From Bacillota bacterium (lineage in GTDB: Bacteria; Bacillota; Clostridia; Lachnospirales; Bianqueaceae): a stretch of DNA of 64,000 nt. The notes beneath the pieces are model-generated. The model worked only from the letters and a program-made list of their open reading frames with translations. It was not told where the DNA came from and did not search any database. The stretch lies in NCBI GenBank assembly GCA_017441925.1, contig JAFRUE010000016.1, forward strand, positions 5,269-69,268, read 5' to 3'. Positions within the stretch are counted from its first letter, which is position 1. The number at the start of each line of letters is the position of its first letter. A program made the position numbers and the translations under genes. Positions 1 to 64,000 of this stretch are shown in pieces.

Positions 1-431
1 AAAAGCTCGTCACGAAGCGTTTTCATGATGCCCTGGGAGATTCCGATCATCGTTCTCTGCTGTGTGTAGTTCGCCACAACGCCGATCAGATAGACCGCCG
101 CCATTTTGGCAAGTGACAGCGCCAGCGTATTCAGATCCGTATTCGCGATCAGGCCGTTGATGATCGGACGCAGCATGTAGGAACCGAGCAGATTCGCGCC
201 TGTCGAAACAAGCACGCACAGCAGTGCCAGCGCAAGCTGCGGCTTGTACTTACCGATGTAGCTGAACATCCGGATCATCGTACCCTTGCGGTTCTGCGGC
301 TTGCCGGTCATCATGGCGCCGCGGGGGCCTCCGCCCGGGCCGCCTCCGCGCCCGCCCGGAGCCTTACCGATGGACTGATACTTCTTGGACAGTTCTTCCA
401 GAGGTCTTACATATTGCTGTTTTTTACTCAT
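1..431 (-). CDS. ABC transporter permease/ATP-binding protein, N-terminal part only (runs off left edge)
   Basis: ATG at 431..429 lies 1 nt downstream of the stop of the 433..2172 ABC gene. It reads MSKKQQYVRPLEELSKKYQ..., then a Gly-rich stretch and hydrophobic TM segments, and stays open to position 1. Typical second half of a heterodimeric exporter pair. Absent from the ORF track because it is truncated. Confidence 0.75.
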   Translation of the reverse strand, partial: MSKKQQYVRPLEELSKKYQSIGKAPGGRGGGPGGGPRGAMMTGKPQNRKGTMIRMFSYIGKYKPQLALALLCVLVSTGANLLGSYMLRPIINGLIANTDLNTLALSLAKMAAVYLIGVVANYTQQRTMIGISQGIMKTLRDEL

Positions 432-432
432 A

Positions 433-2172
433 TCAGTCACCTGCCTCCTTATTTCTGTCCTGCTGCGAGTAATAGATCTCCTGGTATTCCTTGTTGGAAG
501 CCAGCAGATCTTCATGTGTACCGCGTCCGACGATCCTGCCTTCATCAATGACAAGGATCTGGTCCGCGTCTCTGACAGAACTGATACGCTGAGCGATAAT
601 GATCTTGGTCGTATCCTTGAGCGTTGTCCGGAAAGCCTCACGGATCCGCGCTTCGGTAGCGGTATCGACCGCACTCGTGGAATCGTCGAGGATCAGGATC
701 TTAGGATGCTTCAGCAAAGCTCTGGCAATACAGAGACGCTGCTTCTGACCGCCGGATACATTGGTTCCGCCCTGTCCGAGTTCGGTATCGTAGCCAGCCT
801 TGAATCCTTTGATGAATTCCTGTGCCTGCGCGGCATCGGCTGCCGCCGCGAGCTCTTCCTCTGTCGCGGTGCCGTCGCCCCAGAGGAGATTATCCTTGAT
901 CGTTCCGGAGAAAAGCAGATTGTTCTGCAGGACCATTCCGACGCCTTCACGCAGATTCTCCAGCGAATAATCGCGGACATCCACGCCGTCGACAAGGACC
1001 TGTCCCTCGTCGACGTCATACAGACGCGGGATTAGCTGGACCATGGTCGTCTTGCCGCTTCCGGTCGAGCCGATAATACCAAGCACCTGTCCCGGTTTCG
1101 CGTCAAAACTGATATGATCGAGGACCCATTCCTGATGATCCTTATAATAACGGAAGCAGACGTCTCTGAATTCGACCTCGCCGCGCGCGACCTCAAGATC
1201 CTTGCACGCCGCGTTCTCATCGGTCAGATCAAGCTTCTCTTCCATAACTTCTTTAATACGGTGAGAAGAAGCGGACGCTCTCGAGAACTGCATTACGATC
1301 ATCGAAAGCATCATCAGCGACATCAGGATCTGTACAACGTAAGTCGTGAAAGCCGTCAGATCGCCGACCTGCATGCTGCCGACGATGACCTGTTTGCCGC
1401 CGAACCATACGACCGCCAGAGTCGTGATGTTCATGGCAAGGGTCATGACCGGGAATGTGAAAATGATCAGGCGCAGTGCTTTCAGCGTATGATCCCGCAG
1501 ATCCGTCGTTTTCTGCTCAAAGCGTTCCCTCTCGTAATCTTCGCGGACAAAGGATTTGATGACCCTGACGTTGGTCAGATTCTCCTGGACGCCCGTATTC
1601 AGCGCGTCGATCTTGCCCTGCATCGCGATGAAACGCGGGAACGCATGGCTCGTAATGTAATAGATCGTGCCTCCGAGGATCGGGACCATCGCCGCGATGA
1701 TGAGTGAGAGTCTCGCGTTGATCCTGAGCGCCATAATGATCGCTCCGATCATCATTCCAGGCGCGCGGAGCATCATGATCATGCACATACGCGTAAAATT
1801 CTGCAGCTGGGTCACGTCATTGGTCAGCCTTGTGACAAGGGATCCGGTCTGAAAATGGTCCACGTTCGCGAAAGAATAGGACTGGACCTTTCTGTACAGA
1901 TCCGACCGCAGGTCCGACGAGAATCCGATCGTCGCCCTGCATGCAAAATAGTTGCCGCCGACACCGCCGATCATCATGATAAGCGCGATACCGGCCATGG
2001 CCAGGCCCATGCTTATAATGTAGGAAGTGTCCCCGTTCGGGATTCCGTTATTGATGATGTTCGCCATCATCTTGGGCATCAGGACCTCTCCGATGACTTC
2101 GGACAGCATCAGAATCGGTCCGAAGATGAAGAAGATTCTGTACGGCTTTATGTATTTTCCGTAAAATTTCAT
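433..2172 (-). CDS. ABC transporter ATP-binding/permease fusion (multidrug/lipid exporter type)
   Basis: 579 aa with an N-terminal 6-TM domain. Walker A GSTGSGKTT, signature VSGGQKQR, Walker B ILILDDSTSA. Confidence 0.92.
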   Translation of the reverse strand: MKFYGKYIKPYRIFFIFGPILMLSEVIGEVLMPKMMANIINNGIPNGDTSYIISMGLAMAGIALIMMIGGVGGNYFACRATIGFSSDLRSDLYRKVQSYSFANVDHFQTGSLVTRLTNDVTQLQNFTRMCMIMMLRAPGMMIGAIIMALRINARLSLIIAAMVPILGGTIYYITSHAFPRFIAMQGKIDALNTGVQENLTNVRVIKSFVREDYERERFEQKTTDLRDHTLKALRLIIFTFPVMTLAMNITTLAVVWFGGKQVIVGSMQVGDLTAFTTYVVQILMSLMMLSMIVMQFSRASASSHRIKEVMEEKLDLTDENAACKDLEVARGEVEFRDVCFRYYKDHQEWVLDHISFDAKPGQVLGIIGSTGSGKTTMVQLIPRLYDVDEGQVLVDGVDVRDYSLENLREGVGMVLQNNLLFSGTIKDNLLWGDGTATEEELAAAADAAQAQEFIKGFKAGYDTELGQGGTNVSGGQKQRLCIARALLKHPKILILDDSTSAVDTATEARIREAFRTTLKDTTKIIIAQRISSVRDADQILVIDEGRIVGRGTHEDLLASNKEYQEIYYSQQDRNKEAGD

Positions 2173-2678
2173 GCGTTTTCCTCTTCCTTTCCTTTATTCA
2201 GAACAGACTGGAGGTTGCTCCGGATCCTGGTGAGCATCCGGGCGGATTCTTCCAGCTCCGCGTCCGGGATACCGGCATACATACTGTCGATAAACTCCCC
2301 GAAGATCCTGTGGCTTTCCGTCACGACATCCCATCCCTTCGCGGTCAGAGTGACCTCGTAATATCGCGCGTCTGTCTCGTTGATCTTTTTCTCGACATAG
2401 CCGCCCTGTACCAGCTTCTTGACCGAAGCCGCCACAGACGCGGGAGAAATATGCAGTGTCTCCGCAATATCCTTCTGTGAAGAGTTTTCGTGATCCGACA
2501 GATACATCAGAATGTGATGCTGCGCCCGGAACACATCCGTTGTGCGCAGCGCCTGCTCAACCACCCGCAGTTCCAGAAAATGGATCTCCCGGCTGAGCGA
2601 ATGATACTGCTCTCTGCTGGTCAGCCGCCGTTCATCCGGATCTGTCCCGGATATGGCGGCCGGGGTTTTATTTCCCAT
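2169..2678 (-). CDS. MarR family transcriptional regulator
   Basis: Winged-helix MarR-like sequence (HHILMYLSDHENSSQKDIAETLHISPASVAASVKKLVQGGYVEK). ATGA overlap with the downstream ABC gene. I prefer the start at 2678 (MGNK...), which follows GGAAAGGAAGGA; the ORF is open to 2717. Confidence 0.85.
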   Translation of the reverse strand: MGNKTPAAISGTDPDERRLTSREQYHSLSREIHFLELRVVEQALRTTDVFRAQHHILMYLSDHENSSQKDIAETLHISPASVAASVKKLVQGGYVEKKINETDARYYEVTLTAKGWDVVTESHRIFGEFIDSMYAGIPDAELEESARMLTRIRSNLQSVLNKGKEEENA

Positions 2679-2875
2679 CCTATCCTTCCTTTCCTGATGG
2701 ATTCCGCCTGCATACACAGGCCGCTAACTGTTAAAACGTTGATAGTTCGGAAGCAAATAATAAACCAGTTAACTATTCATATGTTTATTATAAAACTACC
2801 GCAGGGCAGCTGTCAATATATATTTCAGAAAAGTAATATATTTTGGCCGCTCTGTTTTTTTCTTGCGGTCCATGA

Positions 2876-2904
2876 TTGAAAAACTCCGGCCGATGCCTTA
2901 TAAT
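2876..2904 (+). promoter_or_regulatory. sigma-A-like promoter for dfx
   Basis: TTGAAA (2876-2881), 17-nt spacer, TATAAT (2899-2904), about 40 nt upstream of the dfx start. Confidence 0.5.
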
Positions 2905-2947
2905 ATAAGAAGAAACATCCGTATTATCGAATTCAGGAGGTATGATT

Positions 2948-3325
2948 ATGGAAACAAGATTTTATATCTGCCGTAAATGCGGCAATCTGGCAGGAATGAT
3001 CAAAAAGGGCGCCTGCACGCCCCGCTGCTGTGGCGAAGAGATGGAACCGCTCGTTCCCAACACGGTAGAAGCCAGCCAGGAGAAGCATCTCCCTGTCGTT
3101 ACGGTCGAGAACGGCGTGGTCAGTGTCAACGTCGGATCCGCGGATCATCCGATGCTGCCCGAGCATTTCATCGAATGGGTCTATCTGCAGACCGATAAGG
3201 GCGGCCAGCGTAAGGTTCTGAATCCGGGAGACGCCCCGCATGTAACGTTCTGCCTCGGCGAAGACAAGCCGATCGCTGTATTCGCGTACTGCAATCTCCA
3301 CGGACTGTGGAAGACCGAGCTGTAA
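2948..3325 (+). CDS. dfx: desulfoferrodoxin (class I superoxide reductase)
   Basis: N-terminal desulforedoxin-like CxxC...CC motif (CRKCGN...PRCCGEEM). C-terminal SOR domain with His/Cys ligands (HPMLPEHFIEW, YCNLHGLW). AGGAGG at 2935-2940 favours the ATG at 2948 over 2942. Confidence 0.9.
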   Translation: METRFYICRKCGNLAGMIKKGACTPRCCGEEMEPLVPNTVEASQEKHLPVVTVENGVVSVNVGSADHPMLPEHFIEWVYLQTDKGGQRKVLNPGDAPHVTFCLGEDKPIAVFAYCNLHGLWKTEL

Positions 3326-3370
3326 GCTGGTCCGGCTCGCCGCCTGACATGGCGGGTATCTCATAACAGC

Positions 3371-3426
3371 AAAAGGCTGTGAGGCTCCGGGACTTATGAT
3401 CCCGGCTGCCTTCACAGCCTTTTTTG
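3371..3426. terminator. bidirectional intrinsic terminator between convergent dfx and oxidoreductase genes
   Basis: Long hairpin AAAAGGCTGTGAGG...CCTTCACAGCC with inner stem CCGGGA/TCCCGG, followed by TTTTTT. Confidence 0.7.
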
Positions 3427-3465
3427 CATTCATTTCCGCGCCCGCCGGCAGCGGGCTGCCTAATG

Positions 3466-4548
3466 TCAGATCTCCACAAAGCGCGGAAGCTTCTCCGCGT
3501 TCTGTTTATGTGCCTCGTCCATGACGATCATCTGCTTCATGATCTGCTCATGCGTGATCGGGAACGGCGTACCCTTGTCCATCATGTCGTAGAAGGCACG
3601 ATAGAACGCAAGGCCCTTGTACTGTCCATCGTTTGCCTCAAGGCCCTCCGCTGTCCACTCCTCTTCGTGGAAGGTCAGCTTCTCCGAGCAGTACATCGGC
3701 GCGCCGTCTTCTTTGCGGAGCGTCTCCAGCGTCAGCTTCTGCGGCTTCTGTTCAGCCTCCACATAATACTTCCACTCCAGATGCTTCGTGTTGCCGTGCA
3801 GCGTGCCGCGCGTTCCCTGGATCAGATACTGATCATGCGGGAAAGCATTGGTGGACGTGATTTCCACATCACCGACCGGAGCTCCGGGAGCGGTGAGAAG
3901 CATTTTAACATAATCCTCCGCATCGCCGTACGTATGCGCTCTGTCGAAAACAGCCCTGACTTCGATACCCTCCGGGAAACCCATCAGATCCAGCGTCTGA
4001 TCGACCGGATGCGGTCCCGTGTTGAAAAGACTGCCGCCCTGCATCGCCTGTACCGTCTGCCAGTCCCAGCGCCTGCCGAATCCGTCGTAATTCGCGGTGA
4101 TCTGTAGGATGCGTCCGAGCACGCCGGAGGCTATAACGTCTTTGATCTTAATAAACGACGGCGAGAAGCGGTACTGCTGGAAGACGTAATAGAACCTGCC
4201 TGTCTTCTCGCTGGCTTCCAGGATCTTCGCGAACTGCTCCGTCCCGTTCGCGGCCGGCTTCTCCGACAGCACATTGAATCCGTGTTCCATCAGATCGATG
4301 GAGATCGGCCCGTGATCTTTGCTGTATGACGCGTTGATCACGAAATCCAGATCCGTCCTGTCGAAAAGCTCCTTGTAATCCGCGCAGACTTCGGCATCCG
4401 TCTCTTTGCGGATCATCTCGCGGCGTCCGGCGTCTTCATCCACGATCGCCACGATCTCATACAGATCCGGCAGCTGCTTCAACAGTCCGACATGGATATC
4501 GCGGCCGCTCCGTCCGTACCCGATAATTGCCACCCGATACTTCTTCAT
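3466..4548 (-). CDS. Gfo/Idh/MocA family oxidoreductase
   Basis: 360 aa. N-terminal Rossmann motif VAIIGYGRSGRDIH, EKP motif (LSEKPAA), typical family length. Confidence 0.85.
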   Translation of the reverse strand: MKKYRVAIIGYGRSGRDIHVGLLKQLPDLYEIVAIVDEDAGRREMIRKETDAEVCADYKELFDRTDLDFVINASYSKDHGPISIDLMEHGFNVLSEKPAANGTEQFAKILEASEKTGRFYYVFQQYRFSPSFIKIKDVIASGVLGRILQITANYDGFGRRWDWQTVQAMQGGSLFNTGPHPVDQTLDLMGFPEGIEVRAVFDRAHTYGDAEDYVKMLLTAPGAPVGDVEITSTNAFPHDQYLIQGTRGTLHGNTKHLEWKYYVEAEQKPQKLTLETLRKEDGAPMYCSEKLTFHEEEWTAEGLEANDGQYKGLAFYRAFYDMMDKGTPFPITHEQIMKQMIVMDEAHKQNAEKLPRFVEI

Positions 4549-5705
4549 TCTGTTACCTTCTTTCTATTAATCCGGTTCCATTTCTCCCGGATCGAATTCA
4601 TGATTCTCTGCAGCGTCTCGTCATAGTTGTCCGCGATCGTATCCTTGCTCGCGGAGAAAGCCCGGCCGAGCGACCGCAGGGCTTCCTTGCGCTGCTCCGG
4701 ATCCATCTCCCGCACCGCGCGGAAGATGGCCATATAGGATTCCACCGGATTCGCGTTGAGCTCGGCGATCGTATCCGCTCCCGAGGCTTCGATCGACTCA
4801 AAGACGCTGTTTACCAGATTCCGGCGTTCTTCCAATGTCAGGCTGCCGAGCCACCGGTCCGTCATCTCATCCATAAAAACGCTTCTGCCCGACTGTTTGT
4901 CCGCCTTTACGAAACGCGTCCCCAGCACTTCCCAGGTATAGGGATTGTGCTGCTGAATGCCGGCGGCCGTACTGCGGATCACCTGGCGTTCTTTCGGATC
5001 CGACAGCAGGATTCCGATCATCGAGGACTCCGGTATAATGTCCTGAATGCGGTTCTCGATCCGCTTGAACGGCTCTGAATTCACGGTCTCTGCAGCAAAA
5101 CCCGGCCCGTCGTTGGAATAGACCGTCAGAATGCGCCTCTGGACCTCTTCATCGCAGAAAGCCGCCGCGTACACCGCAAGGTTGCCGCCTTTGGAATGAC
5201 CGCCCACGCGCAGTGAACAGTCACTGCCGGCCGCGCTGCTGTTCAGATAGCGGACCGCTTCATTCTGTCCCGGCGTTTCCGTCAGATAGGTCGTATTGAA
5301 ATCCTCCCGCCAGCCGACGATCGTCGCGTCCGTCCCGCGGAAAGCCACGTATTCGGTCCCGTCCTCCAGGAAAAACCGGCAGGCGCTGAACTGTATCTCC
5401 TGTCCCGGATCGATGATATTCATATACCCGCCGACTCTCACATCGCGGAAGCGTTCGCTGACCGCAGCCGCGGCAAGCATCTGAAAGGCATCATTTGCAT
5501 TGCCCTTTACCCCGTGGCCCAGACGTTCATATTCAGCGCAGAGTTTCTCGATACTGACCGTTTCACTGCTCTCCGGACCCGGCACGATATCCTCCATCCG
5601 GGCATAGGCGAGCTCCGCAAGGATCAGGTTGTCGATATCGTTAAACGGCGCTTTCCGGAAGCTGAGATCGCCTCTCCAGTCCAGATAGTCTATAATATTC
5701 GCCAT
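4545..5705 (-). CDS. DUF2974 (Mbeg1-like) alpha/beta-hydrolase family protein
   Basis: N-terminus MANIIDYLDWRGDLSF...DIDNLILAELAYARMEDIV is characteristic of DUF2974. Nucleophile-elbow-like GHSKGG. ATGA overlap with the downstream gene. Confidence 0.75.
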   Translation of the reverse strand: MANIIDYLDWRGDLSFRKAPFNDIDNLILAELAYARMEDIVPGPESSETVSIEKLCAEYERLGHGVKGNANDAFQMLAAAAVSERFRDVRVGGYMNIIDPGQEIQFSACRFFLEDGTEYVAFRGTDATIVGWREDFNTTYLTETPGQNEAVRYLNSSAAGSDCSLRVGGHSKGGNLAVYAAAFCDEEVQRRILTVYSNDGPGFAAETVNSEPFKRIENRIQDIIPESSMIGILLSDPKERQVIRSTAAGIQQHNPYTWEVLGTRFVKADKQSGRSVFMDEMTDRWLGSLTLEERRNLVNSVFESIEASGADTIAELNANPVESYMAIFRAVREMDPEQRKEALRSLGRAFSASKDTIADNYDETLQRIMNSIREKWNRINRKKVTE

Positions 5706-5725
5706 AACCTTGCCGTCCGGCTGCT

Positions 5726-6403
5726 TTAGCTGATCTGTAGGCTCTGCAGGACAGGGACCAGTCTGTCAAGGACGGTCTTATAGCCGTTCGCGTACATATG
5801 CATGCCTTCGATCGTATACTCGGCTTTCAGATTGCCTTTCTCATCATACAGACCGCCGTTCAGATCAATGTACTCCAGACCCATATCGGCCGCAAGCTTC
5901 TCTACGGCCTTATTGGCAGAGAGGATCCGGGCATTGGTTCTGTGCTCGAAGACCGCCTTCATCTGCGGAATCGCCGCTTCCGGATTGACCGGATAGTAGG
6001 CGAGCATAATGATCCGCGCCTCAGGCAGACGCGCTTTGATCGTCTCAAGGATCCCGCGGTAGCGGCTGATCAGGCCTGCTTCCTCATAATCCGGGCCGTT
6101 CAGGTCATTGGTCCCGATATTGATAAAGATCACCTTAGGCTCCAGCTGGAAAACGCACTCTTCCAGATGCGCCGCCATCTCCGTCGTCGTATAGCCGCCG
6201 ATACCGCGGTTATAGATCGTATACGGCAGATCATAGTCCAGCAGAAACTCATAGATCGGGAACTGCTCCATCAGGCTGGATCCCGCAAAAAGGATCTGTC
6301 CCTTTTTGACGAATCGATTCAGGCGGCGGAAGCGCTCGACCTTGTCGTTTTTCTGATATACCTGCCAATTCTGCATGAACTCCTGTCTTTCCTGGTCTGT
6401 CAT
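5726..6403 (-). CDS. SGNH/GDSL hydrolase family protein
   Basis: Block I FAGSS, block III GTNDL, about 225 aa. Confidence 0.8.
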   Translation of the reverse strand: MTDQERQEFMQNWQVYQKNDKVERFRRLNRFVKKGQILFAGSSLMEQFPIYEFLLDYDLPYTIYNRGIGGYTTTEMAAHLEECVFQLEPKVIFINIGTNDLNGPDYEEAGLISRYRGILETIKARLPEARIIMLAYYPVNPEAAIPQMKAVFEHRTNARILSANKAVEKLAADMGLEYIDLNGGLYDEKGNLKAEYTIEGMHMYANGYKTVLDRLVPVLQSLQIS

Positions 6404-6422
6404 CAGTATTCCTCCTTACTCG

Positions 6423-7517
6423 TTATACATTGAAACGGAACAGTACAACGTCTCCGTCTTTCATGATGTATTCCTTGCCCTCGGAACGGACAAGTCCCTT
6501 CTCCTTGGCGGCCGCGTTGCTCCCGCAGGCGACCAGATCGTCATAAGCCACGACCTCCGCGCGGATAAAGCCTCTCTCAAAATCCGAATGGATCTTGCCG
6601 GCTGCCTGCGGCGCTTTGGTGCCCTTGCGGATCGTCCACGCGCGGGTCTCATCATGGCCTGTCGTCAGATAACTGATCAGTCCGAGCAGATCGTAGCTTG
6701 CTGTAATCATGCGGTCGAGACCGGAAGAAGAGAGCCCCATTTCCTCCAGGTATTCCTGCTTCTCATCATCGTCGAGCATCGCGATCTCTTCCTCGATCTT
6801 GGCGCAGACGACGAAGACCTGCTCGCCGTGATCCGCCGCGAACTTGCGGACGGCCTGTACCTGCGGATTATTCGCGCCGTCATCCGCCAGATCGTCCTCC
6901 TCCACATTAGCAGCATAGATAACAGGTTTTGCCGTCAACAGATCAAAAGAATCCATGATCTTCTGCTCTTCTTCCGTCAGAACAGCCGTCTTGGCGCGCT
7001 GGCCGTTGTTCAGAACTTCGCGCACTTTATCGATCACTTCAAGTTCCGCCTCCAGTGATTTGTCCCCGCGTACAGCCTTGGCTGTCCGGGCCTTGCGGCG
7101 CTCGAGCGTCTCGATGTCCGCGAAGATCAGCTCCAGATTGATCGTATCAATATCGCGCATCGCGTCGACAGTCCCGTCGACATGGATCACGTCATCGTCC
7201 TCAAAACAGCGGACGACATGGACGATCGCGTCGACTTCCCGGATATGGGACAGGAACTGGTTGCCCAGACCCTCTCCTTTGCTCGCGCCCTTGACCAGTC
7301 CCGCGATATCGACGAATTCGATCACAGCCGGTGTAGTCTTTACAGAATCGGACATTTTAGTCAGTACGTCCAGCCGCGGATCCGGCACCGGAACGATGCC
7401 CACATTAGGCTCGATCGTGCAGAACGGATAGTTGGCCGCGGCCGCGCCCGCCTTGGTCATGCAGTTGAAAAGTGTACTTTTCCCGACATTTGGAAGTCCG
7501 ACGATTCCTAATTTCAT
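6423..7517 (-). CDS. ychF: redox-regulated ATPase YchF
   Basis: MKLGIVGLPNVGKSTLFN P-loop, 364 aa, conserved C-terminal TGS-like end (VVLFRFNV). Confidence 0.95.
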   Translation of the reverse strand: MKLGIVGLPNVGKSTLFNCMTKAGAAAANYPFCTIEPNVGIVPVPDPRLDVLTKMSDSVKTTPAVIEFVDIAGLVKGASKGEGLGNQFLSHIREVDAIVHVVRCFEDDDVIHVDGTVDAMRDIDTINLELIFADIETLERRKARTAKAVRGDKSLEAELEVIDKVREVLNNGQRAKTAVLTEEEQKIMDSFDLLTAKPVIYAANVEEDDLADDGANNPQVQAVRKFAADHGEQVFVVCAKIEEEIAMLDDDEKQEYLEEMGLSSSGLDRMITASYDLLGLISYLTTGHDETRAWTIRKGTKAPQAAGKIHSDFERGFIRAEVVAYDDLVACGSNAAAKEKGLVRSEGKEYIMKDGDVVLFRFNV

Positions 7518-7619
7518 ATCTGTATATTCTCCTTTGTTGTCTTATTCTTATCTGAACCGATTATACCATAACCTGCCGGTTCGCTCAATCTTTTTAAATC
7601 CAAAAATCACCTTTTCCTC

Positions 7620-7648
7620 TTGCCGTTTTCCGCAAAACCCGCTATACT
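7620..7648 (+). promoter_or_regulatory. candidate promoter for purC
   Basis: TTGCCG, 17-nt spacer, TATACT, about 95 nt upstream of purC. Confidence 0.4.
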
Positions 7649-7740
7649 GAATACGGTCGGGCCGGAGGCGAGAATATCTGCCGCTTTTCTGTTTCCGACG
7701 CTACTCTATCCACCCATTCCATATCCATAGTGAGGTATTT

Positions 7741-8619
7741 ATGAGTACAGATTTAAAACCCATTAAAGAAGGCAAGGTCCGTGAGATCTATGACAACGGC
7801 GACAGTCTGATCATGGTCGCGACTGACCGCATCAGCTGTTTTGACGTGATCCTCAAGAACACGATCCGCAAGAAAGGAACCGTTCTGACCCAGATGTCCC
7901 GTTTCTGGTTCAATATGACGTCCGACATCGTTCCGAACCATATGATCTCCACGGACGTGAACGATATGCCGGAATTCTTCCGCAAGCCTGAATACACCGG
8001 CAATTCCATGATGTGCCGCAAGCTGACGATGATCCCGATCGAGTGCATCGTGCGCGGCTACATCACCGGCAGCGGCTGGGCCAGCTATCAGAAGACCGGC
8101 AAGGTCTGCGGCATCACGCTTCCCGAGGGACTGCGCGAATCCGACAAACTGCCTGAGCCGATCTATACTCCGTCCACCAAGGCTGAGATCGGCGATCACG
8201 ACGAGAACATCTCCTTTGAACGCAGCATCGAAGTCCTGGAGAAAGCTTTCCCGGGACACGGTCAGGATTACGCCGAGAAGATCCGTGACTATACCATCGC
8301 GCTGTATAAGCGCTGCGCGGATTACGCGCTGACCCGCGGCATCATCATTGCCGACACCAAGTTCGAGTTCGGTCTCGACGAGGCCGGCAACATCGTACTC
8401 GGCGACGAAATGCTGACACCCGACAGTTCCCGCTTCTGGCCCGCCGAGGGCTACGAGCCCGGCCACAGCCAGCCCTCCTTCGACAAGCAGTTTGCCCGCG
8501 ACTGGCTGAAGAGCCACGAGGGCGAGCACGACTGGCAGCTACCCGAGGAGATCGCGCAGAAGACGATCGACAAATATCTGGAGGGTTACGAGCTGCTGAC
8601 CGGCAAGCCGCTGGAGTAA
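7741..8619 (+). CDS. purC: phosphoribosylaminoimidazole-succinocarboxamide (SAICAR) synthase
   Basis: 292 aa. EGKVREIYD...LIMVATDRISCFDV and ADTKFEFG motifs are typical of long-form PurC. Confidence 0.93.
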   Translation: MSTDLKPIKEGKVREIYDNGDSLIMVATDRISCFDVILKNTIRKKGTVLTQMSRFWFNMTSDIVPNHMISTDVNDMPEFFRKPEYTGNSMMCRKLTMIPIECIVRGYITGSGWASYQKTGKVCGITLPEGLRESDKLPEPIYTPSTKAEIGDHDENISFERSIEVLEKAFPGHGQDYAEKIRDYTIALYKRCADYALTRGIIIADTKFEFGLDEAGNIVLGDEMLTPDSSRFWPAEGYEPGHSQPSFDKQFARDWLKSHEGEHDWQLPEEIAQKTIDKYLEGYELLTGKPLE

Positions 8620-8704
8620 GCTCCTCACAGCATAAGCTTGTTTCGGTAAACACTAACCCTGGTGAAGCCACCCTGAGGCCGCATGTCTTGACAGACTGCA
8701 TAAC

Positions 8705-8755
8705 AAAAGCTTCCGGAAGCCCTGCGATTCAGCAGTGCACCGGAAGCTTTTTTCT
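8705..8755 (+). terminator. intrinsic terminator after purC
   Basis: AAGCTTCCGG (8707-8716) pairs with CCGGAAGCTT (8740-8749), followed by TTTTTT. Confidence 0.75.
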
Positions 8756-8817
8756 TTCTTGGTCCTGCAGGTTTTAAGAAACGCTGTAAAAATCTCTGTA
8801 TCGGCTTTATCTGATCT

Positions 8818-9171
8818 TTACAATCTTGGCATATACAGCCATGCGGCCTGTTCCGTCATCATCTGTACATAGTTCAGATAATCTTCATCTCCGCAAAACT
8901 CAAACCAGATATAATCATCATCGATCCGTCCAGCATCGAATGTCCGTAGATCACACAATTGCGGCTTACACCCCATACGCAGCCAGCCTTTTACATCCGG
9001 ATTGATCTCAAGCAGCTGTGTAAAATCATATTCCGGAATATCCTCTTCTATTGTATTGCTTAGCGGATATGCTTCCGGTTCAGTCCATTCATTGCTGTCC
9101 AGAGAATCATCTGCAGACTCATTTTCTGTCTTTTCCGGTGAAGATACGGCAGCGGGTACGGTTTCTTTCAC
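8818..9171 (-). CDS. hypothetical acidic protein; possible class B sortase remnant
   Basis: 117 aa in a locally lower-GC patch. The segment DFTQLLEINPDVKGWL resembles the conserved N-terminal NPD..GW motif of class B sortases, but the catalytic core is missing. Confidence 0.4.
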   Translation of the reverse strand: MKETVPAAVSSPEKTENESADDSLDSNEWTEPEAYPLSNTIEEDIPEYDFTQLLEINPDVKGWLRMGCKPQLCDLRTFDAGRIDDDYIWFEFCGDEDYLNYVQMMTEQAAWLYMPRL

Positions 9172-9197
9172 CCTCCTTTGCTATATTTCATCCGGCT

Positions 9198-10079
9198 TCA
9201 GCCGAGCCGCCGCTGTGCTTCCGCGAAAATCTCCGGTGCGAGCGGTCCTCTCTCCGCGACGCGGATATTTGCCACGATATGCGCAGGGTTCTCGGAGCCG
9301 ATGATCGCGGTCCCGACGCCCGGTTGGGTCAGTGCATAGCGCACCAGGAAACCGTTCACATCCTCGCCCTCGTCAAAAAGCTCTTCCAGCCGTGCCTCGT
9401 GGATCCTGTCCTCATAGCTCGCATAGTAGCGCTTCAGTACGCCGCGGACGATCACGCCCAGGCCTTGTTCATTGTACCGCACGATATCCGGCGCTGTCTG
9501 CGGTGTCAGTCCGCCAAAAACAACCTGGATCGTGTCAAATACTCCCCAGGACGCGATCTCCGGGCCATACAGCAGAGCATGATGGTTCGGATAAGCCGGA
9601 TCCGTATCTTTGCCGTTTTTGAAACTGATGCCGATCGCGCCGACCTTGCCGGATTTTTTCGCGTCCAGCATGAACCGGATCGTCGGATCCAGCGCTTTTC
9701 CCGGCAGATCCGGAGGTGTCGCGCAGTGCAGCTGCCACAGATCGATGTGATCGGTACGGAGTTTGCGCAGGCTGTCTTCCAGATTGACCGCAAGCTGCTC
9801 CGGTGTAAAAATATGGTCCAGACCGCTGCCGCTCAGGTTGCAGGCGCATTTTGTCGCCAGCACATATTCATTCCGCCGGTGTGAGAGGAACTGCCCGATC
9901 ATTGTTTCGCTGAGTTTATAGTCCTGCGACGTATCGATAAAACGGATCCCGTTGTCAAGCACTGTGTTCAGGATCGTTTCCGCCCGCTTCGGGTCGTTAA
10001 AATTGCGGAGCTCCATGGCGCCATAGCCGAGAGCCGTCACTTTCAGCCCGCTCCGGCCGAGAATTCTTTCTTCCAGCAT
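9198..10079 (-). CDS. aldo/keto reductase
   Basis: 293 aa. RILGRSGLKVTALGYGAMEL and IRFIDTSQDY are typical AKR N-terminal motifs. Confidence 0.88.
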   Translation of the reverse strand: MLEERILGRSGLKVTALGYGAMELRNFNDPKRAETILNTVLDNGIRFIDTSQDYKLSETMIGQFLSHRRNEYVLATKCACNLSGSGLDHIFTPEQLAVNLEDSLRKLRTDHIDLWQLHCATPPDLPGKALDPTIRFMLDAKKSGKVGAIGISFKNGKDTDPAYPNHHALLYGPEIASWGVFDTIQVVFGGLTPQTAPDIVRYNEQGLGVIVRGVLKRYYASYEDRIHEARLEELFDEGEDVNGFLVRYALTQPGVGTAIIGSENPAHIVANIRVAERGPLAPEIFAEAQRRLG

Positions 10080-10109
10080 GATCGGTGTCCCCCTTCGGTC
10101 CTATATCTG

Positions 10110-11453
10110 TTATTTCTGTGTCTTCTTATTTGTATCTTTACGGGATCTGTCCCCGGAAGCCCGGATCGTCCTGTCCAGTTCGGCGATCACTTCCTCCTGC
10201 GTCCTGCGCGGAGCTTTCAGCAGATCATAGAAAAGAACGCTGAGTACCGCGACGACCAGCACCGCCGCGATATGGACGGAGTCCTCTCCCCACGGCTGTA
10301 TGAAATAATTGCCGCTGATATAGTGATAATAGGCTATTCCTGATGAAAGCTGCATCATCGGGATCAGGAACCAGCGCCGTCCTTTCACGATCGCGTACAC
10401 GACGACCAGCACGTCAAGCAGATAGAAATATCGCTCGTGCATATGCGGGAGGAAGAAGACCGTGATCCCGATCAGGAACGCCGCTGCGTTCAGCAGACTG
10501 TCTCCGAGCGGCTGTATACGGCTAAGCCACAGGATCGCGAAGAATCCGCCGATCATGAACAGCGCGAACAGAGTCGCGCCGCGGTTGATGATCATCTGTC
10601 CGTATTCCCGGAACGCATAGAGCTGCCAGAAATTCGCGCAGCCGAGCGTCAGCTTCGTATAGCCCTGCATCTGTTTCTGATAGAACAGGAACGGCTCAGT
10701 AAATCCCGCTCCGCAGATATACGCGGGCAGGAACGACGCGAGCACCGAAAGCGGCACATATACCGCCGCGGTCAGCCGCAGTCTGCGCTGCAGGATCAGA
10801 TAGACCAGGAACGGCGCGAGGAAAAACGCCTGCAGCTTGTTCGCGAGCGCGAACCCGAACATGATGAAGACCGGGCAGCTTTTTCCGCGCAGTGCAAAAT
10901 ACAGTGAATACAGCAGGAAGCAGACGTAGATGCAGTCAGAATTGCCCCAGATGGCCGAGTTGATGAACTGTACCGGCAGCATCAGAACGGCAATATAGCC
11001 GATCGACGCTTTGTGGCGCGAATCCGTCAGATACCGGATGATCAGATAGACTGCCGCCGCATTCAGGATATCGGTGCAGAAATAAAAACCTTTTAACAGC
11101 GTCATCCAGTTCGCAAAGTACGTATGCGGGCCGACCGTGATCTCCGCCCCTGTCGGAAAGAGCGAGAGCACACCGACCGCAAAAAGATACAGCGGCGAAT
11201 AGTCCGCGTCGACCGTATAGAACCGCTGCAGCCCGACCTCCCGGATCTGCTGCATCCATTTGAAAATATAACCGGTCACGTCCTTGGTCGGAAACGGGGA
11301 CATCGCGAATTTGGCCATCATCGCGACTGCCGTCACAATCAATATCAGCAGGACATTGCTGTTCTTATGAAGAAACCGCAGTACAACTGCACTGCATCGA
11401 TCATACTCTCTTCGGAAAGATGCTGCAAAGCTTTTCTTTTTCTGATTCTTCAT
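10110..11453 (-). CDS. polytopic membrane protein, GT-C-like glycosyltransferase (Gpi18/PIG-V-like mannosyltransferase family, tentative)
   Basis: 447 aa with about 11 hydrophobic segments. The N-terminal loop motif (PTKDVTGYIFKWMQQI...DADYSPLYLF) resembles COG5542-type proteins. Confidence 0.55.
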   Translation of the reverse strand: MKNQKKKSFAASFRREYDRCSAVVLRFLHKNSNVLLILIVTAVAMMAKFAMSPFPTKDVTGYIFKWMQQIREVGLQRFYTVDADYSPLYLFAVGVLSLFPTGAEITVGPHTYFANWMTLLKGFYFCTDILNAAAVYLIIRYLTDSRHKASIGYIAVLMLPVQFINSAIWGNSDCIYVCFLLYSLYFALRGKSCPVFIMFGFALANKLQAFFLAPFLVYLILQRRLRLTAAVYVPLSVLASFLPAYICGAGFTEPFLFYQKQMQGYTKLTLGCANFWQLYAFREYGQMIINRGATLFALFMIGGFFAILWLSRIQPLGDSLLNAAAFLIGITVFFLPHMHERYFYLLDVLVVVYAIVKGRRWFLIPMMQLSSGIAYYHYISGNYFIQPWGEDSVHIAAVLVVAVLSVLFYDLLKAPRRTQEEVIAELDRTIRASGDRSRKDTNKKTQK

Positions 11454-11507
11454 TTTATAATCTCTTTTCGGATCAAGCTATTTTCGATTTGTATACTATA
11501 ATCTTTA

Positions 11508-12701
11508 TTAATGGCACCTCTTGCAAGGTTCATATCCTCTCTCAACTGCTTCATCATAAGAAATCGGAATACAACTGTTCTTAAGGCTAGAACACCATGC
11601 TTCATGATATTTAGAGCCTGTGTTCGTTATATATACGATTCTGCCTTCCAATGGTTCCTGTGCCGGTCCTTTCTCCGGAGCGCCTGTGTCTTCTGAACCA
11701 GTTTCATACACTATAAGGGTTTCCCCTTCCTCCTTCACAGGATCAGGCTCTGAAGCAGGAGTCGGTTCTTCTGTTACTACTTCTTTAGTTTCTTCAATTG
11801 GTTCTTCTATCGGTTCCTCCATCACTTCTTTTGTCGGTTCTTCTATTACTTCTTCAGATGCTTCTTCCGCCTGCTTTTCTGTCGTCTCCAGTTCATATAC
11901 AGATTCCACAGATGATTCCGAAACAGCTGCAATCTCTGCAGTCGATTCTTCTGTAATAATTACTGCCTGTTCTGGTTGATAAGATGCTTCCTGAGAACTT
12001 TCTATCAAGATAGAATTCTCGTTTGAAATTACATCTTCTGTTTGAATGGATCTCTCTATATTTTCACTGTTTTCAACTACAATAAGCTCAAAGGATTCTT
12101 CTTTTGATTCTTTTGCAGAGCTATTTTCCAACAAAACAGCTGGAGTTATTCCTCTCATCATAGAATCCTCTGTATTCTCTCCGGAAGATTCCGAAACTGC
12201 TGTACTATCGACAGATTGAGTTGTCGATTTATCCTGACTCGGATAAAAAGCGATAGCTGCTACTAATAATATAACGCATATAATAATTATTGATGATCTG
12301 TTATTTATACTGTCTGGCAAATAACCCATGATACGATTTCTGAGAGGTGACACCAATAAAGCCAGCAATGCAAAAGCTAGAATAGGTATTATTGCACCAG
12401 ATGATAGTATAGATAAAGCGGAAACAGCAAAAAAGCCACAACCAATCCAACTCCAGATTTTTTTAGCTTTCAACCTATCTCTTTGAGATCGTTCAGTTTT
12501 TACCGGCCGGTCCTCAGGAACGGTTGTACTTACATACGACAATCCTGTACCCGGAATTCCTGCTGATTTTGTTTTCTTGCCGCTTGAATGCATTGTGTAA
12601 TGCAAGCCTTTAGTTCCAATTGTAGTACTGATACCTTTTTTACCGATATTCAGCTTCGCTTCTTTACCAATCTTTATATTTCTCTTAAATCGCAGTCCCA
12701 T
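11508..12701 (-). CDS. DUF4236 domain membrane protein with acidic low-complexity region and C-terminal Cys/His motif
   Basis: N-terminus MGLRFKRNIKIGKEAKLNIGKKGISTTIGTKGLHY...GIPGTGLSY matches the DUF4236 signature. Two TM segments follow, then a Glu/Pro/Thr-rich repeat region. C-terminus is GSKYHEAWCSSL...GYEPCKRCH. About 35% GC. Confidence 0.75.
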   Translation of the reverse strand: MGLRFKRNIKIGKEAKLNIGKKGISTTIGTKGLHYTMHSSGKKTKSAGIPGTGLSYVSTTVPEDRPVKTERSQRDRLKAKKIWSWIGCGFFAVSALSILSSGAIIPILAFALLALLVSPLRNRIMGYLPDSINNRSSIIIICVILLVAAIAFYPSQDKSTTQSVDSTAVSESSGENTEDSMMRGITPAVLLENSSAKESKEESFELIVVENSENIERSIQTEDVISNENSILIESSQEASYQPEQAVIITEESTAEIAAVSESSVESVYELETTEKQAEEASEEVIEEPTKEVMEEPIEEPIEETKEVVTEEPTPASEPDPVKEEGETLIVYETGSEDTGAPEKGPAQEPLEGRIVYITNTGSKYHEAWCSSLKNSCIPISYDEAVERGYEPCKRCH

Positions 12702-12769
12702 GTCAACGTCTCCTAATACTATGCCTTAATACTTTACGTTTCCCAAAGCTTTACTGTTTATCAGTTCTT

Positions 12770-13501
12770 TTAAACATTATCTGGACTCTCTTTTTTCTCC
12801 AGTTCATTCATATATCCGGCAGTTATTATACCTGCCGGCAAAGCAACTATTGCAATTCCAAACACTGACGACACCATGGTTACAATTCTGCCGAGTACAG
12901 AAACTGGATAAATATCTCCATAACCTACCGTAGTCAACGAAACCGTCGCCCAGTAAACAGCATCAAAGAAAGTATCAAAAGAGTCTGGCTCAACATTAAA
13001 AATCAAAAGTGCCGAAACAAGTATATACCCACCGGCCAACACGCAGACAGCAATCAAGGAATTCTTCGATGATCGGAGTACATTTCCTATTATTGCAAAG
13101 CTTTTCGAATACCTCATGGTTTTGAAAGCCCGAACAACGCGTAATGCACGAATCATTCGTAATACACGAAGCAGTTTAAAACTGCTGCTAACAATAGTTA
13201 AAGACGGCAATATAGATAGCAGATCTATGATCGCCATCAGTGAAAAAGGATATCTTATAAATGAAAAAACACTGTTATTTTCAAATTTATAATCTGCTGT
13301 AATCCACCGCAGCAAATAATCAATTATAAATACTACTACAGCAGCTTTATCTATAATTAGGAAGAAGTTATTCTCTATTTTAAAAGCCAGCGGAATCAGA
13401 CTTAAAACGATCATAACTATCATGAAAACATCATATACTTTACTCAACCGATCATTTCCGGCTGACTTTTCAATGATCTCAAAAATACGTTTTCGGCTCA
13501 T
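12770..13501 (-). CDS. voltage-gated-type potassium channel (6-TM ion transport protein)
   Basis: S4-like LLRVLRMIRALRVVRAFKTMR and selectivity filter TTVGYGD. 243 aa, low GC. Confidence 0.88.
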   Translation of the reverse strand: MSRKRIFEIIEKSAGNDRLSKVYDVFMIVMIVLSLIPLAFKIENNFFLIIDKAAVVVFIIDYLLRWITADYKFENNSVFSFIRYPFSLMAIIDLLSILPSLTIVSSSFKLLRVLRMIRALRVVRAFKTMRYSKSFAIIGNVLRSSKNSLIAVCVLAGGYILVSALLIFNVEPDSFDTFFDAVYWATVSLTTVGYGDIYPVSVLGRIVTMVSSVFGIAIVALPAGIITAGYMNELEKKESPDNV

Positions 13502-14029
13502 CTTATCATAGCTCCTTCGTTTGTGTCAAAAAAGGCTTTTCTGATACATTTATAATATGAAAATGGAGAAAGGTTTTTCTCTCTTTATTCGGTTCAAATA
13601 TATATTTCTACTGAACTCAAGCTCTTCCAACTCACCTATGCAAGAATTTATATCTGAATACTATTCTGATACTTCTCACAGTCATCCTTTTGTCATTACT
13701 ATATTTTGTAATTATAGTATACCACAATTATACAATAAAATACGCAGTAATTCTGAATCGACTTCACTATTTTTTAGGAAAAATCAAGTAATGGTAAATA
13801 CACTACTATGAGATTTTCTATACAGATATACTTTCTATCAATAGAAAGTCCAGTGAAAAGCAGTTTTTTGAGACTTGACGAAAAACCTGATTTATAATTA
13901 TAATAACTAGAAGATATGATAATGTCTATCATGCTACCAAAGATAATCTTTTACGTAATAACTGGTATGAACTGTATAGCACGACAGGGAAACACCTGTC
14001 ATAAATCATTTCAATAGGAGGTCATCATT

Positions 14030-14548
14030 ATGAATGAAGTACTGAAAAACCTGAAAGAACGCCGCAGCTGCCGCAGCTACAAGCCGGATATGATCCCGGA
14101 CGAGATCCTGGACCAGATCCTCGAAGCAGGCACATATGCCGCTACCGGTATGGGCAAACAGTCCCCGATCATCATCGCGGTAACAGATAAAGAGACCCGC
14201 AATAAGCTGTCCCGTCTGAACGCGGCAGTCATGGGATCCTCGAACGATCCGTTCTACGGTGCTCCTGTCGTTCTGGTGGTGCTTGCCAACACAGCTATCG
14301 GGACATACAAATATGACGGCAGCCTGGTCATGGGCAATCTTCTGAACGCCGCGCACGCGCTCGGGATCGGCAGCTGCTGGATCCACAGGGCCAAAGAAGT
14401 TTTCGAGTCCGAAGAGGGCAAAGAGATCCTGAAATCCCTTGGCATCGAGGGCGAATACGAGGGTATCGGCAACTGCATCCTCGGATATCCCGCAGCGGAC
14501 CCGAATCCCGCCGCACCGAGAAAAGCCGGTTATATCTACAAAATCTGA
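14030..14548 (+). CDS. nitroreductase family protein
   Basis: 172 aa. ERRSCRSYKPD and SCWIHRA motifs are typical of the NADH oxidase/nitroreductase fold. Confidence 0.88.
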   Translation: MNEVLKNLKERRSCRSYKPDMIPDEILDQILEAGTYAATGMGKQSPIIIAVTDKETRNKLSRLNAAVMGSSNDPFYGAPVVLVVLANTAIGTYKYDGSLVMGNLLNAAHALGIGSCWIHRAKEVFESEEGKEILKSLGIEGEYEGIGNCILGYPAADPNPAAPRKAGYIYKI

Positions 14549-14614
14549 TCAGGCAGCGTCTGTTCACCGTTAAGAGAGGAGAAGGCCGGCCCAAGCAGCC
14601 GGCCATAAATATCT

Positions 14615-15520
14615 ATGCATGACTTGCTTTTGCTGCAGATCACGCTGTTCTCCATGGTCGCCGTCGGATTTCTGGTCAAAAGGCTACATATCGTCGGCGT
14701 GGAAGGTCAGAAGAACATTACCGATCTTGTGCTGATGGTCATCCTGCCCGCCAATATTCTGACCAGCTTTACCGCGACGATCAGCCCGGAAACAATGCGT
14801 GAGTGCCTGTGGATGCTGTTCATTTCCCTCGGCATCCAGATTCTTGTCGTTATTCTCGGCAAATTCATTTTTCCCCGGCAGGCGGAGGACCGCAAACGTA
14901 ATCTCCGCTATGCCCTGATCTGCTCCAACGCGGGCTTTCTAGGCAATCCTGTGGCGGAAGGCGTATTCGGCGCGACAGGGCTCATGTATGCCAGCATTTA
15001 TCTGATCCCGCAGCGCATAATGATGTGGTCGGAAGGCCTGGCCGTTTTCTCCGGCGATAAAGATATCAAAGGCACCATCAAGAGGGTGCTCCTGCATCCT
15101 TGCGTAATTTCCTGTAATATCGGCATCATACTTATGCTTCTCGGCGTCAAGCTGCCGGATTTCATCGATCAGCCGGTAAAGACCCTGGGTCGCTGCACCA
15201 CCCCGCTCTCTATGCTTGTCGTTGGAATGATCCTGGCAGACATCGATCTGAAGCATCTGATCGACCGGACCGTGATCGAATTTACGATCGTCCGTCTCGT
15301 GCTGATCCCGCTTGCCGTCTATCTGATCTGCCTGCTCCTGCCGATCAGCCGCGCCGCCATCGGCGTGTCGGTACTGCTCGCAGCCATGCCCGCAGGTACC
15401 ACGACGACCATGCTCGCGGTCAAATACGACCGGGATCCGGCATTTGCCACCAAGCTGGTCATTTTCTCCACGCTTTGTTCCATTCCGGCGATCATGCTCT
15501 GGAGCCTGATCCTTGTCTGA
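14615..15520 (+). CDS. AEC (auxin efflux carrier) family transporter
   Basis: 301 aa with about 10 TM segments and family-typical N- and C-terminal repeats. Confidence 0.8.
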   Translation: MHDLLLLQITLFSMVAVGFLVKRLHIVGVEGQKNITDLVLMVILPANILTSFTATISPETMRECLWMLFISLGIQILVVILGKFIFPRQAEDRKRNLRYALICSNAGFLGNPVAEGVFGATGLMYASIYLIPQRIMMWSEGLAVFSGDKDIKGTIKRVLLHPCVISCNIGIILMLLGVKLPDFIDQPVKTLGRCTTPLSMLVVGMILADIDLKHLIDRTVIEFTIVRLVLIPLAVYLICLLLPISRAAIGVSVLLAAMPAGTTTTMLAVKYDRDPAFATKLVIFSTLCSIPAIMLWSLILV

Positions 15521-15543
15521 GTTTTTACATCTGAGATCTACTG

Positions 15544-15584
15544 CACCCCGATCCGCGCCGCAGACCGGTCCGGGGTGTTTTTTT
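15544..15584 (+). terminator. intrinsic terminator after the AEC transporter gene
   Basis: CACCCCG...CGGGGTG stem followed by TTTTTTT. Confidence 0.75.
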
Positions 15585-15603
15585 GCGTCTATTACACATA
15601 TTG

Positions 15604-15636
15604 CCTATTGACTTAATAGGTATTATAGGCTATACT
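15604..15636 (+). promoter_or_regulatory. suf operon promoter with overlapping palindrome (candidate Rrf2 operator)
   Basis: TTGACT (15608-15613), 17-nt spacer, TATACT (15631-15636). The palindrome CCTATT-gactt-AATAGG (15604-15620) spans the -35 box. Confidence 0.55.
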
Positions 15637-15723
15637 GGATTCCGGATCCGGCAACAGGTTCAGACGGCTTCCGTTCCTGTCCTTCCGGACCACATAAAAC
15701 TGTATCTAAAAGGAGATCATCAT

Positions 15724-16476
15724 ATGGGAAACGAATTGCTCGCCGTCCGCTCACTGCGGGCTGCTGCTGAAGATAAAGAGATCCTGAAAGGCCTCGATCT
15801 TACGATCGCTCCCGGGGAGATCCACGTCATCATGGGCCCGAACGGAGCCGGCAAATCCACACTCGCCGCCGTACTGATGGGCAGCCCGAAATATACCGTC
15901 ACCGACGGCACGATCCTTTTCCGCGGCAAAGACCTGCTGGAGCAGCCGGTCAGTCAGCGCGCCAAGAACGGACTGTTCCTGTCCTTCCAGAACCCTGTCG
16001 AAGTGCCCGGCATCTCGATGGAGAATTTCATCCGCTCTGCTCTTGACCAGCGGTCAGAAGACAAAGTCCGTCCCTGGGTCTTCCATAAGGAAGTCCAGCG
16101 TGTGCTGAAAGCGCTCGACATGGATGAGAGCTATGCAGAACGCGATCTGAACGTCGGTTTCTCCGGCGGCGAGAAGAAGAAGGCTGAGATCCTGCAGCTT
16201 CTGCTCCTGAAGCCGACCCTCGCGATCCTCGATGAAACAGATTCCGGTCTCGACGTCGACGCGGTGCAGACCGTTTCCCGCGGTATCGAGGAGTTCCGCA
16301 AAGACAAAGACGCGGCGCTTCTGATCATCACGCACAACGCGGCGATCCTCTCCGCTCTGCATGTGGACCGCGTCCATGTACTCGTAGACGGCCACATCGC
16401 GGCTGAAGGCGGCCCGGAGCTGATCGGTGAGATCGAGCGCAGCGGTTTTGCGGCCTACGAAGGAGATCAGGCATGA
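15724..16476 (+). CDS. sufC: Fe-S cluster assembly ATPase SufC
   Basis: GPNGAGKST, FSGGEKKK, LAILDETDSGLD. The start at 15724 follows AAAGGAG; the upstream part of the track ORF is non-coding leader. Confidence 0.93.
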   Translation: MGNELLAVRSLRAAAEDKEILKGLDLTIAPGEIHVIMGPNGAGKSTLAAVLMGSPKYTVTDGTILFRGKDLLEQPVSQRAKNGLFLSFQNPVEVPGISMENFIRSALDQRSEDKVRPWVFHKEVQRVLKALDMDESYAERDLNVGFSGGEKKKAEILQLLLLKPTLAILDETDSGLDVDAVQTVSRGIEEFRKDKDAALLIITHNAAILSALHVDRVHVLVDGHIAAEGGPELIGEIERSGFAAYEGDQA

Positions 16477-17882
16477 ATAAAGAGAAAACAAATGTCGCGG
16501 ACGTCGACCGTTCGTTCTATGACTTCCGGTATGCGGACGATTCCTGGAAAGTCAAGAGCGGCCTGACTCCAGAAATCGTCGCGCAGATCTCGGAGGAAAA
16601 GCACGATCCGGACTGGATGCGCGAATTCCGCCTCAAGTCTCTCGAGATCTTTGAACGGACCGAGATGCCGGACTGGGGACCGTCCATCGAAGGTCTGGAT
16701 ATGGACAATATCGTCACCTATGTGCGTCCCAATGCGGAACGCATGAATACACGCTGGGAAGACGTCCCGACCGATATCAAGGATACCTTCCGGCGGCTCG
16801 GGATCCCGCAGGCGGAGCGCGAGGGGCTCGCGGGCGTCGGCGCGCAGTACGATTCCGAGCTCGTCTATCACAACATCCGCAAAGAAGTCGCGGAGCTCGG
16901 CGTCGTCTATACCGATATCGAAAGCGCCCTGCACGGTGAATACGGTGATATGATCCGTGAGCACTTCATGAAGCTCGTCCCTCCGACTGACCACAAATTC
17001 GCGGCGCTGCACGGCGCGGTCTGGTCCGGTGGATCCTTTGTATATGTTCCACCGCATGTCAAGGTCGAGATCCCGCTGCAGTCCTATTTCCGGCTCAACG
17101 CACCGGGAGCGGGACAGTTCGAACACACCCTGATCATCGTGGATGAGGGCGCCGACCTGCATTTCATAGAAGGCTGCAGCGCGCCCAAATACAATGTCGC
17201 GAATCTGCACGCCGGCTGCGTGGAGCTTTTTGTCGGCCGGAACGCAAGGCTGCGTTACTCCACTATTGAGAACTGGTCCAAGAACATGTATAACCTGAAC
17301 ACCAAGCGCGCCAAAGTCGAAGAAGGCGGCCGGATCGAATGGGTCAGCGGTTCTTTCGGCTCTCACGTCAGCTATCTCTACCCCATGAGCGTGCTGGACG
17401 GCGAAGGCGCCCGCAGCGAATTCACCGGCGTCACGTTTGCCGGCGCGGGACAGAATCTCGATACGGGATGCAAAGTCCTGCACAACGCGCCGAACACTTC
17501 CAGCTACGTAAACACCCGCTCGATCTCCAAAGACGGCGGCGCAAGCACTTTCCGCAGCGCTGTGGTCATCACGCCCAGGGCAAAAGGCAGCAAAGCCGCT
17601 GTCTCCTGCCAATCGCTGATGATCGATGACATCTCCCGTTCCGATACGATCCCGGCAATGGACGTCCGGACGAGCGAAGCAAATGTCGGGCATGAGGCGC
17701 GGATCGGACGGATCTCCGATGACGCGGTCTTCTATCTGATGAGCCGCGGGATCTCCGAAGAAGAAGCCCGGGCGCTGATCGTGAGCGGCTTTGCGGAGAA
17801 TGTTTCCAAAGAGCTGCCTCTGGAATACGCTGTCGAAATGAACAATCTGATCCGAATCGAAATGAAGGGAGCGATCGGCTGA
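16473..17882 (+). CDS. sufB: Fe-S cluster assembly protein SufB
   Basis: 469 aa with conserved SufB blocks. ATGA overlap with sufC. Confidence 0.93.
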   Translation: MNKEKTNVADVDRSFYDFRYADDSWKVKSGLTPEIVAQISEEKHDPDWMREFRLKSLEIFERTEMPDWGPSIEGLDMDNIVTYVRPNAERMNTRWEDVPTDIKDTFRRLGIPQAEREGLAGVGAQYDSELVYHNIRKEVAELGVVYTDIESALHGEYGDMIREHFMKLVPPTDHKFAALHGAVWSGGSFVYVPPHVKVEIPLQSYFRLNAPGAGQFEHTLIIVDEGADLHFIEGCSAPKYNVANLHAGCVELFVGRNARLRYSTIENWSKNMYNLNTKRAKVEEGGRIEWVSGSFGSHVSYLYPMSVLDGEGARSEFTGVTFAGAGQNLDTGCKVLHNAPNTSSYVNTRSISKDGGASTFRSAVVITPRAKGSKAAVSCQSLMIDDISRSDTIPAMDVRTSEANVGHEARIGRISDDAVFYLMSRGISEEEARALIVSGFAENVSKELPLEYAVEMNNLIRIEMKGAIG

Positions 17883-18691
17883 TGAAACAGATGATCAATA
17901 CTCCGCCGGCCAGGACCTTCCGATGGCTCGGCGTCAACGGGACAGCAGCAGAACTCCCGCAGGAAGCCGGAAATTACACCTGTTCTGTCCCTGAAGGGGC
18001 TGAACAGACCTTTGTTCTGCAGGAGAACTCTTCTCTGCAGAAAGTGACCATAGAAGTCGGACCGCACGCGGTCTTCCGCCTGATCCAGATCCACCGGAAC
18101 ACGGATGATACCGAACGTTTCTCGGAAATCCGGGTCAACTGTCAGGAATCCGCCCGTTTCGAATGGTACCGGATCGTTCTGGGCGGGAACTGTTATGACA
18201 ACTGCTCCGTCGCCCTCTCCGGCGCGGACAGCAGCTTCACGGCTGAGATCGGTTATCGTCTCGACGGCAGCGACAGACTTGATGTAAATTGTGAAGCTAT
18301 CCATACCGGCCGGCGCACCCGGAGCACGATCCATGCCTCCGGTGTCATGACCGGTGCCTCCGCCAAGATCCTGCGCAGCACGATCGATCTGCAGAAAGGC
18401 TGCAAAGGCGCGGTCGGCAACGAGCAGGAAGACGTGCTGCTGCTTGATGAGACCGTCGAGAACCGCAGCGTCCCGGTCATCCTCTGCACAGAGGAAGATG
18501 TCGAAGGTAACCACGGCACCACGATCGGGCAGCTTGATGAGGATCTGGTCTTCTATCTGTCCACCCGCGGCATCCCGCAGGAAGCGATCTATGACATGAT
18601 GGCGCGCGCGCGTATCGACGCCGTGATCCGCAGGATCCCGGATCCCGCTCTTCAGACGGCCCTTCTGGACGAAAAGGAGGCCGCCATCTGA
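17882..18691 (+). CDS. sufD: Fe-S cluster assembly protein SufD (short form)
   Basis: 269 aa. SufB/SufD beta-helix C-terminal block (EEDVEGNHGTTIGQLDEDLVFYLSTRGI). Translationally coupled on both sides. Confidence 0.85.
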   Translation: MKQMINTPPARTFRWLGVNGTAAELPQEAGNYTCSVPEGAEQTFVLQENSSLQKVTIEVGPHAVFRLIQIHRNTDDTERFSEIRVNCQESARFEWYRIVLGGNCYDNCSVALSGADSSFTAEIGYRLDGSDRLDVNCEAIHTGRRTRSTIHASGVMTGASAKILRSTIDLQKGCKGAVGNEQEDVLLLDETVENRSVPVILCTEEDVEGNHGTTIGQLDEDLVFYLSTRGIPQEAIYDMMARARIDAVIRRIPDPALQTALLDEKEAAI

Positions 18692-19905
18692 TGAACATGG
18701 ATTTCAGAAAAGACTATCCGCTGCTTGCGGCCCGTCCGGATCTCTGTTATCTGGACAGCGCTGCCACCGCCCAGAAACCGGCCTGCGTCATCGAAGCGGA
18801 GGCACGTTTCTACCGCAAAATCAACGCCAATCCGCTGCGCGGGCTCTACTCGCTCGCACAGGACGCTACCGAAGCGTACGAATCCGCGAGGGAGACGGTC
18901 AGGCGCTTCCTGAACGCGCCAAGTTCTGCCGAGATCATTTTTACACGCAATGCTTCCGAGAGTCTGAATCTCGTTGCCTATTCCTACGGGAGTTTCCTGT
19001 CCCCGGGCGATGAGATCGTTGTGACGGTCATGGAGCATCACAGCAATCTTCTGCCCTGGCAGCAGGCTGCAAAGCGCAGCGGCGCGATACTTAAGTATAT
19101 CGAATGCGACGAAAAGGGACGGATCTCCGAAGCCGCCTTCCGCGCCGCGGTGACCGACCGTACACGGATCGTCGCGATGACGCAGATCTCAAACGTTCTC
19201 GGCGTACGGAACGACATCCGGACTTTCGCCGCGATCGCGCACGAATCCGGCGCTGTCTTTGTATGCGACGGAGCCCAGAGCGTACCGCATATTCCCGTCG
19301 ACGTACAGGCGCTCGGCGTGGACTTTCTGGCTTTTTCCGGGCATAAGATGGGCGGCCCGATGGGAATCGGCGTCCTCTACGGCCGCAGAAAGCTGCTCGA
19401 AGCCATGCCGCCGTTTCTTACGGGCGGTGAGATGATCGAGTTCGTGACGCGGGAAGGTGCCACTTATGCCGAACTTCCGCACAAATTCGAAGCCGGGACC
19501 GTGAATGCCGCCGGTGCCGTCGGCCTTGCCGAAGCGATCCGTTATTATGAACAGCTTGGTTTTGACGTGCTCACAGCCCGTGAGGAAGAACTCGGAACCC
19601 TGCTCTATGAAGAACTGACCCGTATCCCGCACCTGCGTCTGTATGGTGCGGACAACGCGAAAGATCACAACGGGATCTTCACTTTCAGCATCGAAGGTGT
19701 GCATCCGCATGATATCGCCGAGATCCTGAATGCTGACAATGTCTGCGTCAGGGCCGGCCATCACTGCGCTCAGGTCCTGATGCAGCATCTGCATACGCCC
19801 GCGACCGTACGGGCCAGTCTGATGTTCTACAACACGGAGGAAGAGATCGCGCGCCTCGCGGATTCTCTGCGTTCCGTCAGAAGGAGGATGGGATATGCCG
19901 AATAG
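18691..19905 (+). CDS. sufS: cysteine desulfurase SufS
   Basis: 404 aa. PLP lysine in FSGHKMGGP, active-site RAGHHCAQ. Confidence 0.93.
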   Translation: MNMDFRKDYPLLAARPDLCYLDSAATAQKPACVIEAEARFYRKINANPLRGLYSLAQDATEAYESARETVRRFLNAPSSAEIIFTRNASESLNLVAYSYGSFLSPGDEIVVTVMEHHSNLLPWQQAAKRSGAILKYIECDEKGRISEAAFRAAVTDRTRIVAMTQISNVLGVRNDIRTFAAIAHESGAVFVCDGAQSVPHIPVDVQALGVDFLAFSGHKMGGPMGIGVLYGRRKLLEAMPPFLTGGEMIEFVTREGATYAELPHKFEAGTVNAAGAVGLAEAIRYYEQLGFDVLTAREEELGTLLYEELTRIPHLRLYGADNAKDHNGIFTFSIEGVHPHDIAEILNADNVCVRAGHHCAQVLMQHLHTPATVRASLMFYNTEEEIARLADSLRSVRRRMGYAE

Positions 19906-20332
19906 TTTCTACCGGGAGATCATCAACGATCACAACCTGCGCCCTTCCCATAAACGTCCCCTTGCGGACGCGGATCTGGAGCTGCGCGGCGTGAATCCGA
20001 GCTGCGGCGATGACATTACGCTGCGGCTTAAAGTATCCGACGGGATCATTACCGACGGAGCGTACACCGGGGATGGATGTGCGATCTCCCAGGCCTCTGC
20101 CGATATCATGCTCGATCTGATCATCGGCAAAGACGTCGGGACAGCCAAACGGCTGTATGATATTTTCTCCCGGATGATCACCGGATCGATCACGGAAGAA
20201 GAGCTCGATGAACTCGAAGAAGCAGGCGCTCTGATCGATGTGTCCCATATGCCGGCACGTGTCAAATGTGCAGTACTCGGATGGCGCACGATGAACATGC
20301 TGCTTGACGATGTTTCTCCGTCAAATACTTGA
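19895..20332 (+). CDS. sufU: SUF system scaffold/sulfur-transfer protein SufU
   Basis: NPSCGDDI, GDGCAIS and RVKCAVL motifs (three Cys ligands). 145 aa. Confidence 0.9.
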   Translation: MPNSFYREIINDHNLRPSHKRPLADADLELRGVNPSCGDDITLRLKVSDGIITDGAYTGDGCAISQASADIMLDLIIGKDVGTAKRLYDIFSRMITGSITEEELDELEEAGALIDVSHMPARVKCAVLGWRTMNMLLDDVSPSNT

Positions 20333-20388
20333 CAAAATACACGGTTTCCCTTATTATCTGTGTAGTCTTTGATTATTCCTGCACAGAT
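20329..20388 (+). promoter_or_regulatory. promoter plus inverted repeat upstream of the Rrf2 regulator gene
   Basis: TTGACA (20329-20334, overlapping the sufU stop), 17-nt spacer, TATTAT (20352-20357). Inverted repeat ATCTGTGTAG (20356-20365) / CTGCACAGAT (20379-20388). Confidence 0.45.
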
Positions 20389-20410
20389 TAACATTTAGGA
20401 AGGATTCATT

Positions 20411-20842
20411 ATGATGATTTCGACACGCGGACGTTATGCCATTCGGATGATGATGGATCTCGCGGAGAACCAGGGGGATTGTTATGTATCCCTTAAGGAT
20501 ATCGCCGCGCGGCAGGATATTTCAAAAAAGTACCTCGAACAGATCATTCCTCTGCTGAACCAGGCTGATCTGACCAGAACCTGCCGCGGTTCGCAGGGAG
20601 GCTACAGGCTCTCCCGTCCCGCCAAGGAATATACTCTCCTCGAGATCCTGCAGGCAACAGAGACCAGTATAGCTCCTGTTACCTGCCTGGAATATGAGGA
20701 GAATACATGCCCGCGCAGTGCGGACTGCCCGACCCTGCCCGTATGGCAGGGGCTCAACCAGGTCGTGCGGGAATATCTCGCCGGCATCACACTTCAGGAT
20801 GTAATCGACGATAACGTTCCGGATCCGCCCAAGCCTCTTTAA
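20411..20842 (+). CDS. Rrf2 family transcriptional regulator (IscR/SufR-like, Cys-containing)
   Basis: MMISTRGRYAIRMMMDLA, a wHTH, and a CLEYEENTCPRSADCP three-Cys cluster motif. Confidence 0.9.
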   Translation: MMISTRGRYAIRMMMDLAENQGDCYVSLKDIAARQDISKKYLEQIIPLLNQADLTRTCRGSQGGYRLSRPAKEYTLLEILQATETSIAPVTCLEYEENTCPRSADCPTLPVWQGLNQVVREYLAGITLQDVIDDNVPDPPKPL

Positions 20843-20964
20843 CCGATCCGGAGACGACGCCTGCGGCAACGGAACTCCAGCCGCATGGCGGAACGGTACG
20901 TTTTCGCCGTTTTCCGGCTGCAGGCCGGAGGACAACACTGTGCCCGAAAGGAGTTCATCCAGTC

Positions 20965-22896
20965 ATGAAAAAGAAAACAACGAAGACCCTGTCACTCATG
21001 CTTTGCATCTGCCTGCTTCTGGTCTGCTGCTCCTGCATCAGTCCGGATAAAGAGGCCGATGCCGGCAGCTCCGTTCCCAAGGAGGAATCCGCTCCAGGCG
21101 AATCTTCCTCTGAGGCTTCCGCCAAGCCGGAAGAATCCTCTGAGGCCAGCTCCGGGAGTGATACTGTTCCCGCCGAACCGGACGCGGATACGGCTATGAG
21201 CAATTTCGTCGCAAAGCTTGACGCCGGCAATTATGTGATCGATCATGAGGATTCCGTCAAAACGACGGTCTTCTCTCCTGAAAGGATCTTCTTTACTGAG
21301 GATAACGATTCATCTTCTTCCATCAATCTCGGATATGTAACGCTTGATAACGAGACATTCCTGGTAGAACTGAACGACATCAGCGACGTCGAATTCGTCG
21401 CGCCCGGCAATGCGATCGAAGCGCTGGGATCCATTCTTCCCAACGACTGGTACGCATACAGCGGCGAGAATATGTTCAACCTGTTCTACAACAACGTCGA
21501 TAATCCGCTTGAATTCACCTCCAATGACGAGGCTGTAAAGCTGACCCTGCTCCGGCTCGGCGGGTACAGTGAACAGGCGGTTTCCGTTATGGAAGAAGTC
21601 CATATGCTGCTTGACGCGGAGGATCCCTCATCTGTACGTTTCACCGCGGTCATGGGCCAGTACGGCATGATCAAGTACGACGATCTTGATGTAACGCTGC
21701 AGTTCGGCGTAGGTGAGAACGATCCGCGTATCGATAAATGGTTCGCGAATCCGATCTATCCTCCGACAAGGACCGCCTGGACTTGGAACGATGTTGCCGA
21801 CCTGGATCTCGTGTTCGAGAGAGGATACGGTGAAGACGCTGTCCCGTTCCCCGAATTTGCAAGCTATGCTCTGATTTTTGATCCTCATGCGTACGAACAG
21901 CAGACGATCGTCCGGATCATGGACGCTCACGGGACCGAGGCGGACCTGGAAGCATACAAAGCCGCGCTTCTCGCCAAAGGCTATGAAGCTGTAGAGGCAA
22001 CCTTCTCCGACGGCAGCACCGACACTGTTTACCGTCTCCTCTTAAGAGAAGCTTATCACAGCTATGCCGAGCTCTATCCGTACTATGACAACGGCTTTGT
22101 TCTGGAAGGCGGACTGTATTACGACAATCCTGTTTATGAAGGCCTGCCCGCGATCAGCGATGCTGTTGCAAAGAACGGATTCCCGGAGCTTGCGGAAACG
22201 GATCTCTTCAAAGAATGGAAAGCGACAGATACTGCCGCATCGAGAAGCGAAGGCTGGGCGTACTTCTTCGATTATGACCTTCTCATCTCGATGACGCTCG
22301 AATATGATGAGGAGAATGAAGCGGACGCCGTCGCGTATTTTGAAGAGTATTCTGACAGACTTGCGGAAGCCGGTTTCCATTCCGAGTATGTCCCGGAAGA
22401 GATCGGCGGCAAATATGAATCATCGAATGACTTTACATCTTTCAGATACGCGTTCAATGAAGACGGTACCGTATCCGTAGAGTTCAAGAAAGAAAAGAGT
22501 CTTACTCCTGATGAAGTCAAGGCGCTCCTTGCCGAACACGGCATCCCGGTCGCAGACATCCACGGAGATATCGCATGCAGGGATCAGACCCGCTACCGCT
22601 ACATCATCGGAGAATTCAAAGGGATCTTCCTCTTCGTCTACCAGCCGTTTGACACCAGAGAAGAAGCCGAGAGCTTCCTCGACGACTATACCGCTGTTCT
22701 GGATGAAGAAGGATATCTGCCCATGGATCCTCAGAAGCTCGGTTCTCAGAGAACATTCCTTTTCTTCAACGAAGATCTTGGAAAGTATGTCGCATTTGAT
22801 CTGTTCGATGACGGCGACGGCGCGACCGCGGCATTTGAGTTTGTTTCGATCGAACCGGATGAGGAGACCACTCTGCAGAGCGTACTTCGTCATTAA
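20965..22896 (+). CDS. acidic lipoprotein of unknown function
   Basis: Signal peptide with lipobox (LLLVCCSC), Ser/Glu-rich linker, 643 aa, good RBS. I recognise no family. Confidence 0.7.
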   Translation: MKKKTTKTLSLMLCICLLLVCCSCISPDKEADAGSSVPKEESAPGESSSEASAKPEESSEASSGSDTVPAEPDADTAMSNFVAKLDAGNYVIDHEDSVKTTVFSPERIFFTEDNDSSSSINLGYVTLDNETFLVELNDISDVEFVAPGNAIEALGSILPNDWYAYSGENMFNLFYNNVDNPLEFTSNDEAVKLTLLRLGGYSEQAVSVMEEVHMLLDAEDPSSVRFTAVMGQYGMIKYDDLDVTLQFGVGENDPRIDKWFANPIYPPTRTAWTWNDVADLDLVFERGYGEDAVPFPEFASYALIFDPHAYEQQTIVRIMDAHGTEADLEAYKAALLAKGYEAVEATFSDGSTDTVYRLLLREAYHSYAELYPYYDNGFVLEGGLYYDNPVYEGLPAISDAVAKNGFPELAETDLFKEWKATDTAASRSEGWAYFFDYDLLISMTLEYDEENEADAVAYFEEYSDRLAEAGFHSEYVPEEIGGKYESSNDFTSFRYAFNEDGTVSVEFKKEKSLTPDEVKALLAEHGIPVADIHGDIACRDQTRYRYIIGEFKGIFLFVYQPFDTREEAESFLDDYTAVLDEEGYLPMDPQKLGSQRTFLFFNEDLGKYVAFDLFDDGDGATAAFEFVSIEPDEETTLQSVLRH

Positions 22897-22904
22897 GTCA
22901 TACA

Positions 22905-22941
22905 GAGAGCAGGAGCCGGACCATCTCCCCCTGCTCTTTTC
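22905..22941 (+). terminator. intrinsic terminator after the lipoprotein gene
   Basis: GAGCAGG...CCTGCTC stem followed by TTTT. Confidence 0.6.
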
Positions 22942-22977
22942 TTCCTGATTGCAGCATGAAGCCGGAGGTATAATGAA

Positions 22978-24558
22978 ATGAGTAATGTTATGAACAGTAT
23001 AGCCGTAAGCATCACGCTGTCCGGCAGGATCGATTCCAACAACGCAGCCGAGACCGAAAAAGGCATACTGGCGCAGCTGGAGGGACATAAGAATGCAGCC
23101 GTCATCCTGGACGCTTCTGCGCTCGAGTATATCTCAAGCGCCGGTCTGCGTGTGATCCTGCGTGTGAAGAAGTCTTATCCGGATCTTACGATCAAGGGTG
23201 TCAGCCCGGAGGTCTATGAGATTCTTGATATGACCGGCTTTACCGAAATGATGACAGTGGAAAAAGCCTACCGCGTCGTTTCAGTGGAAGGCTGCGAGGA
23301 GATCGGACGCGGCGCCAACGGTACGATCTACCGGATCGACCAGGACAACGTTGTAAAGGTCTACAACAATGCTGACGCTCTCGAGGATATCCAGCATGAG
23401 CGTGAAGTCGCGAAACTGGCGCTGATTCTGGGTATTCCCACAGCAATCTCTTATGACGTCGTACGCGTCGGCGAGAGCTATGGTTCCGTATTTGAGCTCC
23501 TCAATGCCAAAGCTTTCTCCAACATCCTGGCAAAAGAGCCGGAGAAGATGGACTGGTGCGTGCAGGAATACGTTGAATTGCTCAAGAAGATCCATTCCAC
23601 GCTGGTCCCGGCCGGGAAACTGCCCGACATGAAGGAGACAGCGCTTTCCTGGGCCGCTTTCATGCAGGATTATCTGCCGGAAGAAGCCAGCCGCAAGCTG
23701 CTTGCCCTCGTGCAGGCGGTACCGCATGACGATCACATGATCCACGGTGATTACCATACAAAGAACGTAATGCTGCAGAATGACGAAGTCCTGCTGATCG
23801 ATATGGACACGCTGGCTGTCGGACATCCGGTCTTTGAACTGGCTTCCATGTACAATTCCTTTGTCGGCTACTCTGAAGTGTATCATGATACGATTCTTGG
23901 ATTCCAGGGCTTTGACTATGAGACCGGCCGCGCTTTCTGGCGCAAATCCCTCTCCGCCTATCTCGGCACATCCAATGAGAAGAAAATCCAGGAGGTCGCG
24001 GATAAGGCCCGTGTCATCGGCTATACGCGTATGATCCGCCGATCCATCCGCCGTAAGGGACTGGAGACCGCGGAAGGCCGCGCCGAGATCGAGTACTGGA
24101 AGAGCGAGCTGCTCGCGCTGCTCGAGCATGTCGATACGCTTCTCTTCTCCCGCAATGAGATCGAGGTCGAAGCAGACATCCAGAATCTCCCGGAGGTACA
24201 GGCTTTTGTTGAGACGCATCTGGAAAATGTCGAATGCCCTCCGAAAGCACAGATGCAGATCGGCCTCGCTGTTGAAGAGATCTTCGTAAATATCGCGAAT
24301 TATGCTTACACTCCGGGCAGGGGGAACGCCATTATCCGCGTGGAAGTTTCGGAAGAGCCCGTTGCCGTTACGATCACGTTCCTGGATCACGGCATCCCCT
24401 ATGATCCGCTTGCCAAAACGGATCCCGACGTATCCCTCTCCGCACAGGAACGCGATATCGGCGGTCTTGGCATCTTCCTCGCGAAAAAGACCATGGACGA
24501 CATCAGCTACGAGTATAAAAACGGTCAGAACATTCTGACGCTTAAAAAACAGCTCTGA
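22978..24558 (+). CDS. three-domain protein: STAS (anti-sigma antagonist-like) + APH/protein-kinase-like phosphotransferase + SpoIIAB-like GHKL ATPase
   Basis: aa 1-97 STAS (LEYISSAGLRVIL). The middle domain has a Gly-rich loop GRGANGTIY, VVKVY, HGDYHTKNVML and LIDMDT. The C-terminal domain has N-box EEIFVNIANYA, DHGIPYDP and GGLGIFLAKK. Confidence 0.8.
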   Translation: MSNVMNSIAVSITLSGRIDSNNAAETEKGILAQLEGHKNAAVILDASALEYISSAGLRVILRVKKSYPDLTIKGVSPEVYEILDMTGFTEMMTVEKAYRVVSVEGCEEIGRGANGTIYRIDQDNVVKVYNNADALEDIQHEREVAKLALILGIPTAISYDVVRVGESYGSVFELLNAKAFSNILAKEPEKMDWCVQEYVELLKKIHSTLVPAGKLPDMKETALSWAAFMQDYLPEEASRKLLALVQAVPHDDHMIHGDYHTKNVMLQNDEVLLIDMDTLAVGHPVFELASMYNSFVGYSEVYHDTILGFQGFDYETGRAFWRKSLSAYLGTSNEKKIQEVADKARVIGYTRMIRRSIRRKGLETAEGRAEIEYWKSELLALLEHVDTLLFSRNEIEVEADIQNLPEVQAFVETHLENVECPPKAQMQIGLAVEEIFVNIANYAYTPGRGNAIIRVEVSEEPVAVTITFLDHGIPYDPLAKTDPDVSLSAQERDIGGLGIFLAKKTMDDISYEYKNGQNILTLKKQL

Positions 24559-24581
24559 TCGAGACAAGAAGGAGAATTGCA

Positions 24582-24878
24582 ATGAACATTGAACGTGTCG
24601 TAAACGGTACAGCGCTGACTGTAGCGGTATCCGGAAGACTGGATACCGTTACCGCTCCCGAACTGGAAACATCTCTCGGAGATTCTCTGAAAGGCATTAC
24701 GGACCTGACCTTTGATTTTGCCGAACTGGAGTATATCTCTTCGGCGGGTCTGCGCGTGCTGCTCTCCACCCAGAAGATCATGAACAGCCAGGGAAGCATG
24801 AAGATCATTCACGCAAACGAGGCCATTAAGGATATTTTCGAAGTAACCGGCTTTGTCGACATCATGACGATCGAGTAA
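24582..24878 (+). CDS. STAS domain protein (anti-sigma factor antagonist, SpoIIAA/RsbV-like)
   Basis: 98 aa. LEYISSAGLRVLL carries the conserved phosphorylatable Ser context. RBS GAAGGAG. Confidence 0.88.
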   Translation: MNIERVVNGTALTVAVSGRLDTVTAPELETSLGDSLKGITDLTFDFAELEYISSAGLRVLLSTQKIMNSQGSMKIIHANEAIKDIFEVTGFVDIMTIE

Positions 24879-24902
24879 GGCCGTGCGGTCCTGATGCATG
24901 CG

Positions 24903-24940
24903 AAAAGGGCTTTCAGCAGATGCTGAAAGCCCTTCTTTAT
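24903..24940. terminator. bidirectional intrinsic terminator
   Basis: AAGGGCTTTCAGC (24905-24917) pairs with GCTGAAAGCCCTT (24922-24934). Flanked by an A-run and a T-rich run, between convergent genes. Confidence 0.75.
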
Positions 24941-24960
24941 TGCCCCTTTACGCACCGGGC

Positions 24961-26163
24961 TCAGTTCCCGCGGCGTTTTCTCATCGACAGGATCAGCAGT
25001 CCCGCAAGCATCAGGACCGGGAAAACAAGTGCCGCTCCGATCCCGCTCCGCAGATTGCCGGATGCGCGCGCCGCCACTTCGCCGGCGAGCGTCGGTCCGC
25101 CGGAACAGCCGACATCTCCCGCAAGCGCGTAGAGCGCGAACATCAGCGTCCCTCCGTTCCGGATCCCGGCAGAACCGAGCGAAAACGTCCCCGGCCAGAA
25201 GATCCCGACCGAGAATCCGGCAAAACCGCATCCAAGCAGAGCGATCACCGGATCCGGCACCAGAACGATCAGAAGATAGGAAGCAATACAGAGCACCGCG
25301 CTCAGCCACATGAAACGGATCAGGTTCATCTTCTGCCCGAATTTGCCGTACAGCACGCGGGAGAGTCCCATCATGACCGAGAAGAACATCGGTCCGAACA
25401 GATCGCCGAGTGTTTTCGTAATGCGCAGGCCTGACTCCGCGAAGGCGGAAGCCCACTGGCTGACAGCCTGTTCGCTGGCGCCTGCGCAGACCATCATCAT
25501 CATGAAAAGCCAGAACGTGCTGCTGCGGAACAGTTCTCCGAGCGTCGCGCCCTTCTCGCCCTCCCCGATCAGCGATGCGATCGGGACTTTTGTGAATGAA
25601 ACAAGATTCACGAGCGGCACGACAGCCCACAGAATCGCCAGGATCCGCCAATTCCGGATCCCTGCAAAATGGAAGAAGACCGTCGAGATCAGAACGACGC
25701 CCACACTGCCCCAACAGTAGAAGGAATGCAGCATGCTCATAGCTTTTTCTTTGTTGTCCGCAGGGCAGGCTTCAACGATCGGGCTGACCAGAACTTCCAG
25801 CAGTCCGCCGCCGACCGCGTAAACGGTTACCGCGATCAGGAGTCCCGTGTAGGGATCCGGCAGGATTGCCGGCAGCACTGCGAGCAGGATCAGGCCCAGC
25901 GCACAGCATGCGTCCGCGAGGATCATCGCCGCCCGATATCCGATCCGGTCCACAAAAAGGCCCGACACCAGATCGACCACAAGCTGCACGCCAAAATTGA
26001 ACGTGATCAGGAAGGTGATCCGGCTGAGCGGAATCCCGAATTCGCTCTGGAACGTCAGAAAAAGCAGCGGCACAAAGTTATTGATGACCGCCTGTACGAT
26101 ATAGCCGACGAAGCATGCATAAACCGTGCTCCGGTAATTCACTTTCTGTACGGATGTGTCCAC
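24961..26163 (-). CDS. MFS transporter
   Basis: 400 aa, 12 predicted TM segments, DRIGYR-type loop motif. Confidence 0.85.
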   Translation of the reverse strand: MDTSVQKVNYRSTVYACFVGYIVQAVINNFVPLLFLTFQSEFGIPLSRITFLITFNFGVQLVVDLVSGLFVDRIGYRAAMILADACCALGLILLAVLPAILPDPYTGLLIAVTVYAVGGGLLEVLVSPIVEACPADNKEKAMSMLHSFYCWGSVGVVLISTVFFHFAGIRNWRILAILWAVVPLVNLVSFTKVPIASLIGEGEKGATLGELFRSSTFWLFMMMMVCAGASEQAVSQWASAFAESGLRITKTLGDLFGPMFFSVMMGLSRVLYGKFGQKMNLIRFMWLSAVLCIASYLLIVLVPDPVIALLGCGFAGFSVGIFWPGTFSLGSAGIRNGGTLMFALYALAGDVGCSGGPTLAGEVAARASGNLRSGIGAALVFPVLMLAGLLILSMRKRRGN

Positions 26164-26230
26164 AAAATCTCCTCCGGTTCTGTCCGGTTCACCGCGGACC
26201 AGCGCGTCTGCCGGGCCATCGCAGCTCTCG

Positions 26231-26950
26231 TCAGCGCAGTTTCCTCGTCAGTGCGGCAAGAACCGCCCGCGGTGTATTCTCTTCTGCCTCGATCGTGTAT
26301 ACGGCTTCATGAATATGCGGCAGATAGTGCGCGTCCGAATCAAAGATCACGTTGCAGTTCTCCAGATACGGATTCTGCTCCCGGACCTTGTGCAATGTCG
26401 AGGGCGAAGCCAGCTCAAAACACTTGAATTTGCTGTCCGGCGGCACGAATCCGAGGTTGCTCATGACGCTTGTCGTGGATTTATCGATATGCGCGGGGAT
26501 CATCACGCCGTTATACTGCTCTGCCAGATCATAGACCTCATCAAAGCTGATATCCGTCGCATTGATCAGCAGATATGGTTCTGTCCCCGCCGGCTCGTCA
26601 TTAAGATCCCGCAGGACCTGCTCGCCGAAGAATTCCGGTCTGTTCGGCACTTTGATCAGGTGTTCATACACATACGCGTCAAAACGAAGCGCGTCTGCAA
26701 GCTCGGCAAAAAGACACAGGACATGGACCTCTTCCTGTGTCGTCAGTTCCATCCCGGGAATCGCCGTGATCCCGTACTGCGCGGCCTGGTGAAGCAGCGC
26801 AGGACAGTTGCGAGACGTATTGTGATCCGTCAGCGCGATCACATTCAGGCCTTTGATATAGGCCATTCCCGCGATATTTGCCGGTGTCATGTCGTCATCT
26901 CCGCAGGGAGACAGGCATGAATGCAGATGCAGATCGTAATACAGTTCCAT
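26231..26950 (-). CDS. PHP domain protein (polymerase/histidinol-phosphatase-like metal hydrolase)
   Basis: YDLHLHSCLSPCG...ALTDHN N-terminal PHP motifs. 239 aa. Confidence 0.85.
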   Translation of the reverse strand: MELYYDLHLHSCLSPCGDDDMTPANIAGMAYIKGLNVIALTDHNTSRNCPALLHQAAQYGITAIPGMELTTQEEVHVLCLFAELADALRFDAYVYEHLIKVPNRPEFFGEQVLRDLNDEPAGTEPYLLINATDISFDEVYDLAEQYNGVMIPAHIDKSTTSVMSNLGFVPPDSKFKCFELASPSTLHKVREQNPYLENCNVIFDSDAHYLPHIHEAVYTIEAEENTPRAVLAALTRKLR

Positions 26951-26973
26951 CTTACAGTGCCGGAATACCTCTC

Positions 26974-27309
26974 TTATGCATCCAGGAGCGCCTGGATCTG
27001 CATGGCAGTCTCAAAGATCGGCTGATCCGTCGCAAAGATCGTAAAGCCCTGCGTCTCAGCCCTCGCGATACCGACCGCGTCCATCTGCGCGCCTTCCGCG
27101 AGCACGATACAGGCCATATCCGTCAGACTCAGAACCGCTAGCGAATTGATATTGCCCATGACCGTGACCCAGGCCGCGTCGGCCTTGCCCCGGCCCATGA
27201 CGACACTCAGAAGATCGCAGCAGAATACGCCGCTGATCTCTCTGTCCGTATCGTCTCCGGCACACACGACCTTAAAGATCCCCTTGTCCGCCAGTTCCCT
27301 GATCGTCAT
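26974..27309 (-). CDS. DRTGG domain protein
   Basis: The start MTIRE... parallels the paralog at 29399. The CDLLSVVMGRGK...VMGNINSLAV pattern is typical of DRTGG. The ATG at 27309 overlaps the end of the upstream gene by 38 nt. Confidence 0.75.
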   Translation of the reverse strand: MTIRELADKGIFKVVCAGDDTDREISGVFCCDLLSVVMGRGKADAAWVTVMGNINSLAVLSLTDMACIVLAEGAQMDAVGIARAETQGFTIFATDQPIFETAMQIQALLDA

Positions 27310-28609
27310 TCTTGTTTTCCTTCCTGTTCTTACGCACATCCAGGAACGACATCTCGTCCGATATGTGCTGGATATACTCTTTCAGAATGTAAATACAGTC
27401 GCTCTCCTTCGCGATGCCCCTGACGATATCCTCTGCCAGCGCACGGCAGCTCGGTGCTCCGCAGCTTCCGCAGTCCATGCCGGGGAAACGCTCCGTCAGC
27501 TCATCGACCTTGCGCATCATGGCGATGCTTTCCTTCAGTGTGCTGCCCAGCTTAAAGACCGGCTCATATTCGATCTCTCGGTTCCAGAAGCCGAGATCCT
27601 CAGGGACCTCGTGGTTCTTGGCGACCGGCAGATACTTGTTCAGCCGTTTCAGCTTGACCCGCGCGACATACGGATTCTCAACAGCCAGGACGCCGCCCAC
27701 GCATCCGCCCATGCAGGCGTTCAGCTCAATGAACTTAAGATTCGTGAATTTCTGGTCTTCCAGATCCTCCAGGACCTTGATCACGTTCTCAATACCGTCA
27801 GCCGCCAGATAATCATCCGTCAGCAGGCCTCCGGCTTCTCCGCCGCTGTTGCCCCAGCCGATGCCGATCCGGCCGGCTTCCGCAAGTTCTTCAGGCTGTT
27901 CCGCTGATTCCGGCATATACGGCAGAAGCAGCGGATACACGTCCTTCATCGCAAGAATCTCATCTACGTCGCAGTGATCAACGGTCAGCGGATACTTGCA
28001 GGAAGACACTTTGGCGGGACAGGGCGAGATGAAGAAGATGCCGATCTTCTCGGACGGCAGGCCTGTATCCTCCATGGCTTTGCGCCGCGCCATGGTCGCC
28101 GCAAGCTCGACCGGAGCTTCCAGCGGCAGCAGCTGGGGGATCAGGTTAGGGAACCGTACGCGGATCAGCTTAACGACTGAAGGGCAGGCTGTGCTGATCA
28201 GCGGCCACTGTTCCGGATGCGCGTCCACATAATCACGCGAAATATGAGAGATGATCTCTGCCGCCGCTCCGACCTCGTGTACAGCGTCAAATCCCATCTT
28301 CCTGAGCGCAGTCAGTACGATATTGGTATCGTCCAGATTGTTGAACTGTCCGTATAAGGACGGAGCCGGCAGCGCGACCGTGTACTCATAGTTCTTCATA
28401 TGCTCGACCGGATCATAGGTCGCGATCTTTGCATGATGCGGGCAGACACGGATACACTGACCGCAGTCAATGCAGTATTCTTTGGTGATCACGGCTTTAC
28501 CGTCCCGTACGCGGATCGCTCCCGTCGGACAACGTTTGATACAGTTCGTGCAGCCTTTGCACGCGTCCCTGTCCAGACGCACTGAGTTTTCGAATTTACC
28601 GTTGCTCAT
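27272..28609 (-). CDS. [FeFe]-hydrogenase-like Fe-S protein (putative sensory HydS-type, no PAS domain)
   Basis: Two ferredoxin-type CxxCxxCxxxCP motifs. H-domain-like motifs STACPS (L1 variant), SPCPAK (L2) and ELNACMGGCVGG (L3). C-terminal CGSCGAPSC cluster motif. Confidence 0.8.
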   Translation of the reverse strand: MSNGKFENSVRLDRDACKGCTNCIKRCPTGAIRVRDGKAVITKEYCIDCGQCIRVCPHHAKIATYDPVEHMKNYEYTVALPAPSLYGQFNNLDDTNIVLTALRKMGFDAVHEVGAAAEIISHISRDYVDAHPEQWPLISTACPSVVKLIRVRFPNLIPQLLPLEAPVELAATMARRKAMEDTGLPSEKIGIFFISPCPAKVSSCKYPLTVDHCDVDEILAMKDVYPLLLPYMPESAEQPEELAEAGRIGIGWGNSGGEAGGLLTDDYLAADGIENVIKVLEDLEDQKFTNLKFIELNACMGGCVGGVLAVENPYVARVKLKRLNKYLPVAKNHEVPEDLGFWNREIEYEPVFKLGSTLKESIAMMRKVDELTERFPGMDCGSCGAPSCRALAEDIVRGIAKESDCIYILKEYIQHISDEMSFLDVRKNRKENKNDDQGTGGQGDL

Positions 28610-28629
28610 AATGCCTCCGTATTAAACGG

Positions 28630-29052
28630 TCAGAAACGGACTTTCATATGTACTGTCGTTCCGACCCCTACTTCCGATTCAATGGAAAACTCATCGGAGT
28701 ATTTCTTCATGTTGGGCAGACCCATGCCCGCTCCGAATCCGAGTCCGCGCACATCTTCCGGCGCGGTGGAGAAACCTGCCTGCATCGCCTGCTCGATGTC
28801 CGCGATGCCGGGGCCGTGATCCTCCAGCAGCATATCCACATCTTCCGGGGTAATCTCTACCGTAATCTGTCCCCCGTGTGCATGGATCACCATATTGATC
28901 TCGCCTTCATACATGCTGATCGCGACTTTGCGGATCGCTTCCGGCGGGATCCCCATCTTTCTCAGCTTTTGCTTGATATCGCTCGAAGCCTCGCCGGCCC
29001 TGGTAAAATCATCGCCGGGAACGTCATATTTCAGTACGATCGCGTCGCTCAT
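28630..29052 (-). CDS. stand-alone GHKL ATPase (anti-sigma regulatory factor/Ser kinase-like)
   Basis: 140 aa. N-box EGEINMVIHA, DHGPGI, GFGAGMGLPNM. Confidence 0.8.
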   Translation of the reverse strand: MSDAIVLKYDVPGDDFTRAGEASSDIKQKLRKMGIPPEAIRKVAISMYEGEINMVIHAHGGQITVEITPEDVDMLLEDHGPGIADIEQAMQAGFSTAPEDVRGLGFGAGMGLPNMKKYSDEFSIESEVGVGTTVHMKVRF

Positions 29053-29399
29053 ATCCGGCTTCCTCCCCGCAGGCCGTTCTCATACAGCAGGCCGCAGGAG
29101 GGGAACATCGCGAGCTTTGTGCTCAGGATGACGAGATCGTTCTCCCTGGCAAGCTCTATCATCGTGTCGGTGGGAACTTTGCTGCGTACAAAAACAAGGC
29201 ATACGATATCCATCATCTCCGCGGTACGGATCGCCTGCGGATTGCATAGTCCTGTCAGAAGGACCGCCTGATCCTTAACAAACGCGAGCACGTCGCTCAT
29301 CAGGTCGCTGCCGCAGGCCGTATGGACTTCGCGGTCCAGCAGCTCTTCTCCGCAGCAGACCTCGGCGTCCAGGATTTTCTGTATTTCTCTGATTGTCAT
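29049..29399 (-). CDS. DRTGG domain protein
   Basis: 116 aa. GSDLMSDVLAF...LLTGLCNPQAIRTA. ATGA overlap with the downstream ATPase gene. Confidence 0.78.
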   Translation of the reverse strand: MTIREIQKILDAEVCCGEELLDREVHTACGSDLMSDVLAFVKDQAVLLTGLCNPQAIRTAEMMDIVCLVFVRSKVPTDTMIELARENDLVILSTKLAMFPSCGLLYENGLRGGSRI

Positions 29400-29418
29400 A
29401 TTGGATGTCTCCTTAGTG

Positions 29419-29452
29419 AAAAAGCACAGGTCGGTTACGGCCTGTGCTTTTT
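29419..29452 (-). terminator. intrinsic terminator/attenuator between hydA and the downstream regulatory genes
   Basis: AAAAA-GCACAGG-tcggttacgg-CCTGTGC-TTTTT, 27 nt after the hydA stop and 20 nt before the DRTGG start. Confidence 0.7.
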
Positions 29453-29478
29453 GGATCCGGATCGCAGCACAGAATGCG

Positions 29479-31248
29479 TCAATCCGAGGTATAGTTGTTG
29501 ATCTTGCGGGCTACGTAGGAAGTATGCAGCAGATGATGTGCCTTCTCACTGCCCGGAGTTCCGTAGAAGTTCTCGTAGATCTCCTTGATCGCGGGATTCT
29601 CATGGGACTTACGCAGAGTGGTCTTATCATCCATGTCATACAGAACCTTGGCGCGAAGCGCGCGGATGTCCACATTGTTGCGGACATAACCCGGCTGACG
29701 GGGCTGTCCGCCGCCGTTTACGCAGCCACCCGGGCAAGCCATGATCTCGATGAACTGATAATCGTTCATCTCGCCTGCGCGAACCTTTTCCATAACCTTG
29801 CGGGCATTCTCCAGACCGGAAGCGACGCAGACCTTAACGGTCATGCCGCCGACGTTGTAAGAAGCCGTCTTGATTCCCTTGGTTCCGCGAACGTCGTTGA
29901 ACTCGATTCTCGGAAGGGTTTCGCCGGTGATGGTCTCAACAGCGGTACGAAGCGCTGCTTCCATAACACCGCCGGTCGCTCCGAAGATTGTGCCGGCTCC
30001 GGAACCCAGACCAAACGGATTGTCATACTCTTCGTTCGGCAGGGACTGGAAGTCCAGACCGAATCTCTTGATCAGGCGGGCAAGCTCGCGGGTCGTGATG
30101 GAGATGTCAACGTCGGGCATACCGTTCGCGTCCTGATCGTCACGTCCGATCTCGAACTTCTTGGCGGTACACGGCATTACGTCTACCATTACGATATCCT
30201 TGGGATCGTATCCCATCTTCTGTGCCCAGTAGGACTTGGCCGTCGCGCCGAACATCTGCGCGGGGGACTTGCAGCTGGACAGATGCGGAATCAGATCCGG
30301 GAAGAAATTCTCGCAGAACTTAACCCAACCGGGTGAGCAGGAGGTGAACAGCGGCAGTGTGCCCTTGTTCTGAATTCTCTCGATGAGCTCATGAGCCTCT
30401 TCCATAATAGTCAGGTCGGCCGCGAAATCGGTATTGAATACCTTCTCGAAGCCCATGCGGCGCAGAGCAGCAACCATCTGTCCGTCTACGTTGGTTCCGA
30501 TCGGATAACCGAACTCTTCGCCAAGAGCCGCGCGGATGGAAGGAGCGGTCTGTACGATCACGTGCTTGGTCGGATCCTGCAGCGCGACGATGACCTTACC
30601 GGTGTCGTCCGTCTCGGACAGAGCTCCGGTCGGGCATACAGCGATACACTGTCCGCAGTGGATGCACTCGGTCTCATCCAGAGGCATCTCATACGCGGAT
30701 CCGATATTGGTGTTGAAACCACGGTGGTTCTTGCCGATGACGCCGATTCCCTGCGTCTTCTCGCAGACTGCGGTACAGCGCATGCAAAGGATGCACTTGC
30801 TGTTGTCGCGGTACATATGGACCGCGCTGTCATCGATCTCGGACGGTGTCTGTTCGCCGTCGAAATATGTTTCGTCCGTTACGCCCAGTTCATGGGCCAG
30901 GGTCTGAAGCTCGCAGGCTCCGGATCTGACGCAGGACAGGCAGGAACGGTTATGGTTTGAAAGAAGCAGCTGCAGTGTGCGGCGGCGGGAATCCATTACC
31001 TTGGGGGTATTGGTGAATACTTCCATGCCTTCCGCTACCGGGTATACGCAGGCGGTGACCAGCGATCTTGCACGCGCGACCTCGACAACACACATACGGC
31101 AGGCGCCGACTTCGTTGATGTCCTTAAGGAAGCAAAGCGTGGGGATGCGGACTCCGGCGGCCCTGGCAGCGTCCAGAATAGTGGAGCCGGCAGGAACAGC
31201 TGTTTCGATTCCGTTTATTTTCAGATGAACGAGATTCTCGTTAGCCAT
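29479..31248 (-). CDS. hydA: [FeFe]-hydrogenase catalytic subunit HydA (group A3, bifurcating type)
   Basis: 589 aa. N-terminal 2Fe-2S, His-ligated 4Fe-4S and two 4Fe-4S motifs. H-cluster L2 MPCTAKKFE and L3 EIMACPGGCVNGGGQP. L1 reads TSCSPGW. Confidence 0.92.
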   Translation of the reverse strand: MANENLVHLKINGIETAVPAGSTILDAARAAGVRIPTLCFLKDINEVGACRMCVVEVARARSLVTACVYPVAEGMEVFTNTPKVMDSRRRTLQLLLSNHNRSCLSCVRSGACELQTLAHELGVTDETYFDGEQTPSEIDDSAVHMYRDNSKCILCMRCTAVCEKTQGIGVIGKNHRGFNTNIGSAYEMPLDETECIHCGQCIAVCPTGALSETDDTGKVIVALQDPTKHVIVQTAPSIRAALGEEFGYPIGTNVDGQMVAALRRMGFEKVFNTDFAADLTIMEEAHELIERIQNKGTLPLFTSCSPGWVKFCENFFPDLIPHLSSCKSPAQMFGATAKSYWAQKMGYDPKDIVMVDVMPCTAKKFEIGRDDQDANGMPDVDISITTRELARLIKRFGLDFQSLPNEEYDNPFGLGSGAGTIFGATGGVMEAALRTAVETITGETLPRIEFNDVRGTKGIKTASYNVGGMTVKVCVASGLENARKVMEKVRAGEMNDYQFIEIMACPGGCVNGGGQPRQPGYVRNNVDIRALRAKVLYDMDDKTTLRKSHENPAIKEIYENFYGTPGSEKAHHLLHTSYVARKINNYTSD

Positions 31249-31261
31249 TTGCTTTCCCTCC

Positions 31262-33055
31262 TTACTTCTTATAAACCGCGCCGAACTTGCAGACCGTCAT
31301 ACAGGTTCCGCACTTGACGCACTTGGACTGATCGATGACATGAGGCTGCTTGACGGTACCGGTGATGGCCTTGGTCGGGCAGTTGCGGGCGCACATGGTG
31401 CAGCCGCGGCACTTGTCAGGATCGATGTTGTAGGAAAGAAGCGACTTGCAGACGCCGGCCGGGCATCTCTTTTCCTGGATATGAGCGATATACTCATCAC
31501 GGAAATACTTCAGCGTGGAAAGAACCGGGTTAGGCGCGGTCTGTCCAAGTCCGCAGAGAGCGTTGTCCTTGATGTAGTACGCAAGCTCTTCCAGCTTGTC
31601 AAGATCTTCCATGGTTGCCTGACCTTCGGTGATCTTGGTCAGGATCTCCAGCATACGCTTGGTACCGACACGGCACGGTGTGCACTTACCGCAGGATTCC
31701 TCCACGATGAATTCCATGAAGTACTTGGCGATATCGACCATGCAGTTGTCTTCGTCCATAACGATCATTCCGCCGGATCCCATGATGGAGCCGATCTCGG
31801 CCAGATGCTCGTAGTCGATCGCGACGTCCAGATATTCCGCAGGAATACATCCGCCGGAAGGTCCGCCGGTCTGAACTGCCTTGAACTTCTTGCCGTTCGG
31901 GCAGCCGCCGCCGATCTCCTCGACGATCTCACGCAGCGGAGTTCCCATCGGGATCTCTACAAGACCTGTATTGTTGATCTTGCCGCCAAGCGCGAAGACC
32001 TTGGTTCCCTTGGACTTCTCGGAACCGATGGAAGAGAACCATTCCGGTCCGTTCAGGATGATCTGCGCTACGTTGGCATAAGTCTCAACGTTGTTAAGAA
32101 TGGTGGGCTTCTGGAAAAGTCCCTTCAGAGCCGGGAACGGAGGACGCGGACGAGGCTCGCCGCGGTTGCCTTCGATAGAGGTCATCAGAGCTGTCTCCTC
32201 GCCGCAGACGAAAGCGCCGGCGCCGAGACGCAGCTTGATGTCAAAGGAGAAATCCGTTCCGAAGATGTTCTTGCCGAGAAGGCCCATTTCCTCAGCCTGC
32301 GCGATAGCGACTTCCAGACGGTGTACGGCCAGAGGATACTCGGCACGTACGTAAATATAGCCGTGAGCGGAACCGATCGCATAGCCGGCGATGGCCATTG
32401 CTTCCAGAACGGCATGCGGATCGCCTTCCAGAATGGAACGGTCCATGAACGCGCCGGGGTCGCCCTCGTCAGCGTTGCAGCAGACATACTTGTCTTCCGG
32501 GTCAGCTTTATTGACCGCGCAGAATTTCCACTTCTGGCCGGTCGGGAAACCGGCGCCGCCGCGGCCGCGCAGACCGGACGCAAGGATTGTCTCGATGACT
32601 TCGTCGGGAGTCATGGTAGTCAGGACTTTGCCAAGCGCCTGATAACCGTCTCTCGCGATGTACTCCTCGATTCTCTCGGGGTTGATGACTCCGCAGTTGC
32701 GGAGCGCGATACGATGCTGTTTCTTATAGAAAGCGGTGTCGTTCAGTGTCTTGACTTCTGCCTGAGGAGTGGTCTCCTTATAGATCAGTCTCTCGACCGG
32801 ACGGCCCTTCAGCAGATGCTCGGCAACGATCTCGTGTACGTCCTCGGGCTGAACATGGCTGTAATAAACAGCGTCCGGATAGACGATAACGATCGGGCCG
32901 ACGGCGCACAGACCGTGACAACCGGTCTGGACGACTTCGACTTCATCCTGCAGACCCGCTGCCGCGATCTCTGCCTTGAAGTTATCCTGGATCTTGGGAC
33001 TACCGGAAGAAGTACATCCGGTTCCGCCGCACACCAGTACAGATGAGCGATACAT
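31262..33055 (-). CDS. hydB: NADH-binding flavoprotein subunit HydB (NuoF-like)
   Basis: 597 aa. N-terminal thioredoxin-like 2Fe-2S, FMN/NADH motifs (GRGGAGFPTGQKW, ESCGKCTPCR), two C-terminal 4Fe-4S motifs. Confidence 0.93.
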   Translation of the reverse strand: MYRSSVLVCGGTGCTSSGSPKIQDNFKAEIAAAGLQDEVEVVQTGCHGLCAVGPIVIVYPDAVYYSHVQPEDVHEIVAEHLLKGRPVERLIYKETTPQAEVKTLNDTAFYKKQHRIALRNCGVINPERIEEYIARDGYQALGKVLTTMTPDEVIETILASGLRGRGGAGFPTGQKWKFCAVNKADPEDKYVCCNADEGDPGAFMDRSILEGDPHAVLEAMAIAGYAIGSAHGYIYVRAEYPLAVHRLEVAIAQAEEMGLLGKNIFGTDFSFDIKLRLGAGAFVCGEETALMTSIEGNRGEPRPRPPFPALKGLFQKPTILNNVETYANVAQIILNGPEWFSSIGSEKSKGTKVFALGGKINNTGLVEIPMGTPLREIVEEIGGGCPNGKKFKAVQTGGPSGGCIPAEYLDVAIDYEHLAEIGSIMGSGGMIVMDEDNCMVDIAKYFMEFIVEESCGKCTPCRVGTKRMLEILTKITEGQATMEDLDKLEELAYYIKDNALCGLGQTAPNPVLSTLKYFRDEYIAHIQEKRCPAGVCKSLLSYNIDPDKCRGCTMCARNCPTKAITGTVKQPHVIDQSKCVKCGTCMTVCKFGAVYKK

Positions 33056-33070
33056 AGATGTAAGTCCTCC

Positions 33071-33451
33071 TTATTTGAGATTTGAAGATTCCAGAGTATA
33101 CTCACGCACTACGTGTCCGCCGACCAGATGACGGGTGAACACTTCCTGCGCCTTGTCCGGATTCATGTAAATATACGTTACCTTGGGCTTGCCCTGCTCT
33201 ACGACCTCAACGATCGGCTCATACTGACACAGTCCGATGCATCCGGTCTGCGTCACCATGATCTTGTCGGTCATGTTCTTTTCCTGTACGACGTCCGAAA
33301 GCGTTCTAAGTACAGGACGGGCTCCGCTCGCGATTCCGCAGGTAGCCATACCTACGAGAACACGGATCTTGCCCTCTCCGCCGTCACGCTGATTCAGGTC
33401 TCCCTGCATCTTCTCGCGGATCTCTTTCAGTTTGTCCAGTGTCATTGCCAT
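33071..33451 (-). CDS. (2Fe-2S) thioredoxin-like ferredoxin
   Basis: 126 aa. MATCGIASGA and TGCIGLCQYEP motifs. Confidence 0.85.
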   Translation of the reverse strand: MAMTLDKLKEIREKMQGDLNQRDGGEGKIRVLVGMATCGIASGARPVLRTLSDVVQEKNMTDKIMVTQTGCIGLCQYEPIVEVVEQGKPKVTYIYMNPDKAQEVFTRHLVGGHVVREYTLESSNLK

Positions 33452-33487
33452 TAGATAATACCCTCCCTAATCCGACTCGGGCTTATT

Positions 33488-34045
33488 TCAGTAAACAGCT
33501 CCGCCGTCGGTATCTGCACGATTTTCTTTCAGATACTGTCTGATAAATCCCATCACATCCTGGGTGTTTAAGGGAACACCCCCGAGGATCTCGCGCATCT
33601 CGCGCGTGTCCAGTTCAAAGGACTTCTCGTTGTACCGGTAGATATACCGGAAATCCACCTCTGTGTGACACTCGATCAGCGTCAGGATCGTCCCGTCCAT
33701 GTCTCCGAGCGGCTGTCTGTCGATATTGGAATAGCCGAATACCGCAGTCACCGTCGTACCCACGCCCGGTTCCGACTCGATCAGGAAACTCCCGCCGGTC
33801 ATCTCCGCGGCCTGTTTCAGGAAAGGAACACCCAGTCCGACTTTACGGGTCGTCCTTGTCGTAAAGAACGGATCCGTTACCGACGCGACCTGTTCCTTGG
33901 TCATCCCGCAGCCGTCATCCGCGATCACGACCGTCATCGTGTCCGCGGCCGTATCGACCGCAACCTCGATCGTCACAAGACTCGCTCCCGCTCTCGTCGA
34001 ATTCTCGGCGATATCCAGGATGTTCAGTGAAATCTCAGGCATCAT
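33488..34045 (-). CDS. stand-alone GHKL/histidine-kinase-like ATPase
   Basis: 185 aa. NILDIAENSTRAG (N-box), DDGCGM (G1), GLGVPFL (G2). No HisKA/dimerisation domain. Confidence 0.82.
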   Translation of the reverse strand: MMPEISLNILDIAENSTRAGASLVTIEVAVDTAADTMTVVIADDGCGMTKEQVASVTDPFFTTRTTRKVGLGVPFLKQAAEMTGGSFLIESEPGVGTTVTAVFGYSNIDRQPLGDMDGTILTLIECHTEVDFRYIYRYNEKSFELDTREMREILGGVPLNTQDVMGFIRQYLKENRADTDGGAVY

Positions 34046-34056
34046 AGCCGTTTACC

Positions 34057-34548
34057 TTAATACTTATCAAGAATCCCCTTGACCATATCCGGTGTCAGAC
34101 GTCCGTAAACGGTGCCGTCGATCATCATGACCGGAGCCAGTCCGCATGCGCCGACGCAGCGGCAGGACGAAAGCGAGAACTTGCCGTCCTGAGTGCATTC
34201 ACCGGGTTTGATCCCCAGAAGCTCCTGCGCTTTCTCAAGGACCAGACCGGATCCTTTGACATAGCAGGCAGTCCCAAGGCAGATGCTGATCTCATGCTCG
34301 CCCTTGGGCATCAGTGCAAACTGAGCATAGAAGGTGGCTACGCCGTAGATCTTCTCCAGCGGCACGCCGGTCTCTGTCGCGATGATCTGCATGACCTCGA
34401 TCGGCAGATAACCGTAGATATCCTGTGCCTTCTGCATGATCGGCATCAGGAAACCTTTCTCACCTTTAAGCTCAGCAATCATGGAGCGAAGCTGTGCCTC
34501 CTGCTCCGCCGTTCCCTTGAAGGGAACGTTCTTCATCTTTTGAGCCAT
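34057..34548 (-). CDS. hydC: NuoE-like 2Fe-2S subunit HydC
   Basis: CLGTACYVKG...SCRCVGACGLAP motif. The start at 34548 (MAQKMKN) is preceded by AGGGAGG; the ORF is open to 34605. Confidence 0.9.
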   Translation of the reverse strand: MAQKMKNVPFKGTAEQEAQLRSMIAELKGEKGFLMPIMQKAQDIYGYLPIEVMQIIATETGVPLEKIYGVATFYAQFALMPKGEHEISICLGTACYVKGSGLVLEKAQELLGIKPGECTQDGKFSLSSCRCVGACGLAPVMMIDGTVYGRLTPDMVKGILDKY

Positions 34549-34628
34549 ACTTACCTCCCTAATCTGTGGGCACCCGCGCTTATCCTGCGTAAATCTCTCC
34601 GGCACGGCGCTCCTTTTCAGTAAAATAA

Positions 34629-34657
34629 ATTATAACATGCAGGATTTTAAAAGTCAA
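34629..34657 (-). promoter_or_regulatory. promoter of the hydrogenase operon
   Basis: On the minus strand: TTGACT, 17-nt spacer, TATAAT, about 80 nt upstream of hydC. Confidence 0.6.
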
Positions 34658-34690
34658 CAAAACCGGGCAATTACAGGGGCTTAATCTGCG

Positions 34691-35269
34691 TCAGACAAGC
34701 CTGTATTCCTTCGCGAAAGGAAGGTCCCGGAATTCATGTACCGTCAGGATCCACGGCCTGTCTTGCTGCCGGCTGCGGATATAATCCGTAACGATTGTTT
34801 TCGTCCCGTCGTCAAGTCCTGAGAGCGGCTCGTCCATGATCAGGATCCGCGCGTCCGACAGGACCGCTCTGACGACCGCGACTCTGCGCTGCATCCCGCC
34901 GGAAAGCTTCACAGCGGGGATCGCGAGCGCGTCTTCCGGAAGCAGCATCTTAAGCTCCTGCACGGCTTTATCCCTGCTGATCCCGCGGGTCGCCATACGG
35001 ACGTTTTCGACCGCGTCTACCGTCTCAACAAGACGGTTTTCCTGAAAAACCGCTCCCGCCTTCATCCGGCCGGCCGGCTTCCCGTCAATGAGGATCCGGC
35101 CCGTATCGGGCTGCTCCAATCCCAACAGGATCCTCAGCAGAGTCGTCTTGCCGATGCCGGATGCTCCGGTAACAGCAAGGCATTCCCCCGGGCCGACCGT
35201 AAAGCTGACGTCTGTCAGAATTCTGTGCGAATCGTACGTCTTACTGATGTGCTCCGCCTTAAATTCCAT
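34691..35269 (-). CDS. ABC transporter ATP-binding protein (NitT/TauT-type importer)
   Basis: GASGIGKTT, LSGGMQRR, ILIMDEP. The start at 35269 (MEFKAEH) overlaps the end of the permease gene. Confidence 0.88.
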   Translation of the reverse strand: MEFKAEHISKTYDSHRILTDVSFTVGPGECLAVTGASGIGKTTLLRILLGLEQPDTGRILIDGKPAGRMKAGAVFQENRLVETVDAVENVRMATRGISRDKAVQELKMLLPEDALAIPAVKLSGGMQRRVAVVRAVLSDARILIMDEPLSGLDDGTKTIVTDYIRSRQQDRPWILTVHEFRDLPFAKEYRLV

Positions 35270-36008
35270 ATTTCCTCCCCGGCCGCAGCAGGCCGAAGAC
35301 TCCCAGCAGGAGCTTCTCTGAAAGCCACGCGAACAGAATGATGCTGATCGTCCAGGCAAAGACCGCGTCCGTCTCCAGAAAGATCTTAGATCTGTACAGA
35401 CCGTTCCCGATCGATGCAAGCGGCTGCCCGATCACCTCGGCCGCGACACCGCTTTTCCACGCCATGCCGACCGCGGTCTGCAGAGCGCTTTTCAGAAAAG
35501 GATACAGCGTCGGAAAATAGATGTACCTTGCCCGGGATACGGCAGGCATGTGAAATGTCCCTGCCATCTCGAGCATCCTGCGGTCCGTCGTCTTCCATCC
35601 CGCAAGCGTGCTGAAATACAGATACGGCATGACGACGAGCAGGCTGATCCAGAAAGCCAGATCCCGGTTGCCGGCCCAGATGATGACCATGATGATGAAA
35701 CTCACCACAGGCACCGCCTTGACCACGGTCACCGGCAGGCTCAGGAACTCTTCAGTCTTAGGATATCTGCCGGATAGAAGTCCTCCGAGCACACCGAGCA
35801 TGATCCCGGCAAAAAGTCCCAGGAAGATCCGCAGCATCGTAAATCCTACGGACCGCCAGTACTCACCGGTCCTTATCATCCCGAACAGGGCCGTAAGAGT
35901 TTCCCACGGCCCTGCCAGAACAATGCTGTTATGCGTCAGTATGGATACGAGCTGCCAGGCTGCAAGCCAGAACAGCAGTATCAGGACTTTGCGGACTGTC
36001 TTATCCAC
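35259..36008 (-). CDS. ABC transporter permease (NitT/TauT family)
   Basis: 249 aa, 6 TM segments, EAA-like loop (MLEMAGTFHMPAVSRARYIYFP). Confidence 0.85.
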   Translation of the reverse strand: MDKTVRKVLILLFWLAAWQLVSILTHNSIVLAGPWETLTALFGMIRTGEYWRSVGFTMLRIFLGLFAGIMLGVLGGLLSGRYPKTEEFLSLPVTVVKAVPVVSFIIMVIIWAGNRDLAFWISLLVVMPYLYFSTLAGWKTTDRRMLEMAGTFHMPAVSRARYIYFPTLYPFLKSALQTAVGMAWKSGVAAEVIGQPLASIGNGLYRSKIFLETDAVFAWTISIILFAWLSEKLLLGVFGLLRPGRKYGI

Positions 36009-36969
36009 CGATGTAATAGAAATCGTCAGCCGGAAGCGCTCCGCCTACCGCCTTGGCATCACTGTCGAAAAGGACCTGCAGATAGCCGGACAGAGCCGTC
36101 TTCATCTCGCTGCCGGTCAGGCAGACGATATTGCAGTACGGCAGCGCTTTCTGCGCGACAGGCGCCTTCTCGATGATGCCGTACTCGGCGACCAGAGCGG
36201 CCGTTCCCTCAACGTCGTCAACAGCTGCCTTCGCGCTCTCCGCGTGATCCTTAAGGAACTGCTTGACCAGGCCCTCGTGATCCTTCAGGAAATCCGCGCG
36301 TACGATCGTTACACCGGTCAGGAGCTTGGACTCTCCGCCTGCCGCCGCGTCCCACTCATCACTCAGCGAGAACGCCGTGTGCAGCTTGTCGTTCTGGATC
36401 TGCGCAACAGTCGCGAAAGGCTGCGGCAGTACCGCGATCTGTGTGCTGTCCTCTGCAAGCACTGCGGCGACCTCGGTCGCTTCGGACTTGAAGTTCAGTG
36501 TGCAGTCGGCGATACCGTTCTTGTCCAGCAGATAACGCAGAGAATACTCCGGAGTTGTGCCCTGTCCGGTCAGAACGACTTCCTTGCCGGCAAGGTCCTT
36601 AACGGACTTGATCGACTCGTCTCCGGTCACACAGTACAGAACGCCCAGCGTATTCACGTTGATCACGCGGATGCCGCCTTCGGTCTTCTTATACAGTGCG
36701 GATGCCAGATTCGCGGGAACCAGCGCGATGTCCAGATCGCCGGAAACGATCTTGGCCGCGATCGCGTCAGCCTGCGTCTCCATCGTGAACTCGTAGTTCG
36801 AGGTCGTTTCCTTGTTGTCGGCCTTCTTCATCAGATTGACCAGGCCCATGGTGGTGGGTCCCTTCAGGGAACCGATCCTGACTGCGGTATCATCGGCCTT
36901 GGTGCCGGAGCATGCGCATGCGGCAACGGCAAGGATGAGCGCAAGGACTGCAGAAATCAACTTCTTCAT
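36001..36969 (-). CDS. ABC substrate-binding lipoprotein (NMT1/THI5-like / aliphatic sulfonate-type)
   Basis: Lipobox LAVAACACSG. 322 aa. 8-nt overlap with the permease gene. Confidence 0.8.
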   Translation of the reverse strand: MKKLISAVLALILAVAACACSGTKADDTAVRIGSLKGPTTMGLVNLMKKADNKETTSNYEFTMETQADAIAAKIVSGDLDIALVPANLASALYKKTEGGIRVINVNTLGVLYCVTGDESIKSVKDLAGKEVVLTGQGTTPEYSLRYLLDKNGIADCTLNFKSEATEVAAVLAEDSTQIAVLPQPFATVAQIQNDKLHTAFSLSDEWDAAAGGESKLLTGVTIVRADFLKDHEGLVKQFLKDHAESAKAAVDDVEGTAALVAEYGIIEKAPVAQKALPYCNIVCLTGSEMKTALSGYLQVLFDSDAKAVGGALPADDFYYIGG

Positions 36970-37054
36970 TTACTACTCCCCCTCTCTGTAAAAAGCGCTG
37001 CCGGCTCTTTCTATACGATCGGAAGATCTGTGCAGTCACTTATTACAAGAGAAA

Positions 37055-37083
37055 ACTATACATTATATAGCGGGTTTCGTCAA
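37055..37083 (-). promoter_or_regulatory. candidate promoter of the ABC importer operon
   Basis: On the minus strand: TTGACG, 17-nt spacer, TATAGT. Confidence 0.45.
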
Positions 37084-37131
37084 GGGATATTGTCGAAATT
37101 TTAACAAGATTTGCAGAGTTTCTGCGAGGCA

Positions 37132-39357
37132 TTAAATCCGGTACTTCTCGTTGCGGCTGTCGTGGATCTCACCGCTCCAGTTCAGGCCGTATCCGAAGTC
37201 GTACACGTGTCCGCAGCTGTCCGTATAAGCCTCATAATCCGAAGGCAGATCTTCGCAGTGCGCGTCAAGCGTCTCCATCGACGCTGGCATTCTGCCGGGA
37301 AGCAGGCCGCTCGGTTCAACCTTGCCGGTCAGGATATAGCACCAGGCTTCGTCGCTGACGCCCCAGTCCAGAACGATGGCATCCGCATACGGTTCAAGCT
37401 CAGCCATGACCATCGGATTCTTCGCGTGGATGACCGCAATGACAGGCTTGCCGCCCATCGCTTCACGGGCCGCGATCAGCGCGTCGAGGTCTTTCTCGTT
37501 ATAGGCGCGTCCTGCGTGGCCGAGGATCGTCCGGTCACAGTCATTCTCCAGTTTATCGCCTCGCGCAATCGAATGCGCTCGTGATGTCGTGGAAACATAG
37601 GGACGGTACTGCAGCGAGATCGGGACGTATTCGTGCTTTGCGGTATCGTAGCCGAAGGACTGCGGAGACCGCATGACGACGATAGCCGCATCCGCTTCTT
37701 CCGGCGTATCGCACAGTTCGAAATACTTCTCCAGAATGCGGCGGTTAGCCGGGAAGAAATCGACCGCAGGCGTCCTGCTGCCAAAGAAATTGACCTTTTC
37801 ATCGTCGTGCAGCATCGGGACATAGATCTTGACCTTGCCCTCAAACGGCAGCACATTGTCCTTATTCTTCAGAAGCGCGATCGAACGGAGCTGCGCCTCA
37901 AAGCCCTCTTTGGTATACTGCGGGCAGCCGACGACCGATCTCGTGACGTCAAGGTCCAGATACGGATCCTCGTACAGTCCTGTGCGGAAAACATTCACGA
38001 GCAGCCGTCTCGCGCTCTCACGGATCCGCTTCTCTGTCCACTCCTCACCGTACTGCGCGTCAAGCAGGCGGAACGCTTCGAGCACCGGTACCGGGTCATT
38101 GTTGCCGCCGAACTGATCGCAGCCCGCATAGAGGATCTTCGCGTGACGCTCGGCGATGGTCTTATCCTCCATACCCCAGCACTTACCGGAGAAAGAATAG
38201 ATCTCCGGACCGTCGTTATTCGTGATACCCCAGTCCGTGCAGACTACACCGTCGAAACCGTACTGTCCCCGCAGTACGTCCGTGATCAGATGATGGCTGT
38301 AGGAATTACCGACCTGCTCGCCTTCATCGCCCAGATTCCAGGATACCGTATAGTACGGCATGACCGCCGCGGCCATCCCGGTCTTGCCTTCCAGCCGGAA
38401 CGCGCCGTCCGTAAATACTTTCTTATGGTCATCCGCGTTCCCGCCCGGGAAGACGCTGTATTTTCCGTAGGAGAAATGCGCGTCTCGGCCGCCTTCTCCT
38501 GTCCCGCCGCCCGGCCAGTGCTTGACCATCGCGTTGACGGAATCCTTGCCCCAGCCATCCGGGCTGCCCTCAGTCTCCTGCTCACCGTCACAGTACGCGC
38601 GGGCCATATCCTCGGAAAGCGCTTCACAGGCGCCGAAAGTCCCGCCGAAGCGGTTCCAGCGCGGATCCGTCGCGAGATCGATCTGGGGAGACAGGGACGT
38701 TGTAATGCCCATGCGCCTGTATTCGTCGCTCATGACCTCGCCGAAGCGCCTGACAAGTTCCGGATCAAAAGTCGCGGCCAGTCCGATCGGTTCCGGCCAT
38801 TCGCTGATATCGCTTCCGGCTCCCATGTTGAATTCAGCGTCCGCGCGGACTCCATGGCGGGGATCCGAGCTCACATTGACCGGAATGCCGTAAGGAAGCT
38901 CCTCGCAGAGCGCCTGCGCGTGATTGACCCAGGCCGCACAGATCCCGGAATTGTCCACTCGGGCTATCAGCACGTGCCGCACGCCTTCCGCCAGGAACTG
39001 TTTCTGCTGATCCGACAGATCCGCAGGCGTCTTACCGGCTTCCTCAGCTGATTTGCCGTCATAGGTCGGCTTCGCGAAATGCGCTGCCATGCCCGTCTGA
39101 TTCCTAACAAGATTCTGGTGGCTCGAATACAGCATCAGCCCGGCGATCTGCTCTCTCGTCAGGCGGCCGGCCAGATCCGCGGCGCGCTCAGACGCGGGAA
39201 GACGCCAGTCTTCATACGGTTTCAGCACTCCGTCCCGTTCAAAATTCTTATAGACCTTGCCGTCCTGTTCCAGCAGGATCGAAGTGTCCCTGACCGACAG
39301 TTCCGGGCCGTTCTCCATCTTTATTCTCGTGATTCCGTCTTTAACAGTACGTTTCAT
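37132..39357 (-). CDS. glycoside hydrolase family 3 (beta-glucosidase/beta-xylosidase type)
   Basis: 741 aa with GH3 N- and C-terminal domains. Nucleophile context GFDGVVCTDW. Confidence 0.9.
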   Translation of the reverse strand: MKRTVKDGITRIKMENGPELSVRDTSILLEQDGKVYKNFERDGVLKPYEDWRLPASERAADLAGRLTREQIAGLMLYSSHQNLVRNQTGMAAHFAKPTYDGKSAEEAGKTPADLSDQQKQFLAEGVRHVLIARVDNSGICAAWVNHAQALCEELPYGIPVNVSSDPRHGVRADAEFNMGAGSDISEWPEPIGLAATFDPELVRRFGEVMSDEYRRMGITTSLSPQIDLATDPRWNRFGGTFGACEALSEDMARAYCDGEQETEGSPDGWGKDSVNAMVKHWPGGGTGEGGRDAHFSYGKYSVFPGGNADDHKKVFTDGAFRLEGKTGMAAAVMPYYTVSWNLGDEGEQVGNSYSHHLITDVLRGQYGFDGVVCTDWGITNNDGPEIYSFSGKCWGMEDKTIAERHAKILYAGCDQFGGNNDPVPVLEAFRLLDAQYGEEWTEKRIRESARRLLVNVFRTGLYEDPYLDLDVTRSVVGCPQYTKEGFEAQLRSIALLKNKDNVLPFEGKVKIYVPMLHDDEKVNFFGSRTPAVDFFPANRRILEKYFELCDTPEEADAAIVVMRSPQSFGYDTAKHEYVPISLQYRPYVSTTSRAHSIARGDKLENDCDRTILGHAGRAYNEKDLDALIAAREAMGGKPVIAVIHAKNPMVMAELEPYADAIVLDWGVSDEAWCYILTGKVEPSGLLPGRMPASMETLDAHCEDLPSDYEAYTDSCGHVYDFGYGLNWSGEIHDSRNEKYRI

Positions 39358-39391
39358 CTGTTTCCTCCTGTTCGTTTTTATTATACTGTCC

Positions 39392-39405
39392 TGTAAACGT
39401 TAGCT
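39392..39405. promoter_or_regulatory. candidate cre (CcpA) site in the GH3 promoter region
   Basis: TGTAAACGTTAGCT matches about 11 of 14 positions of TGWAANCGNTNWCA. It lies just upstream of a minus-strand TATAAT (39380-39385). Confidence 0.35.
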
Positions 39406-39473
39406 TTGTTTATCATTCTATCATCCGGCCTGTGCTCCGTCAATAGTTCTGGGCTGCGGGCCGGCTCTGCTGG

Positions 39474-39502
39474 TTGCTTTTTAAGCGGATCTGCGGTATG
39501 AT
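39474..39502 (+). promoter_or_regulatory. candidate promoter of the MATE gene
   Basis: TTGCTT, 17-nt spacer, TATGAT, followed by the palindrome GGATCaGATCC. Confidence 0.4.
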
Positions 39503-39534
39503 AGGATCAGATCCATACAAAGAGAGGTCACAAC

Positions 39535-40887
39535 ATGATCCGGGATAAATCTTTCTATACCGCGTTCTTCAAAATGGCGCTCGTGCTGATCCTCCAGCAG
39601 GTGATCACGCTCAGCGTCAATCTGGCGGACAACATCATGATCGGCGCGTACAGTGAAGCCGCGCTCGCCGGAATCGCCGCCGTCAATCAGGTCCACTTCC
39701 TGTTCCAGCAGTCCACGATCTGCTTCGGCAGCGGCATCGTGATCCTTGGCTCCCAGTATTACGGCAAAAACAATCTGGCGCCTGTTAAGCAGCTCGTCTC
39801 GCTCGGCATGTGGTGCGGCGTGGCGGTCTCTTTCCTTTTTCTCATCGCAACAACGCTCTTCCCGGAACCGATCGTGCGCATTTACGTTGAAGATCCTGCG
39901 ATCATCGAAGAAGGGCTCGCTTACCTGCGGATCGTCCGCTTCACCTATCTGCCCTTCATCATTACGCAGATCCTGATAGCGACCCTGCGCGGCACCGGCG
40001 ACGTCAAGATCGTCGTCCCGCTCTCGCTCTCCGCGCTCGGTATCAACGTCCTGGCAAACTATGCACTGATCTATGGCCGGCTCGGCTTCCCGGAGATGGG
40101 TTCAGCTGGCGCGGCTCTCGCGACGCTAATCTCGCGTCTTGCGGAGCTTGCGATCCTCGCCGTCTATGTCGCCCGCCGCAACCGTCTCAGCCTGCGTCTT
40201 GCGCATTTCTTCGAAAAGATCACGGATATGCGTCTTGTAAAAGACTATTTCCGCGTCATTCTCCCGATCTTCGTGAACGGTTTCCTGTGGGGGCTCAACA
40301 TGTCCTGCCAAAATTCGATCCTCGGCCATATGTCGGCCGCCGCGATCGCGGCAAACAGTGTATCCACCTCGCTGTATATGGTCCTTAAATCCGTCCCGAA
40401 AGGCACACAGCTCGCCGCTGAGTTCTTCATCGGCAAAGCGATCGGCGAGGGCGACGACGGCAAAGTCACCCAGACCAGCCGTACGCTGCAGGTTCTCTTC
40501 GTCGCGATCGGCGCGGCTTCCGCTCTGATTCTGCTCGTTCTCATCAGGCCGTTCCTGGCACAATACAACCTCAGTCCGGAGACGATGAAACTGTCGAGCC
40601 AGTTCCTGATCGTTCTCGTCCTGATCATGACGCCGATGTCCTATCAGATGGCTACAAACGGCGGCATCATCAGCGGCGGCGGAGATACGAAGTTCCTGAT
40701 GGTGCTGGATATCGTGAGCATCTGGGCGATCGTGATCCCGCTCTCCTACATCATGGCATTCGTCGTCAAAGCCTCTCCGCTCGTTGTTCTCATCTGCCTC
40801 AATTCCGACCAGGTCTTCAAGGCCATTCCGGCCTTTATTAAGGCGAATTTCGGCCACTGGGCCAAAAAGCTCACGCACGAGGGCTGA
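39535..40887 (+). CDS. MATE family efflux transporter
   Basis: 450 aa, 12 TM segments, typical MATE N-terminus (FFKMALVLILQQVITLSVNLADNIMIG). Confidence 0.9.
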   Translation: MIRDKSFYTAFFKMALVLILQQVITLSVNLADNIMIGAYSEAALAGIAAVNQVHFLFQQSTICFGSGIVILGSQYYGKNNLAPVKQLVSLGMWCGVAVSFLFLIATTLFPEPIVRIYVEDPAIIEEGLAYLRIVRFTYLPFIITQILIATLRGTGDVKIVVPLSLSALGINVLANYALIYGRLGFPEMGSAGAALATLISRLAELAILAVYVARRNRLSLRLAHFFEKITDMRLVKDYFRVILPIFVNGFLWGLNMSCQNSILGHMSAAAIAANSVSTSLYMVLKSVPKGTQLAAEFFIGKAIGEGDDGKVTQTSRTLQVLFVAIGAASALILLVLIRPFLAQYNLSPETMKLSSQFLIVLVLIMTPMSYQMATNGGIISGGGDTKFLMVLDIVSIWAIVIPLSYIMAFVVKASPLVVLICLNSDQVFKAIPAFIKANFGHWAKKLTHEG

Positions 40888-40913
40888 ACCGCAGCACAAA
40901 GGAGGTGTCTGTC

Positions 40914-41243
40914 ATGATTGAATACAGTCCATTAGATTTTAACAAAAACGGTGACGTTTCACAGATGGAACTGGCTGCCGCCCACAAGCAGGCAGAGGAT
41001 TCCAGAAAGAAGAAGAAAACCTATTCCCCGGCCATGATAACCTTAGCACTCGGATTTCTGGTTATCATTTTCGCAAGCGCCGGGATTTACGGCGGGATCT
41101 CGGGCGGGCGCTACAAGATTATTGACCAGGACTATTATTGGAGTCCTGATTATCCGATGATCATAATCAGCAGCATCGTAATCGTCATAACCGTTTTTTT
41201 CATCATCCGCGCGTTTGTCAGACAGCATAAAAAAGCCTCGTAA
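40914..41243 (+). CDS. small membrane protein with an N-terminal EF-hand-like loop
   Basis: DFNKNGDVSQME fits the 12-residue EF-hand loop pattern (D-x-N-x-N-G-x-V-x-x-x-E). Two TM segments. The ATG at 40914 is 9 nt after AAAGGAGG; the track start at 40905 is a GTG. Confidence 0.6.
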   Translation: MIEYSPLDFNKNGDVSQMELAAAHKQAEDSRKKKKTYSPAMITLALGFLVIIFASAGIYGGISGGRYKIIDQDYYWSPDYPMIIISSIVIVITVFFIIRAFVRQHKKAS

Positions 41244-41258
41244 ACAAGGAGAAACAAC

Positions 41259-42821
41259 ATGGCAGACATTTACACCAATCCCATTCTGAAGGGTGATTAT
41301 TCCGATCCTGACGTGATCCGTGTCGGGAACGATTTCTACATGACGAGTTCGTCGTTCACGTATTTCCCGGGCATGCCCATCCTGCATTCAACGGATCTGG
41401 TCCACTGGGAGCATATCGGGTACGCCGCGCAGTCGCTCCCCTTCCCCGCGTACGAGAACACCAACCACAAAAAAGGCACCTGGGCGCCTTGCATCCGGTA
41501 CCATAACGGGACGTTCTATGTATATGTATGCGCACCAGACGAAGGACTGCTGGCCTTTACGGCCTCTGACCCGGCCGGCCCGTGGCGGATGACACACGCG
41601 GCGAACGAGACCGGCTGGATCGATCCGACGGTGCTTTTTGACGATGACGGTTCCGTCTGGCTGGTCCACGCCTGGGCGAGAAGCCGGGCTGCCATCGATT
41701 CACGTCTGTATCTGCACCGGATGAACGCGAACGGCACCAAGGTCATTGACGGAGGTGTCGAGATCTTCCACGAAGAGAAAAGGCACCCCACGACGGAAGG
41801 TCCCAAGATCTACAAGCGAAACGACTATTACTATATCATGAGTCCTGCCGGCGGCGTCAAAACCGGCTGGCAGCTAATCCTGCGCTCCCGGAATATCGAG
41901 GGGCCCTACGATGAAAAAATCGTGCTGCACCAGGGGACCACGGACGTGAACGGTCCGCATCAGGGCGGATGGGTGGATACACCTTACGGCGAAGACTATT
42001 TCATCCATTTCCAGGATGTGTATCCGTACGGCCGCATCCCGCATCTGCAGCCGGTGAAGTGGGTCGATGACTGGCCGCTGATGGGCACTAATCAGGACGC
42101 GGACGGCTGCGGTGAACCCGTGAAGGAGGCTCCGATGCCCAAAGGTCTTCCCGTCACGGAGCCGAAGATCTATACTTCGGACGATTTTACTGGGGACAGA
42201 CTCGGTCTGCAGTGGCAATGGCAGGCAAATCCCCGTACGGAATGGTACAGCCTGACCGAGAATCCTGGCGCCCTGCGGCTCAATACCTGCCGGATCCCCC
42301 GGACAGGGACACTTTTCCACGCGGGAAACTTCCTGTCGCAGCTGATGCAGTCCTTTGATTTTACATGGACAGTCAAGGTCGATCTGCATGCGAAAGAGCC
42401 CGGCGATCGGGCCGGTATCGCCGTGATGGGCTACCGGTATCATTATCTGGCGGTCGAAGCAGGCCGGGACGGATATGTTCTGAAATTGGTCGACGGCGAA
42501 GCGCAGGATATGCCGCGCGGTTATGTCGAGCAGGTGACGGAAAGCGCGGCCGAAGAAGCGCCGCTTGCATCCGGCACTGTGACGCTGCGGATGACCGTCC
42601 GGAGCGATTTTGCCGGCGAGCATCCGCGGATGTTTGTTCAGTATTCTTACAATGAAGACGGCATCACCTTCCGGAATATCGGATCCGAGCGCGAAGGCTT
42701 CGCCGGCGGTTGGACCGGCGCGCGGCCCGGCATCTTCGCGGCGAATTTCCGCGGCAAGGTCAGCCCGGGTTACGCAGACTTTTATCATCTGACTGTAGAG
42801 CCGCTGCTCTCGTTGTGCTGA
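41259..42821 (+). CDS. glycoside hydrolase family 43 (beta-xylosidase/alpha-L-arabinofuranosidase) with C-terminal beta-sandwich domain
   Basis: NPILKGDYSDPDVIRVGNDFYMTSSSF, TWAPCIRYHNGTFYVY, TEGPKIYKRNDYYYI. Confidence 0.9.
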   Translation: MADIYTNPILKGDYSDPDVIRVGNDFYMTSSSFTYFPGMPILHSTDLVHWEHIGYAAQSLPFPAYENTNHKKGTWAPCIRYHNGTFYVYVCAPDEGLLAFTASDPAGPWRMTHAANETGWIDPTVLFDDDGSVWLVHAWARSRAAIDSRLYLHRMNANGTKVIDGGVEIFHEEKRHPTTEGPKIYKRNDYYYIMSPAGGVKTGWQLILRSRNIEGPYDEKIVLHQGTTDVNGPHQGGWVDTPYGEDYFIHFQDVYPYGRIPHLQPVKWVDDWPLMGTNQDADGCGEPVKEAPMPKGLPVTEPKIYTSDDFTGDRLGLQWQWQANPRTEWYSLTENPGALRLNTCRIPRTGTLFHAGNFLSQLMQSFDFTWTVKVDLHAKEPGDRAGIAVMGYRYHYLAVEAGRDGYVLKLVDGEAQDMPRGYVEQVTESAAEEAPLASGTVTLRMTVRSDFAGEHPRMFVQYSYNEDGITFRNIGSEREGFAGGWTGARPGIFAANFRGKVSPGYADFYHLTVEPLLSLC

Positions 42822-42823
42822 TT

Positions 42824-43042
42824 GCGGCGGTAAAAATTTCATAAATGCTGTTTTTTACCGCCGGTTTTGGGCTCTGATGGCTGAACAGATTCGAAAAAAT
42901 GGCTTATTTTCAGCCAGTTCTGCTTGGGTCGGCAGAATAATTCAATAAATTCACTGATTTTTCTGCCAGGGGGCCCCATTTTGAGTCTTAATGACCTAAA
43001 TCTGGCGGTAAAATAAAGAAAAATAGGCGTTTTTACCGCCAC
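42824..43042 (+). repeat. multi-hairpin intergenic repeat element, copy A
   Basis: Four inverted repeats: GGCGGTAAAAA 42826-36 / TTTTTACCGCC 42852-62; GGCTGAA 42879-85 / TTCAGCC 42909-15; GGCAGAA 42931-37 / TTCTGCC 42961-67; GGCGGTAAAA 43004-13 / TTTTACCGCC 43031-40. The same architecture recurs at 60874-61082. Confidence 0.8.
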
Positions 43043-43124
43043 AGTCCGGCAAAAGTGTCCCCGGACACATCCGGCGCTATCACACCATCAACCACAATCA
43101 TTCATCACCCATAATCACTGCACC

Positions 43125-43181
43125 AAAAAAGGGCTTTGCAAGAGGATGATCCAAGAAGATAACCTCTGCAAAGTCCTTTTT
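43125..43181. terminator. bidirectional intrinsic terminator downstream of the RidA gene
   Basis: AAAAAA-GGGCTTTGCAAGAGG...CCTCTGCAAAGTCC-TTTTT. Confidence 0.65.
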
Positions 43182-43262
43182 ATATGCCGCGCCGAGAGTC
43201 ATTTGCCGCACCATTCACCGGCGGCTGTGCAATTCATCGGCTTCCGTTTGCCTGACTTCCGC

Positions 43263-43637
43263 TTACCCGATTTCCGCTACGGCTTCGATCTCAACGAGAG
43301 CGCCCTTAGGAAGCGCGCCGACTTCGAAGCAGCTGCGTGCCGGTTTGCCGGTAAAATATCCGGCATATACACTGTTGAATGCCGCAAAATCCTTGATGTC
43401 CGCAAGGAAGCATGTGGTCTTGACGACCTTCTCCAGACTGCTGCCGGCTTCTTCCAGCACGGCTTTCAGATTCGTGATGGCCTGGACGGTCTGCTCCTCG
43501 ATCGTCGTTCCTTTGAGATCGCCGGTCGCGGGATCCAGCGGGATCTGTCCGGACGTGAACACGATGCCGTTTGTGATGATCGCCTGTGAATAAGGTCCGA
43601 TCGCCGCCGGAGCCTTGGGGCTTTCTACGTATTTCAT
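43263..43637 (-). CDS. ridA: RidA family protein (reactive intermediate/imine deaminase)
   Basis: 124 aa. [12 protein letters not shown]...SGQIPLDP and [19 protein letters not shown] motifs. Confidence 0.9.
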
Positions 43638-43659
43638 CTTCGTATCTCCTGTCTTCTGC

Positions 43660-44046
43660 TTACGGAGTATAGTTGACTTCCATTACAATGTCTTCGAACG
43701 TGACCGCACGGACCTCTCCGCCGCCGGTCGGGTTCTTGGGCTCATACTGGATCTTGAATCCGTCCTTCTTGAAACGGGCAATGATGTCATCAAGCTGCTC
43801 TCTGGTGTCCACATGAATGCAGATATGCGCAAGTCCGCTGCGGTTCGGATCCTTCGGCTGATCCACGATCGCGGGCTTATTCATCAGCTCCAGCTTGGCC
43901 TGTCCGTCCAGATCCATGATATAGGAATAATAATTCGATTCCGGCTCATTGTAGGTCTTGAAGAGCTTTGCGCCGAAATAGGACTCAAAGAAAGCCTTTG
44001 CGCCTTCCAGATCCTTGACGAAAATCCCGACGTTGTGAATATACAT
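43660..44046 (-). CDS. VOC family protein (glyoxalase/bleomycin-resistance fold)
   Basis: 128 aa. N-terminal [11 protein letters not shown] and HICIHVD metal-ligand contexts. Confidence 0.8.
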
Positions 44047-44128
44047 GCTTATACCTCCTTAAACTTATGGCCCGGGGATGCCGGGCCTGGTGTACAAATA
44101 ACCGATTTGCAGATCGCTGATATGCAGA

Positions 44129-44947
44129 TTACGGCTTCTCCTCTATCCCGGCAGGTGCATTGTCCGCAACCGTGCCATCGGAAGTGCCGTCGGACGCATC
44201 ATCAGCGCCGCGCCAGCTCAGCGATCTCTGGACAAACTCGCGGGTCCTGGCTTCCTTGGGATTGTTGAAGAATTCCTCAGCGGTATTCTCCTCTACGATC
44301 ACGCTGCCCTCCATGAAAACGACACGGTTCGCGACGCTTCTCGCAAACTCCATCTCATGGGTGACGACGATCATCGTCATGCCCTCTTCTGCAAGCTGCC
44401 GCATGACATTCAGGACCTCGCCGGTCAGCTCGGGATCAAGCGCGGAAGTCGGCTCGTCAAAGAAAACGACCTCCGGGTTTGACGCAAGCGCGCGGGCGAT
44501 CGCCACACGCTGCTGCTGTCCGCCCGACAACTTGGACGGATAATAATCTTCTCTGTCGGAAAGGCCGACCTTAGCCAGCAGCTTACGGCCGATCTCCTCA
44601 GCCTCTTCTTTTTTCATCTTCTGTGCGACCGTCAGGCCGAGCGTAACATTGCCGAGCGCGGTCTTGTTGCCGTACAGATTGAAATTCTGGAAAACGAACC
44701 CGACCCGGTTCCTGTATCTGCGGAGCTCCTTGCCGGAGATGCGGTTCATATCGTGCTCTTCGCCGTCGATGACAAGTGTCCCGCTGTCAGCCCGCGTCAG
44801 ATAGCTCGCACAGCGCAGCAGCGTTGTCTTGCCGGATCCGCTGGGCCCGAGGATCGCGATAACGTCTCCGTCATTGACCTTGATGCTGACGTTGTCCAGG
44901 ACGACAGTCTTGCCGAATTTCTTGCATACATTCCGTAATTCAAGCAT
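44129..44947 (-). CDS. amino acid ABC transporter ATP-binding protein with acidic C-terminal tail
   Basis: [36 protein letters not shown]. An extra Asp/Gly/Ser-rich tail of about 30 aa follows. Confidence 0.9.
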
Positions 44948-44948
44948 T

Positions 44949-45611
44949 TTACCGTCTCCTTTCCAGTGCGGCTTCCGCTTTACGCTGTACGACGGTCAGG
45001 ATCGAGCAGAAGATCAGATAGATCAGACCGGCTTCCAAATAGAGCCAGAAATAGTCGTACGTGCGGGAAGCGATACGCTGCGCGGTCGCAAGGATCTCGA
45101 CCAGAGCAACGTTGTAGGCCAGCGAAGTGTCCTTAACAAGTCCGATCAGAGAATTGGACAGCGGCGGGAAAGCCGTGCGGAGCGCCTGCGGGATGATGAC
45201 GTGCACCATCGCCTGCCAGAATGTCAGTCCGTCGCAGTAGCTCGCCTCGAGCTGCCCGACCGGCACCGACTCGATCGCCGCACGCACGGTCTCGGAGCAG
45301 TATGCACCGATACTCAGAGAAAGAACGATCCATGCGCTGACAAACGGTGTGAACTTGATCCCGATATTCGGCAGACCGAAATAGACAACAAAAAGCTGAA
45401 CGATCATCGGTGTACAGCGGATGATCCACACGTAAACCCTGACGAGCTTCCTCATGACAGGGACTTTCGCGATCTGCATCAATGCCACAAACAGCGCGAT
45501 CAGAATGCCTGTCGAGAAAGCGGCAGCCGTCAGAGGAAGCGTTACCTTCAGCCCTGCCATCAGCAGTTTGCCAAAGGAATCGATCAGTTCCTGGATTATT
45601 CTTTCAGTCAT
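44949..45611 (-). CDS. amino acid ABC transporter permease (His/Glu/Gln/Arg/opine family)
   Basis: 220 aa, 5 TM segments, EAA loop ([22 protein letters not shown]). Confidence 0.9.
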
Positions 45612-45641
45612 AAATCAGAATTGTCTCCGTAATAGTCTGTG

Positions 45642-46445
45642 TTAGCCCTGGGTCGTGTCGACGTCGAAATACTTCATGGAGATCGCGGTCAGAGTGCCGT
45701 CTTTCCTCGCCTTGTCAAGAGCCTCGTCGATGACTTTCACAAAGTCTTCGTTGCCCTTTACGACCGGAATGTACTCTGTCGGCTCCGGATCGCTGACGGT
45801 GATGATCTTGAACTGATCCTTCTGCTCCGGATGCTGCTTCAGATAATCCGCCAGAGATACAAGCGTATTGAACGTCACGTCCGCGCGGCCGTTCAGGACT
45901 TCGCTGATCGCCTGGGCGGCTTCCTCAACGTCGTCAAATACGCATCCGGCCTGCTCCGCGAAAACACCGATCGTGCTGGTCGGATTGTTGGAAGCGGTCT
46001 TGCCCTTAACATCCGCAAGCGTATTGATCTCGTCGTTGTCCGCGCGCACCAGCATCGCGTACTGAGAATAGTTATAGGCAGTGGAGAAATCGTATTTTTC
46101 CTTGCGATCGTCTGTCGCTGTAACGGCATTGACGATGATATCGACCTGTCCCGCGTCGAGCGCCGCGAAAATAGAGCTCCAGACGGTCTCGGTATAGCGG
46201 ACCTCTACTCCGATATAATCGGCGATGACCTTGGCGACTTCGACCTCGAAGCCGACCAGATTGTCGTTCTCGTCATGATAGGTGTACGGGCTCCATGTAC
46301 CCTCGGTTCCGACCATAAGATATCCGCGCTCTTTGATCTGTTCAAGCAGGGTCTTCTCAGCAGCTTCTTTCTTGCCGGAGCAGCCGGAAACGGCCATCGC
46401 GAGTGTCAGCAGGCTCAGCAGAATCGCAAGCATCCTCTTTTTCAT
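45642..46445 (-). CDS. amino acid ABC transporter substrate-binding lipoprotein
   Basis: Start MKKRMLAILLSLLTLAMAVSGCSG (lipobox), preceded by GAAAGGGGA. Family-3 SBP motifs (GTEGTWSPYTY). Confidence 0.88.
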   Translation of the reverse strand: MKKRMLAILLSLLTLAMAVSGCSGKKEAAEKTLLEQIKERGYLMVGTEGTWSPYTYHDENDNLVGFEVEVAKVIADYIGVEVRYTETVWSSIFAALDAGQVDIIVNAVTATDDRKEKYDFSTAYNYSQYAMLVRADNDEINTLADVKGKTASNNPTSTIGVFAEQAGCVFDDVEEAAQAISEVLNGRADVTFNTLVSLADYLKQHPEQKDQFKIITVSDPEPTEYIPVVKGNEDFVKVIDEALDKARKDGTLTAISMKYFDVDTTQG

Positions 46446-46552
46446 AATCAGTGTTCCCCTTTCAAAATAAAATAAGAATAAGTATGACGTCACCGGCTGT
46501 TTTCTATTACCTGAGTCAGGCAGCCGATATACCTAGCGACCCAGTATGTTAT

Positions 46553-46581
46553 ATTCTAAAGCCCGCACGGTGTTTTGTCAA
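46553..46581 (-). promoter_or_regulatory. promoter of the amino-acid ABC operon
   Basis: On the minus strand: TTGACA, 17-nt spacer, TAGAAT. Confidence 0.55.
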
Positions 46582-46605
46582 TACATCCCTGATAATATCC
46601 TGTAT

Positions 46606-47955
46606 TTATTCCGTTTTTTCGGGTTTTTCCCGCTTCACGAAGGCAAAATACAGTCCGATCGCAAATCCGGCGCTCACAATATCCGCGATGAGCTGCGACG
46701 CGATGACTCCGTTATAGCCTGCAGCCTTTGCCGCGATCAGCAGTACAACGGCAAAAATCACGCCTTGCCGGGAGAGCGACAGCATCAGCGCGGGGAGCGC
46801 TTTGCCGGATGCCTGGAAAACGCAGGTCAGCAACATAACAAGAGCAGCGAATACGGCTCCTGAAGTCAGATAGCGCAGCATAACGGTACCGTCTGCGATA
46901 ATCCCTTCATCCTGGATGAACAGTCGTATCAGGCCGGGGGCACAGATAAAGAGCACAGCCGTCAATGTGAGCGAGAGGCCTGCCAGGAACAGGAGGCAGA
47001 ACCGGAGCAGCTCGTTCCGTTTCTTTTTGTCGCCTGCTCCGCTCAGGTATCCGAAGAGCGGCACACCGCCGAAGGAGAATCCGACCAGCATCATCAGCGC
47101 GATCATATTCACACGCATTACAATGCCCATAGCCGCGATTTTTTCATCACCGTAGGCAACAAGCTGACGGTTCAGCAGGATATTGCAGACGCTGCTTGCG
47201 ATATTCGTGATGGCTGCCGTAATGCCGATGCTGAAGATACTGCCGGCCTGGCTGCCGGTGACGCGTGCCTCCTGCGGACGGACCGAGAAATACCGGCTCT
47301 TCCTGAGAACCACTGCCAGCAAGAAGAGGTCGCTCAGGACATATCCTATCACCGTCGCGGCAGCGGCGCCGGCGGCACCCCATCCGAGTCCTGTAATCAT
47401 GATCGGATCCAGGATCACATTCACGACGGATCCGATCAGCGTTCCGATCATGGACTGAAGCGCCATGCCTTCGCAGCGGAGCAGATTCAGATGAATGAAA
47501 TTCGCGATGATCACAGGAGCGCCGAAAGCCAGGATCGTATAATACTGCTCACTGTGGACAAACGTATCCGGACTTGCGCCGAGCAGATGCAGGATCGGCC
47601 GCTTCAGCAGGAGCATCGGAACTGCGATCACGACACCTGTCAGGATCGCGATCCAGAAGCAAAACGAACTCACCCGGCGGACCGCGCTGTGGTCGTCCGC
47701 TCCGATCAGCCGTGAAATCAGGGAGCTCCCGCCTTGCCCGAAAATATTGCCGAACGCCATCAGCACGGTAAAGACCGGTCCGCACAGCGACACTCCGGCT
47801 ACCAGTATCGGATCCCCGGTATCGGCAATAAAGTATGTATCGGCCAGATTATACAGAATCGTTACGACCGAGCTCAGTACGACCGGCAGTGCCAGCCGGA
47901 AATAAGTCCGGACGATATGATCCGTGTCGAATGGTCTGCTGTTCTTATCTTCCAT
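46606..47955 (-). CDS. MATE family efflux transporter
   Basis: 12 TM segments. I chose the start at 47955 (MEDKNSRPFD...); the upstream part of the track ORF overlaps the ansA 3' region and looks non-coding. Confidence 0.85.
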   Translation of the reverse strand: MEDKNSRPFDTDHIVRTYFRLALPVVLSSVVTILYNLADTYFIADTGDPILVAGVSLCGPVFTVLMAFGNIFGQGGSSLISRLIGADDHSAVRRVSSFCFWIAILTGVVIAVPMLLLKRPILHLLGASPDTFVHSEQYYTILAFGAPVIIANFIHLNLLRCEGMALQSMIGTLIGSVVNVILDPIMITGLGWGAAGAAAATVIGYVLSDLFLLAVVLRKSRYFSVRPQEARVTGSQAGSIFSIGITAAITNIASSVCNILLNRQLVAYGDEKIAAMGIVMRVNMIALMMLVGFSFGGVPLFGYLSGAGDKKKRNELLRFCLLFLAGLSLTLTAVLFICAPGLIRLFIQDEGIIADGTVMLRYLTSGAVFAALVMLLTCVFQASGKALPALMLSLSRQGVIFAVVLLIAAKAAGYNGVIASQLIADIVSAGFAIGLYFAFVKREKPEKTE

Positions 47956-48002
47956 GCTGCTGCTCCTGTTTATAGGTTTCTTTACTGTCCCTGCTGACCG
48001 GT

Positions 48003-49004
48003 TTACAACGGCCCGAAAAGGATGTCGTGTCCAACCGGTGTATAGAATAATCTGCGGAACTGCGCAGGATCGCGCGTCTCGGCGAGCGCCCACATCGTCT
48101 TGGTGATGCAGGCTTCAAGCGTCATGTCATAAGACTCCATCAGGTCAAAATCTGTCTTCATGACCTTACCGACTTCGTAGACAGCCATATCGCTGCCCTC
48201 ATGCACGACCTGTGTCGCCATGATGACCTGCCGTCCCTCCTCGATATAACACCGTATCGCATCATAATAGCTGGAATCGGCAGGAATGCCGCCGACACCG
48301 AAGGATTCGATCACGAGTGCGTCCGTACTGGCGCGCATCCGGTCCAGGACTGTTCCGTCCCCGCCCGGGATCAGCTTATGCAGGAAGACATTCGTGTCCA
48401 GTTCACTGTACACACGGAAATCGCCTGGGATCCGGCTTTTGTCATCGACATAGAACGCCGTCCGGTCGTCCTGCAGTGTCGCGATCGGAGGGAAATTAAT
48501 GCTGGAAAAAGCATTATAGCTCTTGGAATATTCTTTTTTAGCGCGGGTTCCTGCGATCGCCTGTCCGCCGAAGACGACGGTGACGCCCCAGGCTCTGTCG
48601 TCGCACGCAAAACGGCAGCTGTCCACGAGATTGGTCCGCGCGTCCGTTACCGGCAAGTCGATCGGTTTCTGCGAACCCGTCAGAACAACGGGCTTTTTGT
48701 TGTTCTGGATCAGATAGGAAAGCGCCGCGGCCGTATAGGCCAGCGTATCCGTCCCGTGACAGATCACGAAACCGTCGTACTGATAATATTTCTCACCGAT
48801 GATCCGCGCGATCGTGAGCCACTGCTTCGGCCCGACATTCGTCGAATCCAGCGAAAACGGCTCACAGGTGTCGATCGTGCAGAATTCCGATGTTTCCGGG
48901 ACGTAACGGATAATCTCCTGCGCAGGGATCGCGGGACTCAGGCCCTGATCCGTGTAACGGGAGGCGATCGTGCCGCCCGTCGCGATCAACAGTATCTTTT
49001 TCAT
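48003..49004 (-). CDS. ansA: type I L-asparaginase
   Basis: MKKILLIATGGTIAS and ICHGTDTLAYTA signatures. ATGA overlap with the lpdA stop (49001-49004). Confidence 0.88.
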   Translation of the reverse strand: MKKILLIATGGTIASRYTDQGLSPAIPAQEIIRYVPETSEFCTIDTCEPFSLDSTNVGPKQWLTIARIIGEKYYQYDGFVICHGTDTLAYTAAALSYLIQNNKKPVVLTGSQKPIDLPVTDARTNLVDSCRFACDDRAWGVTVVFGGQAIAGTRAKKEYSKSYNAFSSINFPPIATLQDDRTAFYVDDKSRIPGDFRVYSELDTNVFLHKLIPGGDGTVLDRMRASTDALVIESFGVGGIPADSSYYDAIRCYIEEGRQVIMATQVVHEGSDMAVYEVGKVMKTDFDLMESYDMTLEACITKTMWALAETRDPAQFRRLFYTPVGHDILFGPL

Positions 49005-50398
49005 AACGGCAGGATCTCGCTGACGGTCGGATGCGGGAAGACCGTACGGTCCAGATCCGCGAGAGTGCCGCGCGCTCCGATCAGGACCCCGAGCGGTCCG
49101 ATCATCTCGGACGCGTGGGGACACAGAAGATGCGCACCGAGGAGACGTTCTGTCCCCTCTTCATACACAAGCAGGGAGAAACCGCGTCCGGCGCCTTCGA
49201 TCACGGCCTTGGCGTTCGCGGATGTCAGCTGCTTGCGGGTCTTGACCGCGAAGCCGGCTTCTTTGGCCTGTTCCGCCGTCATTCCGACAGACGCGATCTC
49301 CGGCTGCGTAAAGACACAGGACGGGATCAGGGACAGATCTTTGCCCTCTCCGGAACCGAACATGTGCCAAACCGCCCGGGCGGCCTCTGCCTCCGCTGCA
49401 TGCGCAAGCTGCAGCCCGCCGGCAACGATATCGCCGACCGCAAAGATTCCGGGGATCTGTGTCTCATACGTGACAGGATCGGCCGGAATATAGCCCCGCA
49501 CCATTGCGAGTTTCTCTGCGATCTCTTCCGCGAAAAGACCGTCCGTCACCGGGCGTCTGCCCGTGCAGATCAGGACGAGATCCGCCGGGACCTGTCCCTG
49601 ATTACCCTTTTTATCCGTAAAAACGACCTCGAGCGGCTCACCCTTCCGGATCTCGGACACCATCGCGTTCACCTGCACGTCCGCTCCGGCTTTCTTAAGA
49701 GAAGACGCAAGGCTCTGCCCAAAATCCTTATCCATATTGGCAAGGAGCCTCGGAAGTGCCTCAAGGACCGTCACTTTCGAACCGAGATTGGTGAAAAACG
49801 CTGAAAATTCCGCTCCGATGACGCCGCCGCCGATGATGACGACACGCTCGGGGAGCTTTTCGATTCCGGCAAGCAGCACGTCCGAATTGCAGACACCGTG
49901 AAGATCGCTTCCGGGGATCGGAGGCGCAGCCGGTTTGGAACCGGTACAGACAAGCAGATGAGAAGCCTTATAGACTGCGGTTTCCGCTTTACTGTCCCCG
50001 GCCGGGTCATCAGCCGTCACACTGACGGTATCCGGAGCAAGGACTTTCGCTGTGCCGCGCACGACCTGAATCTTCAGTCTCTTCAGACGGTCCTCGAGAG
50101 CTGTCCGCAGGGACAGGATCGTTTCTGCCGCGTTCGCGTACATTGCCGACAGATCATACGCTGCCTGTACAGGGACGCCGAGCTCTGTTCCGTGATCCGC
50201 AAGCTCCCGGTACAGCCCGGAAGAACGCAGCAAAGCTTTTGTCGGAATACATCCGCGGTTCAGGCAGGTCCCGCCAAGCAGATCTTTCTCGATAAGCAGG
50301 ACCGACTTGCCGGCGGACGCGGCTTCCACAGCGGCTTTAGTCCCGGCGGGCCCTCCGCCGGCGATAACAAGATCATAGATCTGATCACAAGTATTCAT
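49001..50398 (-). CDS. lpdA: dihydrolipoyl dehydrogenase (glycine cleavage L protein)
   Basis: GGGPAG FAD motif, redox-active GGTCLNRGCIPTK, C-terminal HAHPT-like HPHPT. 465 aa. Confidence 0.92.
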   Translation of the reverse strand: MNTCDQIYDLVIAGGGPAGTKAAVEAASAGKSVLLIEKDLLGGTCLNRGCIPTKALLRSSGLYRELADHGTELGVPVQAAYDLSAMYANAAETILSLRTALEDRLKRLKIQVVRGTAKVLAPDTVSVTADDPAGDSKAETAVYKASHLLVCTGSKPAAPPIPGSDLHGVCNSDVLLAGIEKLPERVVIIGGGVIGAEFSAFFTNLGSKVTVLEALPRLLANMDKDFGQSLASSLKKAGADVQVNAMVSEIRKGEPLEVVFTDKKGNQGQVPADLVLICTGRRPVTDGLFAEEIAEKLAMVRGYIPADPVTYETQIPGIFAVGDIVAGGLQLAHAAEAEAARAVWHMFGSGEGKDLSLIPSCVFTQPEIASVGMTAEQAKEAGFAVKTRKQLTSANAKAVIEGAGRGFSLLVYEEGTERLLGAHLLCPHASEMIGPLGVLIGARGTLADLDRTVFPHPTVSEILPL

Positions 50399-51524
50399 GA
50401 ACGATGTCCTCCCATAAGATATTCAGGTCGTGTATCAGGGTCTCCGGCTGCAATATGCCGGCATTACTCAGCCTGTCAGGCTTCAGGTCCGTAAAAATGT
50501 CCCGCAGTGCTTCGCCCGTAAAAGGTCTCCCGGCCGTAAACCGCGTCATGATCTCCGAAACGGCCGGCGCGATGCCGGTATCCAGTGCGTCCGTATAAAG
50601 CCGGACCCTGCGGCATCTCCCGCGCGCCGCTGAAATCTCCAGACTCGCGGTGCCCCAGGAGAAACGCATCTCCCGGCTGCGCGCCGAGGCCGGAGGTTCG
50701 CTCCCGTAAAGCCATTCCGGTGAGGCCAGCCGCTCAGCGAACGCCTGTATCTCTGCCTCTTTCGGATAAAACGGGATATCTGCGGGGTCGGAAGCGCCGG
50801 CCAGAACAGAACTGTCCCCTTCTGCGCCATATTCCCGGCAAAAAGCCGCTGCCAGCGCTGCTTCAAGTTTCTCCAGCGTCAGCTTCGGCTCGAGCTCTTT
50901 CAGATTGACCACACGGGACCGGACCGAAGCGACTCCGCTGCCTGCGAGCTTCGCGGATCCGGGGGTCAGATAGCGGGACAGATCCTGCATCGAAAGCGAC
51001 AGGAGCAATGTCCCGTGATGGCAGTGCCGCGGTCCGTCCTGATAGAACGCGTTCCCGGAGACTTTGCGTCGGGATCCGTCCGGCAGCAGCGTTTCCAGAT
51101 CGTTCCGCCCGGATACTTCCGCCCGGATTCCCAGCGACTCCAATGCCGCGCGGATCACGGACATCTGACGCGGAATGTTATACAGCGGCTCGGCCGCGAT
51201 AAACGAGAAGTTCAGGTTCCCCGGATCGTGATAGACCGCTCCGCCGCCCGAAAATCTCCTCACCGCAAGGATCCCGTCCGCCTGCATGGCCTGCAGACTG
51301 CATTCGCGCTGCAGATTCTGGTTGCGGCCGATGATCACGGACCGGCCGTTTTGCCACAGATACAGCAGAACTGTCCCCGCCGGAACGTTTTCCGTGAGAA
51401 GATGCTCCACCGCCAGGTTGCGGTATGGGTCCAGCCCGTCCGTTATAAGCAGGAAAGGCCGGCAGTCCTCTCCCCGCGCAAGAGCGGAGCCGGGGCGGCC
51501 AGCCTTCATAAGATCAGAAGTCAT
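50385..51524 (-). CDS. lplA: lipoate--protein ligase
   Basis: 379 aa. DPYRNLAVEHLL, RRFSGGGAVYHDPGNLNFS, GNAFY..HHGTLL motifs. Confidence 0.88.
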   Translation of the reverse strand: MTSDLMKAGRPGSALARGEDCRPFLLITDGLDPYRNLAVEHLLTENVPAGTVLLYLWQNGRSVIIGRNQNLQRECSLQAMQADGILAVRRFSGGGAVYHDPGNLNFSFIAAEPLYNIPRQMSVIRAALESLGIRAEVSGRNDLETLLPDGSRRKVSGNAFYQDGPRHCHHGTLLLSLSMQDLSRYLTPGSAKLAGSGVASVRSRVVNLKELEPKLTLEKLEAALAAAFCREYGAEGDSSVLAGASDPADIPFYPKEAEIQAFAERLASPEWLYGSEPPASARSREMRFSWGTASLEISAARGRCRRVRLYTDALDTGIAPAVSEIMTRFTAGRPFTGEALRDIFTDLKPDRLSNAGILQPETLIHDLNILWEDIVHEYL

Positions 51525-51566
51525 AGTTCAGGTCCCAAAAACAATATGATATGTCCTAAACGGTAC

Positions 51567-53003
51567 TTATGCACGTTTCCAGGTCAGGACCGGCGTACGC
51601 GCGGCTTTGACCTCGTCCGGACGGCTGATCGGCGTATGGCAAGGCGCACTGTGCAGTGCTTCCGGATCCGTGTCCGCCATTTTCAGCAATTCGATAATGA
51701 TCGCCGCGGCCTCGTCAAGCGTCTCCTTGGACTCGGTCTCGGTCGGCTCGAACATCAGCGCTTCGTGCACGATCAGCGGGAAATACATGGTCGGAGCGTG
51801 CATGCCGTGGTCCAGCATCGACTTCGCGATATCCATCGCGCTGATGCCTGTCCGCTCCTTGATCTCGGCCAGATCCAGCACGAATTCATGCATGCAGATG
51901 CCTTCCGCCGCGACTTTGCAGTACGGAGCGAGGAGCACGCGCAGATAATTCGCGTTCAGGACAGCGTTCTGAGATGCGTCTCTCAGTCCGTCCCCGCCGA
52001 GCATCAGGATATAGGCAAGGGCCTTGACCTGTACCAGGAAATTGCCGTAGTAAGAACGGATCCGTCCGATGGACTGCTCTTTCTTCTCGAAAGCAAGCGT
52101 TCCGTCGGCTTTCTCCACAACGTGCTCGCCCGGCAGGTATTTCGCCATATCGCCCTTCGCCCCGACCGCGCCGGCACCCGGGCCGCCGCCGCCGTGCGGT
52201 GTGGAGAATGTCTTATGCATGTTCAGATGCACAACGTCAAATCCCATGTCGCCCGGGCGCGCATTTCCGACGACCGCGTTCAGGTTCGCGCCGTCATAGT
52301 AGCACAGCCCGCCCGCTTCATGGACGATCCGTGTGATCTCCAGAATGTTGCGGTCGAAAATGCCCAGCGTGTTGGGATTCGTCAGCATCAGTCCCGCGGT
52401 ATCCGGGCCGGCGGCTTCTGCAAGCGCTGTAAGATCGACGCCTCCGTCCGGTGCGGACGGGATGTTCACGACCTCAAAGCCGGCCATCGTTGCGGAGGCC
52501 GGATTCGTGCCGTGGGCAGAGTCCGGGACCAGAATCTTGGTCCTGGCGGCATCGCCGCGCAGCTCGTGGTATTTCTTGATCAGAAGAAGGCCTGTGAACT
52601 CGCCATGTGCTCCGGCAGCCGGCTCGAACGTCATCTCGTCCATGCCGGTCAGCTCGCAGAGATACTGCTCGGACAGGCGGAGGACACGAAGCGCGCCCTG
52701 CGCCGTCTCAACCGGCTGCAGCGGATGCAGTCCGGCAAAACCGGGCAGCGCCGCGGCTTCTTCGTTGACGGACGGGTTGTATTTCATCGTGCAGGATCCC
52801 AGCGGATAGAAACCGTCGCACACGCCATAGACCTGCTTGGAGAGTTCCTGATAGTGACGGGACAGATCCGTCTCGGAGACCTCCGGCAGATCCGGCTTCT
52901 CCGCGCGCAGGAAGCTCTCGGGAAGAGTGGTCTCCGGCACATCGCATTCCGGGAAAATCGTCGTGGAACGGCCCGGTACACTGCGTTCAAAAATCAGTTT
53001 CAT
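51567..53003 (-). CDS. gcvPB: glycine dehydrogenase (aminomethyl-transferring) subunit 2
   Basis: 478 aa. PLP-lysine context HLNMHKTFSTPHGGGGPG. Confidence 0.94.
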   Translation of the reverse strand: MKLIFERSVPGRSTTIFPECDVPETTLPESFLRAEKPDLPEVSETDLSRHYQELSKQVYGVCDGFYPLGSCTMKYNPSVNEEAAALPGFAGLHPLQPVETAQGALRVLRLSEQYLCELTGMDEMTFEPAAGAHGEFTGLLLIKKYHELRGDAARTKILVPDSAHGTNPASATMAGFEVVNIPSAPDGGVDLTALAEAAGPDTAGLMLTNPNTLGIFDRNILEITRIVHEAGGLCYYDGANLNAVVGNARPGDMGFDVVHLNMHKTFSTPHGGGGPGAGAVGAKGDMAKYLPGEHVVEKADGTLAFEKKEQSIGRIRSYYGNFLVQVKALAYILMLGGDGLRDASQNAVLNANYLRVLLAPYCKVAAEGICMHEFVLDLAEIKERTGISAMDIAKSMLDHGMHAPTMYFPLIVHEALMFEPTETESKETLDEAAAIIIELLKMADTDPEALHSAPCHTPISRPDEVKAARTPVLTWKRA

Positions 53004-54319
53004 GCCTGCGCCTCCTCTCTCAGGATCCTGACTGCCTCATCGATCTGGGCTTTTGTCACTTTCTCGGTACAGCACCAGAGGATGCCGCGCTCGGTCGACA
53101 GACCGCCGAGGATCCCGTGCTCCGCGAGCTTTGCAAGCGCTTTATCCGCGTCCACAGGACATGTGGTCACGAATTCATGGAAGAACGGCCCCTGATAGAC
53201 CGGCGTATAACCGATCTTCGCAAGCTCGGCCGCCAGATAATGCGCCTTGTTCAGGCAAAGCTCCGCGGCCTTGCGGATCCCGTCCGGTCCGACAGCCGCC
53301 AGATACGCGGCCGCCGTCATCGCGCACAGCGCTTCGTTGGAACAGATATTGGAAGAAGCCTTCTCGCGGCGGATATGCTGCTCGCGAGCCTGCAGTGTCA
53401 GAACGTACGCGCGGCGTCCCGCGTCATCCGTAGTCTCGCCGACGATACGTCCGGGAAGCTTGCGGAACATCTGCTGCTTCGCCGCCATGAATCCAAGATA
53501 CGGTCCGCCGAATCCCATCGGCATTCCGAGAGGCTGTCCTTCTCCGACCGCGATATCCGCACCGAGCTCGCCCGGCGTCTTCAGGAGGCCCAGCGAGATC
53601 GGGTTCACGCTCATCACAGCCTTGGCTCCCGCCTTGTGTACGGCTTCGATGATCGCTTCGGCATCCTCCAGGAGTCCCCAGCGGTTCGGCTGCTCAAAGA
53701 TCACCGCACCGACGTCCTTGCCGAGCATCCCGGCAAGCGCATCCACGTCGATCCTTCCGTCTTTCTCCGGAGCGATGTCAAGAGACGCGCCGGCTCCCCA
53801 CAGATATGTCCTGACAGTCTCCAGATTGTCCGGCTTGACTGTCGCGGCAACGATCGTGCGCGGATGATGACGGTCACGGCACATGGCCGCGGCTTCCGCC
53901 ATCGCAGAAGCTCCATCGTATACGGACGCGTTCGCGACATCCATGCCTGTCAGCGCGCAGATCTCGGTCTGATATTCAAAAATCGACTGCAGTACGCCCT
54001 GGCTGATCTCCGCCTGATACGGCGTATAAGCCGTCAGGAACTGCTCTTTGCTCGTTACGCGGCGTACGATCGCGGGAATGTAATGGTCATAGCTGCCGGC
54101 TCCGCGCAGAATCGTGCGGAAAACCGTATTCTCTGCGGCCATCTCTTCCATCCGGGCAGCCGTCTCCATCTCGGAGATCCCGTCCGGAACGTTAAGATCT
54201 TCCCTCTTAAGCAGGATCTCCTCCGGAACAGCTTCATAGAGCCCTTTATAGGAAGAAACTCCGACCTTGGCGAGCATTTCCTCCCGCTGGCTTGTGGTTG
54301 AAGGAATGAAAGTTCCCAT
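53000..54319 (-). CDS. gcvPA: glycine dehydrogenase (aminomethyl-transferring) subunit 1
   Basis: The start MGTFIPSTT at 54319 follows GAGG and lies 4 nt after the gcvH stop. ATGA overlap with gcvPB. Confidence 0.93.
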   Translation of the reverse strand: MGTFIPSTTSQREEMLAKVGVSSYKGLYEAVPEEILLKREDLNVPDGISEMETAARMEEMAAENTVFRTILRGAGSYDHYIPAIVRRVTSKEQFLTAYTPYQAEISQGVLQSIFEYQTEICALTGMDVANASVYDGASAMAEAAAMCRDRHHPRTIVAATVKPDNLETVRTYLWGAGASLDIAPEKDGRIDVDALAGMLGKDVGAVIFEQPNRWGLLEDAEAIIEAVHKAGAKAVMSVNPISLGLLKTPGELGADIAVGEGQPLGMPMGFGGPYLGFMAAKQQMFRKLPGRIVGETTDDAGRRAYVLTLQAREQHIRREKASSNICSNEALCAMTAAAYLAAVGPDGIRKAAELCLNKAHYLAAELAKIGYTPVYQGPFFHEFVTTCPVDADKALAKLAEHGILGGLSTERGILWCCTEKVTKAQIDEAVRILREEAQA

Positions 54320-54323
54320 CCGC

Positions 54324-54704
54324 TTACGCCTCAGCCTCGACAAAATCCTGATATTCGTCAGCGTCCATCAGGTTGTCGGGCATCTCCACGTCGGAGAGCT
54401 CCACGAACCAGGCTTCATACGGTGTGTCGTTGATCGCTTCTGGTGTCTCGGCAAGCTCTTCATTAACGACGGCGATCGTTCCGGTAACCGGGCTGTTGAC
54501 CTCGGAAACCGCCTTAACGGACTCTACTTCTGCAAAAGACTGTCCCTCCGTAACCTCATCGCCTTCTTCCGGCATGGTTACGTAGACAAGGTCTCCCAGC
54601 TGATCCTGTGCGTAATCGGTAATGCCGACGCGAACGCGGCCGTCGCCGATCTCCTCTACCCATTCATGTGTCTCGGTGTACTTCAGATTCTTAGGAAATG
54701 TCAT
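54324..54704 (-). CDS. gcvH: glycine cleavage system H protein
   Basis: 126 aa. Lipoyl-lysine context EVESVKAVSEV. Confidence 0.95.
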   Translation of the reverse strand: MTFPKNLKYTETHEWVEEIGDGRVRVGITDYAQDQLGDLVYVTMPEEGDEVTEGQSFAEVESVKAVSEVNSPVTGTIAVVNEELAETPEAINDTPYEAWFVELSDVEMPDNLMDADEYQDFVEAEA

Positions 54705-54743
54705 GACTTTAGTCCTCCTCTAATGTTTTCTTTATAATGATCT

Positions 54744-55820
54744 TCAGGCTTTTGCCCGGTTGTAGAACGGCAGAGCGGTTACTTCACAGGCCACGCGGCG
54801 TCCGCGCACCTCAACCTCTACGGGCGTGCCCGGGACGGCTTTGTCTTTCTCAACATACGCCATCGCGCAGGCGACCTTGAGGAACGGGCAGAACGTACCG
54901 GACGTGGTATTGCCGACCTTCACGTCTCCCTGATAGATATCCTGATGCTCACGGATAATGCCTCTGCCCGTTACGCGCAGTCCGACGCGCGTCATCGTGG
55001 GCTCACCCTTTGCCAGCAGCGCTTCGCGGCCGATAAAAGGCTTATCCATCTTGATGGCGAAACCGAGCCCGGCCGTTACCGGATCGATCGTCTCGCTGAT
55101 CTCGTGGCCGTAAAGCGGCATTCCCGCTTCCAGACGCAGCGTATCGCGTGCGCCGAGTCCGCACGGCATCGCGCCTTTTTCAAGCAGCGCGTTCCAGACC
55201 GTCTCGGCGTTCTCCTTAGCGGTATAGATCTCATATCCGAACTCGCCGGTATAACCCGTACGGGATACCAGGCAGTCGCAGCCTGCGACAGTCACATGCT
55301 CCTTGAAGGAATAGTACTTCCTGGGCAGTGCTTCAAGGTCCGCAAGGCCCGCCATCACCGCCTTGGTCTCCGGTCCCTGGACCGCGATCTGCGCGACCTT
55401 ATCGGAGATATTCTCAAAGGTGACATCGCCTGTCAGATGCTCGCGGATCCAGGCAACGTCCTTATCGGTATTGGAAGCGTTCAGCACCAGCAGGAAACTG
55501 TCCTCTCCTCTGCGGTAAACGATCAGATCGTCCACGCATCCGCCGTCCGGGTAAAGCATGATCGTATACCGGCAGGCTCCGGTCTTCATCGAATCAAAAC
55601 TGTTGGTCAGGATCGCGTTCAGATTGGCCAGCGCGTCCGGTCCCGACAGAAGCGCTTCTCCCATGTGCGAAACATCAAAGATCCCGACATGCTCGCGCAC
55701 GGTATTGTGCTCCATCAGAACTCCCGTCTTGTACTGTACCGGCAGCAGGAATCCGCCGAACGGAACGATCGTCCCGCCAAGCGCCACATGCCGGTCATAG
55801 AGCGGTGTTTTTTTGTCCAT
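54744..55820 (-). CDS. gcvT: aminomethyltransferase (glycine cleavage T protein)
   Basis: 358 aa. TPLYDRH...GGFLLPVQY, FDVSHMGE, SRTGYTGE motifs. Confidence 0.95.
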   Translation of the reverse strand: MDKKTPLYDRHVALGGTIVPFGGFLLPVQYKTGVLMEHNTVREHVGIFDVSHMGEALLSGPDALANLNAILTNSFDSMKTGACRYTIMLYPDGGCVDDLIVYRRGEDSFLLVLNASNTDKDVAWIREHLTGDVTFENISDKVAQIAVQGPETKAVMAGLADLEALPRKYYSFKEHVTVAGCDCLVSRTGYTGEFGYEIYTAKENAETVWNALLEKGAMPCGLGARDTLRLEAGMPLYGHEISETIDPVTAGLGFAIKMDKPFIGREALLAKGEPTMTRVGLRVTGRGIIREHQDIYQGDVKVGNTTSGTFCPFLKVACAMAYVEKDKAVPGTPVEVEVRGRRVACEVTALPFYNRAKA

Positions 55821-55889
55821 AATATCTGCCCCTTTCCGATATTGTCAGGTCCCGGCCGCGCCTGACGGCGCCTGTCCGGACCTCTGCAG

Positions 55890-55931
55890 AAAAAAAGAGT
55901 ACAGGAATAAGCTTACGCTCTTCTGCACTCT
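55890..55931 (-). terminator. riboswitch expression-platform terminator upstream of gcvT
   Basis: On the minus strand: AGAGUGCAG...CUGUACUCU hairpin (one G-U pair) followed by UUUUUUU. Confidence 0.75.
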
Positions 55932-56085
55932 GTATATGACCTGAAAGATTCTCCCGGATCTCTCCGGAATTGCTTCTTCGGTACCGCGGTAATCGCGAAT
56001 CTCCTGAGTGTCGTCAGCAATCCGGTCCTTTTGCCTGAGAGTTTTTGCCCCTTCGGCGCCTAAGCTGGCCTCTCCCGGCTGCCTC
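55932..56085 (-). promoter_or_regulatory. tandem glycine riboswitch
   Basis: Minus strand, aptamer 1: GGGAGAGGCC...GCGCCGAAGGGGCAAAAACUCUCAGGCAAAAGGAC. Aptamer 2: CUCAGGAGA...GUACCGAAGAAGCAAUUCCGGAGAG. Both are canonical glycine-aptamer cores. Confidence 0.88.
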
Positions 56086-56120
56086 ATCCGACTGACTGTA
56101 TTCAGTTTTTCCACAGAAGC

Positions 56121-56150
56121 ATTGTATCACGCACAAGATGGAAAAAGCAA
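56121..56150 (-). promoter_or_regulatory. candidate promoter of the gcv operon
   Basis: On the minus strand: TTGCTT, 18-nt spacer, TACAAT, just upstream of the riboswitch. Confidence 0.4.
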
Positions 56151-56194
56151 TACAAATCTGCTTGTTTTTGCCTGTTTTATTTTTGCTTACAGGC

Positions 56195-56223
56195 TTGACA
56201 AGCGGTCCGGGCTCCTGTATAAT
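56195..56223 (+). promoter_or_regulatory. promoter of tyrS
   Basis: Consensus TTGACA (56195-56200), 17-nt spacer, TATAAT (56218-56223). Confidence 0.7.
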
Positions 56224-56240
56224 CGATTCAATTCCATACT

Positions 56241-56518
56241 AAAAGGCTATGAAGAGAAGAGTAGTCTGCACAGGGCCTTACAGAGAGCACCCGGCCGGTG
56301 AGAGGGGCAAGGAGCATGCAGATGAAATACGTCTCGGAGCTACGTCCCGAACGCGTCCTTACAGGCGTCAGTAGGCGGCGACGGGAGGGCAGCCGTTATC
56401 TGTGCCAGGGTATTTATCAGACAGTACCTGCAGAGGCGTCCGGTGTGAGCCGGGCGTGAACTAAGGTGGTTTCACGGGAATCATACTCCCGTCCTTAACG
56501 GACGGGAGTTTTATTTTT
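56241..56518 (+). promoter_or_regulatory. T-box leader (tyrosine specifier) with terminator
   Basis: Stem I AGAGAAGAGUAG region. Specifier-loop GAAAUACG with UAC at 56328-56330. T-box sequence AAGGUGGUUUCACGGG (56463-56478). Terminator ACTCCCGTCC-ttaac-GGACGGGAGT followed by TTTTATTTTT (56485-56518). Confidence 0.88.
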
Positions 56519-56569
56519 CGCCGCAGATCCATCGCGGAACGCAGGATTATTCACAGGGAGGATATCGGA

Positions 56570-57793
56570 ATGACAACGTACGAGGAACTGAAACGCCGCG
56601 GGCTGATCGCTCAGGTAACGGACGAGAAGCTGATCCAGGAGATGATCGACAGCGGCAAAGCTACTTTCTACATCGGATTCGACTGCACGGCGGACAGCCT
56701 GACAGCCGGACACTTTATGGCGCTGACGCTGATGAAGCGTCTGCAGATGGCCGGCAACAAACCGATCGCGCTGATCGGCGGCGGCACCACCATGATCGGC
56801 GACCCCTCCGGACGCACTGACATGCGCAAAATGCTGACACGCGAGGACATCGACCATAATGCCGAGTGCTTCCGCAAGCAGATGGAGCGCTTCATCGAGT
56901 TCGGACCCGGCAAGGCGCAGATGGTCAACAACGCCGACTGGCTGCTCAGCCTGAATTACGTCGAGCTGCTGCGCGAAGTCGGAGCCTGCTTCTCTGTTAA
57001 CAACATGCTGCGCGCGGAATGCTACAAGCAGCGCATGGAGAAAGGCCTCAGCTTCTTTGAATTCAACTACATGATCATGCAGAGCTATGACTTCTACTAC
57101 CTGTTCCAGCATTACGGCTGCAATATGCAGTTCGGCGGCGACGACCAGTGGAGCAACATGCTGGGTGGCACCGAGCTGATCCGCAAGAAGCTGGGCAAGG
57201 ACGCGCATGCGATGACCATCACGCTGCTCACCGATTCACAGGGCAAGAAGATGGGCAAGACCGCTGGTAACGCCGTATGGCTGGATGCCAACAAGACCAC
57301 ACCGTTTGAGTTCTACCAGTACTGGCGCAATGTCGGCGATGCGGACGTCGTCAAGTGCCTCAAGATGCTCACTTTCCTGCCGATCGAGGAGATCGAGGCG
57401 ATGGAGGCCTGGGAAGGCAGCCAGCTGAATCGCGCCAAGGAGATCCTGGCGTATGAGCTGACCACGATGGTGCACGGCAAGGAAGAAGCCGACAAGGCAC
57501 AGGAGAGCGCCCGCGCACTGTTCTCTGCCGGTGCCGCGTCCGACATGCCGACGACTGAACTTGCTGCCGACGACTTCACAGACGGCGCGCTCGACATCAT
57601 CAGCCTTGTCGTAAAGGCCGGGCTTGCCCCGACCCGTTCTGAGGCACGCCGTAATGTACAGCAGGGCGGCGTCACAGTCGACGACGAGAAGGTCACTGAC
57701 TACACCACCACGTTCCCGCAGGACCGTTTTGCCGGCGACGGCGTCGTCGTCCGCCGCGGCAAAAAGAACTTCCGCAAGGTCGTTGTGAAATAA
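56570..57793 (+). CDS. tyrS: tyrosine--tRNA ligase
   Basis: 407 aa. HIGH-type motif (SLTAGHF), KMSKS-type KMGKT, C-terminal S4 domain. Confidence 0.95.
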   Translation: MTTYEELKRRGLIAQVTDEKLIQEMIDSGKATFYIGFDCTADSLTAGHFMALTLMKRLQMAGNKPIALIGGGTTMIGDPSGRTDMRKMLTREDIDHNAECFRKQMERFIEFGPGKAQMVNNADWLLSLNYVELLREVGACFSVNNMLRAECYKQRMEKGLSFFEFNYMIMQSYDFYYLFQHYGCNMQFGGDDQWSNMLGGTELIRKKLGKDAHAMTITLLTDSQGKKMGKTAGNAVWLDANKTTPFEFYQYWRNVGDADVVKCLKMLTFLPIEEIEAMEAWEGSQLNRAKEILAYELTTMVHGKEEADKAQESARALFSAGAASDMPTTELAADDFTDGALDIISLVVKAGLAPTRSEARRNVQQGGVTVDDEKVTDYTTTFPQDRFAGDGVVVRRGKKNFRKVVVK

Positions 57794-57850
57794 TCAAAGC
57801 CGGGGAGACATCCGGCCGGCAAGAAGAATTCGCCTGACGCAAGAGACTTT

Positions 57851-57902
57851 CCCTCATTTTGAGTGAAAGAACAGCTCCACTGGCTGAACAATCCGGTAAA
57901 AA
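57851..57902 (+). repeat. partial/degenerate copy of the multi-hairpin repeat family (copy C)
   Basis: CCCTCATTTTGAGT-N15-CTGGCTGAACA...CCGGTAAAAA. It shares CATTTTGAGT-N15-CTGGC at identical spacing with copy A (42977-43006). It also shares the 9-mer GGCTGAACA with 42879-42887. Confidence 0.55.
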
Positions 57903-57910
57903 CGCGAAAA

Positions 57911-57947
57911 GTTCCGTACGGAGGGACACTTCTGTACGGAACTTTTT
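57911..57947. terminator. bidirectional intrinsic terminator between tyrS and glnN
   Basis: AAAA-GTTCCGTACGGA...TGTACGGAAC-TTTTT. Confidence 0.8.
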
Positions 57948-57983
57948 CATATTTTATCTAAAAATTCAGCCGTTAAGATCGTT

Positions 57984-60065
57984 TTATACTCTGAACAGCA
58001 GATCGCTGTAGACCGGGAACGGCCAGAATTTCCTGTCGACGATGGTCTCAAGCGTGTCGGCAGTCTTGCGGACTTCTGCCATAGCCGGGATCACGTTGTC
58101 GCGGTAGTACTCCGCTTCTTTCTGATGATCCTCGCAGTGCGCAGCCTCCGCAGCCGCTTCCAGATGCGCGTTCTGCCCGGCGAGCTGTACGGCGAGCTCC
58201 GTCAGGCGGCTGATCTTGGCTGTTTCATACGCAGTCGGAAGGCCCAGCGTCTTTTTGCCCACCGCGATCTCCGTCAGTTCCTTCATATAGGCCTCGACTG
58301 CCGGAATGATCTGGCGGCGGACCATATCGGCCATGACGCTGGCTTCGATATTCTGCACCTTGCTGTAGTTTGTCAGATAGATATCATTGCGCGCGATGAG
58401 CTCCTGCTCGGAAAAGATCCTGTGGCGGCGGAACAGGTCGATACTCTTCTGCGACACGTAATACGGCGAAGCATCAGGCAGCGTCGGCAGATTCATCAGA
58501 CCGCGGCGCGCGGCTTCCTTCTTCCACTCGTCGCCGTAGCCGTTGCCGTTGAAAATGATCCTCTGATGAGCCGTCAGCTCTTCTTTGATCAGGCGGTTCA
58601 GCTCTTCGTTGAAATCCTCTGCCTGCTCCAGCCTGTCCGCATAGCGGCGCAGGATCTCGGCAACAGACGTGTTCAGCACGATATTGGGCTCGGAGATCGA
58701 CTGCGGAGCTCCCGGCATACGGAATTCGAATTTATTACCGGTGAAAGCGACCGGCGAGGTGCGGTTCCGGTCCGTCGTGTCCTTCGCAAAGCGCGGCAGG
58801 ATATGCACGCCGACCTTCATCTCTTCTTTGGTCCTCGGATCGTAGACCGCGCCGGTGATGATCGAGGTCACGATCTCTTCCAGTTCTGTCCCCAGATAGA
58901 TGCTGATGATCGCCGGAGGCGCTTCGCTGACGCCCAGACGGTGATCGTTGCCGGCGCTCGCGACCGACATGCGCAGCAGCTCCTGGTACTCGTCGACCGC
59001 TGCGACCACCGCTGTCATGAACAGCAGGAACTGCGCGTTCTCGATGGGCGAATCGCCGGGATCGAACAGGTTGAGTCCCGTATCCGTGGAAATCGACCAG
59101 TTGTCGTGCTTGCCGCTTCCGTTGACGTAGGCAAAAGGCTTCTCCGCAAGCAGGCATACCAGGCCGTGCCGAAGCGCGACTTTCTGCATCGTCTCCATCG
59201 TCAGCTGGTTCTGATCCGTCGCCGCGATAACGTTCGTATAGACCGGTGCGAGCTCATGCTGCGCCGGCGCCGCTTCGTTATGCTCTGTCTTTGCCAGCAC
59301 GCCGAGCTTCCACAGCTCTTCGTTCAGCTCGGTCATGAAAGCGGTGATCTTAGGCGCGATCGCTCCGTAATAATGATCGTCGAGCTCCTGTCCCTTGGGC
59401 GGCTTCGCGCCGAAAAGCGTACGGCCGCAGAAACGCAGGTCTTCTCTCTGATCATAGAGTTCTTTATCCACCAGGAAATACTCCTGCTCAGGGCCGACCA
59501 TCGCGTCCGCATGGCTCGCCTGAGTGTTGAAAAGCTTCAGGATCCGCATTGTCTGGTGGTTCAGCGTCTCGGAAGACGCAAGCAGCGGGCCTTTTTTGTC
59601 GAGCGCTTCGCCGTTATAGGAGTAGAAAACGGTCGGGATGCACAGGACTCCGTCCTTGATAAACGCGTAAGAGCTCGGATCCCACGCCGTATAACCACGG
59701 GCCTCGAACGTCGCGCGCAGGCCGCCTGACGGGAAACTCGATGCGTCGGACTCGCCCTTGATCAGCTCTTTGCCGGAGAATTCCATCAGGACCTGACCCT
59801 GGCCGGCAGGCGAAATAAAGCTGTCATGCTTCTCCGCGGTCACGCCGGTCATCGGCTGGAACCAATGCGTATAGTGTGTCACGCCCTTCTCTACCGCCCA
59901 GTCTTTCATCGCGGCAGCAACGATATCCGCGATCGACGGATCCAGGCCTTTGCCCAGCTCCATCGTTCTCTTCAGGGCATGGTACACATTCTTGGGAAGA
60001 CGGTTCTGCATGACGGCATCGTTAAAGACCATCGATCCGAATGTTTCTTCCATGCTTTTGCGCAT
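57984..60065 (-). CDS. glnN: type III glutamine synthetase
   Basis: 693 aa. N-terminus [18 protein letters not shown]...[12 protein letters not shown] and the length are typical of GSIII. RBS AAGGAGGAG. Confidence 0.92.
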
Positions 60066-60145
60066 ATGGGTCTCCTCCTTGGCTGATTCATATGGTCACG
60101 CGGCTCATCGGTGCCGCGCCGCGGCGTTTTGCACCGCGTTGCCGT

Positions 60146-60175
60146 ATTATAACACGCTTTCCCCGCGTCTGTCCA
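60146..60175 (-). promoter_or_regulatory. candidate promoter of glnN
   Basis: On the minus strand: TGGACA, 18-nt spacer, TATAAT. The -35 box sits in the loop of a CCCCGCG/CGCGGGG inverted repeat (60161-60188). Confidence 0.4.
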
Positions 60176-60231
60176 TAGATGCGCGGGGAATCCTGGCGAA
60201 AAATCGCGGCGATCCACGGCAAAATTCATTT

Positions 60232-60260
60232 TGACAAACAGCGCCGCATCGGGTACAATA
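60232..60260 (+). promoter_or_regulatory. promoter of the HIT gene
   Basis: TTGACA, 17-nt spacer, TACAAT. Confidence 0.6.
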
Positions 60261-60301
60261 AGGCTATCTTAACCGCGCAGCGGAGAAAGGACATATTGAA
60301 T

Positions 60302-60721
60302 ATGAAAGATCCGAATTGTGCTTATTGTATGGAAGGCGAGCTGCTCGCCCAGTTTGGCATCAAGATCTGCGAACTGGAAGCAGGTATCCTCTATCTTTTT
60401 AAGGAACAGAGCCATCCCGGCCGCGTCATCGTCGCGACCAAGCGCCATCTGAACGACATCGTCGATATGACCGATGAAGAGCGCACCGCGTTCTTCGGAG
60501 ACGTCGCGCATGTATCCGCGGCTCTGCAGAAGGTCTTCCATCCCGACAAAGTCAACTACGGCATGTACAACGACAAGGGCGGCCATTTCCACGTCCATAT
60601 GGTCCCCAAATACAAAGATCAGTATGAATGGGGTACCGTTTTTGAGATGAACCCCGGCAAAACGCTCCTCTCCGACGCGGAGTACGACGAGCTGATCGCC
60701 AAGATCAAAGCCGCTCTGTAA
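60302..60721 (+). CDS. HIT (histidine triad) family protein
   Basis: 139 aa from the ATG at 60302 (RBS GGAGAAAGG). Histidine triad GGHFHVHMVPK. Confidence 0.88.
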   Translation: MKDPNCAYCMEGELLAQFGIKICELEAGILYLFKEQSHPGRVIVATKRHLNDIVDMTDEERTAFFGDVAHVSAALQKVFHPDKVNYGMYNDKGGHFHVHMVPKYKDQYEWGTVFEMNPGKTLLSDAEYDELIAKIKAAL

Positions 60722-60873
60722 GGCAGCGCAGCTTTGATGCCGGCGCAGATCGAAGGAATGCAGGCAGTTTCGGCCCTGCAAGTCGGCATGGATCAGACCA
60801 TTGCCGACAGTTTCGCATCACCGCCGGGCCATTTCGCATCGAAACTGCAGAACTGTCCCTGGCAGGCCGGGCT

Positions 60874-61082
60874 GTGGCGGTAAAAGCGCCTTCTTTTTCA
60901 ATTTTTACCGCCATTCGGGCTGAAAAAAGCATCAAGAAACCGCTGATTTCACTATTTTTGATGCCGATTCGTGTCACTGCGGCAGAACAAATGGCGAAAT
61001 CAGCGGTTTTTTCTGCCGACAAGGCCAAAATCCAGTGAAAACTGGCAGTAAAAATCGAGCTTTTCCTGTTTTTTACCGCCGC
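60874..61082 (+). repeat. multi-hairpin intergenic repeat element, copy B
   Basis: GGCGGTAAAA 60876-85 / TTTTTACCGCC 60902-12; GGCTGAAAAAA 60918-28 with GCATCAA 60929-35 / TTGATGC 60958-64; GGCAGAA 60981-87 / TTCTGCC 61011-17; GGCAGTAAAAA 61044-54 / TTTTTACCGCC 61070-80. Confidence 0.8.
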
Positions 61083-61172
61083 AACCAACACAAGGCAACC
61101 TTATAAGACAACGAGAGCTTGCGAAAAACGGCCGATCCGTTTCCGCAAGCTCATTTTCTGTCCGCAAGCTGT

Positions 61173-61478
61173 TCAGCGCCCCGCAGCCGGCCAGTCGGCT
61201 GCCTCGAGAAATGCATTAATCCGGTCCAGGCACTCCCGCCGCTGGTCATCCACCGCGATCCGGAAGAAATCATTGCCCTCAATTCCTTTGATCGAGTATT
61301 CGGCCGTATCGATCTTGAAGAAAGGTCTGCGCAGCATTCCGAGATAGGTCATGCTGCCCAGCGGCCGCAGAAGGTCGACAAGTGCTTTGTCCACCGGAGC
61401 CGCCAACAGATAATCATAGGCATACCACCCCGCTTCCACGCAGTTCTCGCGCGACGGAATGATCTCAAGTATCTTCAC
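61173..61478 (-). CDS. hypothetical protein (101 aa), translationally coupled to the upstream aminotransferase
   Basis: 4-nt ATGA-type overlap with the 61475..62716 gene. Composition is consistent with the neighbouring genes. I recognise no family. Confidence 0.6.
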   Translation of the reverse strand: MKILEIIPSRENCVEAGWYAYDYLLAAPVDKALVDLLRPLGSMTYLGMLRRPFFKIDTAEYSIKGIEGNDFFRIAVDDQRRECLDRINAFLEAADWPAAGR

Positions 61479-62716
61479 AGGCGGCCTCCTTTCGCGGCAG
61501 CGCCGGCGGCAGATCTGTCATCAGAACCGGCAGCCGGTCCGGCGTCTGGATTCGGGACAGATTCCGCGATCTCCCGGACCGCCCGGACAAGCGCTTCGAT
61601 CTCGGACATCACATTCATGTCCGATACGCTGACCCGTACTGTCCCGTCCGCATACGTCCCCATCTCCTGATGGATCAGCGGTGCGCACTGCAGGCCGGCC
61701 CGGACAATGATCCCGTACGCGTTCTGCAGAATATAAGCCACGTCTCCGGCTTTCATCCCGCCGATATTAAAGCTCAGGACAGGCCCGTAATCTGACTCCT
61801 TGCCTTCCGGCCATCCATAGACCTTCACTCCCGGGATTTTCCGGAGCTCCCGGCTGCAGACGGTCATCAGCCCGCGTTCATGCTCCGCGATCGCATCTAC
61901 TCCACGCTCCAGGCAGTACCGGACCCCGGCGCCAAGGGCTGCGATTCCCGGACCGTTCTGCGTCCCGACTTCGTATTCATAAGCATCCGGCTGATCGTCA
62001 CGGTAGTACAGTTTCCGGCTGTCCCTTCCTGTCCCTCCGTACCGGTACGGCCGGAAAGGTATCCCATCCCGGACATAATAAGCTCCCGTCCCCTGCATGC
62101 CGTACAGGCTCTTATGGCCGGTCAGGATCAGCACATCGATGCCCCATTCGTCCGCACAGACCGGGACACACCCTGCACTCTGCGCGGCATCCACGATCAG
62201 AATCGCACCGGCTTCATGCACAGCGCGTGAGATCGCGGCAAGATCCTGGATCCGTCCCGTCACATTAGACATATGATTCACAAAAACCACAGACGGTTCA
62301 GCTATAACGTCAAGAGCCCTGGCAACCGCTTCCGGCGCGACATATCCGGTTTCATCACACGGAATGATCCGTACGTCCCCTGTTTGCGGTCCGTAGACAG
62401 GCTCCAGCAGATTAACAAGCGGCCGCAGCACGCTGTTGTGTTCGGTCTCCGTCGCAAAGATCCGGTGCCCTTCAAACGGCAGCCCGTAAATGATCGCGTT
62501 GGCCGAATCCGTCGCGCCGGACGAAAAGAAGATCCGTCCCGTGTCCCGGATCCCGAGCAGCTGTCCGAGAGCCTGCCGCGTTTTGCCGGCAGCATCGTCA
62601 TCCCCCGCCGAACTCCGGAACTGTGAAGAAGGCAGCGCACGAACCGCCTGTTCATACGCTGCCAGCACGCTTTCAGGTTTAGGCCACGACGTCGCCGCCT
62701 GATTCAGATATATCAT
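61475..62716 (-). CDS. class V aminotransferase-fold PLP enzyme (cysteine desulfurase/selenocysteine lyase-like)
   Basis: 413 aa. PLP-lysine context LTGHKSLYGMQGTG, active-site-like RAGLQCAP. Short N-terminus starting MIYLNQAATSWPKP. Confidence 0.85.
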   Translation of the reverse strand: MIYLNQAATSWPKPESVLAAYEQAVRALPSSQFRSSAGDDDAAGKTRQALGQLLGIRDTGRIFFSSGATDSANAIIYGLPFEGHRIFATETEHNSVLRPLVNLLEPVYGPQTGDVRIIPCDETGYVAPEAVARALDVIAEPSVVFVNHMSNVTGRIQDLAAISRAVHEAGAILIVDAAQSAGCVPVCADEWGIDVLILTGHKSLYGMQGTGAYYVRDGIPFRPYRYGGTGRDSRKLYYRDDQPDAYEYEVGTQNGPGIAALGAGVRYCLERGVDAIAEHERGLMTVCSRELRKIPGVKVYGWPEGKESDYGPVLSFNIGGMKAGDVAYILQNAYGIIVRAGLQCAPLIHQEMGTYADGTVRVSVSDMNVMSEIEALVRAVREIAESVPNPDAGPAAGSDDRSAAGAAAKGGRL

Positions 62717-62717
62717 T

Positions 62718-63977
62718 TTATCCTTCCAGCACGTTAAAGTGCATGATCTTCGCGAGTTCTTTAAGCTGCTTCATGTAATTGCCGAAGACAAGCACCTGAT
62801 GATGACCGAATCCGGCCAGATTATGCATGAAAGTCCGCGCGTCGTCCATCTGGATGTAATAGAACGGGCTGCAGTAGATCTCCTGGAACTCGCTGCGGAT
62901 GACCTTGCCGACCTTGACGCAGAGTGTATCACCCATGGGATTCACCCGGCCGAGCGTGATTTCGTCCTGGTCATTCTCGGTGAAATCAACCTGCAGCTTG
63001 CCGCCGAAGCCCTGTCCGGTAAACGCCCAGAGCTTGTACTCCAGCGGTTTTGTCCCGAATCCGTTCATCTGCAGGGCCGGGACAGCGTGATGGATCTTAA
63101 GGATCTCATCGGATACATATTCCGGATTGCCCATGAAGGCCGGACGGTTCCCGAGATACATCATCATCGTCATTGCTGTCAGCGCGTTCAGATCCTCTTC
63201 GCAGGCACTCGGAATCCCCTGATCCTTGAGCAGCGAATGGCAGACGCACGGCGTGAACTTACGATTCTGCGGGATTTCCGACGTGCAGAGCTCGTGGCAC
63301 GCGGTCGAGAACGCGTTGCAGTCATAGATGTCCATCATCTTGCGCGCGGCCAGATAGTATTTGATATCATTCAGGAACCACTCCGTATTGACGCGTGTGT
63401 CCGCGGAACCGGCAAGCATCTTCTCCGCGATCGGGCGTGCCTCCTCGTCCGTGATGGCGTCCATATAAGGCACGATGCTGTCAAAAGGCAGCTTGACGAC
63501 CTCCAGACCGTACTTCTGGCGGATGATCTCCGGATCGCGGATCAGGCTCTGCATGCCGAATGTTGGCTGCGCCCCGGCTGTCAGCACGAGCGCGCGGGTA
63601 TTCGCGACGGCTTTGCGGACCCAGAGCAGATGTGCCAGTTCGTTCAGATCCTGCAGATCCATGCAGACATAGGCTTCGATCCCGAGTGAACGGCAGTACG
63701 CAGCAAAATCGATGCCTTCGTTTCCGTTCTGCATGATGACGACCGGCTTATGATAGCGCTCAAGCTTGGGAATCCGCCAGTTCATGCACAGGAAGAAATC
63801 GACCTTGTCCATATCTTCCTCGATCTGCGCGTAGACCTCCTGCGGGACGACGAATTTCTCGTCATACCGCGCGTCGACCGCGGGCAGCAACGTCATTTCG
63901 TCGGAAGCGCCTTCCAGCACCTTGCAGGCGTGGGCGAAACCACGGTCAGCAGCAGCCGCCTCGGCCTCCTGTGTCAT
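62718..63977 (-). CDS. FucI/AraA-like sugar isomerase superfamily protein (tentative); the start may lie beyond the window
   Basis: 419 aa. The PSACEEDLNALTAMTMM segment resembles the conserved CE.D motif of L-fucose/L-arabinose isomerase-like proteins. The frame stays open upstream to position 64000, although AAGGAAAA precedes the ATG at 63977. Confidence 0.55.
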   Translation of the reverse strand: MTQEAEAAAADRGFAHACKVLEGASDEMTLLPAVDARYDEKFVVPQEVYAQIEEDMDKVDFFLCMNWRIPKLERYHKPVVIMQNGNEGIDFAAYCRSLGIEAYVCMDLQDLNELAHLLWVRKAVANTRALVLTAGAQPTFGMQSLIRDPEIIRQKYGLEVVKLPFDSIVPYMDAITDEEARPIAEKMLAGSADTRVNTEWFLNDIKYYLAARKMMDIYDCNAFSTACHELCTSEIPQNRKFTPCVCHSLLKDQGIPSACEEDLNALTAMTMMMYLGNRPAFMGNPEYVSDEILKIHHAVPALQMNGFGTKPLEYKLWAFTGQGFGGKLQVDFTENDQDEITLGRVNPMGDTLCVKVGKVIRSEFQEIYCSPFYYIQMDDARTFMHNLAGFGHHQVLVFGNYMKQLKELAKIMHFNVLEG

Positions 63978-64000
63978 ATTTTCCTTACGGCCGGCACGGC

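Follow-up and report, generated by a model that had tools for sequence, protein, structure and literature searches.

We found that a protein of a Bacillota bacterium, P0001, joins a STAS domain, an APH-fold kinase domain, and an RsbW/SpoIIAB-type GHKL Ser-kinase domain in one polypeptide. On balance, we think that P0001 represents a fused version of a partner-switching cassette that is widespread in rumen and gut Bacillota, lacks a sigma factor, and has an enzyme as its output. Partner switching is the textbook route to sigma factor control in Bacillota, and to our knowledge only a few sigma-less partner switches (SiaABCD and SypE/SypA) are understood. In the STAS-APH family, the target of the classical machinery seems to be an enzyme and not a sigma factor. 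The family is very large, and the literature that we searched contained no paper on the STAS-APH or STAS-APH-HATPase_c_2 architecture.

We analyzed a stretch of 64,000 nucleotides (the window), in which the fusion gene occupies positions 22978 to 24558; all of the features of this unit are on the forward strand. A ribosome-binding site read from the sequence (GGAGG, 22964 to 22968) is located 9 nt 5' of the ATG. The gene for a free STAS protein, P0002 (98 aa, RsbV/SpoIIAA-like, motif YISSAGLRVLL), follows at 24582 to 24878 with AAGGAG as its upstream ribosome-binding site. An intrinsic terminator hairpin at 24905 to 24934, with a 13-bp stem and then a T-rich tail, closes the fusion-STAS unit, and this strong terminator stands between the unit and a convergent MFS gene. 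A preliminary description of this DNA had reported open reading frames of 526 and 98 aa, and we found both, on the forward strand, exactly where it placed them. The motifs that it quoted from P0001 (LEYISSAGLRVIL, GRGANGTIY, VVKVY, HGDYHTKNVML, and LIDMDT) and the matching STAS motif of P0002 (LEYISSAGLRVLL) were all present.

Pfam searches bore out the three domains that had been proposed for P0001. The STAS domain (residues 10 to 96, positions 23005 to 23265; E = 3e-13, 49.9 bits against a cutoff of 22.6) carries a putative phospho-acceptor, Ser54, in the motif YISSAGLR. In an alignment with SpoIIAA (1th8_B), Ser54 falls on the first Ser of DSSGL, the known phosphoserine of that protein. We compared 95 sequences with identities as low as 32%; S54 and G56 never vary, and S53, L57, and R58 are conserved to at least 90%. 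P0002 matches Pfam STAS (E = 8e-14) and passes the cutoff of NCBIfam ant_ant_sig (68.8 bits against 53.45), and the free-STAS motif is at least 90% conserved in 60 sequences. It was correct to count two candidate phospho-acceptor STAS domains, one in P0001 and one in P0002. The GHKL domain (residues 398 to 524, positions 24169 to 24549) matches Pfam HATPase_c_2 with an E value of 2e-22 (80.2 bits against a cutoff of 27.4), and its NCBIfam matches to RsbW and SpoIIAB are both below threshold. We identified an N box (E433-E434...N438), a G1 box (D470-x-G472), and a G2 box (G496-x-G498), and all seven of these residues are invariant in 45 three-domain sequences. A PDB sequence search with P0001 gave significant matches for the STAS domain only; the APH and GHKL domains had no match below an E value of 0.05. 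The AF2 model of P0001 has a pLDDT of 93.1 and a pTM of 0.83. By sequence, P0001 and P0002 carry two hallmarks of a partner-switching system, a STAS antagonist whose phosphorylatable Ser is conserved and an RsbW/SpoIIAB-family GHKL domain with its ATP-binding boxes.

HMM searches also supported the kinase fold of the middle domain (residues ~106 to 330, positions 23293 to 23967, placed with Pfam and Foldseek). Pfam APH (PF01636) matches residues 106 to 320 well above its cutoff (E = 9e-18, 65.4 bits against 23.2). In Foldseek, the best matches were Cph, APH(3')-Ia, APH(2''), APH(4)-Ia, MTR kinase, and choline kinase, with E values of ~2e-9 and a probability of 1.0 against the APH enzymes. P0001 shares both the fold and the catalytic motifs of these proteins (Cph being the viomycin kinase), and it is only 12 to 20% identical to solved APH/ChoK-family enzymes. 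The nearest solved folds are thus antibiotic, MTR, and choline kinases and not Hanks protein kinases. We found a full catalytic set, consisting of the G-loop GRGANG, the beta3 Lys (Lys127), Glu141, the HxDxxxxN catalytic loop HGDYHTKN (His256, Asp258, and Asn263), and IDMD with the metal-binding Asp (Asp275). H256, D258, N263, and D275 are invariant and K127 and E141 at least 90% conserved in the same 95 sequences, and hundreds of 50%-identity clusters show little or no variation at the catalytic residues. This conservation argues for catalysis and not mere binding. The best NCBIfam match, TIGR02172 (residues 107 to 327, E = 2e-30), is the nearest family only, at 106.5 bits against a cutoff of 228.2. 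The NCBIfam APH equivalogs all scored far below their cutoffs (APH_6, 16.9/325; APH_3p, 13.9/205; capreo_Cph, 15.6/390), and these scores give no support for an antibiotic resistance enzyme. The preliminary description had spoken of two kinase-type domains. Two are present, but they are not equivalent: the GHKL domain is the predicted STAS kinase of the switch, and the APH domain has a small-molecule-kinase fold. A helical extension (residues ~331 to 390, positions 23968 to 24147; AF2 helices 334 to 358 and 365 to 384) forms the C terminus of the STAS-APH core.

To place P0001 in a family, we searched for its domain architecture and found the same three Pfam domains in >8000 clusters at 90% identity, so the fusion is not a frameshift or assembly artifact. 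The two-domain form likewise comprises >8000 such clusters, and 889 clusters at 50% identity have E values below 1e-30. Homologues of the same architecture come from ruminant and gut Bacillota, including rumen and gut Clostridia. The two-domain homologues are ~390 aa long and align with P0001 as far as residue ~390. The conserved core is a STAS-APH protein of ~390 aa in which the STAS domain is rigidly tethered to an intact APH/ChoK-fold kinase. The RsbW-like kinase domain occurs in three ways: fused to this core, fused to PP2C, or free. Two-domain genes adjoin a PP2C-HATPase_c_2 fusion at seven loci (L096, L098, L113, and L118 to L121) and a stand-alone HATPase_c_2 gene at two (L101 and L111), and the kinase domain of P0001 is 52 to 61% identical to same-family domains in PP2C fusions or standing alone. 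In one homologue, P0130, the RsbW-like domain is at the N terminus. The C-terminal fusions form one clade in our tree (SH-aLRT 99) and P0130 is placed elsewhere, so RsbW-like domains have been fused to the core at least twice independently. The core is also fused to phosphohydrolases (STAS-APH-PHP in P0131 and HD_4-STAS-APH in P0192), to HD-CE, and to a PolyA_pol-type nucleotidyltransferase. P0131 falls inside the three-domain clade and may have arisen by a deletion that joined it to the PHP gene downstream; this makes it weaker as independent evidence of phosphohydrolase pairing.

We then examined all open reading frames in the flanks of 80 to 81 three-domain loci; the loci come from related rumen MAGs, and the counts are not phylogenetically independent. 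Three partners are conserved around the fusion: a free STAS, a membrane HAMP-PP2C, and a phosphohydrolase, the last being either a TrpH-like PHP or a small-alarmone-hydrolase (SAH)-like HD_4. Within 6 kb of the fusion, we found a free STAS in 56/80 to 58/81 loci, a SpoIIE-type PP2C in 44/81, and a PHP in 43/81. A free STAS or PP2C was present in 31 of the 36 loci that have at least 6 kb on both sides. The best NCBIfam match of the neighboring PP2C is SiaA, below threshold. PHP lies 0 to 35 nt downstream in many loci, and PP2C and PHP co-occur in many loci, which rules out the idea that PHP replaces PP2C. Of the four operons that we read, three (L119 to L121) have HD_4 directly upstream and are self-contained, with the order HD_4, STAS-APH, STAS, and PP2C-HATPase_c_2. 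Sigma-like open reading frames occurred in the flanks (6 to 10 kb) of only 3 of ~109 loci; they were of differing types, and none was adjacent. The best solved relatives of HD_4 are Lmo0812, Rel/SpoT hydrolase domains, MESH1, and a (p)ppApp hydrolase. Those of PHP are 3e0f, RNase AM (7ug9), and 2yb1, the Cv1693 pAp phosphatase. PADLOC gave no defense system match for the fusion, the free STAS, or the PP2C, PHP, and HD_4 neighbors. In four multi-paralogue genomes (G639, G618, G538, and G586), STAS-APH genes form arrays that have neither a PP2C nor an RsbW-like gene within 8 kb. We tested 12 STAS-APH genomes for both partners, and an RsbW-like gene and a SpoIIE-type gene were present in each. 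A genome of the same genus (G588) has a STAS-PP2C-RsbW-like-PHP cluster without APH. Therefore, the switch and PHP can exist without an adjacent APH unit.

In the genome that contains P0001, the parts are scattered. That no sigma factor or PP2C lies within 10 kb of the fusion, as had been stated, holds for the window; the closest sigma-like genes on this contig are >49 kb away, outside the window, and PP2C matches in the genome occur only on contigs C1 and C6. The single strong SpoIIE-type membrane PP2C (C1:126750-128570) has two hydrophobic segments followed by the SpoIIE domain and is 52% identical to the PP2C adjoining fusions in relatives. The orthologue of the partner PHP is on the same contig (C1:142410-143246). 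The genome-wide search for partners called for in the preliminary description therefore succeeded for PP2C. For sigma factors it did not: the genome has eight sigma-70-family genes, two of them of about 250 aa, and none adjoins the fusion, a free STAS gene, or the PP2C. As the PP2C is displaced and not missing, the module is a recognizable RsbU/RsbV/RsbW-type set with one gene relocated. This agrees in part with the possibility, raised earlier, of a standard sigma-B-type module whose partners lie elsewhere; the PP2C is indeed relocated, but a sigma factor is linked nowhere. On contig C8, a second free STAS gene is followed by a gene for a 192-aa pseudo-RsbW. This protein has the anti-sigma-kinase fold, with SpoIIAB, UsfX, and RsbW as its best matches in a fold search, and lacks the N-box Asn. 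Its relation to the kinase domain of P0001 is visible by fold search only (hhalign probability for its family, 1.3%). Contig C4 encodes a fusion of MatE to an RsbW-like (HATPase_c_2) domain.

Taken together, these data lead us to favor, with some reserve, a partner switch that works without a sigma factor and has the STAS-tethered APH-type kinase as its output; we infer both phosphorylation and partner exchange. According to this model, the C-terminal RsbW-like domain would phosphorylate Ser54 of the cis-STAS, the equivalent Ser of the free STAS, or both, and the membrane PP2C (on C1 here) would remove that phosphate upon an extracytoplasmic or membrane signal. The RsbW-like domain would be contested by the cis-STAS and unphosphorylated free STAS, and the cis STAS-APH unit would thus stand where the Bacillus scheme has its sigma factor. 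The phosphorylation or binding state of the cis-STAS may then gate the APH-fold kinase, which would phosphorylate a small molecule, and the co-encoded PHP or HD_4 probably takes the small-molecule phosphate off again. Two observations speak against this model, namely the isolated STAS-APH arrays of the four multi-paralogue genomes and the APH-free cluster of G588. The input and output, previously described as unknown, can be narrowed to a likely input, the membrane HAMP-PP2C, and a likely output, the APH-fold kinase. Since the switch and the proposed output enzyme share one polypeptide, the system lends itself unusually well to study, and two or three purified proteins should reveal how STAS phosphorylation gates catalysis.

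Known systems resemble parts of this cassette. Like RsbU/RsbP-RsbV-RsbW-sigmaB and SpoIIE-SpoIIAA-SpoIIAB-sigmaF of Bacillus subtilis, it has a STAS with Ser at the phosphorylated position, a HATPase_c_2 GHKL domain with intact N, G1, and G2 boxes, and a SpoIIE-family PP2C. Unlike the Bacillus modules, it has no linked sigma factor, its kinase is fused to a STAS and an APH-fold enzyme, each system contains two or three STAS domains, and in this genome the PP2C is on a separate contig. In SiaABCD of Pseudomonas aeruginosa, a HAMP-PP2C (SiaA) works with an RsbW-like kinase (SiaB) and a switch protein, and what they control is an enzyme and not a sigma factor (PMC8457831, PMC7647112). The membrane HAMP-PP2C, the RsbW-like kinase, and a switch protein are common to both systems. 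In SiaABCD, however, SiaC binds the output enzyme, a diguanylate cyclase, in trans, whereas here a canonical STAS is covalently fused to an APH-fold kinase. Mycobacterium tuberculosis Rv1364c combines PAS, PP2C, kinase, and STAS domains in one polypeptide, and its kinase domain phosphorylates its STAS (PMC9138534), so intramolecular phosphorylation of a fused STAS has precedent. Rv1364c differs in that it carries the PP2C, has no enzyme output, and feeds sigma F; the cassette described here has a separate PP2C and an inserted APH-fold kinase. In Vibrio fischeri, SypE, a kinase and PP2C in one protein, acts on the STAS protein SypA in a sigma-less switch (PMC10120452). This resembles the operons with PP2C-HATPase_c_2 and STAS-APH genes, except that a receiver domain is present in SypE and SypA consists of a STAS alone, with no enzyme fused to it.

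What the APH domain phosphorylates may be hinted at by its neighbors. The HD_4 genes upstream in 3/4 operons, the PHP genes at 43/81 loci, the solved relatives of both, and the fusions to HD_4, HD-CE, PHP, and PolyA_pol hint at a messenger synthase. It is conceivable, though we remain doubtful, that the STAS-gated APH domain transfers phosphate to a ribose hydroxyl, either on a nucleotide or at the end of an RNA. The product would be an alarmone-like messenger phosphorylated at the 3'(2') position, and the SAH-like HD_4 or the TrpH/pAp-phosphatase-like PHP would degrade it. If true, the cassette would be a second-messenger synthase and hydrolase pair under partner-switch control. More generally, this is a very large and evidently successful rumen and gut family with a switch domain welded to a small-molecule-type kinase, and the APH substrate, once found, could expose a new regulated metabolite or nucleotide signal in dominant fiber-degrading Clostridia.

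Instead of being the output, the APH-fold domain could be a ligand sensor and serve as the input. The output would then run through free STAS proteins that dock on RsbW-like (pseudo)kinase domains of transporters (MatE and SDF) or on the C8 pseudo-RsbW, with its anti-sigma-kinase fold, and so regulate transport or the envelope. MatE-HATPase_c_2 fusions lie within 6 kb in 12/80 loci, in addition to the one on C4, and have a Cys in place of the G1 Gly and a reduced G2 box. SDF transporters adjoining STAS-APH operons bear an N-terminal degenerate HATPase_c_2-like domain (hhalign 92%, E = 6e-7), a Na/H exchanger-STAS-APH fusion is known (P0265), and VanX-like, DUF218, and MOP/MATE-type genes recur nearby. 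We consider this reading unlikely: Lys127, Glu141, Asp258, Asn263, and Asp275 are invariant or nearly so, which argues for catalysis, and transporter fusions occur in a minority of loci only. It is, moreover, compatible with an enzyme output and does not exclude one. The recurrence of RsbW-like pseudokinase domains on MatE and SDF transporters suggests that free STAS proteins also regulate transport. Association of STAS domains with transporters is a known theme from SulP and MlaB, which such control would extend.

The two remaining explanations change the role of one of the kinase domains. If the APH-fold domain were a protein kinase acting on STAS, either the tethered one by autophosphorylation or the free one, P0001 would integrate two STAS kinases. 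A short conserved linker joins STAS and APH in every member, SS-x-GLR is invariant even where no RsbW-like gene is adjacent, and there are marginal HMM matches to RIO1, Bud32, CotS/CotI, and TCAD9. This is quite improbable in our judgment, as the nearest folds are small-molecule kinases and phosphohydrolases of the small-molecule type recur as neighbors or fusion partners of the APH unit. In addition, many loci have an RsbW-like kinase joined to the core or encoded beside it, and such a kinase is present in 12/12 genomes tested, which leaves no gap for a second STAS kinase. Alternatively, the RsbW-like domain or the C8 pseudo-RsbW might sequester an unlinked sigma factor as in a classical anti-sigma module, with the APH domain as an accessory. 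The eight sigma-70-family genes, two of them of ~250 aa, could supply such a factor, and the folds matched best by the C8 protein, SpoIIAB, UsfX, and RsbW, include UsfX, a non-kinase anti-sigma factor. Against this, the genome has no sigma gene next to the fusion, any free STAS gene, or the PP2C, sigma-like open reading frames in related loci are confined to the 3 of ~109 noted above (none adjacent, of differing types), and the HD_4/STAS-APH/STAS/PP2C-HATPase_c_2 operons are self-contained. We regard an anti-sigma module as very improbable.

Several other genes lie near the fusion-STAS unit in the window. The preliminary description had also stated that no DNA-binding output was present within 10 kb; this is not literally true, as an Rrf2 regulator is encoded at 20411 to 20842. 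The Rrf2 gene comes after a suf operon and is not a conserved neighbor of the fusion. A lipoprotein gene upstream (20965 to 22896) was considered as a partner and rejected; it has no homologue in 80 related loci, and its synteny with the fusion is confined to the genus. Similarly, the PHP gene at 26231 to 26950 was rejected as the partner PHP; it matched one related locus only and is a member of a hydrogenase-sensor cluster. A second, unrelated HATPase_c_2 gene (28630 to 29052) is found in the hydrogenase-sensor cluster, 3.7 kb downstream of the fusion-STAS pair.

We found the fusion gene (P0001, 526 aa; ORF and Pfam) at 22978-24558 and the gene for a free STAS protein (P0002, 98 aa; ORF and NCBIfam) at 24582-24878, both on the plus strand, where the preliminary description had placed them. 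P0001 consists of a STAS domain (residues 10-96; Pfam E 3e-13), an APH domain (residues 106-320; E 9e-18), and a HATPase_c_2 domain (residues 398-524; E 2e-22), and all three scores far exceed the gathering scores. The NCBIfam families RsbW, SpoIIAB, and RsbA matched the C-terminal domain below threshold, and P0002 passed the "anti-sigma factor antagonist" cutoff (68.8 versus 53.45). Ribosome-binding sites precede the ATG of the fusion gene (GGAGG) and that of P0002 (AAGGAG), and a terminator hairpin with a 13-bp stem and a T-rich tail (24905-24934) lies ahead of the convergent MFS gene. Thus, the fusion and STAS genes form a two-gene unit closed by the hairpin. No convincing promoter was seen in the 81-nt gap between the upstream lipoprotein gene and the fusion gene. 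Directly past the lipoprotein stop codon, at 22905-22950, we noted an 8-bp stem (AGAGCAGG...CCTGCTCT) whose loop is 15 nt long and whose tail is T rich. The terminator scan made no call there, and the stem may be a weak terminator parting the two genes.

Across 95 sequences with identities as low as 32%, S54, G56, G87, H256, D258, N263, and D275 are invariant, and conservation is 90% or higher at S53, L57, R58, G110, G112, K127, and E141. These residues make up the SpoIIAA-type phospho-Ser motif and the full catalytic set of an APH/protein kinase-like fold. Ser54 corresponds by alignment to the first Ser in the DSSGL motif of SpoIIAA (1th8_B), the residue that is phosphorylated in SpoIIAA. The GHKL N box (E433, E434, N438), G1 (D470, G472), and G2 (G496, G498) residues are invariant in 45 three-domain proteins, and in the free STAS family, L-x-YISSAGLRVLL is at least 90% conserved. 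From this conservation, all three catalytic or acceptor modules look functional. An AlphaFold2 model of P0001 built from the 95-sequence alignment had a pLDDT of 93.1 and a pTM of 0.83, high for three domains, which suggests that the domains have a defined mutual arrangement. The top Foldseek matches of the middle domain in the PDB were antibiotic and small-molecule kinases, namely, Cph, APH(3')-Ia, APH(2''), APH(4)-Ia, MTR kinase, and choline/ethanolamine kinase (E about 2e-9; probability, 1.0; identity, 12 to 20%). The middle domain is therefore a bona fide APH/ChoK-fold kinase, as the preliminary description had proposed. It is distant from the named resistance enzymes, since all NCBIfam equivalogs fell far under their cutoffs; the nearest family was TIGR02172 (E 2e-30; 106.5 bits versus a cutoff of 228.2).

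To describe the neighborhood, we clustered every ORF lying up to 6 kb from the fusion, using the best 80 loci in one-genome-per-species contigs, all of them three-domain with 59 to 78% identity, and counted same-strand families, identified by Pfam. A free STAS of ~99 aa was present in 56 of the 80 loci, a ~585-aa membrane HAMP plus SpoIIE PP2C in 38, and a ~290-aa PHP protein in 37. DUF218 (14 loci), a VanX-like M15 dipeptidase (13), a MatE transporter with a C-terminal HATPase_c_2 domain (12), and a D-2-hydroxyacid dehydrogenase (10) also recurred. With purpose-built HMMs, STAS, PP2C, and PHP genes were found in 58, 44, and 43 of 81 three-domain loci, and STAS or PP2C was present in 31 of the 36 loci whose flanks both reach 6 kb or more. 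Pfam-annotated contigs gave the same picture. The usual gene orders are STAS-PP2C-fusion-PHP-DUF218 (e.g., L016 and L090) and STAS-fusion-PHP; the order in the window, with the STAS gene after the fusion, is a minority arrangement.

Gene searches of the genome bore out the preliminary claim that PP2C and sigma factor genes are absent within 10 kb of the fusion. The claim that a DNA-binding output is also missing needs a caveat, as an Rrf2 regulator gene lies upstream; we take it to belong with the adjoining suf operon. The genes 5' of the fusion encode a nitroreductase, a Mem_trans permease, sufCBDSU, the Rrf2 regulator, and a 643-aa lipoprotein without domains. On the opposite strand, 3' of the unit, lie the MFS gene, a PHP/HydS-like/HATPase_c_2/DRTGG cassette, HydA, and HydB. 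Apart from lipoprotein synteny inside the genus, none of these flanking genes is conserved beside the fusion in other genomes. The cassette (26231-29399, minus strand), downstream of HydA and HydB, encodes PHP, a HydS-like sensory hydrogenase, a 140-aa HATPase_c_2 protein, and DRTGG. We rejected its GHKL and PHP genes as partners of the STAS system because their subfamilies are different ones and neither gene is a conserved neighbor of the fusion. Separately, the stretch at 11508-13811 has a GC content of 35% versus about 55%, carries genes for a DUF4236 protein and an Ion_trans/Ion_trans_2 channel, and looks like a small foreign insertion.

The other parts are dispersed in this genome. Contig C1 carries the sole strong SpoIIE-type PP2C (C1:126750-128570), which has two hydrophobic segments around a ~220-aa loop and is 52% identical to PP2Cs adjoining fusions elsewhere, as well as a VanX-like gene (C1:123979-124635) and an orthologue of the ~290-aa PHP (C1:142410-143246; 62% identity). 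A MatE-HATPase_c_2 gene is at C4:428838-430580 (minus strand), with a fragment at C8:290625-290927. A second free STAS of 99 aa (C8:133250-133549, minus strand) is 54% identical to P0002; a conserved 192-aa protein without a Pfam match then follows (C8:132658-133549, minus strand, with the STAS). The whole genome holds only three STAS domains and has no spoIIAA-spoIIAB-sigF-like operon. A genome of the same genus (G588, C7:76000-94000) has an intact cluster of STAS, PP2C, stand-alone RsbW-like kinase, PHP, VanX-like, and DUF218 genes, and this kinase is 61% identical to the P0001 C-terminal domain. Since the genes stay together there, the window arrangement reflects an ancestral cluster that has scattered specifically in this lineage. 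The G588 cluster has, 3 kb away, an MFS gene with 57% identity to that of the window.

The RsbW-like kinase domain has been shuffled. A PP2C-HATPase_c_2 gene lies directly 5' or 3' of a two-domain STAS-APH gene at L096, L098, L113, and L118 to L121, and the L121 protein bears a Cache sensor. Stand-alone HATPase_c_2 proteins of ~135 aa flank two-domain STAS-APH at L101 and L111, and the homologue P0130 has the kinase domain at its N terminus. In a maximum-likelihood tree of the STAS-APH core, the C-terminal fusions formed one clade (SH-aLRT, 99), P0130 fell in another, and other fusions were scattered. Thus, the RsbW-like domain joined the core at least twice independently. The P0001 GHKL domain is 52 to 61% identical to PP2C-fused or stand-alone ones from the same family or genus, and RsbW-like and SpoIIE-type genes were present in all 12 of the STAS-APH genomes tested, often as adjacent pairs. 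This shuffling is the strongest available evidence that the RsbW-like kinase and PP2C have the tethered STAS as their substrate or partner.

We lean slightly toward a sigma-less partner switch; what is observed directly is the identity of the domains, the conservation of their residues, the linkage of the genes, and the history of the fusions. The membrane PP2C, as the input, and the RsbW-like domain would set the phosphorylation of Ser54 and of the free STAS; the cis-STAS and free STAS would compete for the RsbW-like domain; and the APH-fold kinase would be gated by the cis-STAS state. We propose phosphorylation, competition, and gating by analogy with RsbV/RsbW, with Rv1364c, in which kinase and STAS are fused (PMC9138534), and with SiaABCD, a switch controlling an enzyme (PMC8457831, PMC7647112). 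The APH-fold kinase is taken as the output because it is the sole nonsignaling catalytic domain always present. Literature searches found no papers on STAS-APH proteins or TIGR02172; the components and logic are known ones, unlike the architecture and output.

The main rival, which we consider unlikely, is that the APH domain is a sensor and that the output runs via transporters. Its basis is the putative RsbW-fold pseudokinase domains on MatE and SDF transporters and the C8 192-aa protein. The MatE-fused GHKL domain keeps its N box, has Cys for the G1 Gly, and has a reduced G2 box; this fusion also occurs at L049:8194-9948. SDF (sodium:dicarboxylate symporter) proteins of ~535 aa adjoin STAS-APH operons (L064:11899-13512, L119:3820-5418, and L120:3805-5418). 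Their ~125-aa N-terminal extension aligns full-length by hhalign (probability, 92%; E 6e-7) with the kinase domain of RsbW type and is a degenerate HATPase_c_2-like domain whose ATP-binding boxes are gone. The model of the C8 protein was of moderate confidence (pLDDT, 68.6; pTM, 0.69), and its best matches were all anti-sigma kinases (SpoIIAB, UsfX, SiaB, and RsbW; probability, 1.0; TM, 0.64 to 0.75). This protein lacks the N-box Asn and is likely an RsbW-fold pseudokinase, and of the 80 related loci, 7 have a homologue of it beside a STAS gene. All three kinds of domain look like RsbW-fold pseudokinases and are possible docking sites for free STAS proteins; if they dock them, the network may regulate transporters too. 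We give a little less credence to the APH domain itself being the STAS kinase, a role for which the shuffling points to the RsbW-like domain. Least probable in our estimate is an unlinked sigma factor as the target. Sigma-like ORFs of differing types occurred in the flanks of only 3 of ~109 loci, none adjacent, and sigma factors are outside the conserved gene set.

Returning to the APH-fold kinase as the putative output, we found it recurrently paired with phosphohydrolases. A PHP gene lies 0 to 35 nt 3' of the fusion in many three-domain loci, and an HD_4 protein of 188 to 200 aa is encoded directly 5' of STAS-APH at L119 to L121. Fused forms are STAS-APH-PHP (P0131) and HD_4-STAS-APH (P0192); further fusion partners of STAS-APH are HD-CE, a PolyA_pol-type nucleotidyltransferase, and a Na/H exchanger. 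P0131 falls inside the three-domain clade of the core tree and may be a deletion fusion. The neighboring PHP is TrpH-like, with RNase RNM and nucleoside-bisphosphate-phosphatase matches below threshold (NCBIfam); its closest solved structures are 3e0f, RNase AM (7ug9), and 2yb1, the Cv1693 pAp phosphatase. The HD_4 protein is small-alarmone-hydrolase-like, and its closest relatives are Lmo0812, Rel/SpoT hydrolase domains, MESH1, and a (p)ppApp hydrolase. These relatives point toward nucleotides. Since both hydrolase families act on nucleotide 3'(2')-(pyro)phosphates, we speculate that the APH kinase phosphorylates a nucleotide ribose hydroxyl. The STAS-PP2C-RsbW-like-PHP cluster of G588 contains no APH gene, so the switch and PHP can occur together with no adjoining APH gene.

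A word-indexed search found at least 8,000 clusters (90% identity) with the three-domain architecture, all from MAGs or metagenomes and with generic names only, and the two-domain query P0143 likewise gave at least 8,000 candidates. HMMER, run exhaustively over 1.84 billion representatives, gave 889 clusters (50% identity) with E < 1e-30; the best matches were mostly ~385 to 400 aa and covered residues ~10 to 390, i.e., STAS, APH, and a helical tail without the GHKL domain. The best 80 loci came from ruminant-gut MAGs labeled Oscillospiraceae, Ruminococcaceae, Lachnospiraceae, Mogibacterium/Anaerovoracaceae, Solobacterium/Erysipelotrichaceae, Christensenella, and Acutalibacteraceae. Distribution of the STAS-APH family is patchy: a true STAS-APH gene was present in 2 of 401 genomes sampled evenly from the phylum and in about 18 of 301 genomes of the order. 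Within the order sample, the three-domain form was confined to the family of the window, in 6 genomes; of the two-domain form, some genomes had up to four paralogues. Three or four such paralogues are in tandem or nearby at L104 to L106 and L108 (G639, G618, and G538; Oscillospirales). These arrays, in which the paralogues alternate with secreted ~410- to 500-aa proteins and a conserved ~455-aa protein, have neither a PP2C nor an RsbW-like gene within 8 kb.

Follow-up and report, generated by a model that had tools for sequence, protein, structure and literature searches.

A recurrent DRTGG, GHKL and PHP gene cassette around a group D (M2e) putative sensory [FeFe] hydrogenase in a Bacillota bacterium

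The hyd locus and its five-gene cassette

A hydrogenase operon and five further genes behind it lie together on the minus strand of the window (the whole 64,000-nt stretch of DNA that was analysed), as delimited by open reading frames and Pfam domains. In the direction of transcription, the features are:

34629..34657, minus strand: candidate sigma-70-like promoter 5' of hydC (TTGACT-17-TATAAT, extended TG; consensus match only)
34057..34605, minus strand: HydC, NuoE-like (PF01257, 167.8 bits)
33488..34045, minus strand: GHKL2, 185 aa, stand-alone histidine-kinase-type CA domain with an 80-aa tail
33071..33451, minus strand: HydD, 126 aa, thioredoxin-like 2Fe-2S protein (Pfam 2Fe-2S_thioredx, NCBIfam 2Fe-2S ferredoxin)
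31262..33055, minus strand: HydB, NuoF-like flavoprotein (Complex1_51K, NADH_4Fe-4S, Fer4)
29479..31248, minus strand: HydA, M3-type [FeFe] hydrogenase catalytic subunit
29419..29452, minus strand: intrinsic-terminator hairpin in the hydA/DRTGG1 spacer (A5-stem (12 bp)-T5)
29049..29399, minus strand: DRTGG1, 116 aa, stand-alone DRTGG-domain protein (Pfam PF07085)
28630..29052, minus strand: GHKL1, 140 aa, SpoIIAB/RsbW-like GHKL ATPase, putative Ser/Thr protein kinase
27272..28609, minus strand: HydS, 445 aa, group D (M2e) HydS-type putative sensory [FeFe] hydrogenase
26974..27309, minus strand: DRTGG2, 111 aa from MTIRE, paralogue of DRTGG1 (ORF open to 27339)
26231..26950, minus strand: PHP, 239 aa, intact PHP-family metal-dependent phosphoesterase (PF02811)

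HydA carries the Pfam domains Fer2_4, NADH-G_4Fe-4S_3, Fer4, Fe_hyd_lg_C (329 bits) and Fe_hyd_SSU. An earlier note on this DNA had described the enzyme as a bifurcating hydrogenase of group A3; the subunits agree with this, with an M3-type HydA, a NuoF-like HydB and a NuoE-like HydC, while bifurcation is a predicted property, read from sequence. Translation of hydC begins at a GTG codon behind an AAAGGAG ribosome-binding site, and the candidate promoter agrees with the consensus at 11 of 12 positions. The 79-nt spacer between hydA and DRTGG1 has a minimum free energy of -25.6 kcal/mol (z = -3.3), and its terminator hairpin is followed by an AAGGAG ribosome-binding site ahead of DRTGG1.

The five cassette genes overlap by 4 nt (DRTGG1/GHKL1) and 38 nt (HydS/DRTGG2), with gaps of 20 nt and 23 nt at the remaining junctions, so the earlier description of five co-oriented, tightly packed genes after hydA holds at the coordinates given there. 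The true start of DRTGG2 is likely at 27309, with GGAAGGA ahead of the start codon, and both DRTGG translations do begin with MTIRE. The note had also said that the cassette proteins lack DNA-binding and receiver domains, and Pfam finds neither of these, nor HisKA, in any of the five. Its second GHKL gene within the structural operon is GHKL2, which sits between hydC and the 2Fe-2S gene.

HydS consists of two Fer4 domains, Fe_hyd_lg_C (102 bits) and PF04060 at residues 376-407; no PAS domain was found in it with Pfam. All four H-cluster ligands are present (C142 in STACP, C197 in SPCPAK, C299 and C303 in ELNACMGGCVGG), each at least 95% conserved among 141 sequences. The proton-relay Cys (CpI C299 position) is Ala in STACP, with the ligand Cys retained; the Met353 position is Ser (S-P-C), as in TamHydS, the Met497 position is Asn (E-L-N-A-C) where TamHydS has Leu, and the C-terminal cluster motif reads C380x2C383x4C388x16C405. 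On these sequence features, which match TamHydS, HydS is assigned to the group D (M2e) putative sensory type (PMC8163306, PMC13104023). TamHydS turns over H2 slowly, its proton pathway is missing, and it is the sole known case of low turnover combined with an H2-dependent conformational response; H2 does not reduce its C-terminal cluster, a point that weighs against the explanation favoured below (PMC8163306, PMC13104023). The note had taken sensory [FeFe] hydrogenases to be an accepted class, which is too strong for group D, where the literature still speaks of a 'putative' sensory role. The genome encodes no H-domain proteins other than HydA and HydS.

DRTGG1 scores 30.1 bits against PF07085, above the cut-off of 25.2, and DRTGG2 falls slightly under it at 21.8 bits; hhalign supports their homology with 97.8% probability. 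Residues at least 95% conserved among 130 DRTGG1 sequences are D32, S35, D36, T49-G50-L51, Q55, R58, T59, R72, K74, C102 and G103, and those conserved in DRTGG2 are D32, L34, S35, W47, T49 and N55. When a natural DRTGG1~GHKL1 fusion was modelled with AF2 (pLDDT 89, pTM 0.74), the conserved DxxS motif came to lie at a strand-to-helix N-terminus; a Ser at the N-terminus of a helix in a Rossmann-like fold could as plausibly bind a ligand phosphate as accept a phosphate, which counts against the explanation favoured below. The best PDB matches of DRTGG1 are the CBS-DRTGG-CBS insert of family II (CBS) pyrophosphatases and the stand-alone AF_1212 (2ioj), the only structurally known DRTGG domains. 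In the pyrophosphatases the domain serves dimerisation or regulation within the enzyme molecule, whereas DRTGG1 and DRTGG2 are separate proteins that pair with kinases; a link of DRTGG to [FeFe] hydrogenases of the HydS kind is absent from the published literature.

GHKL1 is, as the note had it, a 140-aa protein without sensor or HisKA domain: Pfam gives HATPase_c_2 (PF13581, 43.9 bits) and HATPase_c only, and there is no DHp domain. The N (E49, N53), G1 (D78xGxG82) and G2 (G105-L112) boxes are conserved, and the best PDB matches are SpoIIAB (1til, E 7e-12) and RsbW. Membership in the curated SpoIIAB and RsbW families was rejected, since the scores lie far under both cut-offs (63 bits versus 135 for the top NCBIfam match, anti-sigma F factor SpoIIAB, TIGR01925; 20.6 bits versus 145 for RsbW); no cognate STAS, sigma or PP2C gene is conserved beside the cassette in 140 loci (see below). 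GHKL2 (HATPase_c, 57 bits in Pfam) is closest in the PDB to the CA domains of KinB, WalK, ZraS and SrrB, and also to BCKDH kinase, and conserves N15, D43xGxG47, PFFTTR and G70xG72. We considered and rejected a two-component sensor histidine kinase here, as GHKL2 begins at the N box without HisKA/DHp and has no receiver gene nearby.

PHP scores 34.3 bits against PF02811 (cut-off 26.4), and its metal ligands H8, H10, C16, H43, E68, H76, H154, D206 and H208 are at least 95% conserved, C16 occupying a position that is His in many PHPs. The ligands sit on the distorted TIM barrel of the superfamily, and PHP structures head the Foldseek matches of its AF2 model (pLDDT 93.4, pTM 0.91), the nearest folds being EndoQ, BAD_1165, RNase AM, Cv1693 and the Pol III PHP domain, and the top matches of PDB sequence and Foldseek searches together are EndoQ, RNase AM, pAp phosphatases and the Pol III PHP domain. 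A CpsB/YwqE-type protein phosphatase was rejected, as CpsB/YwqE is missing among the significant matches of both searches. So was the TrpH/YciV (RNase AM, pAp phosphatase) family, given scores of 35.8 versus 400 for NF041577 and 27.4 versus 375 for NF047791, in alignments covering only the N-terminal ~80 residues. Because the nearest relatives by fold are phosphoesterases that act on nucleotides and nucleic acids, a protein-phosphatase role for PHP is a guess, a further point against the explanation favoured below.

Conservation, fusions and sensor exchange

The earlier note had made its proposal depend on conservation of the neighbourhood outside this genome, and the order is indeed kept: of 140 loci examined in other genomes (80 from close relatives and 60 sampled across the phylum), 121 have the five genes in the same order and as separate ORFs, a recurrence far from chance. 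HydS and DRTGG1 occur together in 149 of 401 sampled genomes, HydS alone in 3 and DRTGG1 alone in 15, and the start-stop overlap of DRTGG1 and GHKL1 recurs in 65 of 79 loci. PHP is missing in a few lineages (L070, L096, L097, L117, L119, L121), which counts against the explanation we favour. The position downstream of hydA, also claimed in the note, is true here but not general: most genomes have the cassette upstream of, or divergent from, hydCBA, and the arrangement 3' of hydA behind a terminator was seen in none of the 140 other loci.

Fusions between these genes were counted where no stop codon intervened and Pfam confirmed both parts. DRTGG1~GHKL1 fusions occur in four genomes (L106, L110, L149, L150), GHKL1 is fused to the N-terminal side of HydS in L097, and DRTGG2 extends the C-terminus of HydS in L093, L094 and L096 as well as in about 13 protein clusters. 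PHP~GHKL2 fusions are widespread, occurring in no fewer than 118 protein clusters with identities as low as 40%, and GHKL2 immediately follows PHP, often fused with it, in many genomes. HydD and GHKL2 travel together across loci and are fused (GHKL2~HydD) in L111. We assign GHKL2, on sequence grounds, functionally to the five-gene module. Fusions of adjacent genes are in part expected from mere stop-codon loss, which counts against the explanation favoured below.

Loci that lack HydS read DRTGG1 / CBS-CBS-GHKL1 / DRTGG2 / PHP / GHKL2. A CBS pair fused to GHKL1 thus replaces HydS while the other genes are kept, and the sensor is swappable; the CBS-DRTGG association of family II pyrophosphatases reappears in these variants. 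The module accompanies NuoE/NuoF (HydBC)-type flavin modules whatever their catalytic partner, of which there are three alternatives: HydA, a selenocysteine-type formate dehydrogenase (FDH) or a [NiFe] hydrogenase. Together, movement of the five genes as a unit, their natural fusions and the replacement of HydS by a CBS pair lend support to the signalling cassette proposed earlier.

Relation to known systems

HydS proteins beside kinases are already known from group D, and our locus is a further example of that kind. The group D loci compared here (TamHydS of Thermoanaerobacter mathranii, TTE0887, Csac_1857, Cthe_0335, Cphy_3798, Athe_1292, Teth39_1463 and Halanaerobium Halsa_1862-1871) share with it a HydS that has two [4Fe-4S] clusters, an H domain that lacks the relay Cys, the Cx2Cx4Cx16C cluster at the C-terminus and no PAS domain, with a trimeric (in some cases tetrameric) HydABC a few genes away. 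An adjacent kinase-like ATPase at such loci, and a PHP protein and 'anti-sigma Ser/Thr kinase' at the Halanaerobium locus, have been remarked on in the literature; DRTGG proteins, fusions, the CBS swap and the FDH and [NiFe] contexts are absent from published group D work. The note's view that the roles of the DRTGG, GHKL and PHP proteins are undefined agrees with this literature, in which a 2026 TamHydS paper still calls for interaction partners to be identified. Candidates for the partners sought there are indicated by the natural fusions seen in other species, and the cassette would be a widespread control module around an H2-sensor protein, lying here next to the bacterium's only hydrogenase.

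Group C systems (Ruminococcus albus HydS, Thermoanaerobacterium HfsB, Thermotoga HydS) have a Ser/Thr kinase and a phosphatase as neighbours, and genetic evidence backs a regulatory role for them. Here too an H-cluster protein that is slow and carries four Cys for a C-terminal cluster stands beside a Ser/Thr kinase of the GHKL type. Group C proteins have a PAS domain and PP2C-type phosphatases, whereas the present locus has no PAS, DRTGG and PHP proteins instead, and a second GHKL protein. The non-energy-conserving [NiFe] hydrogenase of the Cupriavidus necator HoxBC-HoxJ-HoxA system is also an H2 sensor coupled to a kinase, but the proteins are unrelated; that system uses a PAS histidine kinase and a DNA-binding response regulator, and no such output exists here.

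The layout also resembles the partner-switching modules SpoIIAA/SpoIIAB/SpoIIE and the RsbR/RsbS/RsbT/RsbX stressosome, in that a SpoIIAB-like GHKL kinase occurs with two paralogous ~115-aa alpha/beta proteins and a dedicated phosphoesterase. One DRTGG paralogue is translationally coupled to the kinase and the other is fused to the sensor in some species, an RsbR-like trait. Unlike those modules, the cassette has DRTGG rather than STAS, PHP rather than PP2C and no sigma factor, its scores lie below the family cut-offs, and phosphorylation is putative. In mitochondria, the GHKL Ser-kinases PDK and BCKDK act with the phosphatase PDP to switch a redox multienzyme complex. There too a DHp-less GHKL kinase is paired with a phosphatase, and the two are bound to the complex they control or encoded together with it; the similarity to GHKL2 is distant, and the analogy is one of logic, not of system homology.

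A possible H2-dependent switch and its alternatives

We propose, at even odds (probability about 0.5), that the locus encodes an H2-sensing switch with a partner-switching-like layout, acting on the enzyme complex itself and not on transcription. The five genes would form the regulatory cassette of HydS and work with GHKL2 and HydD of the hyd operon. HydS, a slow [FeFe] hydrogenase without proton relay, would serve as an exchangeable H2 input domain (by analogy with the published TamHydS biochemistry), physically coupled to GHKL1 and to the two small DRTGG proteins. DRTGG1 is translationally coupled to the GHKL1 kinase, and DRTGG2 would dock at the HydS C-terminus. DRTGG would thus stand in for STAS in a layout parallel to RsbR/RsbS/RsbT or SpoIIAA/SpoIIAB, and PHP with GHKL2 would be an output or reset arm tied to HydD and the NuoE/NuoF-like flavin module. 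H2-dependent reversible phosphorylation, or nucleotide-dependent partner exchange, would then tune the activity of the complex; the kinase and phosphatase chemistry, the protein phosphorylated, and the direction and target of the signal are those we infer.

The output could instead be transcriptional, with GHKL1 as an anti-sigma or partner-switching kinase, or with Rex modulated, so that a sigma factor or repressor encoded at another locus is released or sequestered in response to H2 and hyd expression changes. We consider this unlikely, even though the nearest relatives of GHKL1 are the anti-sigma factors SpoIIAB and RsbW, deletion of hfsB in a group C system alters adhE and other transcript levels, and the NADH-dependent hydrogenase activity of Caldanaerobacter is reported to react to pH2. 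In 8 of the 140 loci the gene for Rex immediately precedes DRTGG1; this transcriptional link, present in some genomes, speaks for a transcriptional output and against action on the complex. However, no gene for a DNA-binding, sigma or receiver protein recurs beside the cassette in more than 15 of the 140 loci, GHKL1 scores well under the SpoIIAB and RsbW cut-offs, and the output arm is joined by fusions to HydD, not to any regulator. There is also no Rex-box-like site by the hyd promoter, the single match in the window being at chance level and located elsewhere.

We give somewhat less credence to a nucleotide or energy-charge device, in which DRTGG and GHKL proteins bind adenine nucleotides, PHP cleaves a small nucleotide such as pAp, a dinucleoside polyphosphate or something similar, and H2 together with adenylate status controls the flavin module allosterically. 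The nearest structural relatives of PHP do act on nucleotides or nucleic acids, 3',5'-nucleoside bisphosphate phosphatase and RNase RNM are among its NCBIfam matches, though under cut-off, DRTGG is known elsewhere from the CBS-DRTGG insert through which nucleotides regulate family II pyrophosphatases, and an adenosine-ligand-type CBS pair can stand in for HydS. Set against this are the complete kinase-type N, G1 and G2 boxes of GHKL1 and GHKL2, the place of GHKL1 in a protein-kinase clade, and a cassette neighbourhood in which no nucleotide cyclase or synthetase is conserved. It is least probable that HydS is no sensor at all but a subunit with an auxiliary part in catalysis or electron transfer, or a scaffold on which the HydABC-type complex assembles, with the small proteins as assembly, repair or quality-control factors. 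In favour of this, H2 turnover by TamHydS is slow but real, HydS retains every H-cluster ligand together with three accessory clusters, and in some loci (FDH and [NiFe] contexts) it is the sole H-cluster protein beside the HydBC module. Yet TamHydS, the characterised homologue, has low activity and no proton pathway, HydS is dispensable where a CBS pair replaces it in the same gene set, and kinase-like and phosphoesterase-like genes are typical of signalling, whereas [FeFe] maturation uses HydE/F/G; an [FeFe] protein next to a complete [NiFe] hydrogenase is likewise more sensible as a regulator.

Layout and conservation of the cassette

Five minus-strand genes lie past hydA in the window, here called the cassette (DRTGG1, GHKL1, HydS-like, DRTGG2 and PHP), while the genes before them belong to the operon of HydABC, a putative bifurcating hydrogenase, with GHKL2 and hydD inside it. 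In gene order these are:

hydC: 34057-34605, minus strand, first in gene order
GHKL2: 33488-34045, minus strand, between hydC and hydD
hydD: 33071-33451, minus strand, after GHKL2
hydB: 31262-33055, minus strand, after hydD
hydA: 29479-31248, minus strand, last hyd gene before DRTGG1
DRTGG1: 29049-29399, minus strand, begins MTIRE
GHKL1: 28630-29052, minus strand, 140 aa, HATPase_c_2
HydS-like: 27272-28609, minus strand, group D (M2e) hallmarks
DRTGG2: 26974-27309, open to 27339, minus strand, internal start MTIRE with a GGAAGGA ribosome-binding site
PHP: 26231-26950, minus strand, last gene in order

Every domain that an earlier note had named for the cassette genes was recovered by Pfam, and its claim that they lack DNA-binding and receiver domains held in the same search, as did the absence of HisKA; the MTIRE start claimed for both DRTGG paralogues was found in each. 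DRTGG1 and GHKL1 overlap by 4 nt and HydS and DRTGG2 by 38 nt, with remaining gaps of 20 nt and 23 nt. A strong A5-stem-T5 hairpin (minimum free energy -25.6 kcal/mol, z = -3.3) lies within the 79-nt spacer past hydA, and a consensus-like promoter lies 5' of hydC; the cassette is therefore probably transcribed by read-through of this terminator, or else an internal promoter has escaped recognition.

Searching species-representative genomes with a HydS profile gave a first set of 80 loci, mostly from Lachnospiraceae and Oscillospiraceae, all of which contain DRTGG1-GHKL1-HydS-DRTGG2, with PHP also in order in 78. Group D HydS was found in 152 of 401 genomes sampled across the phylum (about 38%), and a second set of 60 loci from the phylum's families was mapped with HMMs built on the first set. 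The earlier note had proposed gene-neighbourhood conservation as a check, and the exact five-gene order, as separate ORFs, was found in 121 of the combined 140 loci; the exceptions are mostly fusions or contig ends, and PHP is missing from a few lineages. The start-stop overlap of DRTGG1 and GHKL1 recurs in 65 of 79 loci, and overlap is frequent at other junctions. Counted as raw genomes irrespective of kinship, 149 of the 401 have both HydS and DRTGG1, 3 have HydS only, 15 DRTGG1 only and 234 neither, and the phylogenetic profiles of DRTGG1 and HydS agree.

Placement of the hyd operon relative to the cassette in the 140 loci
Directly downstream of the cassette, same strand: 60 loci
Divergent, upstream of the cassette: 38 loci
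Downstream of the cassette, convergent: 1 locus
Outside the fetched flanks: 41 loci
Window's order, hyd operon then cassette: 0 loci

Several genomes have the cassette between hydC and GHKL2, or have GHKL2 directly after PHP. The order in the window corresponds to the divergent layout of Lachnospiraceae with the hyd block inverted. HydS, HydA and HydB of the window are 64-79% identical to Lachnospiraceae proteins, while HydS shares only 41-57% identity with those of its own family or order, and one genome of the same genus has the 44% type; this suggests horizontal acquisition of the region followed by inversion.

HydS and its enzyme neighbours

HydS carries two [4Fe-4S] motifs at its N-terminus and keeps all four cluster ligands of the H domain. 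Its L1 motif, STACP, has Ala in place of the proton-relay Cys, L2 is SPCPAK and L3 is ELNACMGGCVGG; the C-terminus has the pattern C380x2C383x4C388x16C405 (PF04060), and a PAS domain is absent. TamHydS, the characterised HydS of Thermoanaerobacter mathranii, is one of the group D (M2e) enzymes for which these features have been published as hallmarks. The genome encodes no H-domain proteins besides HydA and HydS, and the cassette adjoins its only [FeFe] hydrogenase.

As putative H2 sensors, group D HydS proteins are being actively studied by spectroscopy. Genome surveys had already assigned them to the 'sensory' M2e class because protein kinases and bifurcating hydrogenases are encoded close by (Carere, 2012), a description of a Halanaerobium operon listed a PHP protein and an anti-sigma-type kinase, and a histidine-kinase-like ATPase adjoins TamHydS (Land, 2020). 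The group D proteins lack a PAS domain and, according to a 2026 study of TamHydS, the interaction partners must yet be identified. Our literature search returned no paper tying DRTGG proteins to these hydrogenases and no relevant paper on sensory hydrogenases and partner switching, the locus tags being met in genome surveys only. The cluster type is thus already known, and what the comparative results add is a set of candidate partners and a probable target.

The enzyme beside the cassette is not always HydA. In six of the 60 phylum-wide loci (L134, L135, L139, L140, L142 and L143) HydC, GHKL2, HydD and HydB are present, but the ORF taken for 'HydA' proves to be the N-terminal portion of a formate dehydrogenase, which an in-frame stop divides and which is probably of the selenocysteine type. 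Two metagenome and NCBI contigs with a distant PHP-GHKL2 fusion (L153, L155) encode DRTGG, GHKL1, group D HydS, DRTGG and the fusion protein, with HdrABC-like genes on the upstream side and NuoE/NuoF/NuoG-like genes, FlpD and a [NiFe] hydrogenase on the downstream side. Thus the constant neighbour is a NuoE/NuoF-type flavin module with GHKL2 and HydD, not HydA. An [FeFe] H-cluster protein next to a complete [NiFe] hydrogenase speaks for HydS as a sensor and not a catalyst. Multihaem cytochromes are also encoded on one of these contigs.

The L1 motif of HydA (window 30325-30345) reads TSCSPGW vs the textbook TSCCPxW. Its Ser is kept in at least 90% of 89 HydA orthologues adjoining the cassette, and we therefore read it as a feature of the clade, not a lesion of this genome. 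Five loci (L093, L094, L105, L149 and L150) have another HydS-like ORF near the cassette, longer than HydS at about 750-800 aa, with a weak GHKL-type match in L093 and L094; these are probably group C, histidine-kinase-linked sensory hydrogenases.

Natural fusions and exchange of the sensor

The results that changed the picture most are natural fusions, scored as Pfam-confirmed reading frames without an intervening stop, and exchange of the sensor. Together the fusions join neighbour to neighbour: DRTGG1 to GHKL1 (L106, L110, L149, L150), GHKL1 to HydS (L097), HydS to DRTGG2 (L093, L094, L096), PHP to GHKL2 (L134, L135) and GHKL2 to HydD (L111). In a collection of 5.8 billion proteins the PHP-GHKL2 fusion is common, with at least 118 of the 120 clusters listed, down to 40% identity, having full two-domain length; the HydS-DRTGG2 fusion occurs in about 13 clusters, Syntrophomonadaceae and Dethiobacter included.

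Eleven loci were fetched from nine of the 15 genomes with DRTGG1 only. In six (L157-L161, L166) GHKL1 carries an N-terminally fused CBS pair; four of these retain DRTGG2, PHP and GHKL2, and two have a HydD-like gene after GHKL1. Three others, L163 and L167 among them, have no sensor between GHKL1 and DRTGG2. The CBS-fused and sensor-less loci therefore show an exchangeable sensor and a constant core of DRTGG, GHKL, PHP and GHKL2. In one locus (L162, genome G082) HydS and PHP are short fragments amid intact DRTGG1, DRTGG2 and hyd operon, an apparent case of sensor decay within one lineage.

Proposed mechanism and alternatives

In GHKL1, a HATPase_c_2 protein of 140 aa, the N, G1 and G2 boxes are intact. 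The families and structures it matches best are those of the anti-sigma Ser-protein kinases SpoIIAB and RsbW, at scores far under curated cut-offs; sigma and STAS genes are absent from the conserved neighbourhood, and we rejected GHKL1 as a bona fide anti-sigma factor. DRTGG1 and DRTGG2, the only DRTGG proteins in this genome, are paralogues (hhalign 97.8%, 24% identity) with a common, conserved D-x-x-S motif, DRTGG1 being much more conserved. Just two structural relatives were found, the insert of CBS-pyrophosphatases that carries DRTGG and an orphan protein, AF_1212, and a DRTGG2 profile search of the PDB gave no significant match. In an AF2 model of a natural DRTGG1-GHKL1 fusion (pLDDT 89, pTM 0.74, linker disordered), DxxS lies at a strand/helix-N-terminus junction, the DRTGG domain's least confident part, a predicted position compatible with a phospho-acceptor or a phosphate-binding site alike.

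The cassette resembles partner-switching/stressosome modules in its SpoIIAB-like kinase, its pair of paralogous alpha/beta proteins of ~115 aa and its dedicated phosphoesterase; moreover, one paralogue gene is coupled to the kinase gene, and the other paralogue is sensor-fused in some species, as in RsbR. GHKL2 is a stand-alone histidine-kinase-type CA domain with a conserved 80-aa tail and best matches to KinB, WalK, ZraS and SrrB, with BCKDH kinase as a further match. Its fusions to PHP and to HydD suggest a kinase/phosphoesterase pair that would work at the enzyme, in a logic likened to PDK/PDP, and the target that suggests itself is not a promoter but the NADH/flavin module of the bifurcating enzymes. 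Our favoured reading is therefore that the flavin module is under post-translational control dependent on H2, and we put the whole chain at a probability of about 0.5; the narrower claim, a signalling cassette whose input is HydS, we consider likely.

Were the output transcriptional, it would run through an unlinked sigma factor or Rex. The kinship of GHKL1 to SpoIIAB and a Rex gene adjoining the cassette in 8 of 140 loci can be set beside such a route; across the window, a search for the operator TTGTTAAN4TTAACAA with up to three mismatches gave one chance-level match, distant from the hyd promoter, which has no Rex-box-like site, and Rex control is not supported in this window. Clustering of all remaining ORFs found no other conserved neighbour (regulator, sigma factor or receiver) in more than 15 of the 140 loci, and a transcriptional output seems unlikely to us. 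PHP might instead act on a nucleotide, which would make the cassette a nucleotide or energy-charge device. The metal site of PHP is complete, a conserved Cys (C16) replacing the His of many PHPs, and the nearest folds to its AF2 model (pLDDT 93.4, pTM 0.91) are EndoQ, BAD_1165, RNase AM, the pAp phosphatase Cv1693, Pol III PHP domains and TM0559; protein phosphatases of the CpsB/YwqE type were absent from its significant matches by sequence or fold, and that assignment is not supported. We think a nucleotide device quite improbable. An auxiliary catalytic or assembly role, with which the retained cluster ligands of HydS could be squared but against which the [NiFe] loci and the CBS-fused loci speak, is very improbable.

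Extending the favoured post-translational control, the DRTGG fold may be a previously unrecognised partner-switching/phospho-acceptor class, analogous to STAS, forming with a SpoIIAB-like kinase a transducer of exchangeable input (group D HydS for H2, the CBS pair for adenylates), while the PHP-GHKL2 pair would be a bifunctional kinase/phosphoesterase whose logic recalls PDK/PDP or AceK and would, at the protein level, directly gate flavin-based electron-bifurcating enzymes of the NuoEF type (HydABC, FDH-HylBC, Hox-like [NiFe]). We offer this joint reading tentatively; if true, it would add a new post-translational layer controlling anaerobic H2 and formate metabolism in several phyla. Synteny, the fusion chain and the HydS/CBS swap name DRTGG1, GHKL1, DRTGG2, PHP, GHKL2 and HydD as candidate partners. 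The phylum with the system includes gut, rumen and biofuel Clostridia, and H2 production, the transfer of H2 between species and the balance of fermentation are probably all influenced by the system.

Elsewhere in the window, a plus-strand gene (22978-24558), 1.6 kb from the cassette, encodes a 526-aa protein with STAS, APH-type phosphotransferase and RsbW-like HATPase_c_2 domains, which ORF clustering of the 140 loci did not find kept beside the cassette elsewhere. A 643-aa ORF without a Pfam match lies at 20965-22896 (plus strand), and the stretch 12001-14000, with a GC content of 0.35 vs about 0.55 over the rest of the window, may be a foreign island.

Follow-up and report, generated by a model that had tools for sequence, protein, structure and literature searches.

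An uncultured rumen Firmicute carries a previously undescribed small interspersed repeat made up of 37-nt hairpin modules

Results

Two four-hairpin clusters between convergent genes

The window analyzed here, a 64-kb stretch of genomic DNA, contains two clusters of four hairpins each, copy A (42811-43075) and copy B (60849-61095). Copy A sits directly after the stop codon (42821) of a GH43 gene (+) and faces a convergent RidA gene (-). Copy B is likewise found between convergent genes, encoding a HIT protein (+) and a 101-aa ORF (-) that follows a cysteine desulfurase. The components of both copies, together with the terminator-like hairpins next to them, are as follows (window coordinates, strand, description).

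Copy A
42811..42825, plus strand: 5' block CGTTGTGCTGATTGC (family consensus CCTTGTGTTGGTTGC), covering the final GH43 codons and the stop
42826..42862, plus strand: end hairpin X, 37 nt, 11-bp stem GGCGGTAAAAA/TTTTTACCGCC, loop TTTCATAAATGCTGT
42863..42878, plus strand: conserved linker GGTTTTGGGCTCTGAT
42879..42915, plus strand: inner hairpin 2, 37 nt, stem GGCTGAA/TTCAGCC; covariance-model score 37.0 bits on the plus strand
42931..42967, plus strand: inner hairpin 3, 37 nt, stem GGCAGAA/TTCTGCC
43004..43040, plus strand: end hairpin Y, 37 nt, stem GGCGGTAAAA/TTTTACCGCC, loop TAAAGAAAAATAGGCGT; 47.9 bits on the plus strand
43041..43075, plus strand: conserved 3' flank, ACAGTCCGGC then AAAAGTGTCCCCGGACAC; 93% identity to the L052 orthologue
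43125..43181, unstranded: terminator-like two-way hairpin (A-run, stem, T-run), outside the repeat, between copy A and the RidA stop

Copy B
60849..60875, minus strand: 3' flank, conserved ACAGCCCGGCCTGCC, then AGGGACAGTTCT at 60849-60860
60876..60912, minus strand: end hairpin Y, minus-strand sequence GGCGGTAAAAATTGAAAAAGAAGGCGCTTTTACCGCC; 44.0 bits on the minus strand versus 27.3 on the plus strand
60929..60964, minus strand: inner hairpin 3, 36 nt, stem GCATCAAAAA/TTTcTTGATGC
60981..61017, minus strand: inner hairpin 2, stem GGCAGAA/TTCTGCC; 39.0 bits on the plus strand versus 35.2 on the minus strand
61044..61080, minus strand: end hairpin X, minus-strand sequence GGCGGTAAAAAACAGGAAAAGCTCGATTTTTACTGCC, one G.T pair; 40.5 bits on the minus strand versus 32.3 on the plus strand
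61081..61095, minus strand: 5' block CCTTGTGTTGGTTGC, exact consensus
61113..61153, unstranded: hairpin resembling a terminator, GAGCTTGCG..CGCAAGCTC, with the stop of the 101-aa ORF (61173) on one side and the copy B 5' block on the other

Across the two copies, seven of the eight hairpins are 37 nt long and one is 36 nt. These eight modules were the only matches to the module covariance model in the 64-kb window (E<=0.001), and seven of them folded better as single-stranded DNA than shuffled sequence (z -2.5 to -4.7), the hairpin at 42879-42915 being no better than shuffled sequence (z -1.2). For hairpin X of copy A, which is identical in the orthologue from a related lineage (L052), the DNA fold reached -9.4 kcal/mol (z -4.74), with covariance-model scores of 44.8 bits on the plus strand and 35.5 on the minus strand. 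The 10-mer GGCGGTAAAA occurred 11 times in the window with at most one mismatch, against 2.55 expected, and none of 100 shuffles reached this count. We also considered GGGACAGTTCT as a separate repeat family and rejected it: 22 occurrences were counted in the window versus 3.2 expected, but mostly with two mismatches, and those inspected lay in coding sequence.

Loop sequences, flanks, and strand-specific model scores all identify copy B as the reverse complement of copy A. The model favored the plus strand in all four copy A modules and the minus strand, by 8-17 bits, in three of the four copy B modules; the loop of the remaining one, inner hairpin 2, has a polarity opposite to that of other modules and is complementary to the loop of copy B hairpin 3. 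When copy B is flipped, its 5' flank (TTGTGYTGRTTGC) and 3' flank (ACAGYCCGGC) line up with copy A, and the loop of 60876-60912 matches that of 43004-43040 (..GAAAAA.A.GGCG). The first-pass annotation had seen the same stems in the same order and orientation in both clusters. The four hairpins at 42826-43040, each exactly 37 nt, and the related cluster at 60876-61080 stand, and part of their description does not: besides the inversion, copy B lacks TTCAGCC, so that GGCTGAA at 60918 is no hairpin arm, and the GCATCAA-stem hairpin at 60929-60964 (GCATCAAGAAA/TTTTTGATGC) had been overlooked. The equal 105-nt offset between the first and third hairpins of each cluster is numerically true, but reflects a module spacing of 52-53 nt rather than collinearity. 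Similarly, the impression that most loop sequence differs holds only with copy B misoriented, and the argument from conserved stems and diverged loops was built on this misorientation; end-hairpin loops are conserved across all copies, to the same degree as the stems. The extent originally given to the element was also too small, as conservation continues beyond the hairpins into a 5' block of 15 nt and into ~25-35 nt of the 3' flank.

The GH43 C-terminus is fused to the copy A 5' block, this overlap being due to a 133-nt deletion relative to L052. The hairpin at 43125-43181 gave a long-hairpin signal and is missing from the simple terminator scan because its loop exceeds 8 nt; since copy A lies between the GH43 stop and this terminator-like hairpin, it is expected in the 3' UTR of the GH43 transcript. 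No transposase, RAYT, TnpB, or recombinase domain is encoded in the window and a 10-kb extension (~74 kb), no conserved ORF was found in the element, and a promoter scan and flank inspection found no conserved promoter on either side of it.

Comparison with known families

At gathering score, Rfam 15 recognized only a T-box and a glycine riboswitch in the window, both outside the copies, and permissive Rfam searches of both copies returned only chance microRNA and snoRNA matches far below threshold; this check, which the first-pass annotation had proposed, assigned no family to either copy. There was no match in a tRNA/tmRNA scan, in a BLAST of copy A against plasmids and phages, or in a hairpin pattern scan of IMG/VR viral contigs, and a full-text literature search for the stem sequences retrieved primers only. 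A single-hairpin scan of 185,579 species genomes gave 39 matches, all of them lone hairpins in unrelated taxa, mostly long-stem terminators or coding sequence. The single hairpin is accordingly no widespread repeat. Since the multi-hairpin layout was missing from all 39, the source species is absent from that set.

The initial view that the clusters are neither a CRISPR array nor simple terminators was borne out. A CRISPR array would have near-identical direct repeats and unique spacers of ~25-40 nt; identical repeats with spacers are lacking here, as stem and loop vary from unit to unit, 15-36 nt separate one unit from the next, and Tandem Repeats Finder reported no array. An intrinsic terminator would have a G+C-rich stem, a short loop, and a U-tract behind it; here, the loops span 14-23 nt, A/T runs form part of the stem, and the terminator scan detected no T-run or U-tract after the stems.

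Seven loci with a common layout

A two-hairpin search pattern matched ten metagenome contigs, which together with the window copies yielded seven distinct loci (A-G) and orthologues; the pattern search for additional copies, also put forward in the earlier reading, thereby extended the repeat beyond the two clusters first noted. Loci A, B, F, and G were placed in the source genome, the first three within ~74 kb of contiguous sequence, and loci C, D, and E are known from metagenome contigs only. A search with a chimeric "protein" of pseudo-peptides encoded by the conserved DNA recovered only copy G and its orthologue. The loci outside the window and their neighbors are listed below.

Locus C: metagenome contig; ECF S-component / DUF6364-like protein
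Locus D: metagenome contig; unknown protein / GNAT acetyltransferase
Locus E: metagenome contig; unknown 579-aa protein
Locus F: 4.6 kb past the window end, on the same 458-kb contig (L059) as A and B; LytTR response regulator / SASA esterase
Locus G: carries the spurious ORF IJL53_09220, in the same NCBI MAG as the window 101-aa ORF (IJL53_11825); lyxose isomerase / transglutaminase-like protein

The contigs with loci C, D, and E belong to the same record set (JAEEG accessions) as the orthologue contigs. Genes adjoining the seven loci are mutually unrelated housekeeping genes, and the element occurs in both orientations relative to them, which supports the earlier reading as a dispersed repeat. 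Relative to the nearest transcription unit, the element runs from X to Y in A, C, and G and from Y to X in D, E, F, and probably B. The placement between convergent genes that had been described for all copies applies to A and B and not across the family, as F, C, D, and G lie between co-directional genes or upstream of a gene.

The repeat is ~245-270 bp long and non-coding, with a module GC content of 0.32-0.49 versus 0.55 for the window. Read from X to Y, it begins with the 5' block CCTTGTGTTGGTTGC, followed by hairpin X at positions 1-37 (loop about aTTCAnTAAAtGctgt) and the linker GGTTTTGGGCTC. A second 37-nt hairpin starts at position 54 in most copies (64 in B), and the rest of the interior is variable, with at most two more 37-nt hairpins. 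Hairpin Y starts at 179/180 (179-215; 169 in B) and has a loop of about aaAgAAAAATAGGCGC (..AAAAATAGGCGC); the 3' flank then reads rCAGCCYGG followed in most copies by GGGACAGTT(C), a motif that is inverted in A and F and of which AAAAGTGTCCCCGGACAC in copy A is a degenerate palindromic form. Six of the seven loci measure 215/216 nt from X to Y, B being shorter at 205 nt. The two-hairpin pattern tolerated 30 nt of slack, so the search itself did not force this regularity.

X and Y are direct repeats: they agree in stem and in loop polarity, and both score higher, by 9-17 bits, on one and the same strand. Because the stem is palindromic, their outer arms are also terminal inverted repeats (GGYTGYGGCGGTAAAA, 14/16), GGTTGCGGCGGTAAAA agreeing with the reverse complement GGCTGTGGCGGTAAAA at 14 of 16 positions. 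An outer inverted pair, GAACTGTCCCTTG/CAAGGGACAGTTC, is found in copies E and D only. In whole-element folds, whose z values range overall from -3.8 to -4.9, the 5' arm of X joins the 3' arm of Y (z -4.85 and -3.84), a long-range pairing that is possible only because of the palindromic stem. The entire element takes the form of a long inverted repeat, the agreement at 14 of 16 positions covering each arm together with its flank.

Stem pairing is upheld by changes on both sides

The stem types found across modules (GGCGGTAAAA, GGCTGAA, GGCAGAA, GCATCAA, and GACAGTAAAAA) each pair with their own complement. In a covariation test of 24 modules, 92.5% of cells were paired, and the observed score was reached by none of 500 shuffles. 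Changes on both sides affected pair 4-34 in seven modules and pair 6-32 in six. Pairing of the stems is upheld by these two-sided changes across modules, in agreement with the selection on structure suggested in the first reading. As a sign of the RNA strand, we looked at non-Watson-Crick positions, where G.U showed no excess over A.C on either strand.

End hairpins change more slowly than third codon positions

In a lineage ~92% identical to the source (L052, L056, and L072), the element was present at the same place in each of the four loci that could be compared (A, B, F, and G), with no presence/absence difference among them and with lengths that agree within 1 nt. Between the two lineages, third codon positions of flanking genes are 77-86% identical (~18% divergence). 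Divergence within the element, summed over the four orthologous pairs, was as follows.

X and Y stems: 2.5%
X and Y loops: 2.9%
5' block: 7.1%
Interior: 7.7%
3' flank: 8.1%

X and Y hence change ~6-7 times more slowly than third codon positions, and from these rates the end hairpins look selectively maintained. Some inner hairpins are decaying in the orthologues, namely hairpin 3 both in L052 (copy A) and in L072 (copy G). Copy F and its orthologue differ at one position in 277 nt, the longest such stretch in a 10.5-kb alignment. Nearly the same conservation between the lineages is found in two coding stretches (176-200 nt); recombination patches could supply part of the conservation signal. 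Loop sequences are locus-specific, i.e., kept between orthologues and differing among copies of one genome, so gene conversion among copies is not what causes the conservation. The conservation of these locus-specific loops exceeds what a purely selfish or a purely structural role predicts.

In a more distant relative, with a 101-aa protein 83% identical, two 37-nt hairpins lie downstream of that gene. Their stems read GGCGGTA(T)/(A)TACCGC(C), with T-A instead of A-T at position 8, and the linker, GGTTTAC(T/A)GCTATAGAC, is almost identical to that of copy F. All four contigs of this relative stop 215-300 nt past the gene stop, within or just beyond the hairpin region, a behavior that repeats tend to cause. 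Relatives with a GH43 72-84% identical or a 101-aa protein 51-55% identical had their genes in another order and carried no modules, and they offered no empty site for comparison. In the seven copies, there was no direct repeat indicative of target-site duplication at either candidate boundary, a weak result given that the boundaries are not set by an empty site. Across >20 independent contigs that carry locus A, B, or F, the orientation was uniform, with no inversion of the interior.

Likeness to known repeat systems

The family resembles the REP, BIME, and REPIN sequences of Enterobacteria and Pseudomonas, as short extragenic imperfect palindromes at many intergenic sites and in mosaic clusters. 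At the foot of REP palindromes stands a conserved GTAG-type tetranucleotide, whereas here there is none, the foot contexts being TTGC before GGCGG and NNNNN before GGCGG. Units of 37 nt, conserved 15-17-nt loops, A/T-rich inner stems, and a Firmicute host further set the family apart from REP. A REP system includes, in the same genome, a cognate RAYT (Y1 HUH transposase) gene bordered by the repeats; no RAYT gene was found within the ~74 kb inspected. REPINs have conserved ends and a spacer that varies per locus yet forms hairpins, and persist for long at fixed sites (PMC3337134, PMC3116915). Locus-variable hairpin spacers, long-lasting fixed sites, and a lack of target duplication are shared by REP/BIME/REPIN sequences and this family. 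However, a REPIN consists of two inverted REPs making one long hairpin (PMC3337134), whereas X and Y are direct repeats by loop polarity.

BOX elements of Streptococcus pneumoniae and S. suis (boxA-boxBn-boxC) are similarly composite, strongly folded, and intergenic, with distinct conserved ends flanking internal modules. They are dormant and co-transcribed, have been proposed to impede 3'-5' exonucleases, and can remodel the ends of coding sequences (PMC3049150), the latter paralleled by the GH43 C-terminus fused to copy A. Yet boxB number varies between strains, whereas this family has a set module number and a set length, which is 215/216 nt at all loci but one. The internal modules of this family are also each palindromic with covarying stems, and the likeness is expected to be one of layout rather than of sequence.

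MITEs are defined as non-coding, <300 bp, A+T-rich relative to the genome, and highly base-paired (PMC3049150). Bacterial MITEs (Correia, ERIC/IRU, RUP, and Nezha) share with this family the size, A+T richness, terminal inverted repeats, base pairing, and intergenic location in either orientation. In contrast to MITEs, the family has no detectable target-site duplication, its copies are internally very diverged, and its inverted repeats stem from the palindromic stems of direct-repeat hairpins. For MITEs, a parent insertion sequence with matching ends or a presence/absence polymorphism is also expected; no such parent is known here, and A, B, F, and G are present in both lineages.

With the ends of IS200/IS605 elements and PATEs, the family shares similar same-strand subterminal hairpins at both ends, conserved outer segments, and no target duplication. 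In IS200/IS605, conserved guide nucleotides 5' of each hairpin foot match conserved cleavage sites, whereas here the 5 nt preceding Y, the place of a right guide, have a different sequence at each locus (AATCT, CGAAT, TTCCC, AACCC, TGCCT, AAACT, and CCTCC). The hairpins of the family are also larger, no conserved target tetranucleotide is evident, and neither tnpA nor tnpB was found in the ~74 kb inspected. In at least one tested feature, the family departs from the strict form of each of the REP/REPIN, BOX, MITE, and IS200/IS605 groups.

Discussion

Copies A and B are real members of a previously undescribed small interspersed repeat of an uncultured rumen Firmicute. We favor, with a probability of roughly 55%, the interpretation that this is a new lineage-restricted, modular REP/BIME/BOX/MITE-like repeat, once mobile and now fixed, whose end hairpins have probably been co-opted as stem-loops. 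The repeat would have spread in the past as a non-autonomous mobile element. An enzyme recognizing DNA hairpins, comparable to those of IS200/IS605 or REP/RAYT, would be the likeliest mobilizing agent, given the direct-repeat end hairpins, the conserved loops, and the lack of target-site duplication. Judging from their sequences, the copies are internally too diverged for recent transposition, and the element is presumably dormant at present and fixed in place. The host may then have taken over the end hairpins, most likely as stable stem-loops in read-through transcripts, or else in single-stranded DNA; in transcripts they would protect 3' ends or insulate adjoining genes, as the position of copy A between the GH43 stop and its terminator-like hairpin would allow.

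A tentative alternative, which we rate well short of even odds, is that these are host-maintained multi-hairpin units, either RNA or single-stranded DNA/protein-recognition modules, in which a fixed 215-nt scaffold presents loops carrying locus-specific information, e.g., for target recognition or protein docking. Loops would then be free to differ within a genome yet almost invariant between orthologues. Given how unusually strongly these loops are conserved, a functional RNA family or a protein-docking array keeps a genuine chance.

A rival reading, that the copies form a structured non-coding RNA family or cis-acting RNA elements with a common stem scaffold and locus-specific recognition loops, each kept by the host for its own function, appears unlikely. 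In its favor, orthologues keep X and Y, locus-specific loops included, far better than third codon positions, whereas copies of one genome differ; the stems covary, the length is fixed at 215/216 nt, the folds are significantly stable, and the GH43 transcription unit takes in copy A ahead of its terminator. An RNA family fits poorly, however, with an orientation relative to flanking genes and terminators that is mixed (~3 versus 4), the absence of a conserved promoter on either side, of a G.U over A.C excess on either strand, and of any Rfam match, and the decay of inner hairpins in orthologues.

We consider it still more doubtful that the repeat is a DNA array of protein-binding palindromes, recognized by a nucleoid- or partition-type protein or by a site-specific recombinase acting on inverted repeats that flank a ~200-bp invertible segment. 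Loops conserved like the stems would suggest sequence-specific recognition, 52-53 bp corresponds to about five helical turns, the outer arms of X and Y form inverted repeats ~195 bp apart, individual modules and the GGGACAGTT motif are flipped in some copies, and TGCTATAAT within copy F points at the downstream SASA gene. On the other hand, double-stranded DNA binding does not need two-sided changes that preserve pairing, a single orientation was seen in the >20 independent contigs of loci A, B, and F, no recombinase is encoded nearby, and for A and B, between convergent genes, a switchable promoter has no obvious target. Chance palindromes, local duplication, or ordinary terminator clusters are already refuted and retain next to no probability: lone GGCGGTAAAA..TTTTACCGCC hairpins do turn up here and there in unrelated genomes, for the most part within coding sequence or as long-stem terminators, but seven loci share a multi-part layout with conserved flanks, U-tracts are lacking after the stems, the counts far exceed shuffled controls, and orthologues are conserved.

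Much work has gone into the small interspersed palindromic repeats of Proteobacteria and streptococci. For the uncultured Clostridia dominant in the rumen and gut, descriptions of such repeats are, to our knowledge, scarce. The present family is unusually regular, with 37-nt modules, 52-53-nt spacing, and a constant 215-nt span from X to Y. In practical terms, the repeat breaks metagenome assemblies, as in all four contigs of the distant relative, and has remodeled a gene end, the GH43 C-terminus. With end hairpins that change several-fold more slowly than synonymous sites, the once-mobile, now-fixed repeat proposed here lends itself well to the question of whether repeats of this kind have been domesticated, as RNA stabilizers, insulators, or protein-docking sites, or are merely tolerated. 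A mobilizing enzyme, if found, would bring hairpin-dependent transposition of the REP/RAYT type to a new group of hosts.

Copy A and the end of GH43

At copy A, the GH43 C-terminus differs between the window (...VEPLLSLC*, 42806-42825) and both L052, the orthologous contig from a lineage ~92% identical to the source, and P0001 (...VEPAE*). In L052, 133 nt separate the GH43 stop from the repeat beyond what is present in the window, and it is because the window lacks this segment that its GH43 frame enters the repeat's 5' block. The additional 133 nt of L052 include two further GACCTTTGTG motifs, which are similar to the 5' block.

A possible decayed copy and a dispersed motif

TyrRS and GSIII are convergent, and the intergenic region that separates them (57840-57946) holds the repeat-like pieces CATTTTGAG, GGCTGAAC, and CCGGTAAAAACGCG, and includes a hairpin:

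57907-57946, TyrRS/GSIII intergenic: two-way terminator hairpin with the loop GAGGGACACTTCT, in which the GGGACAGTTCT motif appears in variant form

This region may be a third, decayed copy of the repeat. Its 17-mer CTCAAAATGAGGGAAAG (57847-57863) occurs a second time, with 1 mismatch, in another intergenic region, at about position 8083 of contig L057.

Across the window and on both strands, AGGGACAGTTCT was observed 22 times with ≤2 mismatches, against 3.2 expected, including matches within coding sequence (an LplA-like gene). Example sites are:

50808-50819: AGGGACAGTTCT match
51367-51378: AGGGACAGTTCT match
60849-60860: AGGGACAGTTCT match

This excess could result from codon or oligonucleotide bias, or could reflect a genome-wide signal sequence.

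Regulatory leaders, gene order, and a low-GC island

Two RNA elements with Rfam matches above threshold are arranged back to back, and both are ordinary:

56012-56087, minus strand: glycine riboswitch aptamer, upstream of the gcvT/H/P operon
56240-56499, plus strand: T-box leader, directly upstream of the tyrosyl-tRNA synthetase (TyrRS) gene

In contig L060 (assembly ERZ27256800, 16277-21242), PlsY, EngA, and PRPP synthetase lie downstream of TyrRS, whereas the 458-kb source contig (L059) has the gcv operon; either the genes have been rearranged close to the intergenic region with the riboswitch and T-box, or the contig is a chimeric join there. Separately, sister contigs L068-L070 have a GH31 gene after a 95-aa ORF; in one relative (L067, 3288-4941) this gene has been disrupted or replaced, and the only ORFs called were short ones and a GH31 C-terminal fragment.

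GC content falls to 33-46% at 11000-14000, compared to 55% window-wide, in an island whose A+T-rich flanks hold several palindromes (13185-13893); the island was probably acquired horizontally. It encodes:

11508-12701, minus strand: DUF4236 protein
12770-13501, minus strand: ion-channel protein

Promoter-like sequences at other copies

The interior of copy F, located about 4.6 kb past the window end, contains TGCTATAAT (about 6915-6925 of L059), a sequence of the extended -10 type directed at the SASA esterase gene that lies downstream. This 9-mer is also found immediately downstream of copy G, another locus of the source MAG, and upstream of a transglutaminase-like gene. Promoters may be carried by, or adjoin, the repeat at some loci.
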